Shown: positions 1-64,000 of the stretch, one piece after another
Layout of the letters: each line of letters begins with the position of its first letter
Position numbering within the stretch: position 1 is the first letter of the stretch
Source: Balanoglossus misakiensis
Lineage: Eukaryota > Animalia > Hemichordata
DNA length: 64,000 nucleotides
NCBI GenBank assembly: GCA_040954595.2
Contig: CM082588.2
Coordinates: forward strand, 9,594,844 to 9,658,843
Reading direction: 5' to 3'
Notes under the pieces: model-generated
Seen by the model: only the letters and a program-made list of their open reading frames with translations
Told to the model about the DNA's origin: nothing
The model's database searches: none
Program-made: the position numbers and the translations under genes

Positions 1-1372
1 AACACTTAAAATTTACATGTCCATACATTTATGAGACGCATGTGCTGAATGGTACTGTGTCCCGGAAGCTTGAATTGCCTGATTAATAATTAAAACATGC
101 AAATATACCACAGCCTCTTATGGCAATTCAGAAACTATCGCTCTAAAAGGACCATGGTTGCGACAATATTTGCCAAAAAGCTGTATAAACTGTAGCTCAT
201 GATAATTCCTGACTTTAACGCGATCTGGTAGAAAAGTGTTTGCTTGTTTGTTACTTGATTGTGGTGGAGTGTTATTTATTTGCTAGCGACTAAAAAAACA
301 TTCTGAGCTATAAATTAAGTGTGTTGAGTGGTTTCTGTCAAAGTCTATACCCGTAAAGCCAATATAACAAACAGTATTTAATCTTTTAGACTCATAGTAA
401 ATTGCTTCTGATATGTACCTGTACATATCAAGCTGAACAGACAGCATGTCAATAAACTTCAAACTAAACCATCAGAATATCAAAAACAACAATACCTAGG
501 GAATAGTCACAGAAACCTAATTAATGGAAGGTCAAACTTATGACTTTTATAGTGGTCTTGTGTGGACAGGGATGTCATTTACACTTCTTTACTTAGTACA
601 TGAGTGAGTGTGAACACGCTGATATTAATAACAATTCAATCGATGTTGGCTAATAGGAACAATAGTAAACGTTTAAGTTTTAATACAATAAGTATGAATT
701 AACTTGAGCGGTGCTGATAACAATTACACACTGGAGGCTGGTACACATGGAGTCTCACTGACTCCAACATGTAATCAGATACAGGTGAAGGCCATTCTCT
801 ATAAGAGCAATAAAATATCTGACAGTTTTATGACAGCTGGTCAATATTTGCCTTAAAATGTTTGCCAACGTGGTTCTTATATACTCCCTTTCTTATCAGT
901 ACGTGTGTGGTGGGTCATGTGTCAATTGCCCTTGCATAAAATCTCAAGAGATGCCACTTTTGCATTATTTTCATGATTTTATTTTACAACTTAAATTGGT
1001 CTATCTTAATATGTCATAATGTCATACAACAACAGCAAGGGACTCTTTTTGGAACTGTCTTTTCGACAAAATGAGCATTACTGTTTCTACAACACTTTAC
1101 AACTCAAATGATCTTGCCTTCATTGCTAATATTTTAGGAGATAGAATTTACATGGTTGACTACCAGGAGTCTGGTGAACAAGCAACTCTTCAAGAAAATG
1201 TGCTGGACCTTGTACAAATATGCCTTGCGAACTGAATTTAGTACCGTGAAATGCTTCTTGTCGGAAGCCATCTTATATAATTTAGTATAGTAGTACCTCT
1301 GCAATTTAATGTGTTGATGTAACTCTTCTCATTTCGAGGAGGAATAAAGGAACAACAACAACAACAAAAACA

Positions 1373-1805
1373 ACTCCAAACAGCATGCTAATATACCCTT
1401 ACTTCACTTGTCAACATTGCCTGTGGGTGTGTAATGCTATCACAGATTTTACTACTTTTACAAGCAAATATGCAACTTGTCTTCAAAATATGTGTTTATT
1501 GAATATATTTATTTATTTATTTATTTAGAGTCAAATGTTTTTGGTGACATTTGAATATTTAGTGGAAGGTATTTTATACATAAATTGTGGGTTCCAACAT
1601 ATTGTTGGGAGTAGCACAAGAAACTTCAGTGGCCACATAGAATTAATTTTCAACCTTCAGTAAAACCTGTCAAAACCAAACCCTGTCTAATCTTGAAACC
1701 TGTCTATACTGAACACCGTTTCAGTCCCTTCGACATAGAATCACATATTAAAAGAACCTTTACAATTTCTTCAGTGCCTTCAGTGTTCTGTTCAGACAGG
1801 TTTTA
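1373..1805 (+). repeat. Segment repeated in direct orientation at 63117-64000
   Basis: ACTCCAAACAGCATGCTAATATACCC...TTCAGACAGGTTTTA aligns with the window end, apart from a 417-bp insertion and small indels in the second copy. Confidence 0.9.
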
Positions 1806-1808
1806 CTG
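1658..1808. mobile_element. Tc1/pogo-like MITE
   Basis: Terminal inverted repeats CAGTAAAACCTGTC...GACAGGTTTTACTG, followed by TA on the right. Confidence 0.6.
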
Positions 1809-3939
1809 TAGTTAATATCCCAAATGTCATAGCAGCTGCCCCTTTAAAACAAATTCTTTTCAAAAAATGTGTTTCTAATAGATTTGGTCAGGTGGAAAGG
1901 TATGTCACACACTGTTTGCACTGAACACTGAAGTGGTTGCCATTTTATTGACACAAATTGAATGACACGATGCATCACATTAGACTTACGGGTAAACCAT
2001 TTTATTGTTAGGGGAGTGCAGCTTAGTTTCTACTCTGCCTATTCTCTGATTTTTTTTTTCTTTACTATTTGGCAGAGGCAAAATGCCGACTAGTTATGGA
2101 AGTGTTCCTAAGTAACCATGCATCAATTATTTCTATTAATCTAAGCACAACATGTAAAATATAAATCAACCCGTTAGACTCATGTCTCCCCCTACAGTAA
2201 TGGTGACAATTCCTATCATAGTACCCAACTTACTCAAGTAAACACACTTAATGTTAGCAAACAGTCCTATAGATATAGCCTGGACCCCTGTCCCATTCCT
2301 GCTGCTGGTAGTGACAGCAGGGTTAGAAAGTGGGCAGAGAACAAGAGTATCTTACAGGCCTCTTTCATGACCCCTGTGTGACCTTACATCCTGGTGATTT
2401 GTTGGTTTGACATCATTCATCATTCAATGTTAAATACAACAGCTAATCTTTCTAACACAGGCAATGTTTAACAGTTTTGTTCAAGGATGAGAAAAAATGC
2501 ATTGATTTAATAGCGTGGTTGGTAAACTCGTAATTGTATACTCACACCAACAAAATTCCAGGATCAGGAGGTCAAAAGGGGTCATAAAAGTGGCATGATA
2601 TAGCTTAGTAGCCAGTGGTGTAATATTTATATGAACTGTGCAACTTCATGCATATTTCAATGTTATAAGTATTGACTGACATATAAAATTTCTTTGCGAT
2701 GTCGAAATTCAATGAGAAGAAACAAAAGCCAAAAGTTACCACATTTTATACTGACAATGATTTGTTTTGTACAGTTTACCCTATGGATCCAGCTATCATA
2801 AGAATAGGTCCAATAATTGTAGCTTTGGTGGGCTGGTTGATCGCTGACGGGCTTGATCAACCAGCCCATCTAGGCTACAATTTTTGCAGCTATCATAGGA
2901 AGGGCACATTCGGAATACCCCCCACTGGGCAAAAAGGTTGATATACATTCAGTATTTTCACGTATATGGACACGTAGATTAGGAATATGCGCAAGTATAC
3001 AATAGTCTGCACAGTTGTACATCTACAATCTGCACCACGTATATGTGACGTATATTCACGTATATGGAACATACCAATGTGTTAGTATACGTGCACGTAT
3101 ATCTATGAAGATCACGGGTGTGCACAACGCAGACCAATGCAGATCAAGTGCACACTATAAACATTCCAACGTATTTGTACACATTCTCAGTGCATATCTT
3201 CCTTGCTATTTGCATGACTGTGTTATTAGCATACGTTACATCATCATCACAGACATTTACATTTGCATAGTTGAGTTCACATTCCTGGTATTTTTACGTA
3301 TATTTAACGCAGACCCTTCCAGAAATTACCATACATTATGTCATCATTGTTGGCAAATATTTGCAAAATAATTTTGGGGTCATATTTAAATTACCCCAAA
3401 GGTCACAATTCTGGGGTCATCCTTCATTGTCAGGATTTGACCTTTCCTTCTTATTCACCTTTGCTGTAAATTTGTTACTATTAATCTGCTTTGAGATGCA
3501 ACTGCATTTCAAAGCAGATCAATAGCAACAAATCGGTAAATGCATATTTCAAGCCGATAAACTTCCTCCCATCGTGCATCAACAAAAAACTGCTCACATA
3601 ATAAAATTCACTTAAAAGGTAATTTTATTTAAAACATATAAAAAGACATTACATGGACAAAGAACAAAGTGTTTTGTTTTTAAATGCAAACCTAAAATCT
3701 GAAAAATAATCCTCAAAGTCTAGCTTCATTCAGTAACTCCAAAATACCATGAAAAATTTGCTTCATCTGACATCAGATCGCCTGCTTTCACCATGTTATC
3801 CTATTAAAGGGGAAATCAGGCGTAGCTGATTTCTACATAATTTGGTAGCTTTGATGTCACTCTTTCAGAAAAAAACATATTCGCCATGTATAGGTCGCGC
3901 GATTTTTTACAAAATCTAGGGAAAGTTGGCAGAATTTCC

Positions 3940-4294
3940 AATATGGCGTTTACTGTAATTTGAATCATGGGAAAAAAAGCGCCAGGACCAACTTCCGCCC
4001 ACCTTGGTGTGGGTGATACCATTTTCCGATTGGTATCACTGCATCACAAGCTAAGCGTATTTGCATATTTTTCATGGGTTATAGCTCATGAAAACTGTCA
4101 ATAGATGACAAATTTTCGACTTTGCTGATGATTGTTTATCAACTGATGCAAAGAACAAACAATAGCTATGAAAATACGCCTAGTCTGTCGCCCAGTGACA
4201 CCAATCGGAGAATGGTATCACCCACACCATGGTGGGCGGAAGTTGGTCCTGGCGCTTTTTTTCCCATGATTCAAATTACAGTAAACGCCATATT
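3940..4294. mobile_element. Foldback MITE with ~100-bp inverted arms
   Basis: 3940-4040 is the near-perfect reverse complement of ~4193-4294. This explains the mirrored MVSPTP...EVGPGAFFPMIQITVNAI ORFs on the two strands. Confidence 0.8.
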
Positions 4295-4327
4295 TAATTT
4301 AAGGAGAAACCAAAAATGTACAATTAA

Positions 4328-5121
4328 GATGGGTCCTGGGATCTTTTTGCTCGTTGCTATGGGCCTTTATAGGACACTACACTCAATTTTGATCGAAACC
4401 GTTATGAACGTCCGACAAGGGGCTTGTAACTAGTTAAAAATACGCACGATTGTGTGCACACCCCCTGTCTGAGTATGTTTACGGCAGCTATCGCCCGGCC
4501 ATAGGCCGCCACGCTAATACGGCAAAGCAGCGGTCAGCGATAGCGTGCGCGTCCTGTAACCACAGTAACTGGATCGAACGCTAAAAATCCAATGTTTTGT
4601 ACACAGAGATTTTGTACCGTTCACAAAAATCCCTAAGGCTTTTTTCACAGGCGACGTAGGCCAGCCAAATTTGACCTGCTTGTTGAGAACGCACTTCCGC
4701 ATAGTGTGACGGATCGTTTTTTCGGTTTTCGTCGTGTTAAGAAGCGATACCAGTGGAAGAGTGCGTCCAAAAACACCCAAAATCGATGACTTTTTCAGGT
4801 GTGGTACGGGTATGCTGAAATCGTAGGATACAACGATAATATTCGAAAACAAAATCCGTCACGATCTTCCCTGGTTCAAGCAACTAATGAATACGTATCA
4901 AGTTCGTTTTTGAGGTCACGGAATAAAAAGCCTTAGGCTTTTGAAATTTGACCTAGCTAATTTGCATATCAATGGCGTCAGGGGGCGCGCGCTCACAATC
5001 GTGCAGATTTTCAACTAGTTACCAGCCCCTTGTTAGACTCTGAAAACGGCTTAGTCCAAATCGGGGTGTAATGTCCTATAAAGGCCTATAGCAACGGGCA
5101 AAAAGATCCCAGGGACCCATC
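4328..5121. mobile_element. Non-autonomous DNA transposon with TTAA TSD (Kolobok- or Sola3-like)
   Basis: TTAA|GATGGGTCC...GGACCCATC|TTAA with ~140-bp imperfect TIRs. Confidence 0.8.
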
Positions 5122-7722
5122 TTAAGAGAAATAACAACACGTTCAATTTTACTGATCATACATCTTTAACACAATTTCTCAAAGAATGTTTGGTAACTGG
5201 CTTTCAGCATCTTTGCTATTGTCAACGTTTTGCCATCTCTAAACATCATGAAGAAAATAGCTTAGAACGAGTACCCTCGTAAACCACTCAACATTTTGTG
5301 TGTTTGTTTGTGTGATACCATGAGGCGATCGATGATATGGTCAGGGCATTATGGCCAAAGGGGACCATACCTGTCCTTTCTAATAAGGGCTACACAAAGA
5401 GAACATTGTTTCTTGTTATCTAAATTTGACTGCATGGGCGAATTACATTTTCAAGCTGTTACGTACCGATCCCAACATGAAAATTTAGCATTCAAGGCTT
5501 TTGAATGAAATTAAGATGAAGAGAATTTAACTGTCCCTGCATACACCTATGCAACTATGAAGGACACTATGATTTCTGTGTTTATAATGATTCATCTTGG
5601 CGTGTATGTGATCATGCACTATCCTAGTCTAGTATCTAGCCGTCAACTTTGCTTCCAAAAATAACATCTAGATCAAGCATGCCACTGGCCCAATAAAACC
5701 TGATAGCCAAGTGATCATAGGTTAGCATGACATTAAACTGAGTGCGGCTGAAACACTGTTCGCTTACAATCGACAATTGTGTCACCTTGAATGAACTCGC
5801 ACAGGTCAGAAAGGTCATTGTCTGTTGATATGGTAATTGGTATCTATGTGGAGTGAGCCACTGAAGAGATGCTAATCAGACTCGAGAATGATTGACTATA
5901 CAGTAATACAGACATAGATTGAAAACTTTGGATTGTGATAATAAAATATGACGAGCAATTTATTACTAGTAAAAACTTTGTACGTCCAGCACAAACAACA
6001 AACAGTTTCCATGATGTCATTGTTAAAAGTTGTGTGCCCCACTCACAGTCACTCGATCCAACACAGACACCCCACTCACAACTGACGGATAGACTGACTG
6101 ACTGATTCACCTTTCCACAGATGTTTGGACAGTCATTTGATGTCTTGTAGAACAAGTCAGATTCATGGACTAATATTTTAGGCGTACAAAACGCGCATAG
6201 CACAGAGCTGGTTTGAGCTGACTTGCAATTGGAGCTAACATGCAAATGTGAGCACACATATATTGCCGTGTCTACAAGTTGCTGTCTGCAGTGTTGAATT
6301 TCATCGACAATTTGTCAAGTTTTCACAACTTTAATTTTGCTGCGACACGTTCTGTCCGGGTGGTAATTTGTAAATTTTGTCGTTCAAATGTTTCAGTCCA
6401 CTTGAACCAAGAAAAATCTCAGCAGACGGATATTTATTCTGAAACACCTGTTGATAGATTATGGGTGGTCATGATGAGACGGACAGCGTAAATTCAGTTC
6501 AAAAGTAACTTACCTGTGGGTCTTTATCTTCCTGGGAAGCCATTGCATTGTTATGTCATTAACATTGCCTTGAAATTCATTCACAAATTACACCATAGCA
6601 CGATGTTGCAGTCTTGAGTTCAACTGGCAAGTTAGTTTTGTTGGGATTGCGTCGTCTAGCTAATCATTTGATTTTGAAGACTGTATCTGTATAAAAGTCA
6701 ATAAGTAAATACAAGCTGCACTACAAAGAAAAATAAGCATCTATTTGTCAGAATCATGATGGCACACAGAGTATTTATGAAACTGTTATCAGTTTTGCAG
6801 ATTCGATTGTACACAGCCATAAATGGCAAAACAATCCCTGCACAAAATGTAAATATAATGGGTCAAACAAAATATATAGCGGAAGCTGCAATTAATATTA
6901 CACAATTCTCATTCCACGTTCTCATGTTGGTTTTTGGCGACATTCATGTGATGGTAATGACTACTTGGTTTACTATTGCAATGTGAAGTTATTAAATTAA
7001 TTTGCTTTTTCATAAATAGTGGAACACATAACTGAAGTTTTGTGGGCCAAACTTGACTTCATATCTGCACTCTTCATTCTGTCAACATTTAATTAATCCA
7101 CATTAATTGTAGAGATATCGAGTCAGTCAGAGCAATTAGCACCCTTCCCAGGTACTCAAGGTTTAGACTGTCAGCAGTCATCACTCCCCAGGCACGATCA
7201 CAACTCCCAGCATTTTTGTAGCAATGATATAAAATTATTCATGTCATTGTTGTTAGTGAAACAAATTGTTTTTCGACCACATTCTTGAACACCAATTATT
7301 GTGTCTGTAATTAAGCTATTGTGTTATTTCTCACATACTTAAAACATAAATTGCTAGAGAAAAACTACAGAAGGAAAGTGTATACAGAATGACAAAAGGA
7401 AAATATATGAATGTCGAAAGATTGTGAATTTCTACCCTCCCCTGGTGGTGATACACTCAGGGTCAATAGCTATCCATGCATGTTCCCAAAACTATCACAG
7501 AGAAGGGGACGCTTTTCGGTATCATCACTGTCTTTGAAAATGATAAAAAATGGTACATCTTACAACATGACAATGTTCAAATGAGATTTGAAATACGGAT
7601 GGGTGTCTAAACCATAGTTCTTTATATTAGAAACATTGTTATTGCTTTATATTTGTATTATGGCATTAACTGTCCCAGTTTTTGTAAATTAGGAGCTAAG
7701 GGGGCTTTTGTCTCATTTTCTT

Positions 7723-7724
<2 letters not shown>

Positions 7725-7776
<52 letters not shown>
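7725..7776. repeat. (AT)n microsatellite
   Basis: Read directly from the sequence. Confidence 0.95.
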
Positions 7777-7797
7777 TCAGACAGTGTTTTATTCAGG

Positions 7798-7887
7798 ATG
7801 GTATCAGCAGGGGGTATATGTCCCCCTTCGCCAGAATATTTGAGGGTGATTCCACTCTGGCAAGGGGGAATGTTATATCTTCAACAT
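7798..7887 (+). CDS. Candidate first coding exon of the ROCO gene (MVSAGG...YLQH)
   Basis: ATG at 7798, 30 codons, then a phase-0 GTGAGT donor compatible with the exon at 8312. No protein motif supports it. Confidence 0.35.
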
Positions 7888-8311
7888 GTGAGTAACATCA
7901 TTTTAAAGAGCACTCAGGTGCCCCTTTGACAATTAAATTTCCAGGGGGTACCAACACATCAATAGGAGGTGAATCCAAATTGTCTTTTTGTTGTTGAAAA
8001 TTCCTGGAAATGTTATGGACAGGCAATGTCTATTTTCCCTGAGAGTGCCAGCACCGGTTTTGTATTTCTGTTTTCCTGTTGCCCTTTGGAGATCTTGCTG
8101 CTTTGTCTTGGAGAAGAGTGATTGTGTTGTCTTTGTTTTCTCACAACATGATGTCATCATTTTGTATTCAAATTGGCGTACATGATCATGTTTTGACTTC
8201 ATAATTTTTCATTAATGAAGATTTCAATGTTTTCCTTTTATATTACTGCTGTTTATGATTGCATTTTGAGAATATTTTGATGAAAGAAATGTTGATTGTT
8301 GAATGTTACAG

Positions 8312-8410
8312 AATCTAATCAATGCCGCAGTGAAGGGTGATGTTGCAAAGATTCAGTCGCTGATAGCTGATGGATATGATGTCAATGCAAGGGGTAAATA
8401 CCCAGGACAG
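8312..8410 (+). CDS. ROCO exon: N-terminal ankyrin repeat (NLINAAVKGDVAKIQSLIADGYDVNARGKYPGQ)
   Basis: ttacag acceptor and gtaagt donor, 99 nt, phase 0-0, matches the ankyrin consensus. Confidence 0.8.
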
Positions 8411-11400
8411 GTAAGTGTTCGTATTGACCAATGTTTTATACAGAGTCATCGCTCAGGGCTAGCGTTTGATATTTAATTTTTCACATGCGGTGCATGCAGG
8501 AACTTAAAAAAATTGTGTGAAACTGTATTTCAATTACGTGCAACAAAATAACGATAAACAGCCTGGGTTTTTGGTAAGTAACAACTTTTAATAGAAATAT
8601 CTTTTTAAAATAACGAATTTTGTTGAAATAAAATGGATTCTTGGTGCAAACAAGATATTCCTAATGTCAATTCTTCCACAAAGATAAACTTACAGACACG
8701 GAGAGGTCTGCTGCAAGCAGTATTTTTAGGGGTCAACTATGGTGTTTCAAATTCTCTGTGGCAAGAACTAATTCTCAACTGGGGTGTTTTTCAAGGTCCA
8801 TCGCACTATTCTGTTTGCAAATACATCATTGCAGTTTGCCACGCCGCTTTCTATAGCACCCCTGATGCTGTTACTGTAGTAGCACTAGCTGAACCCCTGA
8901 AATGTTCCAGGACCACTTCAACTGTTCACATGTAATATTTTATGCCAGCATTTGAGCAGAGACGTTTCAGAAACATTTCAATGGTTATGAGTGACTGGCT
9001 TTTCACACAACAGTAACACTGAATCAACTAGATATCTATGAACTTCCAAAATACCACACACTCCCAAAATGATATCACAACACCACATTTAGATTGTGCA
9101 AAAACAGACCTACACTAGCCCACAAATATACTAACCATGATACCCTTGGGATCCAGCCATAGGAAGGACAGTGGGACACATTGCACTCTAAATTTAACAA
9201 TCTTTACAATTTAGCCAAAGATGTTGAACCATAGTGTATTTGACACATTTGTTCCGAATGAATAAATATGTTCCAGAAAGTAAATTTTGATGCATTTTTT
9301 TGTGTTTCACCAAAGTTAACAAATTTTTATTTTTTTTCAAGCCATCTCTGAAATTTTGCTGGCAATCTTTTTTTAAATCTTCCAGATCCCCTCCATCCTT
9401 AGTTAAGCTATGGAGTCTGAAACATCCAATGTTAAAAACTATATGACCAGTCAAAGCGTTTTCCTCGCTGTTAGAATCAATTGAGATTCTTCACCGTCAT
9501 TCTTTGATCTGTATTCATTTTAACAGTCGGCAATTTTCATTTTGTGTGTAGAAGGACTGTGCATTATCCTTTCAAATCAGTCAGTATGCCATTCTTGCTT
9601 GTTTTTTGCAATATGGCTGATACTTTTGATATTTGTTTATTTATTTGTAGGTTTGTTTGTTTGTTTGTTTAAAGAAACCTCATATTACATTTCAATTTTT
9701 GTGACATTGTTCCCATGCTTCTCCTTCATTACTTACAGGATGGAGTCACCCCTTTGAATGATGCAGCAGGGTTTGGTGGTGAAGGCTGTGTCAGATTGTT
9801 ATTGGAACACAAAGCTGATGTTACCATACAAACCCAGGTAAATACCAACTTGACTTCTGCAGGTTAATCTATCAGTATGGAATGATTTATTCATTCATTT
9901 TTTGTTTGTTTGTTTGTATGTTTTTTGTTTAAGGAAAATTACACATTACGTTTAATTTTTGTGACATTGTTCTCATGCTCCTCCTTCATTACTTACAGTG
10001 GGGAGACACCCCTTTGCACTCTGCAGCAAGGAGGGATGTTGGTGAAGGCCTTGTCAGATTGTTATCGGAACACAAAGCTGATGCTAACATACAAAACAAG
10101 GTAAATACCAACCTGACTTCAGCAGGTTTATTCTATCACTGCGGATATATTTATTCATTTATTTGTTTGTTTGTTTGTTTGTTTAAGGAAATTTCACATT
10201 AGATTTCAATTTTTGTGACATTATTCTCATGCTCCTCCTTCATTACTTACAGGATGGAGACACTCCTTCGCATGATGCAGCAAGGAGGGATGGTGGTGAA
10301 GGCCTTGTCAGATTGTTATCGGAACACAAAGCTGATGCTAACATACAAAACAAGGTAAATACCAACCTGACTTCAGCAGGTTTATTCTATCAATGCGGAT
10401 ATATTTATTCATTTATTTGTTTGTTTGTTTGTTTGTTTAAGGAAATTTCACATTAGATTTCAATTTTTGTGACATTATTCTCATGCTCCTCCTTCATTAC
10501 TTACAGGATGGAGACACTCCTTTGCATTATGCAGCAAGGAGGGTTGGCAAAGGCCTTGTCAGATTGTTATTGGAACACAAAGCTGATGCTAACATACAAA
10601 ACAAGGTAAATACCAACCTGACTGCTGCAGGTTTATTCTATCAGTGCGGATATATTTATTCATTTATTTGTTTGTTTGTTCGTTTACGGAAATTTCACAT
10701 TATATTTCAATTTTTGTGACATTATTCTCATGCTCCTCCTTCATTACTTGCAGGATGGAGACACTCCTTTGCATTATGCAGCAAGGAGGGTTGGCAAAGG
10801 CCTTGTCAGATTGTTATTGGAACACAAAGCTGATGCTAACATACAAAACAAGGTAAATACCAACCTGACTTCAGCAGGTTTATTCTATCAATGCGGATAT
10901 ATTTATTCATTTATTTGTTTGTTTGTTTGTTTGTTTAAGGAAATTTCACATTAGATTTCAACTTTTGTGACATTATTCTCATGCTCCTCCTTCATTACTT
11001 ACAGGATGGAGACACTCCTTCGCATGATGCAGCAAGGAGGGATGGTGGTGATGGCCTTGTCAGATTGTTATTGGAACACAAAGCTGATGCTAACATACAA
11101 AACAAGGTAAATACCAACCTGACTTCAGCAGGTTTATTCTATCAATGCGGATATATTTTTTCATTTATTTGTTTGTTTGTTTGTTTAAGGAAATTTCACA
11201 TTAGATTTCAATTTTTGTGACATTATTCTCATGCTCCTCCTTCATTACTTACAGGATGGAGACACTCCTTCGCATGATGCAGCAAGGAGGGATGGTGGTG
11301 AAGGCCTTGTCAGATTGTTATTGGAACACAAAGCTGATGCTAACATACAAAACAAGGTAAATACCAACCTGACTTCTGCAGGTTAATTCTGAAAGTATTG

Positions 11401-14400
11401 AAATATTTTTTTGTTTTTTTTTTTGTTTAAGGAAATTTCACATTATATTCAATTTTTGTGACATTATTCTCATGCTCCTCGTTTATTACTTACAGGATGG
11501 AGACACTCCTTTGCATTATGCAGCAAGGAGGGTTGGTGGTGAAGGCCTTGTCAGATTGTTATTGGAACACAAAGCTGATGTGACAATACAAAACAAGGTA
11601 AATACCAACCTGACTTCTGCAGGTTTATTCTATCAATGCGGATATATTTATTCATTTATTTGTTTGTTTGTTTGTTTATGGAAATTTCACATAATATTTC
11701 AATTTTTGTGACATTATTCTCATGCTCCTCCTTCATTACTTACAGGATGGAGACACTCCTTTGCATTATGCAGCAAGGAGGGTTGGTGGTGAAGGCCTTG
11801 TCAGATTGTTATTGGAACACAAAGCTGATGCTAACATACAAAACAAGGTAAATACCAACCTGACTTCAGCAGGTTTATTCTATCAATGCGGATATATTTA
11901 TTCATTTATTTGTTTGTTTGTTTGTTTAAGGAAATTTCACATTAGATTTCAATTTTTGTGACATTATTCTCATGCTCCTCCTTCATTACTTACAGGATGG
12001 AGACACTCCTTCGCATGATGCAGCAAGGAGGGATGGTGGTGAAGGCCTTGTCAGATTGTTATCGGAACACAAAGCTGATGCTAACATACAAAACAAGGTA
12101 AATACCAACCTGACTTCAGCAGGTTTATTCTATCAATGCGGATATATTTATTCATTTATTTGTTTGTTTGTTTGTTTGTTTAAGGAAATTTCACATTAGA
12201 TTTCAATTTTTGTGACATTATTCTCATGCTCCTCCTTCATTACTTACAGGATGGAGACACTCCTTTGCATTATGCAGCAAGGAGGGTTGGCAAAGGCCTT
12301 GTCAGATTGTTATTGGAACACAAAGCTGATGCTAACATACAAAACAAGGTAAATACCAACCTGACTGCTGCAGGTTTATTCTATCAGTGCGGATATATTT
12401 ATTCATTTATTTGTTTGTTTGTTCGTTTACGGAAATTTCACATTATATTTCAATTTTTGTGACATTATTCTCATGCTCCTCCTTCATTACTTACAGGATG
12501 GAGACACTCCTTTGCATTATGCAGCAAGGAGGGTTGGCAAAGGCCTTGTCAGATTGTTATTGGAACACAAAGCTGATGCTAACATACAAAACAAGGTAAA
12601 TACCAACCTGACTTCAGCAGGTTTATTCTATCAATGCGGATATATTTATTCATTTATTTGTTTGTTTGTTTGTTTAAGGAAATTTCACATTAGATTTCAA
12701 CTTTTGTGACATTATTCTCATGCTCCTCCTTCATTACTTACAGGATGGAGACACTCCTTCGCATGATGCAGCAAGGAGGGATGGTGGTGATGGCCTTGTC
12801 AGATTGTTATTGGAACACACAGCTGATGCTAACATACAAAACAAGGTAAATACCAACCTGACTTCAGCAGGTTTATTCTATCAATGCGGATATATTTATT
12901 CATTTATTTGTTTGTTTGTTTGTTTAAGGAAATTTCACATTAGATTTCAATTTTTTTGACATTATTCTCATGCTCCTCCTTCATTACTTACAGGATGGAG
13001 ACACTCCTTCGCATGATGCAGCAAGGAGGGATGGTGGTGAAGGCCTTGTCAGATTGTTATTGGAACACAAAGCTGATGCTAACATACAAAACAAGGTAAA
13101 TACCAACCTGACTTCTGCAGGTTAATTCTGAAAGTATTGAAATATTTTTTTGTTTTTTTTTTGTTTAAGGAAATTTCACATTATATTCAATTTTTGTGAC
13201 ATTATTCTCATGCTCCTCGTTTATTACTTACAGGATGGAGACACTCCTTTGCATTATGCAGCAAGGAGGGTTGGTGGTGAAGGCCTTGTCAGATTGTTAT
13301 TGGAACACAAAGCTGATGTGACAATACAAAACAAGGTAAATACCAACCTGACTTCTGCAGGTTTATTCTATCAATGCGGATATATTTATTCATTTATTTG
13401 TTTGTTTGTTTGTTGATGGAAATTTCACATAATATTTCAATTTTTGTGACATTATTCTCATGCTCCTCCTTCATTACTTACAGGATGGAGACACTCCTTT
13501 GCATTATGCAGCAAGGAGGGTTGGTGGTGAAGGCCTTGTCAGATTGTTATTGGAACACAAAGCTGATGCTAACATACAAAACAAGGTAAATACCAACCTG
13601 ACTTCAGCAGGTTTATTCTATCAATGCGGATATATTTATTCATTAATTTGTTTGTTTGTTTGTTTAAGGAAATTTCACATTAGATTTCAATTTTTGTGAC
13701 ATTATTCTCATGCTCCTCCTTCATTACTTACAGGATGGAGACACTCCTTCGCATGATGCAGCAAGGAGGGATGGTGGTGAAGGCCTTGTCAGATTGTTAT
13801 CGGAACACAAAGCTGATGCTAACATACAAAACAAGGTAAATACCAACCTGACTTCAGCAGGTTTATTCTATCAATGCGGATATATTTATTCATTTATTTG
13901 TTTGTTTGTTTGTTTGTTTAAGGAAATTTCACATTATATTTCAATTTTTGTGACATTATTCTCATGCTCCTCCTTCATTACTTACAGGATGGAGACACTC
14001 CTTTGCATTATGCAGCAAGGAGGGTTGGCAAAGGCCTTGTCAGATTGTTATTGGAACACAAAGCTGATGCTAACATACAAAACAAGGTAAATACCAACCT
14101 GACTTCAGCAGGTTTATTCTATCAATGCGGATATATTTATTCATTTATTTGTTTGTTTGTTTGTTTGTTTAAGGAAATTTCACATTAGATTTCAATTTTT
14201 GTGACATTATTCTCATGCTCCTCCTTCATTACTTACAGGATGGAGACACTCCTTTGCATTATGCAGCAAGGAGGGTTGGCAAAGGCCTTGTCAGATTGTT
14301 ATTGGAACACAAAGCTGATGCTAACATACAAAACAAGGTAAATACCAACCTGACTTCAGCAGGTTTATTCTATCAATGCGGATATATTTATTCATTTATT

Positions 14401-17400
14401 TGTTTGTTTGTTTGTTTAAGGAAATTTCACATTAGATTTCAACTTTTGTGACATTATTCTCATGCTCCTCCTTCATTACTTACAGGATGGAGACACTCCT
14501 TCGCATGATGCAGCAAGGAGGGATGGTGGTGAAGGCCTTGTCAGATTGTTATTGGAACACAAAGCTGATGCTAACATACAAAACAAGGTAAATACCAACC
14601 TGACTTCAGCAGGTTTATTCTATCAATGCGGATATATTTATTCATTTATTTGTTTGTTTGTTTGTTTAAGGAAATTTCACATTAGATTTCAATTTTTGTG
14701 ACATTATTCTCATGCTCCTCCTTCATTACTTACAGGATGGAGACACTCCTTCGCATGATGCAGCAAGGAGGGATGGTGGTGAAGGCCTTGTCAGATTGTT
14801 ATTGGAACACAAAGCTGATGCTAACATACAAAACAAGGTAAATACCAACCTGACTTCTGCAGGTTAATTCTGAAAGTATTGAAATATTTTTTTTTTTTTT
14901 TTTTTTTTTAAGGAAATTTCACATTATATTTCAATTTTTGTGACATTATTCTCATGCTCCTCGTTTATTACTTACAGGATGGAGACACTCCTTTGCATTA
15001 TGCAGCAAGGAGGGTTGGTGGTGAAGGCCTTGTCAGATTGTTATTGGAACACAAAGCTGATGTGACAATACAAAACAAGGTAAATACCAACCTGACTTCT
15101 GCAGGTTTATTCTATCAATGCGGATATATTTATTCATTTATTTGTTTGTTTGTTTGTTTATGGAAATTTCACATAATATTTCAATTTTTGTGACATTATT
15201 CTCATGCTCCTCCTTCATTACTTACAGGATGGAGACACTCCTTTGCATTATGCAGCAAGGAGGGTTGGTGGTGAATGCCTTGTCAGATTGTTATTGGAAC
15301 ACAAAGCTGATGCTAACATACAAAACAAGGTAAATACCAACCTGACTTCAGCAGGTTTATTCTATCACTGCGGATATATTTATTCATTTATTTGTTTGTT
15401 TGTTTGTTTGTTTAAGGAAATTTCACATTAGATTTCAATTTTTGTGACATTATTCTCATGCTCCTCCTTCATTACTTACAGGATGGAGACACTCCTTCGC
15501 ATGATGCAGCAAGGAGGGATGGTGGTGAAGGCCTTGTCAGATTGTTATCGGAACACAAAGCTGATGCTAACATACAAAACAAGGTAAATACCAACCTGAC
15601 TTCAGCAGGTTTATTCTATCAATGCGGATATATTTATTCATTTATTTGTTTGTTTGTTTGTTTGTTTAAGGAAATTTCACATTAGATTTCAATTTTTGTG
15701 ACATTATTCTCATGCTCCTCCTTCATTACTTACAGGATGGAGACACTCCTTCGCATGATGCAGCAAGGAGGGATGGTGGTGAAGGCCTTGTCAGATTGTT
15801 ATTGGAACACAAAGCTGATGCTAACATACAAAACAAGGTAAATACCAACCTGACTTCTGCAGGTTAATTCTGAAAGTATTGAAATATTTTTTTGTTTTTT
15901 TTTTTTGTTTAAGGAAATTTCACATTATATTTCAATTTTTGTGACATTATTATCATGCTCCTCCTTTATTACTTACAGGATGGAGACACTCCTTTGCATT
16001 ATGCAGCAAGGGATGGTGATGAAGGCCATGTCAGATTGTTATTGGAACACAAAGCTGATGTGACCATACAAAACAAGGTAAATACCAACCTGACTTCTGC
16101 AGGTTAATTCTGAAAGTATTGAAAGATTTTTTTGTTGTTTTTTTTGGTTTAAGGAAATTTCACATTACATTTCAATTTTGTGACATTATTCTCATGCTCC
16201 TCCTTCATTACTTACAGACAGGAGACACCCCTTTGCATGATGCAGCAAGGAGGGATGATGGTGAAGGCCTTGTCAGATTGTTATTGGAACACAAAGCTGA
16301 TGCTAACATACAAAACAAGGTAAATACCAACCTGACTTCTGCAGGTTTATTCTATCAATGCGGATATATTTATTCATTTATTTGTTTGTTTATTTGTTTG
16401 TTTGTTTGTTTGTTTGTATAAGAAAACACATTTCATTTCAATTTTTGTGACATTGTTCTCATGCTCTTCCTTCATGACTTACAGAAAGGAGACCCCTTTG
16501 CATTTTGCAGCATATGTCATATAATTTTGTCATTGTCCTTTGAATCAAAACTGCTCACTCTGTCGGGTCAGGTGTTATACAGGCAGGTGTGGAAACGATT
16601 TGCATTCCTTTCTTTCTTTCTTTGTTAATCAATCAATTGTTGTTCTATTCATTGATCATCACCCCCCTGTATCATGAACATCACAAGGCAATGCATTGAA
16701 TTCAGCTCTTCCAGCTAGTGGCCGCACTTGCTTGATTTCCTGCGTGTGTCTCTGGGGATGAAAAGAATGCATATGCGTCTTTTCCTAATTTGCATATTTT
16801 GAATGGGTGTTCCAACGTGAGTAACCGTTCATTTGACTTCCAGCTCGCATCGAATACACGTTAGGGACTGTTTTTACAGCTGGGGGGGGGCAAGTTTGGG
16901 TCATCGATTTTCAAAATCAGGCCAACCCCCCCTTCACCCTGGACCAAAAAATGATGACCCCCCCTTTGACAGACCCAAAATATGATGACCCCCCCCCCCC
17001 CCCCCCCCCCCGCTGAAAACATTCGCCGTGCTGATCCTATGTACACTGTATGCAATAAAGGGAATGAGGCTCCTCACACCTCAATTATAAATTTCTTAAA
17101 GTAATTGAAGTATATATAATAGTATATCGTTGCAATAAAAAATATATGAACAAAATAAAATGACAAGTCAATACAATAGAAAATTTAAGAAAATTTTGTA
17201 AAATACGGTGCTCAAAGTTGCATTCGAATGAACTCTAAAGCAAATTAACTCAATGTTAGGCAGGACAAATTTTAATTTTGCCACTCCACTCAAAGTAAAC
17301 ATCGGGGGTAGGGTGGGTAGAAGTCTGCCGTGGTACACTAGACAAACCAGCGAATAAATGATATGTGGCGAAGAATGGAGGGGGAGGGGTGTGCGAGGGG

Positions 17401-20400
17401 GTGTCCCCCTCCCACATAAGAAAATTTTGTAAAATATGTAGCTCAAAGTTGCATTTTTATGAACTCAAAAGCAAATTATCTCAGTGTTTGGGAGGACCTA
17501 AAATTTGACTTATAGGTGTGCGTGCCTCAATCATCTGATGCATGTATTCATCTATGAAAATTTGTGATCCATTTTCAGAACGTAGTGACTCCTTGTCAAG
17601 AGGCAGGAAGGAAGGCTGGGCGGGGTGCAGGCACCAATATTGCAAGAGCCTTTGTGGAATATCATTTTGACAATGAGAAAGTATATCAGGCAAGTATTGA
17701 GTTAGATTTAAAAGGGCAAGGTTACTCACTTTTGATAAAACAGTGAAATTGTGTCAGTTACCGACCACCTCTATATAGTGGCCACTTTGTTACAGTCCCT
17801 GTGCAGTTAACATGGGCAATTATTGACTTGTATATACAGGCCACCTGTCTATTAAGGCCAATTTAGGAAAGTCACTCTGACTGGCCAATTTGGACTGTGA
17901 GATTTGGCTGTATTTCAGTTATTTACCAATTGGCTCTTTCTGTTGTTCTAAAAGATGCTCATTGACCAGTTTTATAAAGCTTACCGGCAACTCACACCTG
18001 ACACATGGATATTTAAATCCATTTATTTGTTACCAAAATTATTTAATATATGTCCATAATATGCATGGTGTGGTATAATTGTCATAATCCTGTACTTTAC
18101 AGCTAGTTCATTTAAGCAATAAAACACCCCCAGCCATGGTATACCACTCGATTTTGACCAGTTCACGACATATACGCACTCGCTATCGCTCCTGCGTATA
18201 TGTCGTGAACTGGTCAAAATCGAGTGCGTATATGTCGTGAACTGGTCAAAATCGAGTGGTATACCATGGCTGGGGGTGTTTTATTGCTATTATATTATGC
18301 CAGTATATTGAAACTTTGCATAAAACATTTTAAAAAGGCATTTTCTTTGACTATGCTATATGACTGTGGTATATGGCTAATATATCACAGTCACGTGTCG
18401 TGTCTCGACCAATAAAATAGCGTGATTTACACCATCAATATACTGGTATAATATAATCAATCATATATGTTCTGTTTTCATCAATGAAAATACAGGCAGT
18501 TATAAACTCAGTGTATGACAGAGATGACAAAAGAGACCTGATCAACCATCATAAGGTACGTCGTAATGTTGATAATAAATGGCTATGAAAACATATCATA
18601 TCACTAGTGTATTTGAATTTATCTTCTATATTTATAACATGGAAAACATAAAACCAGACTGTCATATAAATTTTTAACTACATACTTATTCTATTGTGCC
18701 AGCTAGGAAGGCATTAAAGGGACATTACCTATAACTTTTGGCTTTATTTCCAGATTTTTTTCCTTTTATGTACAAAATGCAATTTCATATTCTTCTCCAA
18801 ACTGCATGCTAATATGCCCAGTACTCAACTTGTGTATATTGCCTGTCTCTGTAACAACCATTGTTATTGTTGACTCATGAATTCTAGTCCGGACTTCAAT
18901 TCAAATTTTGCAAAATAACAATGTTGAATATACACAAAGAGTACACAACTATCGAGGTGTGCGTCACAAAGAGATGACAAACTTATGCAAATAGAAGTTA
19001 TGGAAAAAATATGTTAAATTTGGCAGCTCATGAGGCTTTAACTATGCATTATTTCTATAGCGTTAATGATAGCTTCCACATCATAAGCACATCATAATAG
19101 TGTAGTTAACAATGTAAATTATATTTTTTGATACTAGCGTTTTTATCAATATCTTTTCTGAAGCAAAATGTCATGTGACTTCTTTGAAGACATGGTGTTT
19201 AATTGAAAGGCATGTAAATTGAGTGTAAAAATTCCCAATATATATAACACATAACATATCTGTTCAAATTCTGACAGGTGTTTTCCCGCCAAAAAGAATT
19301 CACAGCACTCATGTGACAACCTGGTGTCAAACGTAATACTACAAAGATTGTGTTAGCTGGATACGGTGGGAATGGCAAAACTACACTCAAAGAATCATTG
19401 CAGCGGGTGTGTAGAAATCTTTGATTATGAATGCCAATTATTGCTGTTTTTGAGGAGTGAAGGATTTGTGCAAATATTAAAGTTTTCATGAAGACTACAT
19501 TTCAGTGGAAATCAGGGTACATATTTTGTTGACCAACCAATTCTCCAAATATTTTATATTATTACAATATGATTGGCATTAATCAAGCTTGCTGATTGGC
19601 CCGAGTCGCGGTTTATATCCTCAACGAGAAGACCTGAACCCTGAACAGTGAATAACTAAAAATAACCGAAATGGGACACATAGAACAGAACGCCTCGCCT
19701 CGCTCAGTGATTATTTCCCGCCAAATATGCTAAGTTTCACCTGGGAGGTCTTATATCCGGAATCAAATACTCTCGCTTGCCGTTTATAAGTTTACAACCT
19801 CTAAATTGTGAGAAAATCATCACTTATGTTCATATATTACAATGCAGAACTTTGTGCAAGCAAAATTGACTCGACGGTCAGAAGAGAAAGCACCTTTACC
19901 AGGGAACATGCAGTACACACCAACACCCGCCATAGATGTAGCCACATTATCCATACCCAAGATTGGCAAGTTCAGTGTGTGGGACTTTGCAGGACAAACA
20001 GAATACTATGTCACACATAATATGTTCCTAAGAGTCGAGAATGCAGTGGTTTTATTGGTCTTCAAAATGGCTGAGGACAAGCAGGATGTAGTTTGGACAC
20101 CAAGAAAACTTATGCAACAGCAGAGACAAGAGGTGGGTCGTTGTTTTTTTGTTACTGATGATAAGTGATATTAATATTTTGGGCAATTATGGAATAAAGG
20201 TAAAGATGAAACTCAGAAAGGGCACAGTGCATATATTACAATATTTTTTTTATTACTAAGCAGTGCATCAGTGAATTAGGTGGTGCAATATTGTGAATGA
20301 AATTAAAGTAAAGATGAATGGCACAGTATATATATTTGTGAAACATTTATCTCTTTTTGTTTTTATCCAGATTTAGGGACTGATTGAATATAATATGATT

Positions 20401-23400
20401 GATGACTTTATATTCTTCTTCATGTCTTTCTTTAATAGGTGACATCATGGCTTGCATTCCTTAAGGCAATCATACCACAAGATATGGATGAGGGTGGGAG
20501 TAAACCAAAAGTGATATTGATTGGAAGCAAGGCTGATTTGTTGAAAGCTGAACACAAGAAAGAAGGTATGTTCAGTACATGTTTAGATAAAAGGTGACAA
20601 GAGCGAGGGTATTCACACAATTGGGAGCCTGGTGTGGGAGTACACTCAATCTGATTAAAACCAGATGTAGTGTTGGGCGCTGTCTTTACCTTTGCTGATT
20701 CTTGGCTGTTCTGTTCGAAAGGGACACCCATACTACATCTGAACCTTTGCAAAAGGAGATCTCATTACTATTCAACATTTTACCTATTCAGATAGTGTGA
20801 TTGATGTAGAATTTCACCGGATGCTTTCAAAAAATACAAAACAGCACCAAAGTGGCCTCTTCTGTGTATATGTCCATACTTTGTAAATAAAAATCTATCA
20901 AGAGATCATTACTTTTTTCTTGATAGCTGAATTGGTGATGAGGGAAATACTCCAGACAGCTCAGAAGACCTTTGGCAAATACCTGAATATTCTTGATGAG
21001 ACATTCATACTGAATTGTCACAACTCGCAGCATAATGATATGCACAGATTGCGTGAATGTCTACGAAGTGCAAAGGTATGGTTTTATAGATATTCTGCAA
21101 TGTGTGACTGGATTGAACATGTTAATTCATTAGGGCGATATTTGACAAAGGCATGCTTTACATCACCTTAATACTCTCATGTAATGCATAGAGTCCAAGA
21201 AAGCCAACTATCAGATAGTAATAACTGAACTCTTATCAGTGGGAAATAAGTCAAGGTTGTATACTTTTGACTTACCGGGTATCAGAACTGTCTAAAAGGG
21301 CGTTCTCACTGGCACGTTTACACTGGTGCTACATCGGTGTAGATTTGACACCGACGGAAAAAAACAAGTGAGAACGCTTTACACCGGTGTTGGGCCGGTG
21401 TTAATTTGCGACAGCGATGGGTGGTGGGTCAGGGCCAGTGCTGGGCCAGCGCTCCGACGCAAATAATCAGTGAGAACGCAAAGATAAACAAACACCATTC
21501 AAAAGCGCCACCCTGCAGTGACTTTTGGGTATGTTTATTAGGTATAGCCCATTGTCTTTGGTCAGTTTCCATTGTTAAGTCAATCACACTGGATGCGAGT
21601 GGTTTTCAAACCATTCGCAGTTTGCCAGGTCTGCAACACTTCAGTCTGCTACCAACTTTCAGAAGGTTCTCTCGATCACCAAAAAGCCGAGGCATTTTCC
21701 ATTTATGGATTAACATTCATTTACTTCTAAACATTATCAAAACTGTCACAAAGTCGTCTAGAACGTATATGCAGGTATATAAACTGCAACATGTTGCTGT
21801 AATGTCCTCGACATCCTCAATTTTGTTAGTTGCCGTGTTGCTAAACATGGCCATTTAGACAGTGTTTATTTCAAAACAGTGGCCAAAAGTTTAGTGTGTG
21901 GACGCAAGGAGATTCTGTGGGCTAATCCCCTGTGTTTGCAGAGAGTAAACACTGGCATAACACCGGTGTCCAAACTTTTAGTGAGAACAAGACTTTAAAT
22001 AATGGGCTGTGTCTGTAAAGGGTGAATATCACTGTTGCCAGTATTGTTCGAGTTGCTTTTCTGAATGTTCATTTCACCAAACAACAGTATTATGGGGGTC
22101 ATCGTTAAACCCCGGTGCGGGGTATAAAAGACCCCCCAAATCAGTGGCGAATCTTAATGCCGTTTGACTGACAACAGACAACACCAACGATCTTGGCTCT
22201 ATGAAAATCGGCCCAAACAGGTCCAAGCATAAAGAATTACACCACACAACGACAGTAGTTGGCTTTATAAACACACACAACATAAAGTTATCGACGAAAA
22301 AGTACACGAGCTTATGAAACAACGATGATTTTGGGAGACATCTGGTTTCAGTGCTTTTCAGAAGCGTCCCTGGGAAACAATAACTACGCCATTCAAACAG
22401 TTGTCAATCGCGTGGAAGTGTGAAGTGTTCAATTATTTTCTGTGTACATGAGAGCAATTACACAGTCATTATGCACGACGACCACTCCCAAATAAACAAC
22501 TATACAAACACACGTTAATCCGAACCCCAGGACTTTCCGCACCGGGGTTTAAGACGTTTTTGAAACATCTCAGATGAAATACTGGCGTAAATTATCATGT
22601 GTGAATGGTTTAAGTGGTCCTGAAACGTCTCAGATTTGAGACGGCTTTGGTCAGACCTGAGCCAGTGTAAGGATTAACACCTCTCCGCAACCCATTGTTT
22701 GTGTGTGTGTACACAAGGCGACTTAAAGGATTAATGCTCTGTGTTTACTATTGGCAAATAGTGTCTATGAAATGTTTTGAATTTTACCCTGTCTGGACAT
22801 GAACCTGGTATATGTCGCTGTGTTAATGTTACAGAGAGAAGAATACATACCAAAGTTGTGTGCTAAGATACTTGATGGAAGAAGCAAATGGATTGTGAGC
22901 AGTTTCCCGGTCATCAAATGGAAAACATATATAGAAAGAGTGAAAGAGTTGGATCGTTTCATTGATGAAGAGTTTCTAAAGAAAGCTACGAGATACCTTC
23001 ACTACCTTGGGGAGGTAAGTTTATTACAGAAATCGTTGCTGAAGACATTACCCCACTTGATCAGTAGGTTAAGAAATCCATGGAGGATACTGTAAAACAG
23101 GTTATTTCGCGAGCAATAAATTTTCATGAAATATGCGAGAGCCCCCAAAAATGTCAAAATACAAAAGTCGCATAAAATGTTTTTTTTCTTAGATAACAAT
23201 GCAGTTAGTGAAATACGAGAAAGCCAAAATTAATCCATGCATAACAGTTGCTTCTTTTGATATCGCGAAAATTTCCTGTCGCGAAAAGAACCTGTTTTAC
23301 AGTATGAAGTCATACTACAAGAAAATGTTCTCGCAAAGTTTGGAGAAAGTACAGTACTGCAATTATGTTTATCACAGAACAATTACTGATGAAACCTTTC

Positions 23401-26400
23401 CAAAGACCAACAGGAGTTCTGAAAGTTTTCTAGAAATTCTTTAAAACCTATCAATGCCAGGGTTCATCAAAAATAGAGGGCATCATTGACTTAAACATAT
23501 AAACCATGGGATGTGAAAAGCAAGTACTAATACAGAAACCAAAAATAACGCTGGAAAATTTGTTGACAGGGGGTGTGCTTGTGTCAACCGTTAAGTGCAC
23601 TCTTTGTTTGATCATGATTAGTGTCATACAAATTTAACCCTTAATAATAATAATAATAATACTTTATTTCAGACTTTAAAAAAAGTCCATATACCCAAAA
23701 GAGAGAAGAAAAAAAAACACTAATGAAAATACTCTGGAAAATCTGAAACTGAGACACACACACACAAAAAAAAAACTCTGCAAAATTACATGATATACAA
23801 TTGCTTTCGCCAATGTTTGAAAAATATGCTGTCAGTCGCTCTATCTGATGAACAGATCGCATCAAGTAAAACATTAGAAGAATTTTCGAGTCTACACTTA
23901 AAACTGTACATATTGCGTCTAAAAACTTCACCAAGTGACAATACATGGTTTGTAGCAAACATACCCGATGCACTGCAAAATGGCGGAAGACCGAGAAGTC
24001 TTCTCCAAACATTATTGTACATAGTTTTAAATTTTTTCATCGGTTTAACTTTAAAGGATGCCCACAAACTGCAACAGTAAATATTACTACAATATGCCAA
24101 AAATAAAACTTTCTTCACATCTTGACTACAATGTTGAAAATGTCTCAATAGCATGTTTGCTCTAACGCAAAATGCTCTTCTCTGTCGTTCAATATCTTCA
24201 TTATCACAACCATCACAAGATATTACATGGCCCAGATAGGTGTGTTCAGGTACAAACTTCAAAGTGATGTCATTAAGTTTAACCGAAGGAATTCTTTGAA
24301 CGCTCATATTCTTCCCATTAAAAAGCATGCACACAGTTTTACTAGAATTATAAATGATATCATAATCCTTGCCATAAATTTCACAAATTCTAAGAAGACG
24401 GCGTAGACCCTTAACACTTGGACTGAGTAGAGTCATGTCGTCAGCGTAACCCGAAGTGTTAGCGCTGACACCACACATGGTACAGCCAACTTTGGCTTTA
24501 CAGAGTGCATTGATAAGATCATCAATGTAGACATTAAAAAGATAGGGAGAGAGTACTCCCCCTTGTCTTACACCGTTAGAAACAGAAAACAACTCTGAGG
24601 TTTCATTACCCCACAACACAGTAAACAATTGATTTCTGTACCAGTAATATAAAATTCGAACAGCATACAAGGGAACATTCCTGTCGATGAGCTTGTTAAC
24701 CAGTTTAAAGTGATTAACTCTGTCAAAAGCTTTTGAAGCATCCAGAAAACAAGTAAACACTGGTCCTCCATTGCTGGTGTAGTAGCTAATGATTTCTTTA
24801 AATGCAAATAAACACAGGTCAGTTGAATGTTCTCGCTTGAAACCAAATTGTAAATAATGAGAGGTAAGAAACTCCTCACAACGAGAAAGTAAAATATGCT
24901 CAAAAACTTAAGAGAAAACAGTTGCTAGTGCTATCGGCCGGTAGTTACTGGCATCACTACAAAGCTTAGTTTTATCCTTAATAATTGGAACTAAAATAAC
25001 TTTGATAGCCTCAGTTGGCAGGTAACCATGAACAATCATAGCATTAATACAACAAGTCAAAATGGGTAAAATAGAGGAGTCTGAGAATTTGAGGTGCTCA
25101 GCTGAAATATTGTCAATGCCAGCTGTCTTGTCGTCAGGTAACTTATGTATAGCAGAAATTACTTTGTCTTCAGAAACATACATATCAGAAGAAAAGTTAA
25201 CATACTTCATTTTCTCCTCGATGTCATTTTTACCAGTCTGAGCCTGGACAGAATTCAAAATATCACTGAAATGCTTGTGCCACATAATTGCAATTTCACT
25301 CTCACCAGTCGCTCCACCTACAGTGTCAGAAAGTGGCGTTTTTCTGCTAGTTTGCTTTCTGACTTCCTTCCAGAAGTCGTTCTGTTTGTGGCAGCATAAA
25401 TTGTCAGCCATCTTGTCAGCCCTATTTTGATTCTCAATCTTTTTACAAGCACGTAAAGCATACTTAAAACGAGCTCTGAAAGATTTCATGGTTTCAAAAA
25501 GCGGGCCTTGTTTAGGTTTACCCCCATTAACCCATAATAAAAACATGGAACGGGCATAGTCGTGACTTTCTTTTACAAAATCGTTCCAGCCAGGTACAAC
25601 ATGAACTTTCTGGTGAAACTTACGCCTAATGGTATATTTTGCAGCACAATTCAATGCGTCCACAATACTACTATAACAAGTATCAATTGCCTGTAAATGC
25701 GAAGGGTCTGTACAGTTCACATTAGTGCAGAATAACTCTTCGGATAAATTAATCTTATCAATCTTGGCTTTGGTACAAGGGTGTAGGCGGATATATTCTG
25801 CTGTGACAATTTTTTCCAATCAACTCGAAAATTACATTGCTTGAAGGAACTACTGCTGAAGCTTTCATCAGCAGAAGTGTTGAAATGAACCTCTATTGAA
25901 ACAGGAATATGGTCGGAGTCAACAACATTGCAAAGGCTCGAAATTGAAAGAACATTGCTATGAGAAACTTCAGTGGTAACACAGTGGTCAATCCATGAAG
26001 TACTGCCATGAGCATCGCTAATCTAAGTAAACGTACCAGAATCCCTGCCTAGCAGCTCAACATCAGAAACGATGTAACCAAATTGCTCACAATGCTCCAT
26101 CAACTCACGACCAAAGCCTGTATCAGTAGTTACATCAGCATTCCAGTCACCAATAAAAAAGACATTCCCAGTGTTAATATCAGAAACAATGGAATTGATT
26201 TTCGCCAAGTACTCACTGAACACTTCAAAATTATCATTAGTATTGGTGGGCAAATAACAGTTTACAATAACAAGTTTGTCAGTATCATTTTTTAAAACTA
26301 AACCAAGCAAGCGACTATCAGCAAACTCAACAATACTGGCAAGTTTGCCAAGCGATCTACGCCAAAGAATTGCAACCCCCCCCCCGTACGGTCTACCAAT

Positions 26401-28567
26401 ACGGAGTTCAGACGAATCAAAAGCAGATACTCCGAATGACATAAAATCCAGATGTATGTCATGTAAAATTGACAGCTCTTCCTTAGCAAGCCAGTGTTCT
26501 TGTAAAAGACAAATATCATGGGTTTCACACAATTCATACACAGAATGAAAGCTTGATTTCACAGAGCGACAGTTAAATGACACAATCCGTAAACTATTTT
26601 TGCGTTTTGTCATGGCGTCTGAGATTTATAGTATTTTCTTACAAGAGTATCCTGAGGCCAATTTACAGGATCAAGGGCAACTCTAATGTCTACATCAGAT
26701 AATTCAACCATAAAAGAAGCATACATATCATACTTTGTTTTCAGTTTTGTACAGTTCACACCTACATCAAATTTGTCCGCAGCATAGCGCTCAACATTTT
26801 CACATGTTGTTGCTGGATTCAGCCGGGACACGAAAAGTGTACATACACGCCGCGGTCTTGCGCCTTGAAGGCCAGCTGTAGTACTCAGCGCAGTTCCAAT
26901 CACAGGCTGGGTTCTCTTAAGAGGGATCTGGGGGTGAAAGGCTTGACAGAGCCTTTTGCTGAGGATCTAGACAGGGATTCAAGACTGAGAAAAAAACCCA
27001 GAAAAGGCCCTCTGGTATAAACATGTTTTTGTGGTCCATGTGTGTCACTAGTGTGGGTATAGCCCTGACATTGTTCCTAAATCACCAGTGGCAATATTGT
27101 GGCGTTGATGAGTTTTTTTTCGATCACTATAGCCGAGATGGTTTGGCCAGGCAAGGCTAGACTTGGCCTGGGTTTCGCGGTTTCCCTATGTATGATCAGC
27201 CATGCACACATCTACATACTGGTATGTGTGTCACTAAGATATATGCACAATTTCATTTGAATAAATGTCTCAAAACATAAGTATCTTTCCCCATTGTTTA
27301 TTCACAGATGTTCCAAATCGAGAGTACCCTACCAGATTCAGATGACGTCATTGTTCTTGATCCCCAATGGTTATGTTCTAGAATATTCGGTCCCATGCTG
27401 GCTCCTGAAATATTTGAGCAGTTTGCAAACCGCTTGCCACGGAAGTCCTTACATATGAGAAGCGAAATTGAGGAAGTTTTCCATGGTCTGGCAGATATTG
27501 ATTTGCTGATAAATCTTCTCAAAGAGTTTGCCCTTCTCTACGAGGTCATTTCTGAATCCAATACTGTAACTGGGTATGTAATACCTGGGTTGTTGGACGC
27601 AGATATGCCTGCAAATCAGTGGAAACAGGATGCTACTAAGAAGATTTACTATGGTAGACGGTTCCAATGCAGAGATGATGCTGATAGTTTCTCGCCAGGA
27701 TTTTCCCCCCGACTTAACGCCCGAATAGAACGCCATTTCCGAAAGATCAACCGACGGACAAGTGGTATATGGAAAAATGGCATCAAAGTGTGTCACAATG
27801 CAGAAGGCTTGGTGTATATGACAAAAGGTTGGAGAGCTATCCATGTTTGTGTTAGAGCAGAGAAAGAAGAGGAAATCGGCGAATGCTACAAATTATTAGA
27901 GACAATAACTGATATTGTCTATGAAGTGTTAGAGATCTGCTGTCCTGGTACAAGACTTGACATCCACGTGTTGAGTTCAGATTCTCTTCGAATCCATCGC
28001 AACCCTGAAGATGTCACATTCTATACATTGAAGCAAATTCGGGAAGCAGAAGAGAGGAATGAGAAGGTGTACAACGAGGAGATGGTGATTTCAGAAGCGG
28101 CTACTGACTTTCTTTGTGCTGGGTATGATACAACCATCCTCTGACACAGTGGATATGAAAGTGATGTCAAGTGGATGCTGAAGGATGCCCTCAAGATATT
28201 TTCTAATATCATGGATATCATCCGTTTACCCGGCAATGACTACAGGGCTATGGCAGACTTGATGGGGATCCCTCGCATGGAGGTGGATTCATGGCAATAC
28301 AGTGCATTGATTCAATCCCCAACACAACATGCTTTATCTGTTTGGTCCAAGGGCTGTGGAGGACAACAACGTGCAGGCCAACAGCCAACTGCAGATAAGA
28401 AATTCTGTAAGAGCAATTTTTCCAACCTGGTTAAAATTTTTGAGCAAGAAAGTTGTGATGTCTACGCTGCCAGAGAAGAAATACATGAGATGTTCCGAAA
28501 ACTTGGTGTGTCAGCTGATCATCATGATGTTGAAGGTGACATGGCTAATCTACATCTTACATCTTAA
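8312..28567 (+). CDS. Multi-exon ROCO gene: ankyrin repeats-Roc GTPase-COR-death domain (DAPK1-like C-terminal architecture, no kinase seen); two in-frame TGA codons, possibly a pseudogene
   Basis: Frame-compatible exons: 8312-8410, 27 ankyrin exons in 9739-16319, 17579-17689, 18496-18555, 19278-19406, 19848-20132, 20439-20565, 20927-21075, 22835-23014 and 27308-28567. Motifs: P-loop GYGGNGKTT, WDFAGQ, GSKAD, COR IVLDPQWLC, death-like DYRAMADLMG...SPTQHALSVW. About 1740 aa if all exons (including the candidate first exon) are joined and the stops are read through. Confidence 0.85.
9739..16500 (+). repeat. Tandem array of 27 complete ~250-bp exon+intron units plus one degenerate unit, each exon encoding one ankyrin repeat
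   Basis: Unit: ...cattacttacag|GATGGAGACACTCCT...CAAAACAAG|gtaaatacc...; 8 exons of 99 nt and 19 of 102 nt, all phase 0-0. Peptide DGDTP[L/S]H[Y/D]AARR[V/D]G(G)[E/K/D]GLVRLL[L/S]EHKAD[AN/VT]IQNK. Confidence 0.97.
17579..18555 (+). CDS. Two ROCO linker exons (17579-17689 with a GC donor; 18496-18555)
   Basis: ttttcag|AACGTAGTGACTCCT...TATCAG|gcaagt and tacag|GCAGTT...CATAAG|gtacgt; both open and phase 0-0. Confidence 0.65.
18115..18288. mobile_element. Palindromic MITE with a ~30-bp duplication in one arm
   Basis: GCAATAAAACACCCCCAGCCATGGTATACCACTCG... mirrored by ...CGAGTGGTATACCATGGCTGGGGGTGTTTTATTGC. Confidence 0.8.
19278..21075 (+). CDS. Roc GTPase domain exons (19278-19406, 19848-20132, 20439-20565, 20927-21075)
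   Basis: G1 KIVLAGYGGNGKTTL, switch I YTPTPAIDV, G3 VWDFAGQTEYYVTH, G4 VILIGSKAD. In-frame TGA at 19314-19316. Confidence 0.9.
21298..21993 (+). mobile_element. ~700-bp non-autonomous DNA transposon (possibly Harbinger-like); second copy inverted at 41911-42606
   Basis: Termini GGGCGTTCTCACT...AGTGAGAACAAGAC. A highly similar reverse-complement copy lies at 41911-42606. Confidence 0.8.
22835..23014 (+). CDS. ROCO exon: start of the COR domain (REEYIPKLC...ATRYLHYLGE)
   Basis: ttacag acceptor, gtaagt donor, 180 nt; YLHxLGE COR motif. Confidence 0.85.
23090..23302. mobile_element. Tc1/mariner-type MITE with TA TSD
   Basis: TA|CTGTAAAACAGGTT...AACCTGTTTTACAG|TA. Confidence 0.8.
23641..26915 (-). 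mobile_element. 5'-truncated non-LTR retrotransposon (APE+RT LINE, RTEX- or CR1-group-like), antisense in the last ROCO intron
   Basis: ORF1 C-terminus at 26610-26903 (LFVSRL...YASF...WP). ORF2 endonuclease motifs SFNCRS, LQEHWL, GDWNA, SDHIP. RT motifs FLDASKAFDRVNH, GVRQGGVLSP, YADD. 3' AATAAA followed by a (TAT)n tail. Confidence 0.93.
23786..26613 (-). pseudogene. LINE ORF2 (endonuclease/reverse transcriptase), disrupted
   Basis: Split into pieces at 26023-26613, 24908-25819 and 23786-24760 by a nonsense codon and frameshifts. Confidence 0.9.
27308..28567 (+). CDS. Terminal ROCO exon: COR domain plus death-domain-like C-terminus; in-frame TGA at 28142-28144
   Basis: ttcacag acceptor. 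ORFs 27308-28144 and 28175-28567 are in the same frame (TTIL*HSGYESDVKWMLKD). Confidence 0.88.
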
Positions 28568-31500
28568 GATGATGACATCAACATCTCTGAAGCAGACCAT
28601 TGTGACGTCAGTATATCAATTTCTGATTAGTATGGCAAACGATGGCAGTATTTCCATGGAACTTGTTGCAATGTCTGAGAAATTTAACTGAGTAACGTAA
28701 TGTGTGTGTGCAAGGAAAAGGTTCCGTACACACATACTGTTATAAGCCCTGCAGAGAAATCAAATCCAATACACCAAACCACCCTCCACCATTACTGTCT
28801 TCTCAATAACCAGGCTGTACAACGAGGAGATGGTGATTGCAGAAACAGCTACCAACAGGTGACACAACTAAAGATAAATGAATGGAATCTGTGACATAGA
28901 TCTAGCATGAGATAACAGAAAGTGAATTACCCAAATACAGTACAAGACCATCCTGCAGATACTGACCTATTTGAAGTGTATGTAATGGTTAATTACAAAT
29001 TAAATCACTCTAAGGAACATGATGTCATGTCAGCTTCACAGGATGGAGACACATGCAAATAAAGTGAGTCAATTACAATTATGAGAAAGTGACAACTAAG
29101 AAATTGTCATGTTGAGTTTACAAACTGCAGCTAATGACATCAATGACCATTATAGCAAAATAAAGTTGATTTTTTAAAAATTCTAGTGATTTTTGTGATT
29201 TGTTGCAACATTTTTTATTCGAATTATTGTTTTCACCAAAAAGCTGTACAGTAATATTTTAATCCTGATCATCAATATCTTCAGTAGAAACATTACTTTT
29301 GTTTGTTGACAGATTTAGGAAATTCACTCTATGTTTTGCAGATGTTCATTTTGAGCCAAAAAAGCTGAAACATACATATCCTGTCAGTATACAATGTCTC
29401 TGATTTGTAAAGCCAAATTAGTTTGTAAAGAGTTAGTTTGTTTCAAATTGCACTAACAATAATTCCAATAAGTTTAAGCAGAAATCTGAAACACTTGTTA
29501 AGAACATGTTCACAATGATTTTGTGTAATGTTCTGGACTTCAGTTTTGATGTGTACTATTTCCCAAAAGCAAATGACTAACCAAGAATATGCAATTTAAG
29601 AGAGGTTGTCATACACTTCTTGCTTTCAATTACATTGAACACACTCTCAACATCTTTTTTCTATGTACACAAGTTGTCACTTCAAGATCATTCATATTAG
29701 GATTGAGAAACTATTTTCTTAATTTTGAATTATAAACTAATACAGACATCACCATTCACATTTTGCAGACATGCTATTTAGGTGGTCGACATATCTTTAT
29801 ATTTTTAGTATTAAAATGTGGGAAGAGTCACTTTGAAAACAGAAAAAAATTTGCTTTCTCAAAAATAAAAATACTTCAAATTTTCCCAATACACATTGAA
29901 TGGTGGCCATCTTGATTTTAAAATTTGAATCAGTTTCGCTTTATCATTCAAAATTATGCCTGTTTAAAGGATATAAGAGTAAAAATCTCGCCAAAATGAA
30001 TAAACGGTAGAGACCGATTATTCATTTTGACGAGTGTTTTACTCTCGTGTCTACAAGTGGGATGGAAGTTGTGGGTAGTCGAACGTTGATTCACTATATA
30101 TCCACAGTCTTGTATCAAACATAATTAACAGAAAAATGGCAGCAAGAGAGAGATTTTGTCCCTTTAAATGTTATTCCATGTATGACCTCATCTTGGATAT
30201 GAATATTATCTGTTACCAATCCTTGCAATGCAGTTTCCATAACTGCAGTTTTACAGTTCTTTTTCATGAGGACTTGAGAAATGAATTATTTACTGCTTCT
30301 TCACAGCCAGAAAGATTCTTTATAGGTTTTTAAAATCCTTGATGTGTTCAAAATAAATCTTTTACTTTTGCAATCTTTTGTGTATATGTGTGTCCATTGT
30401 TAGCATTCCCCCCCACCCCCCACCCCCCGAGTTGAACACGGGCTGCCAAATTATTGCAATACAAGACATGAACTATTCCTACTGCTTCTCATGTTTGGTT
30501 TTAATGTGCACCTTCAAAATCAGTCATATTCTCCTCAATTCAACTTTAGATTATTCTTGCTTAAAACAAAGAATACAGATTAATTATTCACCGTAAAAAT
30601 TTGAATGACAAAAATTGTCTCAAATTTGAAATTCAAAATGGCCGCTATAACTCCATGGTGAACATTGTTTATTTTTTTATGAAACCAAGGTGATGAAAAT
30701 CTTTTTTTTTTTTCAAATCGACTTCATATACACTTTAATACAAAAACATGGAAGAGTTTGGAGGACTGATCTTTGTGAAAATAACCAACTTAATGAATTT
30801 TTGTTTCACTCAACTACTGGAAAGTAAACTGTGCTTTGATTGGTTGCTGACTGAGACAAATGTGTAGATAACCAATCACAACACAGCTACCTTCATGATT
30901 GAGCATGTAGAAAGTGTAGTCTCCCTCAGAAATCGCCCAAAACATCGCTATTAATGCGAGCAGAGGATAGCATGTATGAACTTTGACATGAAATTGGTAG
31001 TTACCCTGGTTACGACGTTGATTTGTGACTGGTACACTTTCCACCCTTTGAAGAAAGAAAAAAAAGAAACAAGTTCTTTTCTGTGCAACACTTCAGAGTC
31101 ACAAGTGATTTTCATCAAGAGAAACTTCTATCAGGCTAATTTTACTTGAAATGTTTGAAGAATTGGCACTGGGTTGATTTTATTTTGGAGTGAGTTAAGT
31201 ACTCAGGGAGTCATCATTTGGTATCCCCAGGGGGGTCTAGATGCTGTTTTCTGATGGGAGAGACAATTCATTCCAGTGGAATGTGACACTTAGGAAATAA
31301 ATAGACCATAGCACCAAAAAGAACAATTTCAGAATAAAATCCCTCATAACATATCAGCTCACAATCAGAATGCAGATAAGTATATGAGATAAGAGAAATT
31401 CCAACAAATGTCTTCATATTTGACTTCCAGTCCAACTTGAGTGGAAATGGCATAAACTTCAATGATTTTGTGCCCTTGAGCAAGGCACTTTCTATTCTCA

Positions 31501-32056
31501 TTGATCTGGGGGGACTGACTTTGTATAGATGATTGTTCTAGTCATCCTATCCTAGGTAGACAACATTTCTGTGTTTGATATGGATGAATTTAATAAATTA
31601 AAAACTGCATCGTTAGCCATTTTTGAATGCTGCTAAATAATAAATATATCCAGAATTTGATAAAACAATTCTATTTGAAATCCATTGTTTTCTTTGGCAA
31701 TATATGACCATAATTTTGTCGCAAATATATAAATGGTATATATACAGTATTATATTATATCATGCTACCGTCCGCAATTCTGATTGGACGAGAGCTCAAT
31801 CCAGCGATGCTAAAATACTCTTAATGCACTGCTGGCAGAGCTAAAACGGGCCCCTGCTGAACTGGCATATGGCAGCAAAAACCACAGTCGCGCGTGTTTA
31901 AACCAAATAAATAAAACAACAATACTGTTGAATTAACGGACGTTTTATTTTGAAATTGCTCTGTGGAAATATTTTTCACTTTGCCACGCGCGATGCCCGT
32001 CTTGTCACTTTTTGTCGTCTGCTTCATGTTTAATGCTCGATCCCGGCTGGATCCCG

Positions 32057-32204
32057 GCCTTGCCGTTGTATGGGCATGCGAACGATTCCACTTGTATGTA
32101 TATGGTCAGAAATTCACCATTGTGACAGACCACAAGCCGTTGGTCCACATATACAACAATCCAATTTCGAAACCACCTGCCAGAATCGAACGTTGGGCAC
32201 TGAA
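32057..32204 (+). mobile_element. Isolated Ty3/gypsy RNase H fragment
   Basis: LAVVWACERFHLYVYGQKFTIVTDHKPLVHIYN...PPARIERWAL matches the gypsy pol RNase H motif. No LTRs or other pol parts were seen nearby. Confidence 0.8.
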
Positions 32205-35200
32205 GCCGTCGGCACAGAAATTAAAAAGAAGAAGAAGAAGAAGAAAATGAGCACGAGTTACACGTCTATAAAATTTACAGCTTGTTGAAATTAGGAAGGT
32301 TACTTTTCAATATCAGTAGCGCGATACGAGACAAACAACCCTCTATATACCGATAAGAAGTTGTTACCATGGTGATAAAATAAACATCTGTAAGACTGAG
32401 ATCTGTCAATTATTTTTTTTCATTCATGCATAAGAAATAGATCACTAATCGAAAAATTAAAATTAAATCTTAATACTCAACAACAGGGTTCGGCCTTAAT
32501 GTCAAAATTACTCTATTCTATAAATAGCTCTCAACGGTTAGATTTTTTGAAAGTAAATTATTGCTGATGGTTGGAATACTTAATTTTCAATCTCAGATTC
32601 CGTGAAAATATTACAAAATAATACAGGATAAAGTCGATGGCGTTTTAATTGTCACTAATGCATTCTATACGTCCCCTGGAGGTAACCCAGGGAGATTCCT
32701 GAACGAAACAGGGATGGTGTCCCATTGTGAAGGTTGTCTATGGGAGGAAACTGATGGGCAGGCCTAGGGCTTTAGTTTTCCAGCTGAAAAATTAATGCGT
32801 TTCGTGTTTATTTATCTGGGATGTGCCTAAAGTACCCCAAACCTTCCGTTTCTACAGTCAACTTGTCGTCATATTTCATTTTTCTAAAATTGTGAAAAGA
32901 ACACAAAACAATTTAAATTTGCTTCTCCAAGAACATTTTACTTCTGTTCTACAAAATAAAGGGGGAAAAATGTGTCATTTGTCTGTCGATGTTTAAAGGG
33001 GCAATTTTCAATCCCTGGTTTTCGCATTAGTAGGTGCTCCTCCTAGTCAAACATTAGGCTAGTTGCGATGTTTAACCTACAGTACGTTAAAAACACACTC
33101 CAATCACAACAGTTTACCACCTTAGCTAATCCTATAAAGGGTGCTAGGTATTACAGATAACGATAACGGCCGTGCCATGGTCTAGCTGCACACGAGTACA
33201 GTAGAGACTGTTTACGGTCAACTGGAAAGCAAGAGGCCGATCGCTCTAACCACTTCGACGCTCAATTCTCCCAAGCGCGCACAGGTGCAAGCTCTGGAAT
33301 GCGATCGCGAAACTTCGGACAATGCTCTGTAAAGTAAGCCCTACAACGCAATCTCGCACAAAGAAGCTGTATTCACCTCACTATGATCTGAAATCAGCGT
33401 GTATTGATTCTTACTTGCATTTGTCCTGCGAGGCAGGACCGTCTTGATGACGACTTTGACCTCAAGCAATTGTGATTGGAGGCGCAGCCGGCAGCATGCA
33501 AAACAGTCATCCTGCATGCATGACCGGCTACCGTACCACGCGTCGGTCAATCCACTTGCGCACGGCTGGGGCGGCTCGGCACAGGCCTGTCTATAATTTT
33601 CCTATCAACTTGAGAGCGGATCGCTACTCAAAATAGGCGTTGAAATGTCTGAATTCGCGATCATCAAGTTTATAGATCGACATCGATACAAACCCAGTTC
33701 AAGCTAGACTGATCCCCGGAAATGAACGATGCGAAAATGTCCGCTTTAATTGCTGACAATCGCGATCGTGGCGTCGGTAATTTTTGAAGGGAGCTCAGAT
33801 GCTTGTCGAAAATTCCACATGAAAGGAATACAAGTCGAATTACCAAAACTATAAATGATTGGCAGCATGTCTTGATACTTGGTGCGTCATGATTTGCAGG
33901 TAGAAAGTCCTATCTATTGCTATTGCGACATGGGCCTATAGGCGCGGCTATATGCACTCGTGAAGCTGTCGCGCCCGTGTACAGCAGCACGCACGCTCAG
34001 GCACAGTTACGTTAGCATTCAAATATCCAGATGACGGGCAACTTCAATAGCGTGGAGGCATTATACCTGATACATGGTACGTGTCTGGCGGTTTTTAAAA
34101 TAAAAACATACTTGGAAAAATCTTTTACTGAATGGCGAAATATTGCTTGCCCGTCACTTGGAAATGACAACGCCGTGGGTCACATGGCCAGATCACGTGA
34201 TTGATAGCAAAACAATTCTTTGACTGACTTTCTGCGTTTCCGTACGTTTCGATATTTCATCAAATCCGGGCATCACTGAAGTCAAGAGTCCGTTTAAGGT
34301 TTTTTAAGAGACGACATTATTGTACATATTATAATGCGATACATCTTTATTTTTGGCAGTTTTCTTTGAGTGGTGATTGTTTTTGACAAAAATGAATGGT
34401 ACATTAAAATAACACCAAAGTCATATCCTCGGGTGTGTAGTGTACTTCTTTATTCACTTTTATATGTGAGTATGTGTGCCTGTGTAATGATTTGTGCATT
34501 TCTTTTTAATTTTTTATTACGAAGTGTTTTGGTGATTACGGTAGTTCTCTTTTTGAAGGATGTGGTGGCCCTGATAAGGGCCGTTTGGTATGTGTATGCA
34601 CTAGAGCGTACGTCTCTGGGTTTCTACAGAGAGGCACTAAAAACTTCTTCGACAAAACGCCTCCACACATTGGTCCTCCAACGACTTGTTTTTTCCGTCA
34701 ATACCCTGCGCTCAGACCTCCTCCTGTACTGCCTTCCTCGCCGACTCTTCCTGGTATTGGTTGACACCACTTTCGCTTCTGCGTCATATTTTATTGTTTT
34801 GTCAGTGATAAGCTTGCACAGAAACATTGTAAATTATCATGGGGAAAACATGAACACACTCGGAAATAAAATAAAACTTACCCAGTCCAGACAGGTGAGA
34901 TCACTCCTGAATTTATAGGAGTTTTTTTTTAATGGGATGCGCAACATTGTTGAAGCTCTCAACATAGTGTGTGTCTTTACATTAGAATGGAAAATAAAAT
35001 AAAATCTTTACAAAGAGTAGAGACTTTGGTTTTCCATAATCGTGTCTGCATATAGCTGACAAAAACTACAGCATAATCTCGGTACAAGAAAGCCTGAGAG
35101 AAATACTGCTATGCTCTGTCTGCTGCATGGTGGTGTTCAAACACTGCACATTGTAACTACATGTACCTGTATTCTGAAATCGTGTTTCAAGCTAAACATT

Positions 35201-37292
35201 GTCATTCAATACACATAGCTAAGCACACCTACATTTACCTCATGCTATGTAATACTTAAAAAACTCACATCAACATAATTCTCTGGCTTCTTGTACAGCT
35301 GCGTCTTTCTAACTGCATGCCTCAGGAGGTCAGCTGCTTTCGATTGTCTGATTGGGTGGAACGATGCTTCGTAATTCGCGCTATTCCGACACCTCGATTT
35401 TGGGTCACACCCAGCGTGATTATCCTACAGATCGAAAAGATAACATGTACCGTCTATTTGATGGAATTTAAGAAGCACAGTCACGGTTTATTCCTGATGT
35501 TGGCATCCACAGATAACTTTAAAAGAATGTGTGATGGCGATGGTTACATTTTCAACTATTTTATTTAATCAAAAAAGTTATTTTTGTTTCATTCAAAGGT
35601 AATTACCTGATAATGAGCGACAATATTGTCTAATTTTTTTCGGATTAGCGCCGCTGCTTCGGTTCGTGCCCGGGTTGTGTTGCCATTGTCCAGAAGGTGT
35701 TGTTTTGCCCGTGTCATGGCCCAGTAGCAATGTGTCTTTACATTGGCCCCTGTGGAGAGGTGAACACATAGTTGAATTTGTAATAATTGTTATCACAAAC
35801 GAAATGGCTTTACGTTTAATATCTCCATTTTCAAAGCTGCATAAGAGAAAAAAAAAATATTCAACGCATAAAACTGAACATGAAACAGAAACTCGTAACC
35901 ACAGATACCTGACCAAAAGTGAAAACTTAACATTGCGATTGAGAAAACATAAAATGTGTGTGATTTTACCTTTATCTGCAAGTTCAGGGTGCCAGGTTAC
36001 GTTCATGTTTCGTTATGTCCCCGTGGTTACTCGTTTCATCTCTCGGCCTATTGCCTTGGTAACTGTAAAATAAAAACAAGCATTGATGTTACAGCTCCTC
36101 GCCTACGTGTACACGATGAAACAGAATCAATTAATGGTGCCTGGATTGATGCAACTCTGCCTTGAAAACAAACCTGAATACACATATTCACTTTCAAATT
36201 ATAAGTTTACAGATGATCAAAAGTCGTCAGCTAAAAATGTATGTGACGTCCTTATGTACATGTACTAAATTGGAGTGTTTTTGCTGCTACACCTTCCCCT
36301 GTCAAGTAAGAATGAAGCCTTACCATGCCATGTGTCGTTGCTGCTGATGGTATCTGGCCTTTCCTCTCGCAGGAATTTGTTTACAGACGCGTTGTTGTCG
36401 TGGCCATGAACTAAAATTGGAACCCCTGTAAATGTAATCATTTGCAATAGCCGGTTGTCAGTGTGACATATTTTCTTGCATAGAATTATAATTATCGTTT
36501 TATATGTGGTCCATGTACATGCCTCAAGTTTTGTAAAAACATTTAGCAAGGATTTTACTGATACTGATGGGAAAGCACCGTGTTAATACTATGTTTTACC
36601 TTTTTCATCAGCCCAGTTATAAAATCGCCTGATCCCAACCATCTCGTGTCTTTGGGAACACGGGTCATCGTGCTTCCTGACCAACTTCTTATGGATGCAC
36701 TTATGGGTTCTAAAACAAAGAAAAATAGTTACAAATAAAGTTATTCGAATTTAATCCACAATTGCCATATATTACAATAACAGTATACGTCAAAGCATGT
36801 GGCATGTCAGTTCGGAGAAGTGTGTTGATGCCAAACACAATACTCACTGTCGACAGAAATAGCGATGCGATTGAGTGCGTGTAAGGGTAACACATTACCA
36901 TACATATAACCATCATTGCCATAGAGATGAAAAATGTTATTTCTAACGAAAAGTTGTTACATACATGTCACCAAGTACAACTATGTCAGAGTTTTGTGCA
37001 TTCTTTCATGTACCGTGTCGTGCATCGCTCATATTTTCAATCCCCAGCTTAATGGTGCGGTCTTCCGATGCGATTTCCTGAAATTGGATTCAAAAACAAA
37101 ATGTATTAGGCCTATATGAACACACGGATAAAATGTGGCATGATAAAAATATCAAATAACATTTATTTAGTTGTTTTTGGGTGGTGAAATGTCATACCTC
37201 GTTTAATGCATCATCCATGGATTTGACCGCTTCATTGTGGACAGTTTGTCGGTACTTCTCAAAAACTGAATAAAAAAAAAAAGACGAGAAAT

Positions 37293-39893
37293 GGGCCGCC
37301 GCAAGGGAAAAGGGCCCTTATGCATGGATTTTTCGATTTTTATTTTTTGTCGTTTTTTGATAGTACCTGTGCTCCTCTTTTCATATGTGTGCCGCTCACT
37401 ATGAACTTACACCTGGAAATGGCATTTGTGGCCCATTGAATGTGACATATGACCTTTGACCTCAGCCCACAAATAAAATTCACTGTTTTTGTTTCACAAT
37501 AAAGAGGTTTAAAAACCAAACATCTTTTCCCAACTACATGGAAGATCTGTATCCATTTATACCGTAGGTACTGACTAAATCAACTTTTTAGGGGGAGAGG
37601 GGGTGTCTGTCATTCCATTATATCATAGGGGTGGAAAGCACACAAGATGATGCTAGTTCTATTTAAAAATACATTTTATTAGACACCACAAGTGCCAAAA
37701 CTCTACACATCACATCCTCCGAAAATATGAATATTTACATGACATTATTGACATAACTGTTGCCATGGCTACCAGCAGTCTCCATCTAAACTGTTGCCAT
37801 GGCTACCTGTAGTGTCAGAACTCCAACCATTACATCACTGATATTGCTACATACAATTCTAACTATCATTTTTTTCAGATAACATTTAAATATTTACAAG
37901 TTTGCATTTATTTTCAGTACTACATACATGCAAGAGTATTCAGTGGGTTTTTGGATTTACTCTTCAGGGCAAAATGCATGTCTAAATGGCTGTCTGACAA
38001 ATGGAACAATTTCCTTCTGTAACTCTCTCCATCTGGCTAAACTCATTCCTCCAGCAGGCAATACAGAGGGTTTTATATGTGGTGATGGAGGCCAAGTAGC
38101 ATTTCTTTTGAGCAGATCTATACGGATTTCATCATCTGTGACTAATTTTCTAACATATACAGCACCAGGATCATTCTTGGTGAATCTAAAATGATGATAA
38201 ACACGAATTCCCTTCAATGGTTTGAGAAATGAAGAAAAAAATGAATCCCACTCAAACCATTGAAAGTTGGGATCAGAATTCCGACTGCCATAACATTTCA
38301 CATTGTTTATTCGTGAACTTTTTGACACAATGTCTGCCAGCTGCTGAACTGTGTCAACATCACTTCTACGATACACTTGCCGAATCTTACCGAAACAAGC
38401 ATCACAAATGCACTTTGTATGACCTGGTTCCAAGAAATGATAATTAATTTCGTCATGTTAACCAGTACTGGTACGGTAACAAAAATAATGAATGACAGTT
38501 TTGTTTTTATTCTGACCTCCACAGTTGTCAGCATGGCAATGACAACTCTTTTCACCCAATCCATGCTCCTCAAAATAATTGTGAAGCATGCTAACTACAT
38601 TATTGGCACCATGGCACTTTCTGTTATCAATGCCAATGGTCTCAGACTCATCAAACAGATAATTCATTTGAGATTGTTGACTATCATTACATATACCAAA
38701 GCAATTTACACATAGTGGATTCAGAAAATACAGTGGACTAACTTGACGAGACTGATGGGGCAGCAGAAAACTCTGTGCAAAATCAAATGTATAATGAACA
38801 TTATGTAAATCATAAGAGCAAGGACTACATGGGGGCTGAACTTCAATGTCTCTGAGTTCATCCTGTGCCTTTCTAATGCACAAGTTCAGAAATTCTCTTT
38901 CATTTTGTGATTTCAAAATGTGTCCTGAGAATGCAATACTAGAGTTCAGTTTGTCTTCTTCTGTTGAGGCAAACTGAATTTCATTCCGGAAGTGTTCACA
39001 TTTGGCACACACATCTGTACGAGGTTCCATTCGCTGAATGTGTGGTACACACAATTTCCAGATATTTCGGAAAGTTGTCTCCCCCACAGGCTGCTTGGTT
39101 GGCTGACAAACATTACAGGCCTCCACATACTTCTTATACATATCAGCCTTGGTGTCACAGGATGGAAGATAAATTGGAGGCCTTCCATCTCTACCACAAG
39201 GAGCAGCTGGCATAGGCAGACCATTGTCATCTGCATATCTGACCAGGAACTGAACAGCATCTTGCACTGTCTGTTTGGAAAAAAGAATAGTTAAGTCACT
39301 CAAAATAAATTAGTGAACACTGAGAACACATATACAGGTTAGATAGCAAACCACCTAAAGGGACAAAGTCTCTCTCTCACTGCCCTTTTTTCCATTAATT
39401 ATGTTTGATACAAGACACCATTTGTTATTCTACGTGTGGATATAGGGAATCAATGTTGACCAAACACAACTTCCATCCCACTTGAAGATGCGAGTGAAAA
39501 ACTGGCCGAAATGAATAATCGGTCTCTACCATTTATTGCGATTTCTGACTCTGACCTCCTTAGCGCTGAGGTCACGTGTATATGAATTGAGCAAAATGGC
39601 GGGAATAAAATTAGATACAATGTAAACGCTCTACGTGAGAAGTGTTTTTTGAGCTATAGAAATCGAATTCAGTGAAGAAATGACATAAATGTTCTGTGTT
39701 TCGTGATATACTTTGAATATCTTTTGTCATTTTCTCGAAAAAGTTGGGCAATATACTGAACAAATCCATTTTCCTCCAGCATGCAGGCGAATATTTGCAT
39801 GTGAAAAGCACACATAGAACGTCACCTATTCAAATGCAAATTACTAAAAATGACGTACACTTGCATAAGGGCCCTTTTCCCTTGCGGCGACCC
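37293..39893 (-). mobile_element. Sola1 DNA transposon (32-bp TIRs, AAAT TSD)
   Basis: AAAT|GGGCCGCCGCAAGGGAAAAGGGCCCTTATGCA...TGCATAAGGGCCCTTTTCCCTTGCGGCGACCC|AAAT with one mismatch. An AWWT 4-bp TSD is typical of Sola1. Confidence 0.85.
37957..39270 (-). pseudogene. Sola1-type DDD transposase with one in-frame TAA (38458-38460); N-terminus not found
   Basis: Motifs YTFDFAQ, HADNCGGQNKN and GHTKCICDACFG; the two track ORFs share a frame. Confidence 0.85.
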
Positions 39894-41175
39894 AAATATT
39901 AGTGATGATTTGCCTACTTTATATGCCAGCACAGTCATGGGGTGACTGTGATGATGGTCGACAGTTAATACATTTGGAAAAAAAATTGTCTTGACATGTC
40001 TTTATATGCTGCAGTCATGTCTGTAACTCCATGGTCATACAATATATTGAAACAGTCTGAGAATCAATGTAAGTTGACCACACTAAAAGTAGGACTGATC
40101 ACAAATAAATATAAAACTAGATAGTTTCAGCTATAAGAAAGTGTAAGCTTACATTTCGTTCTATACTTGTCCTTCAACGACCCCATATTTGCACTGCTGG
40201 TTACAGTGTCATAAGTCCGCGTCCGTACGCCAGCTGACAACAACCCGTGTAACAATCTGTTGGATAATGTTCATAGCATTTCAAAGTTACGACGCGAGAG
40301 CATAATACATTGACGTATTCTTGGTAAATAAAAGATGACAAAACAATATAAGTCCGTATCATACAATGTCACTGTATTTACACTTACCTGTAGTTGACGA
40401 GTAGTCTCCCGTTCGGTAAATACGGCGAAGAATTCCAATTGAATCCGTGATCTTCCTCGCACTTGAAACTGACCCTTCCCGCGTGGCCCATCATAGTCGT
40501 GCGCTTTGAGGCAAGAGTTCCTCGACATGCTCCGGAGTGTGATTCGACAGTTTTTACGAGGTTCTGGACAGAGAGGGTCGTTGTCAAATACATCTGGTCC
40601 GTTCTATTGGACACCTCTGGTACACTGGTTCGTGGAAAGCACCTTCTTCTGGTTCGTCACGCATACCACCATTGCCGTTCGTTTCGTGACTCGTCAGGAA
40701 GAAATCAAGTACCGTTGATAACACGTCAAAATTTGTTGCCCTACCCTCCTTCATCATAGTTCGAAGCTTTGAAATTTTACGTTGAATTGCTGTCTTATCT
40801 TCAGTAGTTGGGGCAACAAAATCAACATTTCCGCGGACAGTGTTATCCCGCACCCGACGTATGTGACGATCCCTGATTGCTTCCCTAGTCATGGAAGGAC
40901 AAATCTCTGAACCCGGCATGTTTAAAAAAAACTCGAAAAATTAAAAAAAATGTTGACTGAAAATCTAAAAATATATCAAATTGTAAATAAAGAAAAACTG
41001 CAAATGTTTAGTTTTTTTAATTTTTTATTGGTATTTTAAAAATGTTTTCCTGTTTTTTTGGTTACTTTTTCATGAATATGCGAATTAGATATTACATATT
41101 CATGAGCACACACGCATTGCCGAGCTTAGGTGGTTTCCAAGGCTTCAGCCTCGTGGTTGCGTGGTTTCATGTGTG

Positions 41176-42612
41176 CATGGAGGTACTAGAGAGAAGGAGC
41201 GAGGACGGATTTTAAGCGGATTAACTCCCTTTCTTCTGAAGTGTGATAAGCTTCTTAAGTCTTTGTGTTTCTGTGTTGAAAGCGTCCTTTGAACCCACTG
41301 TGCGTTACCGCCGATTTTACAGTTAGGTTTGCAAGATCTACGGGGTAATATTTCTATGATATTAAAAACACAATGCGCACATCGCGGACGAGCGTACTAC
41401 ATATGCGTGGTGACTTTTATTTACATCTAGGGGTGAAGTTTACGCATCACCACTACCGGAAACGTGTCAGGCGGACGTCTTGGAAGACTTGTGGCGTTAT
41501 TTTTCTTCTTTGTACAACCAAAAAGCATGATTTTGAAATGTATATTTTGAGTTTTTCGCAAACTTCCGCAAAAAACAATAAGTTCTTAGGTTTTCTTTGA
41601 AAACCAATCTTCCCGATGCAAGTATTTTTGTTCGCGTGGGATGGTGTGGGATGCCCGATAGTCACCATTGTAATTGCTAGTGCAGAGACTTTCGGCACAG
41701 CAGTTTGGTCTGGTTGAATATGCTAAATGTAAATCATGGAGACACGCCGCCAGCTATAATTTGTTTATCTACGCAAGCGCACAGCTTTTTTGAACGCCTA
41801 TCAGGTGATAAAAGGATGAGATCCTAATGATATCTGCAAACAGATTAAGACGCACATGGGGTTTATAGGAAACAATAGCGTCCTCGCTCCTTCTATCTAG
41901 TACCTCCATAGTCTTGTTCTCACTAAAAGTTTTGACACCGGTGTAATGCCAGTGTTTACTCTCTGCAAACACAGGGGATTAGTCCACAGAATCTCCGTGC
42001 GTCCACACACTAAACTTTTGGCCACTGTTTTGAAATAAACATCGTCTAAATGGCCATGTTTAGCAACACGGCAACTAACAAAATTGAGGACGTCGAGGAC
42101 ATTACAGCAACATGTTGCAGTTTCTATACCTGCATATGCGTTCTAGACGACTTTGTGACAGTTTTGATAATGTTTAGAAGTAAATGAATGTTAATCCATA
42201 AATGGAAAATGCCTCAGCTTTTCGGTGATCGAGAGAACCTTCCGAAAGTTGGTAGCAGACAGAAGTGTTGCAGACCATGCAAACTGCGAATGGTTTGAAA
42301 ACCACTCACGTCCAGTGTGATTGACTTAACAATGGAAACTGACCAAAGACAATGGGCTATACCTAATAAACATACCCAAAAGTCACTGCAGGGTGGCGCT
42401 TTTGAACGGTGTTTGTTTATCTTTGCGTTCTCACTGACTATTTGCGTCGGAGCGCTGGCCCAGCACTGGCCCTGCCCCGCCACCCATCGCCGTCGCAAAT
42501 CAACACCGGCCCAACACCGGTGTAAAGCGTTCTCACTTGTTTTTTTCCGTCGGTGTCAAATCTACACCGCTGTAGCACCGGTGTAAACGTGCCAGTAAGA
42601 ACGCCCTATATG
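41176..42612 (-). mobile_element. Non-autonomous P-like element (~31-bp TIRs, 7-bp flanking repeat ATGTGTG) whose right end is interrupted by a MITE
   Basis: ATGTGTG|CATGGAGGTACTAGAGAGAAGGAGCGAGGACG ... CGTCCTCGCTCCTTCTATCTAGTACCTCCAT[MITE]...TG|ATGTGTG. THAP-like remnants PNCCAESLCTSNY and RICS on the minus strand. Confidence 0.55.
41911..42606 (-). mobile_element. Second copy of the 21298-21993 MITE
   Basis: Reverse-complement match over the full ~700 bp. Confidence 0.85.
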
Positions 42613-43886
42613 ATGTGTGGGCGGGCGTGGACCGAAACGGCGAGGTTTTGACGAAAATTCGGCAAAAAAATGTCAAAAATCTCCCCGTTTCGGTCCTTAA
42701 ATGTGCCCAAAGCTCATAACACATTCAGAAAACGACGTTTGCGAGCGAATGGACAGAAGTAAAATAGTCCATGGTATTGTATCGCGACAGACATGTGCAT
42801 CGTGTGGGCGGTACGCGGTACATCCGATTCATGTTGTTTTAGTCGATGCCTTCATTTCCTGCCAACGTAATCGTCGGTGTTAGACTGCTTTTTACGGTAA
42901 ACTGTACAATGAAGGTAAGTTCTTATCAGCTATTTTCGGATTGCATGTGATGCGAGTTTCGTTCGGTACGTGCGATCGATAGTATGGCATGCAGAGGACG
43001 GCCTAAGTATAATCTCATTCTGGGTCATAGCAGTGGTGTTTTCTGGCAATTTTTGTCTGACATTTTGCGGGCAATTTTCTGATCGACACGGAAAAAGAGC
43101 CCGTAAAAAGGAAAAGTACAATTAGCCAGAAAACACCACAGCTGCAGCTATGGACCCACGCCACGCACAGTCTGACTTGGGCGGGAAAAACTTGTTTGTA
43201 GCATTTTCCTGTGCAACTAGGCCATATGTTAATTACTTGTTTGTTAAGTCTTGTAACACTCCTTTGTCTCAATTTATTGTGTAGCACACTGTTTCCAGTC
43301 TCCTTGTATTAACAAAGTGCAGGTGCAGGTGGTGTTTACAATGTGAGATTTGAACACTGCCAGGTTGGGGGTTGAAACCAAAGGGTCCCATTATTTTGGG
43401 AGAAGTGGTTCAACAACATTGTCAAGAAATGTGCATTTTTATGAGTGACAAATATAGATGATTGCCTTTCCATCAAAATTCAAAACTACAAAGTTATTGT
43501 TTATTAACATCAAGCAGAAAATTGAAAGTCTCAGCCACAGCTACAAGATTGGTTGTGGCCACAGCCTGAACACAGACATACAAATGCCATGCATTTGGTA
43601 CTAAATTTTGGTAGCAAATGACAAGGAAAGAACATCTGATTTGGAAGTAAATTATACAATGCAAACATTTGGAAAAATTATTTACAGTAAATTAAACCAC
43701 AACAAAATGAACTTAAATTCACCAAAGTTAACAATATCTTGTATATTTACTCTGCATCAGAAGTCACAAAAATCTCCATGTCATTAGAAAAATATGCCAT
43801 ATTTCTGAATGTACGTGTAGTGTACAAAATATGTCCACACTGAGTAATCAAATTGCATGCACATACAGCTGGAAATACTTCACCTC

Positions 43887-46800
43887 TCAGTTATAATCAA
43901 TATTCCAGTGTTTCAAAAAATGTGTTGCCATTTTTGTTTGTTTGTACAATTTCAATATACGTTTATTTCTCTTGTAATCTTCCAAATTTGGTGCACAACC
44001 CCAATGATTTATGCAATATTCTTGTTCCCACTCTTTGATTGACAGCTTGGCTATGCTGTATGATTTCATCAGCTTTGTTCCTACTTTCACCTTAGCTTCT
44101 ATATATTCATTTATTAACTTCTTATCATTGGGAAGGGCCTTCAAAGAATTTCGTGATTTATCAAATTATTCGACTTCTTTTGTCTCTCCAAGGACAAATA
44201 TCAGACTGTCCATCGTGGTTGAAGAAGTATCACTAACTTTACTCTGAGATTGATGACTCTTCATGTGTGGCTGTTATCTTTGCTGTTGATTTGGCAACTT
44301 CTTTGATACTTGACTTGCCTGAATGAAAACAAGAAAACAACATTAAGGTTTAACAGCAATAATAATGAGTTTTTCTTAAAGTGATTTCCTTTTGTGCCAC
44401 TTAAACTGACCTGGGGTTCCACAAGGTCAACATGAAATATTGAACACCTATTGCCTGGCCATGAGGGCCATAGCGGCCGTTTATTACACCCGAGGGGCTG
44501 TGAGTTACCAGAATCATATGCGGCCGAGGGAAATAGCATATGATTCTGGTAACTCACAGTCACGAGGGGGTAAAAACGGCTGCTATGGCCCGAATATAGG
44601 CCAGGCTATAGGTGTTTTATAATAAACCTCATGCTAACAGCTGGGAAAATCTTGCAATTTTTTCTTGAGGCTGGCAGACGACATCTTCAGTGGTGGCCAT
44701 TGTGTCAGACGACGCGACGCTGATTGACGTGACCGAGTCTGCGCACTCACGCGGGTCACGTGACCGGTTTATATTTTTTCTGCTATTTCCCTAGCGGTTC
44801 ATAGTCGATTCTATTTTCCTATCACGTGACGGATTCTGGCGAATCACGGCACAGTATTAGCATGAGGTATATTATAAATGTACATATATGTGGGTGTGTC
44901 ATGTTTCATATCTTTTCCCGCTCACACACATTTATCTTTCCTTTCTAAAATAAAATTGAAATGACTATCTCCTGCACTGTGACATAACTATGTGCTTGGA
45001 ATGTGGGCTTGCAGATTTATTTGGGGATGGTGGGGGGGGGGGGAGGAAATAAGAATGAGTGGAACCTTGAAATGAACAATCCCATACATGGTAACTTCAC
45101 TATAGTAATAGTTACCTTCTTGAGTGCAGCAATTTTCCATACCATTGACTTCCATCCTTTCTGCTTCAACTGTCTCCTCAGTGTGCTCTGTTTCCAAATC
45201 ACAGTCTGTCATGTTGATGTCTTCCCCTGTACTATGCTGTGTCTGTCTTGTATCTTCTATTGGTATACTGCAACGGGTCTCCTCAGCATTGCTACCATGT
45301 AATGTTATGTTCCTTTCAGGTACACTTGTCGGCTCGATGTCATTCATGTCCATGGTGATATCAGGGGCAAGTTTATCATCTTCTACTGAGAGGATGTGTT
45401 CATGGGAACCAGGATCAATCAACAAGTCATGGTCATCATCATCTACACCAATTGGATGCTCTGGAATTTCCTCGGATTCTATAAGGTAGTATAAAATATT
45501 GACATTTTTTGTAGTGCTTGTATTATATAGTGTTATTTCAAAATTTATTACTGTTATAGACTAATCATAATTCAAAAATAATTTCAAACGTTCATTTAAC
45601 TAAGCCGTTCCAGCCAGTATTTATGTCACTCAATTTTGCTAAATCAGGCGAGAAGCAACACATTTCGCCCATTAGATATACTTTCATTGAATTCATGTGG
45701 TATTGAAAGTTGAACATGGCTGGGTATATATAGGTCAATTAATTTTGACAGGCTGAAGTGAAAGAAATTCATATTTTTGAAAGTAATGTTTCCCCCAAAA
45801 TTATATGCATACAGATGAAGTCACTTATTTGGTTTGACTGTGATGTAATATGCTCTTACGTCTGCTATCATCTTGAAAGCCTGTGACAGTGAGGCTACCA
45901 CTTCTTTCACCATTGCTGTCATAGAGCTTTATCTTGTGGATTGGTAAAGCAATTGCTTCACTTCTTACTCTGTCCACACAATCTTACCAACACCTGTTGA
46001 TATCACATTGTACCTTTTGCAGAGATTATGACCGGAAATGATGCAGATGAGGTCCTGGTTCCTATAGAAATAAACAGGTAAGGAGATTGATCAAACATTC
46101 TTTATATAACAGTTTACACACAACACCAATGGCTAATGTAAGTACTATAATCTTGGACAATTTTTACAATAGAATTTTCCAAAATAAATAAGGATTTGCA
46201 TGCTGTTAAAGGGACAAAGTCTCTCTCTCTCGCTGCCCTTTTCCCATTAATATTATGTTTCATTCAAGACACTGTTTATGTTAATGTACATGTGGATATA
46301 TACTGAATGAACATTCAACCACACACACCTTCCATCCCGCTTGTAGACACGAGAGTGAAAAACCTTGCCAAAATGAACAATCGGTCTCTACCATTTATTC
46401 ATTTTGGGCGAGTTTTTACTCTCATATACAAGCATGGTGGAACTTGTGTGTGGTTGAACGTTCATTCACTACATATACACATGTACATTAACATAAATGG
46501 TGTTTTGTATCAAACACAAAAAGAAAAAGGGCAGCGAGTGAGAGACCTTTTTAGAAAGCCATAAAACATGTGGGATATCCGAGAATAGTTCTATTATTTG
46601 TAAAAATGGAGGTTGCTCGTCACAAAAAATAACAGAACCTGCTTGACAGAAAAGTTCCATGAAAAAGACAGGGCATGTATAGATGTAATTTTTGATGCTT
46701 TGATACTATATTTTAGATTAGTTTTTCCTGTCCCAAAACACCATGCAATCTGTTGTATTATGTCTGCATATAATCAACAGTAATTGTTATTGAAAAGAAA

Positions 46801-49800
46801 TAAAAGTGTGAGTTAAAATATTTGGGACTAAATTGCACTGCAGATACCTTGAAATCATCCTGGGTATCAGAGTTAAAAACTCTATTGCTTCCTCATGTCT
46901 CTGCCACAATGCACCTTCTCCTGGCAGCAAGAAATCTGCAATCCTTTCATAGTGGCTTTGCAGTAGTGTTGGTCGTCGCAGTATTTCGTCCTCAGGGATT
47001 ACTGTATTCTGACGTTTTGGGAGCTGCTTTCCAATTTTGCTAATTTCAGATTCTATAATTTGTGATGGATCTCTTTCTTTTGTCATCTCTTCTCCTGCAC
47101 CTAGACGTATCATGGCATTACCTATGATACCACCTGGACGCTTGGAGGAAGTTGTTTTCGTCACTCTCCGTATTCGATTGAAAACTCGCTCCTGGTTTTC
47201 AGCATTTGTTGACCTCAGAGAAACCAATCTCAGTTGATCAGGTAGATGGACGGTGATGTTATGGAAATACCGCCCGAACATCTTTCGTTTGGTAAGTTTC
47301 TTTGGCTTCTCAAATACCCTTTTGCACAATATTCCATGCAAAAATACAGTGTTATACAATCGCAGAATCAGTCGTGGGCATCTGTCATTGTCATGTTTAT
47401 AAGCAGTTTCGCTTATTTCAGCAAGCGTGTCAATAAGCTGACCATGCTCAGTATTTATGTTGTTCTCGTGATAATACTGGGACACCAGAAGGATAGCTTT
47501 GCGTACATCGCATCCCCGAATTTCGTCTTTACCACCATATGTTGCCTGAATAAAGTTCTGTAACTTTACTGCTTCTTCTTTATCCTTGGTTTGTGCTGGA
47601 ATTTCTTCTAACACATTGTGGATGTGTCCCTTCAGGTCATGGAGTGGCTCTGATGGCAAAATTTCATATGCAGAGCAGTTTATTTCAGCAAGATTATATT
47701 CTGGAGTGAGATGGAGCAGTGCTGGTACTCTCTGCATACCATGTAAAATTTCAGAGAGTTTAGATTGTAAGTCTGGCTTCTTTAATCCTTCAGTTTCTTC
47801 ACCCCTAGCATCAAGCTCTCTCCTAAGCTCGGCCACTGTTAAGTTGGCAAATGGATGGGGAGTTTGCCGTGACTTTTCTCTCCATATTGGGCTGCCCTTG
47901 ATTAACAAGTTACGTTTCTCATCTATTGACAGATATTTCAGATGGTAACATGCAGACAGATCATCATGTCTTCTTGACTCTATTCCACAGATGCACTGGT
48001 AGTGACCTCCTTTCTGGTGCTAATCCTCAAACTCCTGTGCCGGTCCATCGCCATGAAAAAATCGGTGGACATCTGTGTATTCCCTGGAACCTTCGTCGGA
48101 TGTTATTGGTCCTGTTGCACATTTTAGATCTTCTACTCTGGTTTCAACATATGACAGCTGATCAACGTCATTGGAGTTGGATCGTCCCATTATATATAGA
48201 TGTGGCTTCTCAACAAGCTAGTCAACGTTTACTTTTTTTCCGTGTTTCTCCAAGTACTCCTCATTTGTCAGATATGTTGCCGCGTCGTATATCCAGCTCA
48301 CCATGAAGACAATGTGGGAATGGTTGCCTACAGTACTGTGGTCATGCCATATTTTGAAGTGCCGTGAGTGATGTAGTCTTTTTAATTTACTGCGCATTTC
48401 ATCGATGGTTTCTCCTTCTTTCAACTCGTGTATTCTTTGTAGCTCATCCCTTATTTCTTTTTCTTCTAGGTTTTGGTAATGACCGTCGTCATACCCATAA
48501 ACATGGCTTCTCAGAACACCAAGCTTAATTTGTCTGTCAAGCTCTCGTTTTCGGATTGTCTGTAAGTTTATTTTTCTAGCGTAGATTGTATAAGTTTCTT
48601 CTTTTAATTTGCCATCTTTTCCAATGGTCATCTTTTGGAACTCTTTTGGTGCTATTAATTCACCGATGTCGATTTCGCCACTTCTTATTTTTGTTTTCAA
48701 TATTTCTTGCAGGGCTCTTGCTGGTCGGTGTTGAGGAAGTGACACCTCCCCCAAGACCTTTCAATGTTTTACGGTGTACTCTTCTGACAAAATCTCGACC
48801 TTGAACCTTCTTATTGATATTGAACTTGTCAGTGTCGATGCCAGCTGAGGTTGCGTACTCTTTCAGTATTTGGCCACCATTTGCAGCTGTTAGCCCGTAC
48901 TTTCTCGCAAGGCTACTCCAGTTGACCTTGCCAGCATCATAATTGGAAAGTTCACTTACAAATGAGCTTTTGTCCCATTCAACAGACTCTGTTTTTACAA
49001 CATGGTCTTTTGGTGTCAGCTTGTTGAGGGATTCTAGTTGTAGACGGCGATTTACTCGCTTCTTGGCAGAATCGGTAGACTCAAAGTCAACAGACCGTCA
49101 ACATGATTCGTAGCAAGCAAATGACTGACCGGATCCTAGGATTGTTTTTAAATCTCCGTCATTTTTAGCGTGGGATTTTTCGATGCTTTGCTTGACATTA
49201 GTATAAAGTGCTCGTCTGTCTTTCTTTTTCTGTTCTTTGCTGATTTTTGTCTGTAGCTTGAACCCCGGAACTTTGAGAAGCGCTTCACTGAAAGGTGTTG
49301 AGTACACTTTATTGTATGACTCCTCTACTCGCTGATATAGCTGTCCGGCAGTTCTTACGGCAGATTTAAGAGGGACAGTCAGCTTTGTCTCATGTGGATT
49401 TTGTAGTTGTTGCATCTCTCCCATTGCATCTTCAATTACCTCAACAGTCGAGAAGGGAAGACTTTTGATATGTTTCTGATAGTACTTGTTCAAAAGCAGA
49501 ACATCAACATTGCTACTTTGGCACTCTTGACAGTCAAGTGCTGTGTGTAGGATTTGCCTTGATAAAGGCAGTTTTTGCCAACTAGTTGCAGAAAAATGCT
49601 GTAGAAATACTGACATTTTTCCTGGAATTCAACCATTGAACTGAAGCACTTAGTGTTTTCTCAAATCGTGGCAGTTTAAATTTAAACTGGTAACTTGCAT
49701 ATTTCTGCTGTTAGCCATGATATCCTGATATTTGGCATACCTTTGTCCAATGGATATGTTGTAAACAGGCATAAATCTTGATGTATTTTCAGCCTTTTCC

Positions 49801-49904
49801 TGAGTAGACTTTTCGGAATTAGAAAGCTCTTTTGTTGCTCTTGCAGCTATGGCCATACAATAACCACAACATGCCATGATGACATGCCAACTGAACAAGT
49901 GCAT
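43887..49904 (-). pseudogene. Degenerate large DDE transposase of the RAG1/Transib/Chapaev type with a SAP-like insertion and C-terminal exons
   Basis: Motifs KIWHDHS (D1), RFFHGDGP (D2), GGHYQCIC, SAP-like LTVAELRRELDARG...GLKKPDL, EPLHDLKGH, YFHNITVH, NAENQERVFNRIRR (E). Stops at 49098, 48218 and 48020 and a frameshift near 48750. Further coding pieces at 44988-45480 and 43887-44320. Confidence 0.75.
46210..46551. mobile_element. MITE in an intron of the RAG1-like transposase; related pieces at ~39358-39540 and ~29975-30110
   Basis: TTAA|AGGGACAAAGTCTCTCTCTCGCTGCCCTTTT...AAAAGGGCAGCGAGTGAGAGAC with internal palindromic arms. Confidence 0.6.
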
Positions 49905-52900
49905 ACCTCCAAATAACAGCTGAAGGGATCATCTGCTGCAATTTGAATATGGCGCCAATTTTACATGAACAAAGGAAAAGTTGAACTTTGACCTTTCAAG
50001 ACGCACTATTTTGATGGGGTAAAATGAAAACCATGTACTCACCAGATTGAAGTTGAAATAAAGGTTTATTTCCCTCATATAATGTTGTCATGGCTTGTTA
50101 AATAAGTGAATGAGTGACAGTAATTACTACTTGTGGCTAAAAATCATCCCAAACTGATTGGGAATTATGTATGTTCACGATTTTCTGAACTGTAGCGACA
50201 CTAAAATGATCTTGAACGCGGGCGGGCGCTAATGGTAGCGTCCATGTCAGTTGCTAGGATACGCGTATACGATCAGCTGATTTTACCCACAATGCATCAC
50301 GCCAACTAAGGCATTACGTAATGGCACCCCTGGACGAGCGTCCCAGGGTAAGGATAATTTACGAGGCGGAAAATACGAAAAATCCACCGCTAAACAGCTT
50401 TATTTTCTGACACCTCTGGTCGTAATCGAAGGTTAACATGTTCGCCCATTTCAAGATTACGATACTGTGTTTGAAAACGAAGTTAATGATTCAGCATAAC
50501 CCTATAAATGTTGGAATTTTGGCTGCCGGTCAATGGGTAGTCGATAATCTACATCGTCAAAATATTATGGCAGCGAAATACACTACAGTATGAGTCCTAT
50601 CAGAGAAAGTTGACGGGTCATAAGGTGAAACTAAAAAATAATAATGGGATTGTGAGCATCTAGCGGTGGATTTTTGGCCTTCTTTTAAGAATATCATTTT
50701 CGACCCCCAAAATGCCACTATTTGTCACATGATAATAGTTTTGGAGGTTTTCTCGGAAATGTCTCATTTTATTTGCTTGTCTTGAACATGAATTACATCA
50801 ACTGATTGGCTGGTGTGGTTACAATTGTTTATTATGCTCGATTAACGTATTCAGTCTGTCGATAGAGGGCGCCCACGCCTTAACGTACACGAGAATGGCG
50901 TTCCACCGGAAGTATCACCATGGTTGCCTACTTACTTCACAATTTCATTTTTATAGATCGATCGCCAAAAATTGAGATTATCCGAATTATTTTATACGTA
51001 ATCATAATTTACGCGTACAAGTGTCGTTTGTTGTTCCGAACGTATGTTCCACACGTATGCCACGTCACGTGACAAGGACGTTAGCCAATCACATGAAGCA
51101 ACATCTGCATGATACTATCGAATCAGAGCGCGAGCTCAAACGGATTAGGAGAGACATCTTGACCGCGTCTCTGAAAAGCCAAAGGTCATTGTTTAAATGA
51201 TAAAAAGGATTTAGCAAAGTTCACATCAAAATAGAGGAAAAATATGCACCTATCTATTATGTTGTTGATTGATTCATTCCAAGGTGTACATTAAGAACTG
51301 TCCCTCATTTGACTTAATAATCCAAATTACACAAACAATAAACGCATAAATTTTATTGTTATTAATGAAAATACTGGTAGAGTTGATAAGCTGAATACTG
51401 GACATTTAAGCATATCTCAATTTGCAAATATAGAACTGGAAGTGAACATAGTATCAATACCCAAACAACATGAAAATCACGCACCCTTTTTTAAAACTCT
51501 AGACCAAGGTAAAATAATTGCCTGAACATTTTTCATCACATCCCTTCTATATTTCCAAACACTTCTTGAACACAAATCCAAAATCCAATGGTCACATAAT
51601 CTAATCCAAACACACCCTTCAAATAAATCTATGTCATATAATCCAATCAAAGCACATATTTCAAATACATTTACATCCAACAATTGTGGAATTGGAAAAT
51701 GTGGAATTGAAAGTCTCTAGAGCTGCCACTTTTTAGCATTAATTTCCAACTTAAATTAGTCCATCTAAATAAGCTTACTTAGGTATACATGAACACCTTA
51801 TCGATGCCCGATTATGACTGCATGTTGCAATTTGAACACTTTTGTATTAAAACGGTGCCGCACCTATTTCATCAGCCTCCATACAAACAGTACGCAGCTA
51901 TCGTGGTTTACGTCGCCAAAAGATGACAAACTGATGCAAATGCGAGTAATATGTCTTAAGTTGAGGATTTAGAGGATAGGGAATATATTTGAAGTATTTT
52001 ATTGTTGAAAATGTGAAATTTGGCAGCTATACAGGCTTTAATAGACAGGCATTGAAATGACTTTACAAACAAATTTTTCTTGAATGTTTAAGACAGACAG
52101 AATCAACCCACAGTCAGCCTCAAATATATAAACTATTACAAAATGTTAATTAAATGGAAAATTTTGAAAAAATTTGCTTGGCCACTCATTTGATTGCATT
52201 TTTTCCATTTCATATTTTAGGCATGGTATATCAATATAATTTGTTGTGTTGTGTATATATTATGCTTGAAAACCAATTGACGGAAATATTAATTTAGAAT
52301 AATGGTTATATTTTGAGAAATCACAAAGATTTCTACATCACTCCCACATCATTGGTTGCTTAGCAACAGACATTCACCCTCCAAGCAAATTAATATCCTT
52401 TGAGAAGTATCGTGTGGAGAGGATCATGCAGTCACATAATCTTTGATTTGTACCATCCACCATTTCATTGTAGGCTTTATCATAAAGGTGTTATTTGGAT
52501 TTTTGGCAGTTTGTAAGGTGATATGAGAAATGCATTCCTTTCTGGCAAAAGACAACAACGTGTACTGCAAATTAATAGCTGGAATGATGATGATGATGAT
52601 GATGATGATAATAAATATTATTTTTTTAAAAACAATATTTTGAAAATAACTGTAAAAGAGATCGCCCACCGTCTCTCTCATATACAGGAGTGACGTCGTA
52701 AAGACACACAGCTCTGCCCAGCATAGCTCTGGACTTATACGCTGTTTGGGTCAACGCTGCTCTCCCTCCCCACAGCTATGGAGCCATCCATAGGAAAATC
52801 CGTTGGGTGCGGAGCAAAATGATACGCACCGATTTTCAAACAATAAACTACATGAACATGTACATAATGTTGTCAGAAATAAAAATCGAACGAAAATTTC

Positions 52901-53249
52901 ACAAATGGGAACCTACTTGACGTGTTTGTCGCCGAATCGTAAACGTCGTTAATGCAGCGCCGTAAAACTGGTGACCCTCCCATACAAACATGGACGTTCG
53001 CCTTCATTTAAGTCATGTGATCAACACGTGACACGTGTTTTACTATGCCAAGCAGAGCTACATGGTGCCTGCAATCTGCATGTGGCTAAAACGGCACATA
53101 TTCTAAGTTGTGCGTTTAATGTATCAGTAGAACAATACCTTCATTTTGCAGCTGTGTTGTTTTCATGTTCGCGGAAAACTTCTTTGCCACCATCGGTTTA
53201 AAACTATGAAAGCCAGTTGGGGACATGTACATACGCAATAAATAAAAAA

Positions 53250-53745
53250 ATATCTCGAGATCTCGAGATAATTCCATTCGTTTTCCTGACTTTTTATTTT
53301 TTTATCTCGAGATCTCGAGATAATTCAAGTTCGTTTTCCTGACTTTTTATTTTTATATCTCGAGATCTCGAGATAATTCCATTCGTTTTCCCGTTTTTTT
53401 ATTTTTTTATCTCGAGATCTCGAGATAATTTAAGTTCGTTTTCCTGACTTTTTATTTTTTTATCTCGAGATCTCGAGATAATGCTATTCGTTTTCCCGAC
53501 TTTTTATTTTTTTATCTCGAGATCTCGAGATAATTCAAGTTCGTTTTCCTGACTTTTTATTTTTTTATCTCGAGATCTCGAGATAATGCTATTCGTTTTC
53601 CCGACTTTTTATTTTTTTATCTCGAGATCTCGAGATAATTCAAGTTCGTTTTCCTGACTTTTTATTTTTTTATCTCGAGATCTCGAGATAATGCTATTCG
53701 TTTTCCCGACTTTTTATTTTGTTATCTCGAGATCTCGAGATAATT
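53250..53745 (+). repeat. Left subterminal array: 10 units of 52-53 bp containing the palindrome TATCTCGAGATCTCGAGATA
   Basis: Counted directly. Confidence 0.95.
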
Positions 53746-54178
53746 CTCTCGAAAGAGGGCGGTGTGTTGGTAGGGAGACTGTCCAGAGAGGACCATGCAT
53801 CGATATCGGTCCAGAGAGGGACATGCATCGATATCGGTACGGAGAATTGGCAAGCAAGCACTCAGTGTATTCAATGGTAGGAGTGATCGTCGGTTTCAGA
53901 GCTGCATGCTGCATCGTATCATCAGACTGAGTGCATGAGTCTTGGTAATTAGTTGACATTTCAACTTCGTAATATTTATAATTACTAGTTATACGTACTG
54001 GGACAAATTACCGAAGTCTTGGCCTGAGATTACTTTCCAAGTTGGAAAACTGACTCAGTGGTAAAGTTACTAAACAATTGGTTTCAATATTATACTTTAT
54101 TCATTATCATTTTACGATAATTCCCTTTATCTAATGCGACAATTAACATTCCTCCTCTATCGAACAGATAACGTCACC

Positions 54179-56147
54179 ATGGAAAGAGATGATATAATCC
54201 GTATCTATTTCAACATGGGCTTCAACTACAGTGAAATCCTGGCTACTTTAGCTGTCAATCATAACGTTGTCATTAGTATGCGTCATCTTAAAAGATTACT
54301 GAAGAAACTCGGACTTTTCAGACGGAAGTACCATTCAGACATCAATGAGGTAATAACATTTCTGAGAGAAGAGGTTGACAAATCTGGAAGACTCCACGGC
54401 TATCGGTGGATGCATTTAAAGTGTGTCCAGAGAGGATTGGTTATCGACAGGGAGAGTGTGCGGTTGTTACTCCAGATCATTGATCCCATAGGTGTGGAAT
54501 TAAGAAAGAGACGTCGTCTACGCCGTCGCCAGTATGGGTCTCCTGGGCCGAACTATATGTGGCACCTAGATTCGTATGACAAACTTTCCCCTTACGGAAT
54601 AGCAATCAATGGGTGTATAGACGGGTTTTCCAGGCGTGTAATTTGGGCTCAAGCTTATCACACCAACAGTGATCCGAAGATTATAGCAGGGTACTTCATC
54701 AAAGAAGTTGAAAGTCTGAAATCTTGCCCCCAAAACATGCGAGCGGATAGAGGCACAGAAAATGGACATGTTGAACAGTTCCAGAAGTTTCTAACAAATG
54801 ATGACAACTGCTTTTATTATGGCAGCAGTCAACTCAACCAACGCATAGAACGATGGTGGGGTACATTTCGCCAACACTGTGGACAGTTTTGGTTGGATCT
54901 TTTCTACAAACTAAAGGATGATGGAGTCTTCAGTGGTGATTATCTTGATAAAGATCTGGTCAGATTTTGCTTCCTGAAAATGATACAGGTAAGAAGAAGA
55001 ATTTGGGACTTAAAAAAATAATTGTCTTTCCTCAATCTGTTACACTATCACTTATACTGTATATACTTTAAATACTTATACAGAAAATATTGCTAGGATT
55101 GATATTATATAGTGAAAACGTACAATACAATAAAATATAAGAAGTCCCATGTATAAACTGACTAACAATAACCCTACGCTCTTCCAAATGGGAGGAGTAT
55201 AAAAAAGAACGTTTTTATGTATTGAAAAGAAAGGACTGCTCACATATTTTGGTTTAAACCTTCAAATACAAAGTAAAAAAGGCTTAAAATGTGCTGTACA
55301 TGTGTTGATATGTATCATGATGAACAAAAATCACAACCTGCAATGCATTGTGTGTGTGATTTAAGACTGTCCTTGTCTACTTATTCCAATTGTCCATTTT
55401 ATGCACCTCTATCCTGCATGCATATGTTGGACAACATTTTAGACTTTCCACTCCTTCGATAAATACCTTACTATTAATCTCGGATCGAATACTGTTGGTG
55501 TGATAAGCCTCATCATAAATTACACGCCAGCTGGTAAACCCGTCTATACACCAATTGATAATCTAATATATGTAAATTGTTATAATTATAATATTTGTAA
55601 TTTTATTCCGTTTGTTTGGTTATATTTCACTACAATAAATTAATTTTAGGTGTACCTTCCCGTCTGAAGAGTTCATGTAGATGAGGTGTCACCATGTATG
55701 TATCTTTTAGATATCCTATAGTACCTAGGGACTATGTTTAACTGATGCATGTATTAAACTGCTAACATTGAACTTCCTCATACATTTTGTGCCTGTCATT
55801 TTATAATTCAGGATGAACTGGATGATGCTGTAATGGAATGGAATTGTCACAGGATCAGTCGTTCACGTAACGCAGTCTCTCCCATCGGGCGACCTCACAT
55901 GATGTTCTTTGTCCCGGAGATGTATGGAAGTCATGATTTCGGATCAACTGTTTCTCAGGAACAGATTAACACATGCCGAGAGGAATGTGTGTTCAAAGGA
56001 GCGTGCCCCTGTGATGAAGATTTATTCGAGTACTGTGTCTCATACATGGTCGACAACAATATGCATTTACCTTCTGACCCATATTCTGCTGTGGAATTGT
56101 ACGTGAATCTCCGAAATTCTATAAAATATGAATCCTTATCTGACTAG
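54179..56147 (+). CDS. Integrase-core DDE transposase, two exons (54179-54988, 55812-56147), 381 aa, intact
   Basis: Kozak gtcaccATGG; motifs WHLDSYDKL, IDGFSRR, RADRGTEN, NQRIERWW; donor CAG|gtaaga and acceptor ttcag|GATGAACTG are in frame. Confidence 0.9.
55381..55559 (-). repeat. Diverged antisense copy of integrase exon segment 54605-54775, inside the integrase intron
   Basis: The reverse complement shares collinear exact blocks GGTGTATAGACGGGTTT, GGCGTGTAATTT, GCTTATCACACCAACAGT, GGATAGAGG and AAAATGGACA with the exon. Confidence 0.88.
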
Positions 56148-56671
56148 CAAGACCTTACTGTAAAAGGAAATTATTATACATCACCCAAACAACAACAACA
56201 ATGTCACTTCCATGCAAGGAACTGGATGAATTAAAGCAAGATATTTGTCAACACAACAAAGTTTTATTAACTTTCAGAACATAATGACAATATTGTTCAT
56301 CTTCAACACTGAAGTAATATGAAACTATGGCACAGACTTTGTGTTAATGTTAGATCTAATTCTGTAAAGTATAATACTGTCACCGCAAATAAAAGCTGAA
56401 ATACAACAACTTTGTGGCTCAACTGTTTGCACCTTAAAACCACATGATGCCCAGGCTTGGTTGTAGATGTAAATATGTAAACAAACTAACAAACATGTTA
56501 ATAAAGAAACTAAGTATACAGACGATAAGTGACAAGTAAAGCACTGATCTTCTTTGGTAGAGTGGAACAGAGACTACTCCTAGTTGTTTGTTTACATTAT
56601 ATCTACACCAATAACCAAGCCTGGTCATCCTGTGCTTTAACCATTATGTCACACACTGTGTCACATAGTAA

Positions 56672-56810
56672 CTGAATAAGTAACTGAATAACTCCCCACA
56701 ACAGGCTGAATAAGTAACTGAATAACTCCCCACAACAGGCTGAATAAGTAACTGAATAACTCCCCACAACAGGCTGAATAAGTAACTGAATAACTCCCCA
56801 CAACAGGCTG
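56672..56810 (+). repeat. 34-bp minisatellite, 4 copies (CTGAATAAGTAACTGAATAACTCCCCACAACAGG)
   Basis: Read directly from the sequence. Confidence 0.93.
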
Positions 56811-57198
56811 CAATAACACATCAAGTATTTAGCTTCTCCATATATTAGATAATATGTGTAAACATTTAACGTAATCAATAATAAAACAATTTGTAGGAAA
56901 TATGACAGTAAATGGCAACTGTATGAACATTTAAAGAAAACACTGAAAATAGTGCAAAGTTACAGGCGCATCCCTTAATGAATCCACATAAATTCACCTC
57001 TTCCATGCAGCAAAGAGGTGACTTCTGACACGTCAGGTTCATCATTGACATAATCATTACTTTGCATACCAAGTGACTTTACACAAGTATTCCCTGTATT
57101 CTTTCTATCAATGTAAGCCAAACACAACAATATTGTCCCTTTAATTCATGTAATAACTCACCATTGCTGTTCTACCAATGGAAACAATATCAATGGTC

Positions 57199-59665
57199 TC
57201 AAATAATATCCATGTCCCAAAAACCACTGTTCAAAACTGCATTGAACTCACTTCTGAATTCTACGAAGTTGGCATATGACAATGGCAGTTCAAGCACATT
57301 GCCACATGTGTGAGTAACTGGACGACGTTGTAAACCATCAAGTTTAACAAATGACACTTGAATCGGCTCTGCTGTCATTATGTCACAACCAGTGCAATAT
57401 CTCAGGAACTTCTTTAGAGTACTTTGTTCAAGTTCACGGATGTATCGTTTTAAGTGATTAGCAACAGCCCTCTCATCATTATTCAAGCATTCGGCGATTT
57501 GAAGATGTTGTAGGACTTTCTTTGTTGTTGGTTTCTTGTCATTATACAGTCTATCCAAGTTCTCTTTGCCAATTTGTTTGCCTAATGGCTGTAAGATTGG
57601 TCGCCAACTATCAATGACAAACATTGGCTCTTGTACTATCTCTTTATGCGCTATTTCGTGCAGAATGGATCCAATGTTTTCTTTGGTTGGCAGTCTTTTA
57701 CAGTCATGTCGGTCTAACACTTCAATTAACTCATCTTCTTCTACTTCTTGGAAGTTCTTCATTGCAGCTTCAAATACTTCACGGTCCGATTCAGACAGAA
57801 AGTGATAATACACTTGAAGTAGACTTGCCTCTTCACACTTCTGGTCTCCAAACATTACTTCTTCCATGAATGGCTTTGCAAACTCAATAGGGAAGTAATC
57901 CATTTCCTTCCAACCCTTCATGATTATTCTTGCTACAGCTTCCCATTTTTCTCTTGGGTAATCATGCCTAATGAATGGCACCCGGCAATTCTTTCCAACT
58001 GTGCAACATTCATAGAACTCGGACCAAAAACTTGTAAAACAGTCTCTCACAACTCCACTACCACTACCACGCTCAATATTACCTCCTGGCATAACCATGG
58101 CCACATTGATAGGACATGCCATAATCTTTGGATCTGAGAATTCTGAAATCATGTCATTCAAAACATCACTCCTGTGTATTACAAGTGTTCTAGTCTCCAC
58201 TGGGTCTTGATCTTCACTGATATGACTGGTAGTGTCTTGGGGCTGGGATTGGCTAACAGGTTCATCATTTTCAAAGAACGGCAATGTAGAATCAAGGCTT
58301 TCTGCTGAGTTACTATTGTAACCCCGTGATCCAAACTGAACAATGTTTGAATCATTATCACTAATCACCAGTGGTTCTGCATCAGAATCGACTGTCTCTA
58401 ATGTGACTTCAGAACCTACGTCAGGGATGGGTTCAGACTGGAATCTGCTACAACTGGGCATACCATGATCATGGTGAACTGTATCTAGGATATGCTTATT
58501 GTGGTTTCCTGCACTTGGTACACCTGCATCATTGCTCTCATCAGACAACATATCAATAGATTCCTGTGGAAGAGCTTGTGACTGTCCCTTGCTTGCTTGT
58601 CTCGTCTTTGCCGGTGGAACTGGCACATGCCTATCAAGTCCTGGATCAGGTAGATCAGCATCACTGCTGTCATCTGACAATGACACTGATTCTAATTGTG
58701 ACTGCTTACTTGTTTGTCTGCTCTTCTTTTTAGGTTTCACTACCTGTTCACAGTCTTTTCTCTTTGTCATAATGTAGAAGCGGAGCATTCTAAATCCAGT
58801 TACTTCATACAATTCGCCAACGGTGCTTGTTTCATCAATTGTTCTTTCTCCTGAATCTCTTATGTCAACGTGATAACTGTCCATGTCTCCTCGCTGTGAT
58901 ACGCCGTTGGGGAAAAACAAATCTTTTCCTGTAGTCAGGAGATCAGCTTTCGTGCTCGACTTACTTACTGATATACACCTTGTTCCACCACCTTTTCTGG
59001 CTCGAACTTGCTTGTATTCTTTTTCAATGAAATCAAAATCAAGCCATCCTATTTCAATTTTCCGCTTTATTTTTGCTGCATGTGTATTACCAAATGGTCT
59101 TGGTCTAGTTGAGGCTTGTCCACGATTACCTTTACTTGATTCTCCCTTGTCATCTGATACACTATTCTGCTTTCCATTTCGAAGGCTAAATTTTTGTCTT
59201 ATTTTTTTTCAGTAGTTCTGACTTCCTGCTCTCTCTGTCTGGAACAGTACAAAATAATCTGCGAGAGAAGTCCACAGCAGCAACTCTGTCCCCATAAGAT
59301 GTCAAATACTTAGATAACATCTCATCATCCATTAAGAGGATCACCGATGGATCAATCTGAAAATCAATTTAAAGCACATGGAATCTTAGTGCATACATAT
59401 GGGCAGAGGGTGCGGGGGGTCTCGCTAAATACATACATACATACATACATACATACGGGTACATACATACAAACAAACAAACAAACAAAGATGGAAAGAC
59501 TGTCAATGAATATTTTTCCACCTACTAGCCTTAAAGCTCATTTAGCCATATTTACATATATGCAACAAGAACTAATAAAAAATTTACCTTTTCCTGTTCA
59601 AGTCTGTCAATTTCCTCTTCAGGCACTCTGCGTCGTCTAAGAAATTCATATAGTTTTTCTGCCAT
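57199..59665 (-). CDS. HECT-domain E3 ubiquitin ligase-like protein (exons 59665-59588 and 59356-57199) with one extra A in an A8 run at 59202-59209
   Basis: N-terminal MAEKLYEFLRRRRV and RKIEIGW...QVRARKGGGTR...LFFPNG. HECT motifs GSGVVRD...FW and FLRYCTG...RRPVTHTCGNVLELP with the catalytic Cys. About 744 aa if the frameshift is corrected. Confidence 0.85.
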
Positions 59666-59925
59666 TTTGTCTGATCTGTTTGCTGAAGTAATATTTTTCT
59701 GTAAGGAAAATCAACAACAGTTAAATCAAAACTGATGTACCTAAAGACAAGCATGAAATAATGCATCAACTTGATTTTTATGAACAGTTTGGGAAATTTG
59801 AGAATATTATCTCAGAAGGAACAACTATCTACTTTCTCACCTTGAATAAAGTTGATATTTCACCAAAAATTACAGTGAAGCAAGAATTTTGTTCAGAATT
59901 TTTGATGAGGAAACTTCTCAATTGT

Positions 59926-60190
59926 CAACATACATACATACATACATACATACATACATACATACATACATACATACATACATACATACATACATACATA
60001 CAATTTAAAATAATTTAGGGAGTGATTAAGACTTCAACTTGGACTCTATTGATAATAATATAACTCTTTGTAATAAATGCCATCGGTGCTTAAATCTTCA
60101 ATATTAAATCAAGTCAATCAATGTGCACAAACATTACACACACACTCATTAATACATAGAGACAGACACAGACAGACACATACACACTCA

Positions 60191-60238
<48 letters not shown>
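59926..60238. repeat. (CATA)n and (CA)n microsatellites
   Basis: Seen at ~59928-60002 and ~60194-60238. Confidence 0.9.
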
Positions 60239-60241
<3 letters not shown>

Positions 60242-61047
60242 CCTATTTTGCTTTAATTTTTTTGTTTGAAACTTTCATATCAACTAAAGAGTTGTTGACG
60301 TTTGACCTTGGATGTACTGAGGTCACCATACACACTCACATTTGTCTGTGTCATAATCACAGACTGAAGCAAAGTAAAATAAATCACAGCAGCTGTACTG
60401 ATGTTAACATTGCATTGTTTAATATTCAAGATCAAGTTAAAGTGCATTTATTTATTGGAAGAATCCAGTTATGGCAACTTGATCCTAGGCGATGTAACTA
60501 TCCGCCCACACACAAGTTGAATCATGTATGATATATGTTTCAAACAGCGCGGCATAAGGCCAGAGTTAGCCTCAAGTTGTGATGGCATATATATATATAT
60601 ATATATATATATTGATGGCATATGTTACATCATGAATCAAAAATCAAGCAAGTTAAGTTGAGTACGAGATACTGACAAGAACGTCTCAGTCAACCTATTG
60701 CATGCAGCACATTGTCAACGTCGCGTCGATCGCGTTTGGCATGATCATGATGACGCTTGACGTGCAAGGCGACTCAATAGATTGCCACATCACAAACCAG
60801 TACAAATTGTGCATCGTGTGGTCATGTTACGTGTACGACAAATCTAACGGTTATGAGAAGGAGGTAAAATCTCAACTTACCAACACTCAGTCAGTCTGAT
60901 AAGATACGATGCAGCATGTAAGGCAGAATCCGACGAAAAGTCCTGGTACTAGGTCAAGCTAGTAAAAGAACGCCATATTCTCTGTACCGATACACCGCCC
61001 TCTCTGGACAGTCTCCGTACCAATACACCCGCCCTCTTTAGACAAAT

Positions 61048-61386
61048 TTATCTCGAGATCTCGAGATAAAAAAATAAAAAGTCGGGAAAACGAATTGGAA
61101 TTATCTCGAGATCTCGAGATAAAAAAATAAAAAGTCGGGAAAACGAACTTGAATTATCTCGAGATCTCGAGATAAAAAAAATAAAAAGTCGGGAAAACGA
61201 ATTGGAATTATCTCGAGATCTCGAGATAAAAAAATAAAAAGTCAGGAAAACGAATAGCATTATCTCGAGATCTCGAGATAAAAAAATAAAAAGTCAGGAA
61301 AACGAATGGAATTATCTCGAGATCTCGAGATAAAAAAATAAAAAGTCAGGAAAACGAATGGAATTATCTCGAGATCTCGAGATAAT
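61048..61386 (-). repeat. Right subterminal array: 7 units of the same palindromic repeat, inverted
   Basis: Counted directly. Confidence 0.95.
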
Positions 61387-63227
61387 TTTTTATTTATTGC
61401 GTATGTACATGTCCCCAACTGGCTTTCATATAAAACCACTGCATCAGGTGAATCTCAATTTTTAAGAGCGATACTTCAAACATGCAGCACTGTTTACAAA
61501 TCGGGGTCAAAGGTTATACAAGAATAACCATGTACAGTTGGTATTTTTCTGATGTACCTCTGGCCATGGCCTTGGTCTATAAATTGTTCTTGACAACATA
61601 TATTTTTAAAGATTTTGGTTTACTGAATTACATCTATAGCTTATAGTGATGGCTGTTTACCTAATAATTATTTTAACAACGCCAACTTAGCTGGCGCTGG
61701 ATCGAGGGTACAGGACTATCCTAGGTCAAGGGTCAATCGTGAATGTTTTGGTCGCGAATCAGCTGATCTTTTACAACAGCGTGTTACGCCCCTTTTTTTA
61801 AATTTCTCATGAGTGGAGACGTCAGTGAAAGAACATATTTCGGATAATGGAGCATTCTTGGCAGTGTTTTCAAAGGGTTTCGCAACCTTTCTACATGGGA
61901 CGCGGCGGCGCTTGGCAGAACTTTGCGAGGTGGTCGTCATCACAGGTCGCACCGTAGTTGAGAGAGAGAGACATGACACTGACAGAGCCGGGTGAGTGAT
62001 TGAGATCCTGGATCAGTTGCCGTCACTCAGATCACTAGACATTCTCTCTCATTAGGGTGTAGCTACGGTGTTGCCACGGGACCTACGACGTTTTATCGTG
62101 ACGTCGGTGTTGCCCCGACCGGCCAGGGAAGTATATCAGATATGATGAGTCCGGTGATGACTTGGCTTTACGGCAGTCGCTGTGCCTGTAGATAAAGGAA
62201 AGGAACAGTACAACGCGCCGCCAGTGTGATTAGCATCGCTTGGAGCAAGACTAGATGACAGACATCGCCAGGGTCGTTGGCAAGACCTTGGCGGGCAGAG
62301 ATGTGTGACACAGGTCCTCCTACAGGTAAGCCAGTCTTAATTCTTTTACATGCTTTTCAGAGTCAGCTTTTTGAGATGGTGAGATCTCTGTCGTGTGGTT
62401 TCTCTGTGTGACCTTTAGCTCTGCATACAGCCGGGAACACACAGACCTGTACGCAGAGCTATGTGACCTTCTGAGTCATATAATAATGTCACATTTAGTA
62501 CTACATTATCTCTATGGAAACACAGCTAGGGGGAGGGTGGGGGGGGGGGGGTTCTATGCTGGTTTCCCCCATCATAGACCCACCCGTGACCCCCACCACA
62601 AAAATCTGTAGTGAACCAACAGCCAAACCAGTGCACTATATCACAGTCCCTCTATTACATACTGTGACTGTATAAGCTAAAAAATAAGACATTCACTTTT
62701 TGAAATAAACATTTCTCTGTTAATTATCTCTGAAAGCTTGATATAGGAGAACATTTCGGTTACTTCAATGTCACCATTGTTTTCACTACTATCACGTAAC
62801 AAGCAATTTAAATTACCTTCGCAAAAACAGTATGCTCTATGTTTTTTTGTTAACGCTTTGAGATGTCTGGCTCAAATCTGCGTGAATGCAAGCTGTCATA
62901 ACTTTTGTACAAAGTAGTGTCTCATTTTTTTTAAAGCAACTAGCTTGATTTTTAAAATGAAAAAAACTTCTGATATACTAGGAATAGTAGGATTTATTCA
63001 CTGCTCCAGAAGTTTTCTGAATTACAATGCACTTAACGGGACATTAGCTGTAACTTTTGGCTTTAATTGATGTACATATATTTTTGTTCTGAGTATCAAT
63101 GGGAATTTCTTGTTCTACTCCAAACAGCATGCTAATATACCCATTTATACTTCACTTGTCAACATAGCCCGTGAATGTGTAATGTTATCATTCACATTTT
63201 TTTACTACTGTTACGTAAATATGCAAC

Positions 63228-63644
63228 TAGTCTTGCTCCAAGACTGTGTGATACTGAAAAAGAAATGCGCGTCCGCGTTGCGTATAGAACAGGACGCGAC
63301 GCTAATCACACAGTCTTGCCGATTCTGTAAACGCCCTCAAGTGGTTTTACCAGATTTGGGTAAGTAGCGGAGAACATTCGAACGTCATATGTCTGTCAAT
63401 CAAATTAGCGTCGCGTCAACATGAGTTCTATACGCGTACATACCAGGTACAGAATACGCATTTTTGGGCGTTATCGCGAGCTTTGTGCGCTTCTAGATGT
63501 TCTACATGCAAATTAACGCCGCTCATGAATATTCATATCAAATATATGTGTGCAGAAACGTACAGTCGCTTTGCCTGGCGGCGCGTCCACGTACGCTGAC
63601 GCAGTTCCGAAAGTTCCATAGGCACAGCGACTGCTTAGAGTCTA
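63228..63644. mobile_element. 417-bp insertion with a 9-bp TSD (ATATGCAAC) and TAG...CTA termini
   Basis: TSD copies at 63219-63227 and 63645-63653; the empty site is present in the homologous segment at 1468-1476. Confidence 0.88.
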
Positions 63645-64000
63645 ATATGCAACATGTCTAAAAAATATGTTTTTATAGAATATATTTATTTATTTAGAGT
63701 AAAATGTTTTTGGTGACATTTAAATATTTAGTGGATGGTATTTTATACATCAATTGTGGGTTTCAACATATTGTTGGGAGTAGCACAAGAATCTTAAGTG
63801 GCCACATAGAATTAATTTTCAACCTTCAGTAAAACCTGTCAAAACCAAACCCTGTCTAATCTGGAAACCTGTCTATACTGAACACCTTTTCAGTACCTTC
63901 GACATAGAATCACATGTTAAAAGAACATTTACAAACTGGAAATGTCTGTAAACTGAACAATTTCTTCAGTGCCTTCAGTGTTCGGTTCAGACAGGTTTTA

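What the first reader, a model, noticed from the sequence alone, without database searches (positions are those of the whole stretch)
9739..16319. Cassette array of 27 symmetric one-repeat ankyrin exons: a candidate diversifying sensor module
Seen: each ankyrin repeat is its own 99- or 102-nt phase 0-0 exon, and the ~150-nt introns are about as similar to each other as the exons. Any exon can therefore be skipped, deleted, duplicated or swapped without breaking the frame. Known: brown-algal (Ectocarpus) ROCO genes have one-LRR-per-exon arrays subject to exon shuffling, and fungal NLRs such as het-e change specificity by reshuffling highly similar repeats. Inference: an animal ankyrin-based analogue whose binding surface varies by unequal crossover, gene conversion or combinatorial exon skipping. 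I am not aware of this being described for animal ANK-ROCO genes, but could not check the literature.
Basis: partly seen in the sequence, partly recalled or inferred. Interest (0 to 1): 0.85.

Follow-up and report, generated by a model that had tools for sequence, protein, structure and literature searches.

The report
Broken ankyrin-cassette ROCO gene, runaway array
This animal gene, likely from an acorn worm, carries 27 near-identical exon-like units that each spell one ankyrin repeat in front of a GTPase and a predicted death domain, but two stop codons interrupt it and its 23 inner repeats do not differ at the predicted binding positions that vary most in relatives, so it is likely a recently disabled member of a family of likely variable immune sensors whose array was lengthened by block duplication.

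Summary
In detail: 27 AG..GT units of 99/102 nt, phase 0-0, exons 94% and introns 93% alike. They front an ANK-ROC-COR-death-domain gene of a kinase-less 'DAPK1-like' family of acorn worms, amphioxus and echinoderms. The array is mainly a 7-unit block copied three times, with copies 0.35-0.9% apart. Its 23 inner units are invariant at the five positions that vary most in relatives, and 11 carry a Leu-to-Ser change where 154 of 155 relatives' repeats are aliphatic; pN/pS is 1.3, not significant. Only the four edge units keep the family's binding-face variation. Verdict: a real cassette system, seen here in a likely recently disabled copy. The scan reported the same system earlier at five other loci of this genome and in feather stars. 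Expression and function are untested.

The parts
8312..8410 (+). N-cap ankyrin-like exon, 99 nt, phase 0-0 (first coding exon with the ATG not found)
   Evidence: tblastn 44-58% to N-termini of P0002, P0005, P0007; no Pfam hit; start-exon scans gave no convincing candidate
9739..10100 (+). Edge units 1-2: diverged cassettes that differ at family-variable positions
10253..15837 (+). Core units 3-25: a 7-unit block (about 1.74 kb) three times plus 2 units; 8 peptide types; Leu6Ser in 11 units
15979..16319 (+). Edge units 26-27: diverged cassettes
16485..16512 (+). Broken 28th unit: intact acceptor, 2-nt deletion, similarity ends after about 28 nt, no array donor
   Evidence: (nhmmer E 0.021)
17579..17689 (+). 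C-cap/linker exon, 111 nt, phase 0-0, GC donor
18496..18555 (+). Linker exon, 60 nt, phase 0-0
19278..19406 (+). P-loop exon of ROC (GYGGNGKTT), 129 nt, phase 0-0, weak donor; holds stop 1
   Evidence: P. flava isoforms XP_070581709.1 and XP_070581720.1 differ by exactly the homologous 43 aa
19314..19316 (+). In-frame TGA (stop 1), 90 nt before the next junction, 5 junctions downstream
   Evidence: present in the X2 contig spanning it, no T-to-other row in either run
19848..21075 (+). Three ROC exons: 19848-20132 (switch II, WDFAGQ), 20439-20565, 20927-21075
   Evidence: Pfam Roc E 6e-08, 33.4 bits over cut-off 27; P. flava isoform pair differs by the 92 aa of the last two exons
22835..23014 (+). 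COR-A exon, 180 nt
23786..26625 (-). Broken LINE-type retroelement (endonuclease + reverse transcriptase) inside an intron of the gene
   Evidence: RVT_1 E 3.5e-26; Exo_endo_phos E 5.4e-10
27308..28567 (+). Last exon: COR (to 28141), stop 2, predicted death domain (28145-28564), natural TAA
   Evidence: (COR-B E 1e-4, COR-A E 0.02, both under cut-off)
28142..28144 (+). In-frame TGA (stop 2) at a column that is Arg in 13 of 16 homologs with a residue
   Evidence: one X1 contig (394 nt, 2 differences) reads C at 28142, X2 contigs read T

Best explanation
This is a likely recently disabled copy of a kinase-less ankyrin-ROC-COR-death-domain gene, likely of an acorn worm, whose short array of one-repeat cassettes was likely lengthened by unequal crossing-over between near-identical introns, with no detectable selection on the predicted binding face. 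Shown: the cassette anatomy, the 7-unit block triplication, the two stops, and the contrast between edge and core units. Inferred: (1) the intact family works as an intracellular sensor, in which ankyrin cassettes bind a ligand, ROC-COR acts as a dimerising GTPase switch and the death domain recruits an adaptor; (2) the ancestral array here was a handful of cassettes varying at the binding face, of which units 1, 2, 26 and 27 remain; (3) one cassette lineage spread to 7 units and the block was then triplicated on about the time scale of allelic variation; (4) stop 1 makes a full-exon transcript a target of nonsense-mediated decay and removes the GTPase and death domain, and stop 2 arose later on one haplotype. 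The array then shows the family's mutational engine running, but not a diversified repertoire.
For: Stops. Stop 1 is in the X2 contig that spans it, and all T-to-other differences counted in both runs are accounted for elsewhere. Stop 2 sits at a conserved Arg and reads CGA in one X1 contig. Block copying: mean unit distance 3.8 at lag 7 and 5.5 at lag 14 against 12.0-16.3 at the other 13 lags, matched by 0 of 20000 shuffles; blocks differ by 0.35, 0.92 and 0.81%, while 8 X1 contigs differ from the window by 0.33%. No selection signal: pN/pS 1.27 (p 0.30) for all units and 1.26 (p 0.65) for the core; derived alleles per site 0.33 in exons and 0.32 in introns. Mismatch at family-variable positions 1, 3, 11, 12, 33 is 0.00 in the core against 0.64 in relatives; the edge units give 0.63 against 0.20 elsewhere, rho 0.65. 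Position 6 is L/I/V in 154 of 155 homolog repeats but Ser in 11 of 27 units. Broken 28th unit. At least half of Ectocarpus ROCO loci are disrupted (PMC3341825, passage), and repeats in fungal NWD pseudogenes stay nearly intact (PMC13449251, passage).
Against: The stop-1 exon is phase 0-0 with a weak donor, and the homologous exon is skipped in an annotated P. flava isoform, so a stop-free transcript lacking the P-loop is possible. X1 contigs break at 19283 and 19315, directly after the T of stop 1, which a variant there would also cause; the piece between is not listed. Runs X1-X3 are one sample and may be the source of the window, so the population state of stop 1 is unknown. ROC motifs are intact, and decay at invariant columns (10 of 101) is higher than in most P. 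flava paralogs (0-5%, two at 11-13%) but no higher than in the Glandiceps and Saccoglossus homologs (10% and 20%), which is inconclusive. No unit of the 27 has a stop, though this has little power (chance 0.54 for the core, 0.20 for all). The pN/pS tests rest on 13 and 34 events and cannot exclude selection. The Leu6Ser units descend from one mutation, and no fold was computed for them. The sensor role of the family is inference only.
Confidence: 0.6

Rival explanations
1. The locus is active through a bypass. The 129-nt exon with stop 1 is skipped, giving ANK27-ROC(no P-loop)-COR, with the death domain on the CGA haplotype, or an ankyrin-only product is made. Either would act as a GTPase-dead decoy or dampener of intact paralogs.
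For: The exon is phase 0-0 with donor CGG|GTGTGT. A P. flava gene has annotated isoforms with and without exactly this exon. Downstream motifs are intact, and all 27 units are open.
Against: Stop 2 removes the death domain on the window haplotype. Core units carry Ser at conserved positions 6 and 22. The P. flava isoform is an automatic model.
Confidence: 0.15
2. The gene is a working variable sensor in the species and the window holds a null allele. Other haplotypes lack both stops and carry different unit numbers and orders under balancing selection, as in fungal NLRs with high internal repeat conservation.
For: Stop 2 is polymorphic within one sample. Block divergence is close to the contig-to-window difference, so length polymorphism is expected. 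Podospora NLRs are pseudogenised in some strains and intact in others (PMC13449251, passage). The X1 contig break beside stop 1.
Against: No contig with another base at 19314 was listed in either run. The core has no binding-face variation and neutral-like pN/pS.
Confidence: 0.14
3. The copy number is inflated by assembly: a shorter real array (for example 7-13 units) was expanded.
For: Blocks 1 and 2 differ at only 6 of 1738 sites. No read or contig spanning the array was seen.
Against: The three blocks differ by substitutions and by whole converted units (units 18 and 20). Summed X1 contig depth on the last exon is about 49,000-53,000 against about 640-1,440 on unique pieces; this is no copy number, since overlapping contigs and paralogs add to it, but it fits many copies.
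Confidence: 0.06
4. The dead copy serves as a cassette reservoir, donating units to intact paralogs by ectopic gene conversion.
For: Intergenic repeat exchange and intact repeats in pseudogenes are reported for fungal NWD genes (PMC13449251, passage). Earlier scan notes describe several paralogs in this genome (unchecked).
Against: No shared unit with a paralog was shown; a sequence look-up of earlier findings with the COR exon found none. The core units are poor in diversity.
Confidence: 0.05

Closest known systems
Invertebrate-deuterostome 'DAPK1-like' ANK-ROC-COR-DD proteins in RefSeq (Ptychodera flava XP_070550397.1, XP_070581709.1, XP_070546714.1; Glandiceps talaboti XP_077996865.1; Saccoglossus kowalevskii; Branchiostoma XP_019636860.1, XP_078594975.1)
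   Same: Same domain order, 41-61% identity over the COR exon for the 17 hemichordate hits, same exon limits where isoform pairs show them, and internally homogenised ankyrin arrays.
   Different: 27 repeats at 88% mean peptide identity against 4-18 repeats at 31-86% in the 16 relatives with 4 or more repeats; two in-frame stops; core units invariant at the family's variable positions. The relatives are automatic annotations and their exon structure could not be read here.
Brown-algal LRR-ROC-COR genes (Zambounis et al. 2012, PMC3341825; Teng et al. 2024, PMC11378527)
   Same: ROCO gene with one repeat per symmetric exon, variable repeat content, inactivated repeat exons and many pseudogenes.
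   Different: Those use 72-nt phase-2 LRR exons with positively selected concave-face sites and documented splice variants, and have stray inverted exons in introns. Here the units are ankyrin, phase 0, followed by a death domain, homogenised together with their introns, copied in 7-unit blocks, with no inverted exon in the window and no selection signal in the core.
Fungal NLRs with high internal repeat conservation (het-e, het-d, NWD; ANK types Pa_2_8180, Pa_7_10370; PMC13449251)
   Same: Near-identical repeats that are gained, lost and shuffled, hypothesised to be by unequal crossing-over; sensor-NTPase-cell-death layout; frequent null alleles.
   Different: STAND NTPase (NACHT/NB-ARC) with C-terminal repeats instead of ROC-COR with N-terminal repeats; function shown genetically there, none here.
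Vertebrate DAPK1
   Same: ANK-ROC-COR-death domain order (established knowledge, recalled).
   Different: None of the 17 closest homologs lists a kinase family; DAPK1 has an N-terminal kinase and a fixed set of about 8 divergent repeats (recalled).

Membership tests
ROCO GTPases | ROC domain with P-loop and switch II | tested here: met
   Pfam Roc 33.4 bits over cut-off 27; GYGGNGKTT and WDFAGQ present, but they lie after stop 1
ROCO GTPases | COR domain directly after ROC | tested here: met
   COR-B E 1.1e-4 and COR-A E 0.02, under the Pfam cut-offs; 41-61% identity to 17 proteins, all listing COR-A or COR-B
ROCO GTPases | Open reading frame joining the repeats to ROC-COR (intact gene) | tested here: not met
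   In-frame TGA at 19314 and 28142 in the exon model
Invertebrate ANK-ROC-COR-DD family | C-terminal death domain | tested here: met
   AF2 model, pLDDT 78, pTM 0.73, six helices; VIA-align Z 11.5, rmsd 2.2 over 96 residues to MyD88 DD, top 22 rows all death domains, unrelated rows Z 2.7 or less. Foldseek had no match at E 0.001 or better and Pfam Death was E 0.069, under cut-off
DAPK1 orthologs | N-terminal Ca/calmodulin kinase domain | tested here: inconclusive
   No kinase family listed for the 17 homologs; the 8.3 kb upstream was not scanned with a kinase profile and the first exon was not found
Brown-algal-type exon-shuffling ROCO receptors | One repeat per symmetric exon | tested here: met
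   (by splice signals)
Brown-algal-type exon-shuffling ROCO receptors | LRR repeats, 72-nt phase-2 exons | tested here: not met
   ankyrin, 99/102 nt, phase 0
Brown-algal-type exon-shuffling ROCO receptors | Diversifying selection on the binding face | tested here: not met
   Core: mismatch 0.00 at positions 1, 3, 11, 12, 33 and pN/pS 1.26, p 0.65. The four edge units and the relatives do show the positional pattern. Power is low
Brown-algal-type exon-shuffling ROCO receptors | Alternative splicing of repeat exons | not testable with these tools
   No RNA could be laid on this locus; an amphioxus relative has an annotated isoform lacking exactly 3 repeats
Fungal HIC-type NLRs (het-e/NWD) | High internal repeat conservation with concerted evolution | tested here: met
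   94% identity incl. introns, 7-unit period, 14 of 465 site pairs four-gamete incompatible
Fungal HIC-type NLRs (het-e/NWD) | STAND NTPase (NACHT/NB-ARC) | tested here: not met
   The NTPase is Roc
Fungal HIC-type NLRs (het-e/NWD) | Repeat number/order polymorphic among individuals | not testable with these tools
   One sample, contigs only

The most novel reading that the evidence does not exclude
Invertebrate deuterostomes (acorn worms, amphioxus, echinoderms) have an undescribed family of intracellular ROCO-death-domain immune sensors whose ankyrin binding surface is rebuilt from one-repeat cassettes, by unequal crossing-over in homogenised introns and by in-frame exon skipping. This locus is a snapshot of that engine: a variable array overwritten from within by a 7-unit sweep, now a null allele, a GTPase-dead decoy or a cassette reservoir.
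Probability: 0.4. Interest if true: 0.8.

Novelty: new variant of a known kind. Interest (0 to 1): 0.5.

Why it matters
A repeat-cassette ROCO sensor has been described in brown algae (LRR), and reshuffled near-identical repeats in fungal NLRs. Ten full-text searches found no description of an ankyrin version in animals. If the family reading holds, the closest invertebrate relatives of vertebrates have a germline route to variable intracellular recognition coupled to death-domain signalling. This locus matters in a narrower way. It separates mechanism from function: the same array holds older cassettes with the family's binding-face variation and a young, uniform, likely neutral expansion. 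It is a natural control for paralogs where selection is claimed, and a warning that a long homogenised cassette array is not in itself a sign of a repertoire.

Tried and rejected
No whole genome is held for this window, so paralog DNA and their introns could not be compared. Sequencing runs: no RNA holder listed; three DNA runs of one sample, contigs only. First coding exon: two ATG-to-donor scans of 1-8300 gave no candidate like the homolog N-termini. Extra ankyrin exons outside the array or on the minus strand: none beyond the broken unit 28 and a weak match to the C-cap exon. Stop read-through: both stops are TGA-CA, but the residues after stop 1 match the homologs' [EQ]PG, stop 2 lies on a conserved Arg, and one contig has CGA there, so CpG decay is the simpler reading. 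Enrichment of changes at DARPin-randomised positions (positions recalled, not from a call): p 0.17 for all units, none in the core, p 0.05 for the edge set; at positions with homolog entropy over 3 bits p 0.34, 0.20, 0.63. An excess in codons 1-18 (21.5 against 6.0, p 0.002) holds for all units but not the core (p 0.39); that split was chosen after seeing the data. The decay test on ROC-COR-DD was inconclusive. Foldseek alone gave no significant hit for the death domain. The spliced array was not folded, so the effect of Leu6Ser is inferred. Earlier findings near this place, by COR sequence, or with 'premature stop pseudogene' gave nothing. Street et al. 2006 and Paladin et al. 2020, which bear on how common one-repeat ankyrin exons are, are not held.
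Full report
1. Observation. The array is real. Between 9739 and 16319 lie 27 units bounded by AG and GT, 8 of 99 nt and 19 of 102 nt, each open in frame and spelling one ankyrin repeat that starts at consensus position 1. The four units tested pass the Pfam Ank cut-off. The 26 introns are 138-161 nt, all GT..AG. There are 12 distinct peptides, 8 of them in units 3-25. A 28th unit at 16485 has an acceptor, a 2-nt deletion and no continuation.

2. The gene. Homology gives a 36-exon model on the + strand: an N-cap exon (8312-8410), the 27 units, a C-cap exon with a GC donor (17579-17689), a linker exon, four ROC exons, a COR-A exon and a last exon with COR and a death domain. The first coding exon was not found. 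The Roc exon passes the Pfam cut-off; COR-A, COR-B and Death hit under their cut-offs. The 140 residues after stop 2 fold into six helices (pLDDT 78, pTM 0.73). Foldseek gave no match at E 0.001 or better; VIA-align gave Z 11.5 (rmsd 2.2, 96 residues) to the MyD88 death domain, with death domains in the top 22 rows and unrelated folds at Z 2.7 or less. The COR exon finds 17 longer proteins at E 1e-10 or better among 1696 candidates: 15 from Ptychodera flava, one each from Glandiceps and Saccoglossus, 41-61% identical, none listing a kinase family. A library-wide search found 260 proteins at E 0.001 or better; the 10 that I looked up are from acorn worms, amphioxus, a sea star and a brittle star. 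The window is therefore likely from an acorn worm (inference). Two P. flava isoform pairs differ by exactly 43 and 92 residues, matching my exon 19278-19406 and my exons 20439-20565 plus 20927-21075, which supports the exon limits.

3. The gene is interrupted. The model has in-frame TGA codons at 19314 (before the P-loop) and 28142 (before the death domain). Stop 2 aligns with Arg in 13 of 16 homologs that have a residue there; stop 1 aligns with a variable position, Arg in 1 of 10 and in one more isoform. In contigs of one public sample, which may be the window's own source, one X1 contig of 394 nt with 2 differences reads C at 28142 while X2 contigs read T (40 of 400 rows shown), so stop 2 is likely on one haplotype only. 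For stop 1, the X2 contig across it has three differences, all elsewhere, and every T-to-other change counted in both runs at 20% share or more matches a row at another place (40 of 47 rows shown). Against this, X1 contigs end at 19283 and restart at 19315, directly after the T of the stop; the unlisted piece between has an implied depth of about 1437 from both neighbouring bins. One shared piece fits this, but a variant is not fully excluded. Stop 1 lies 90 nt before a junction with five junctions downstream, a standard trigger of nonsense-mediated decay (established knowledge). Its exon is frame-symmetric and is skipped in an annotated P. flava isoform, so a bypass without the P-loop remains possible.

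4. How the array grew. Unit distance averages 3.8 differences at lag 7 and 5.5 at lag 14, against 12.0-16.3 at the other 13 lags; 0 of 20000 shuffles reached the lag-7 value (units 2-25). Units 3-9, 10-16 and 17-23 are three copies of one block, differing by 6, 16 and 14 substitutions in about 1738 sites (0.35-0.92%); most of the larger figures come from one replaced unit. Eight listed X1 contigs differ from the window at 13 of 3903 sites (0.33%). The triplication is thus about as young as allelic variation (inference). Fourteen of 465 informative site pairs fail the four-gamete test, all involving three intron sites: a few mosaic units or recurrent changes, not free shuffling of single exons. 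Block-wise growth of repeat arrays is known, for example seven domains at a time in nebulin and often four for ankyrins (PMC1553488, passages), and concerted evolution of metazoan domain repeats is rare and enriched in host-pathogen functions (PMC5100051, passages).

5. Is it diversifying? Not in the core. Counting each derived allele once, pN/pS is 1.27 for all units (27.5 N, 6.5 S; p 0.30) and 1.26 for units 3-25 (10.5 N, 2.5 S; p 0.65); exon and intron sites carry 0.33 and 0.32 derived alleles per site. As a baseline I used the 168 proteins held, dropped three isoforms and all gapped or under-18-bit repeats, and kept 155 repeats in 34 proteins; 16 proteins have 4 or more repeats, and 9 of these have mean internal identity of 55% or more, a threshold of my choosing (the profile was built from 31 of the hemichordate and amphioxus repeats, and P0008 has mis-modelled stretches). 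In those 9, variation within a protein peaks at positions 1, 3, 11, 12 and 33 (0.64 against 0.24 elsewhere), the hairpin tip and first helix that form the ankyrin binding face (established knowledge, recalled). The 23 core units have mismatch 0.00 at these positions (rho -0.03 with the family profile); the four edge units have 0.63 against 0.20 (rho 0.65) (four sequences only). The commonest core change is Leu6Ser in the TPLH motif, in 11 of 27 units, where 154 of 155 homolog repeats have L, I or V; it is one mutation amplified. The array therefore has two layers: old edge cassettes with the family's pattern, and a young uniform expansion.

6. The family. Of 49 repeats in five hemichordate proteins, 43 have their nearest neighbour in their own protein, as do 12 of 12 window types, so arrays were homogenised independently. 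Amphioxus isoform XP_078594978.1 lacks exactly 99 residues, three whole repeats in the same register as the window's exons, relative to XP_078594975.1. This is an automatic model from a hybrid animal, so it may reflect exon skipping, an allele with fewer units, or mis-mapping; the other four isoform or cluster pairs and the four did not differ by whole repeats alone. Earlier unchecked notes of this scan describe the same architecture with hypervariable binding-face codons at five other loci of this genome and in feather stars; I did not test those loci.

7. Mechanism. Shown: anatomy, block triplication, stops, edge-core contrast, homogenised arrays in relatives. Inferred: intact members are intracellular sensors (ankyrin ligand binding, ROC-COR switch, death-domain adaptor); homogenised introns give long perfect matches that promote unequal crossing-over and conversion, and phase-0 symmetry keeps every product in frame; at this locus one lineage swept the array around the time the gene was disabled. 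Confidence 0.6. Rivals: a bypass or decoy isoform (0.15), a null allele of a working gene (0.14), assembly inflation (0.06), a cassette reservoir (0.05). On inflation: summed X1 depth on the last exon is about 49,000-53,000 against about 640-1,440 on unique pieces, which is no copy number but fits many copies, and the blocks are not identical.

8. Relation to what is known. It works like brown-algal LRR-ROCO genes (PMC3341825, passages; PMC11378527, abstract, section 11 and part 1 of section 13) and fungal NLRs with high internal repeat conservation (PMC13449251, passages), but belongs to neither: the repeats are ankyrin in phase 0, the NTPase is ROC-COR, and a death domain follows. Both model families are rich in pseudogenes, so a disabled member is expected. 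That ankyrin repeats often sit one to an exon in ordinary animal genes is recalled (Street et al. 2006: only the reference entry seen); the unusual features are intron homogenisation and copy number. Ten full-text searches found no description of an animal ankyrin-cassette ROCO family; PMC8195603, PMC4104024 and PMC9334734 (passages) mention animal ROCO or death-fold expansions but not this. Subscription journals are not covered and no supplements were read; genome-paper supplements on hemichordate or amphioxus immune genes could list the family.

9. Verdict. Observation confirmed, interpretation partly supported. New variant of a known kind. Interest 0.5: the family is of real interest, but this copy is likely disabled and shows the expansion mechanism without a diversified repertoire.

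Noticed in passing
window, each array intron, bases +13 to +30 from the donor: All 26 introns hold an inner GCAG|GT at +22..27 behind a branch-point-like CTGAC or TTGAC; in 15 of 26 it reads AG-CAG-GT, the form of a 3-nt microexon. It lies too close to the upstream donor for a normal intron; use is untested.
   Followed up: partly
window 53205-61430: An element of about 8.2 kb with inverted ends and 52-bp subterminal tandem repeats carries an integrase-core ORF on + (54074-55021, rva_4 E 2e-25) and a HECT-domain ORF on - (57199-59208, E 4.5e-06): likely a DNA transposon with an E3-ligase passenger.
   Followed up: partly
window 21297-21994 and 41910-42607: Two copies of a 698-nt element, 96% alike, in opposite orientation; one lies in an intron of the gene.
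   Followed up: no
window 28816-28852: A 37-nt copy (92%) of a piece of the COR exon (28068-28104) lies 250 nt past the natural stop.
   Followed up: no
window 18115-18288: A palindromic, MITE-like insert (86% self-complementary) in the intron after the C-cap exon.
   Followed up: no
window 37957-39309 and 46787-49628 (minus strand): Broken ORFs with DUF7869 and SAP domains, likely remnants of large transposons; the 30-64 kb part of the window looks mostly mobile DNA.
   Followed up: partly
P0171 (Asterias rubens XP_033641725.1) against P0037: A sea-star relative has an isoform with a C-terminal extension holding caspase-like SHG and QACRG motifs, and an isoform without it (motif names recalled): a ROCO fused to a likely caspase effector.
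   Followed up: no
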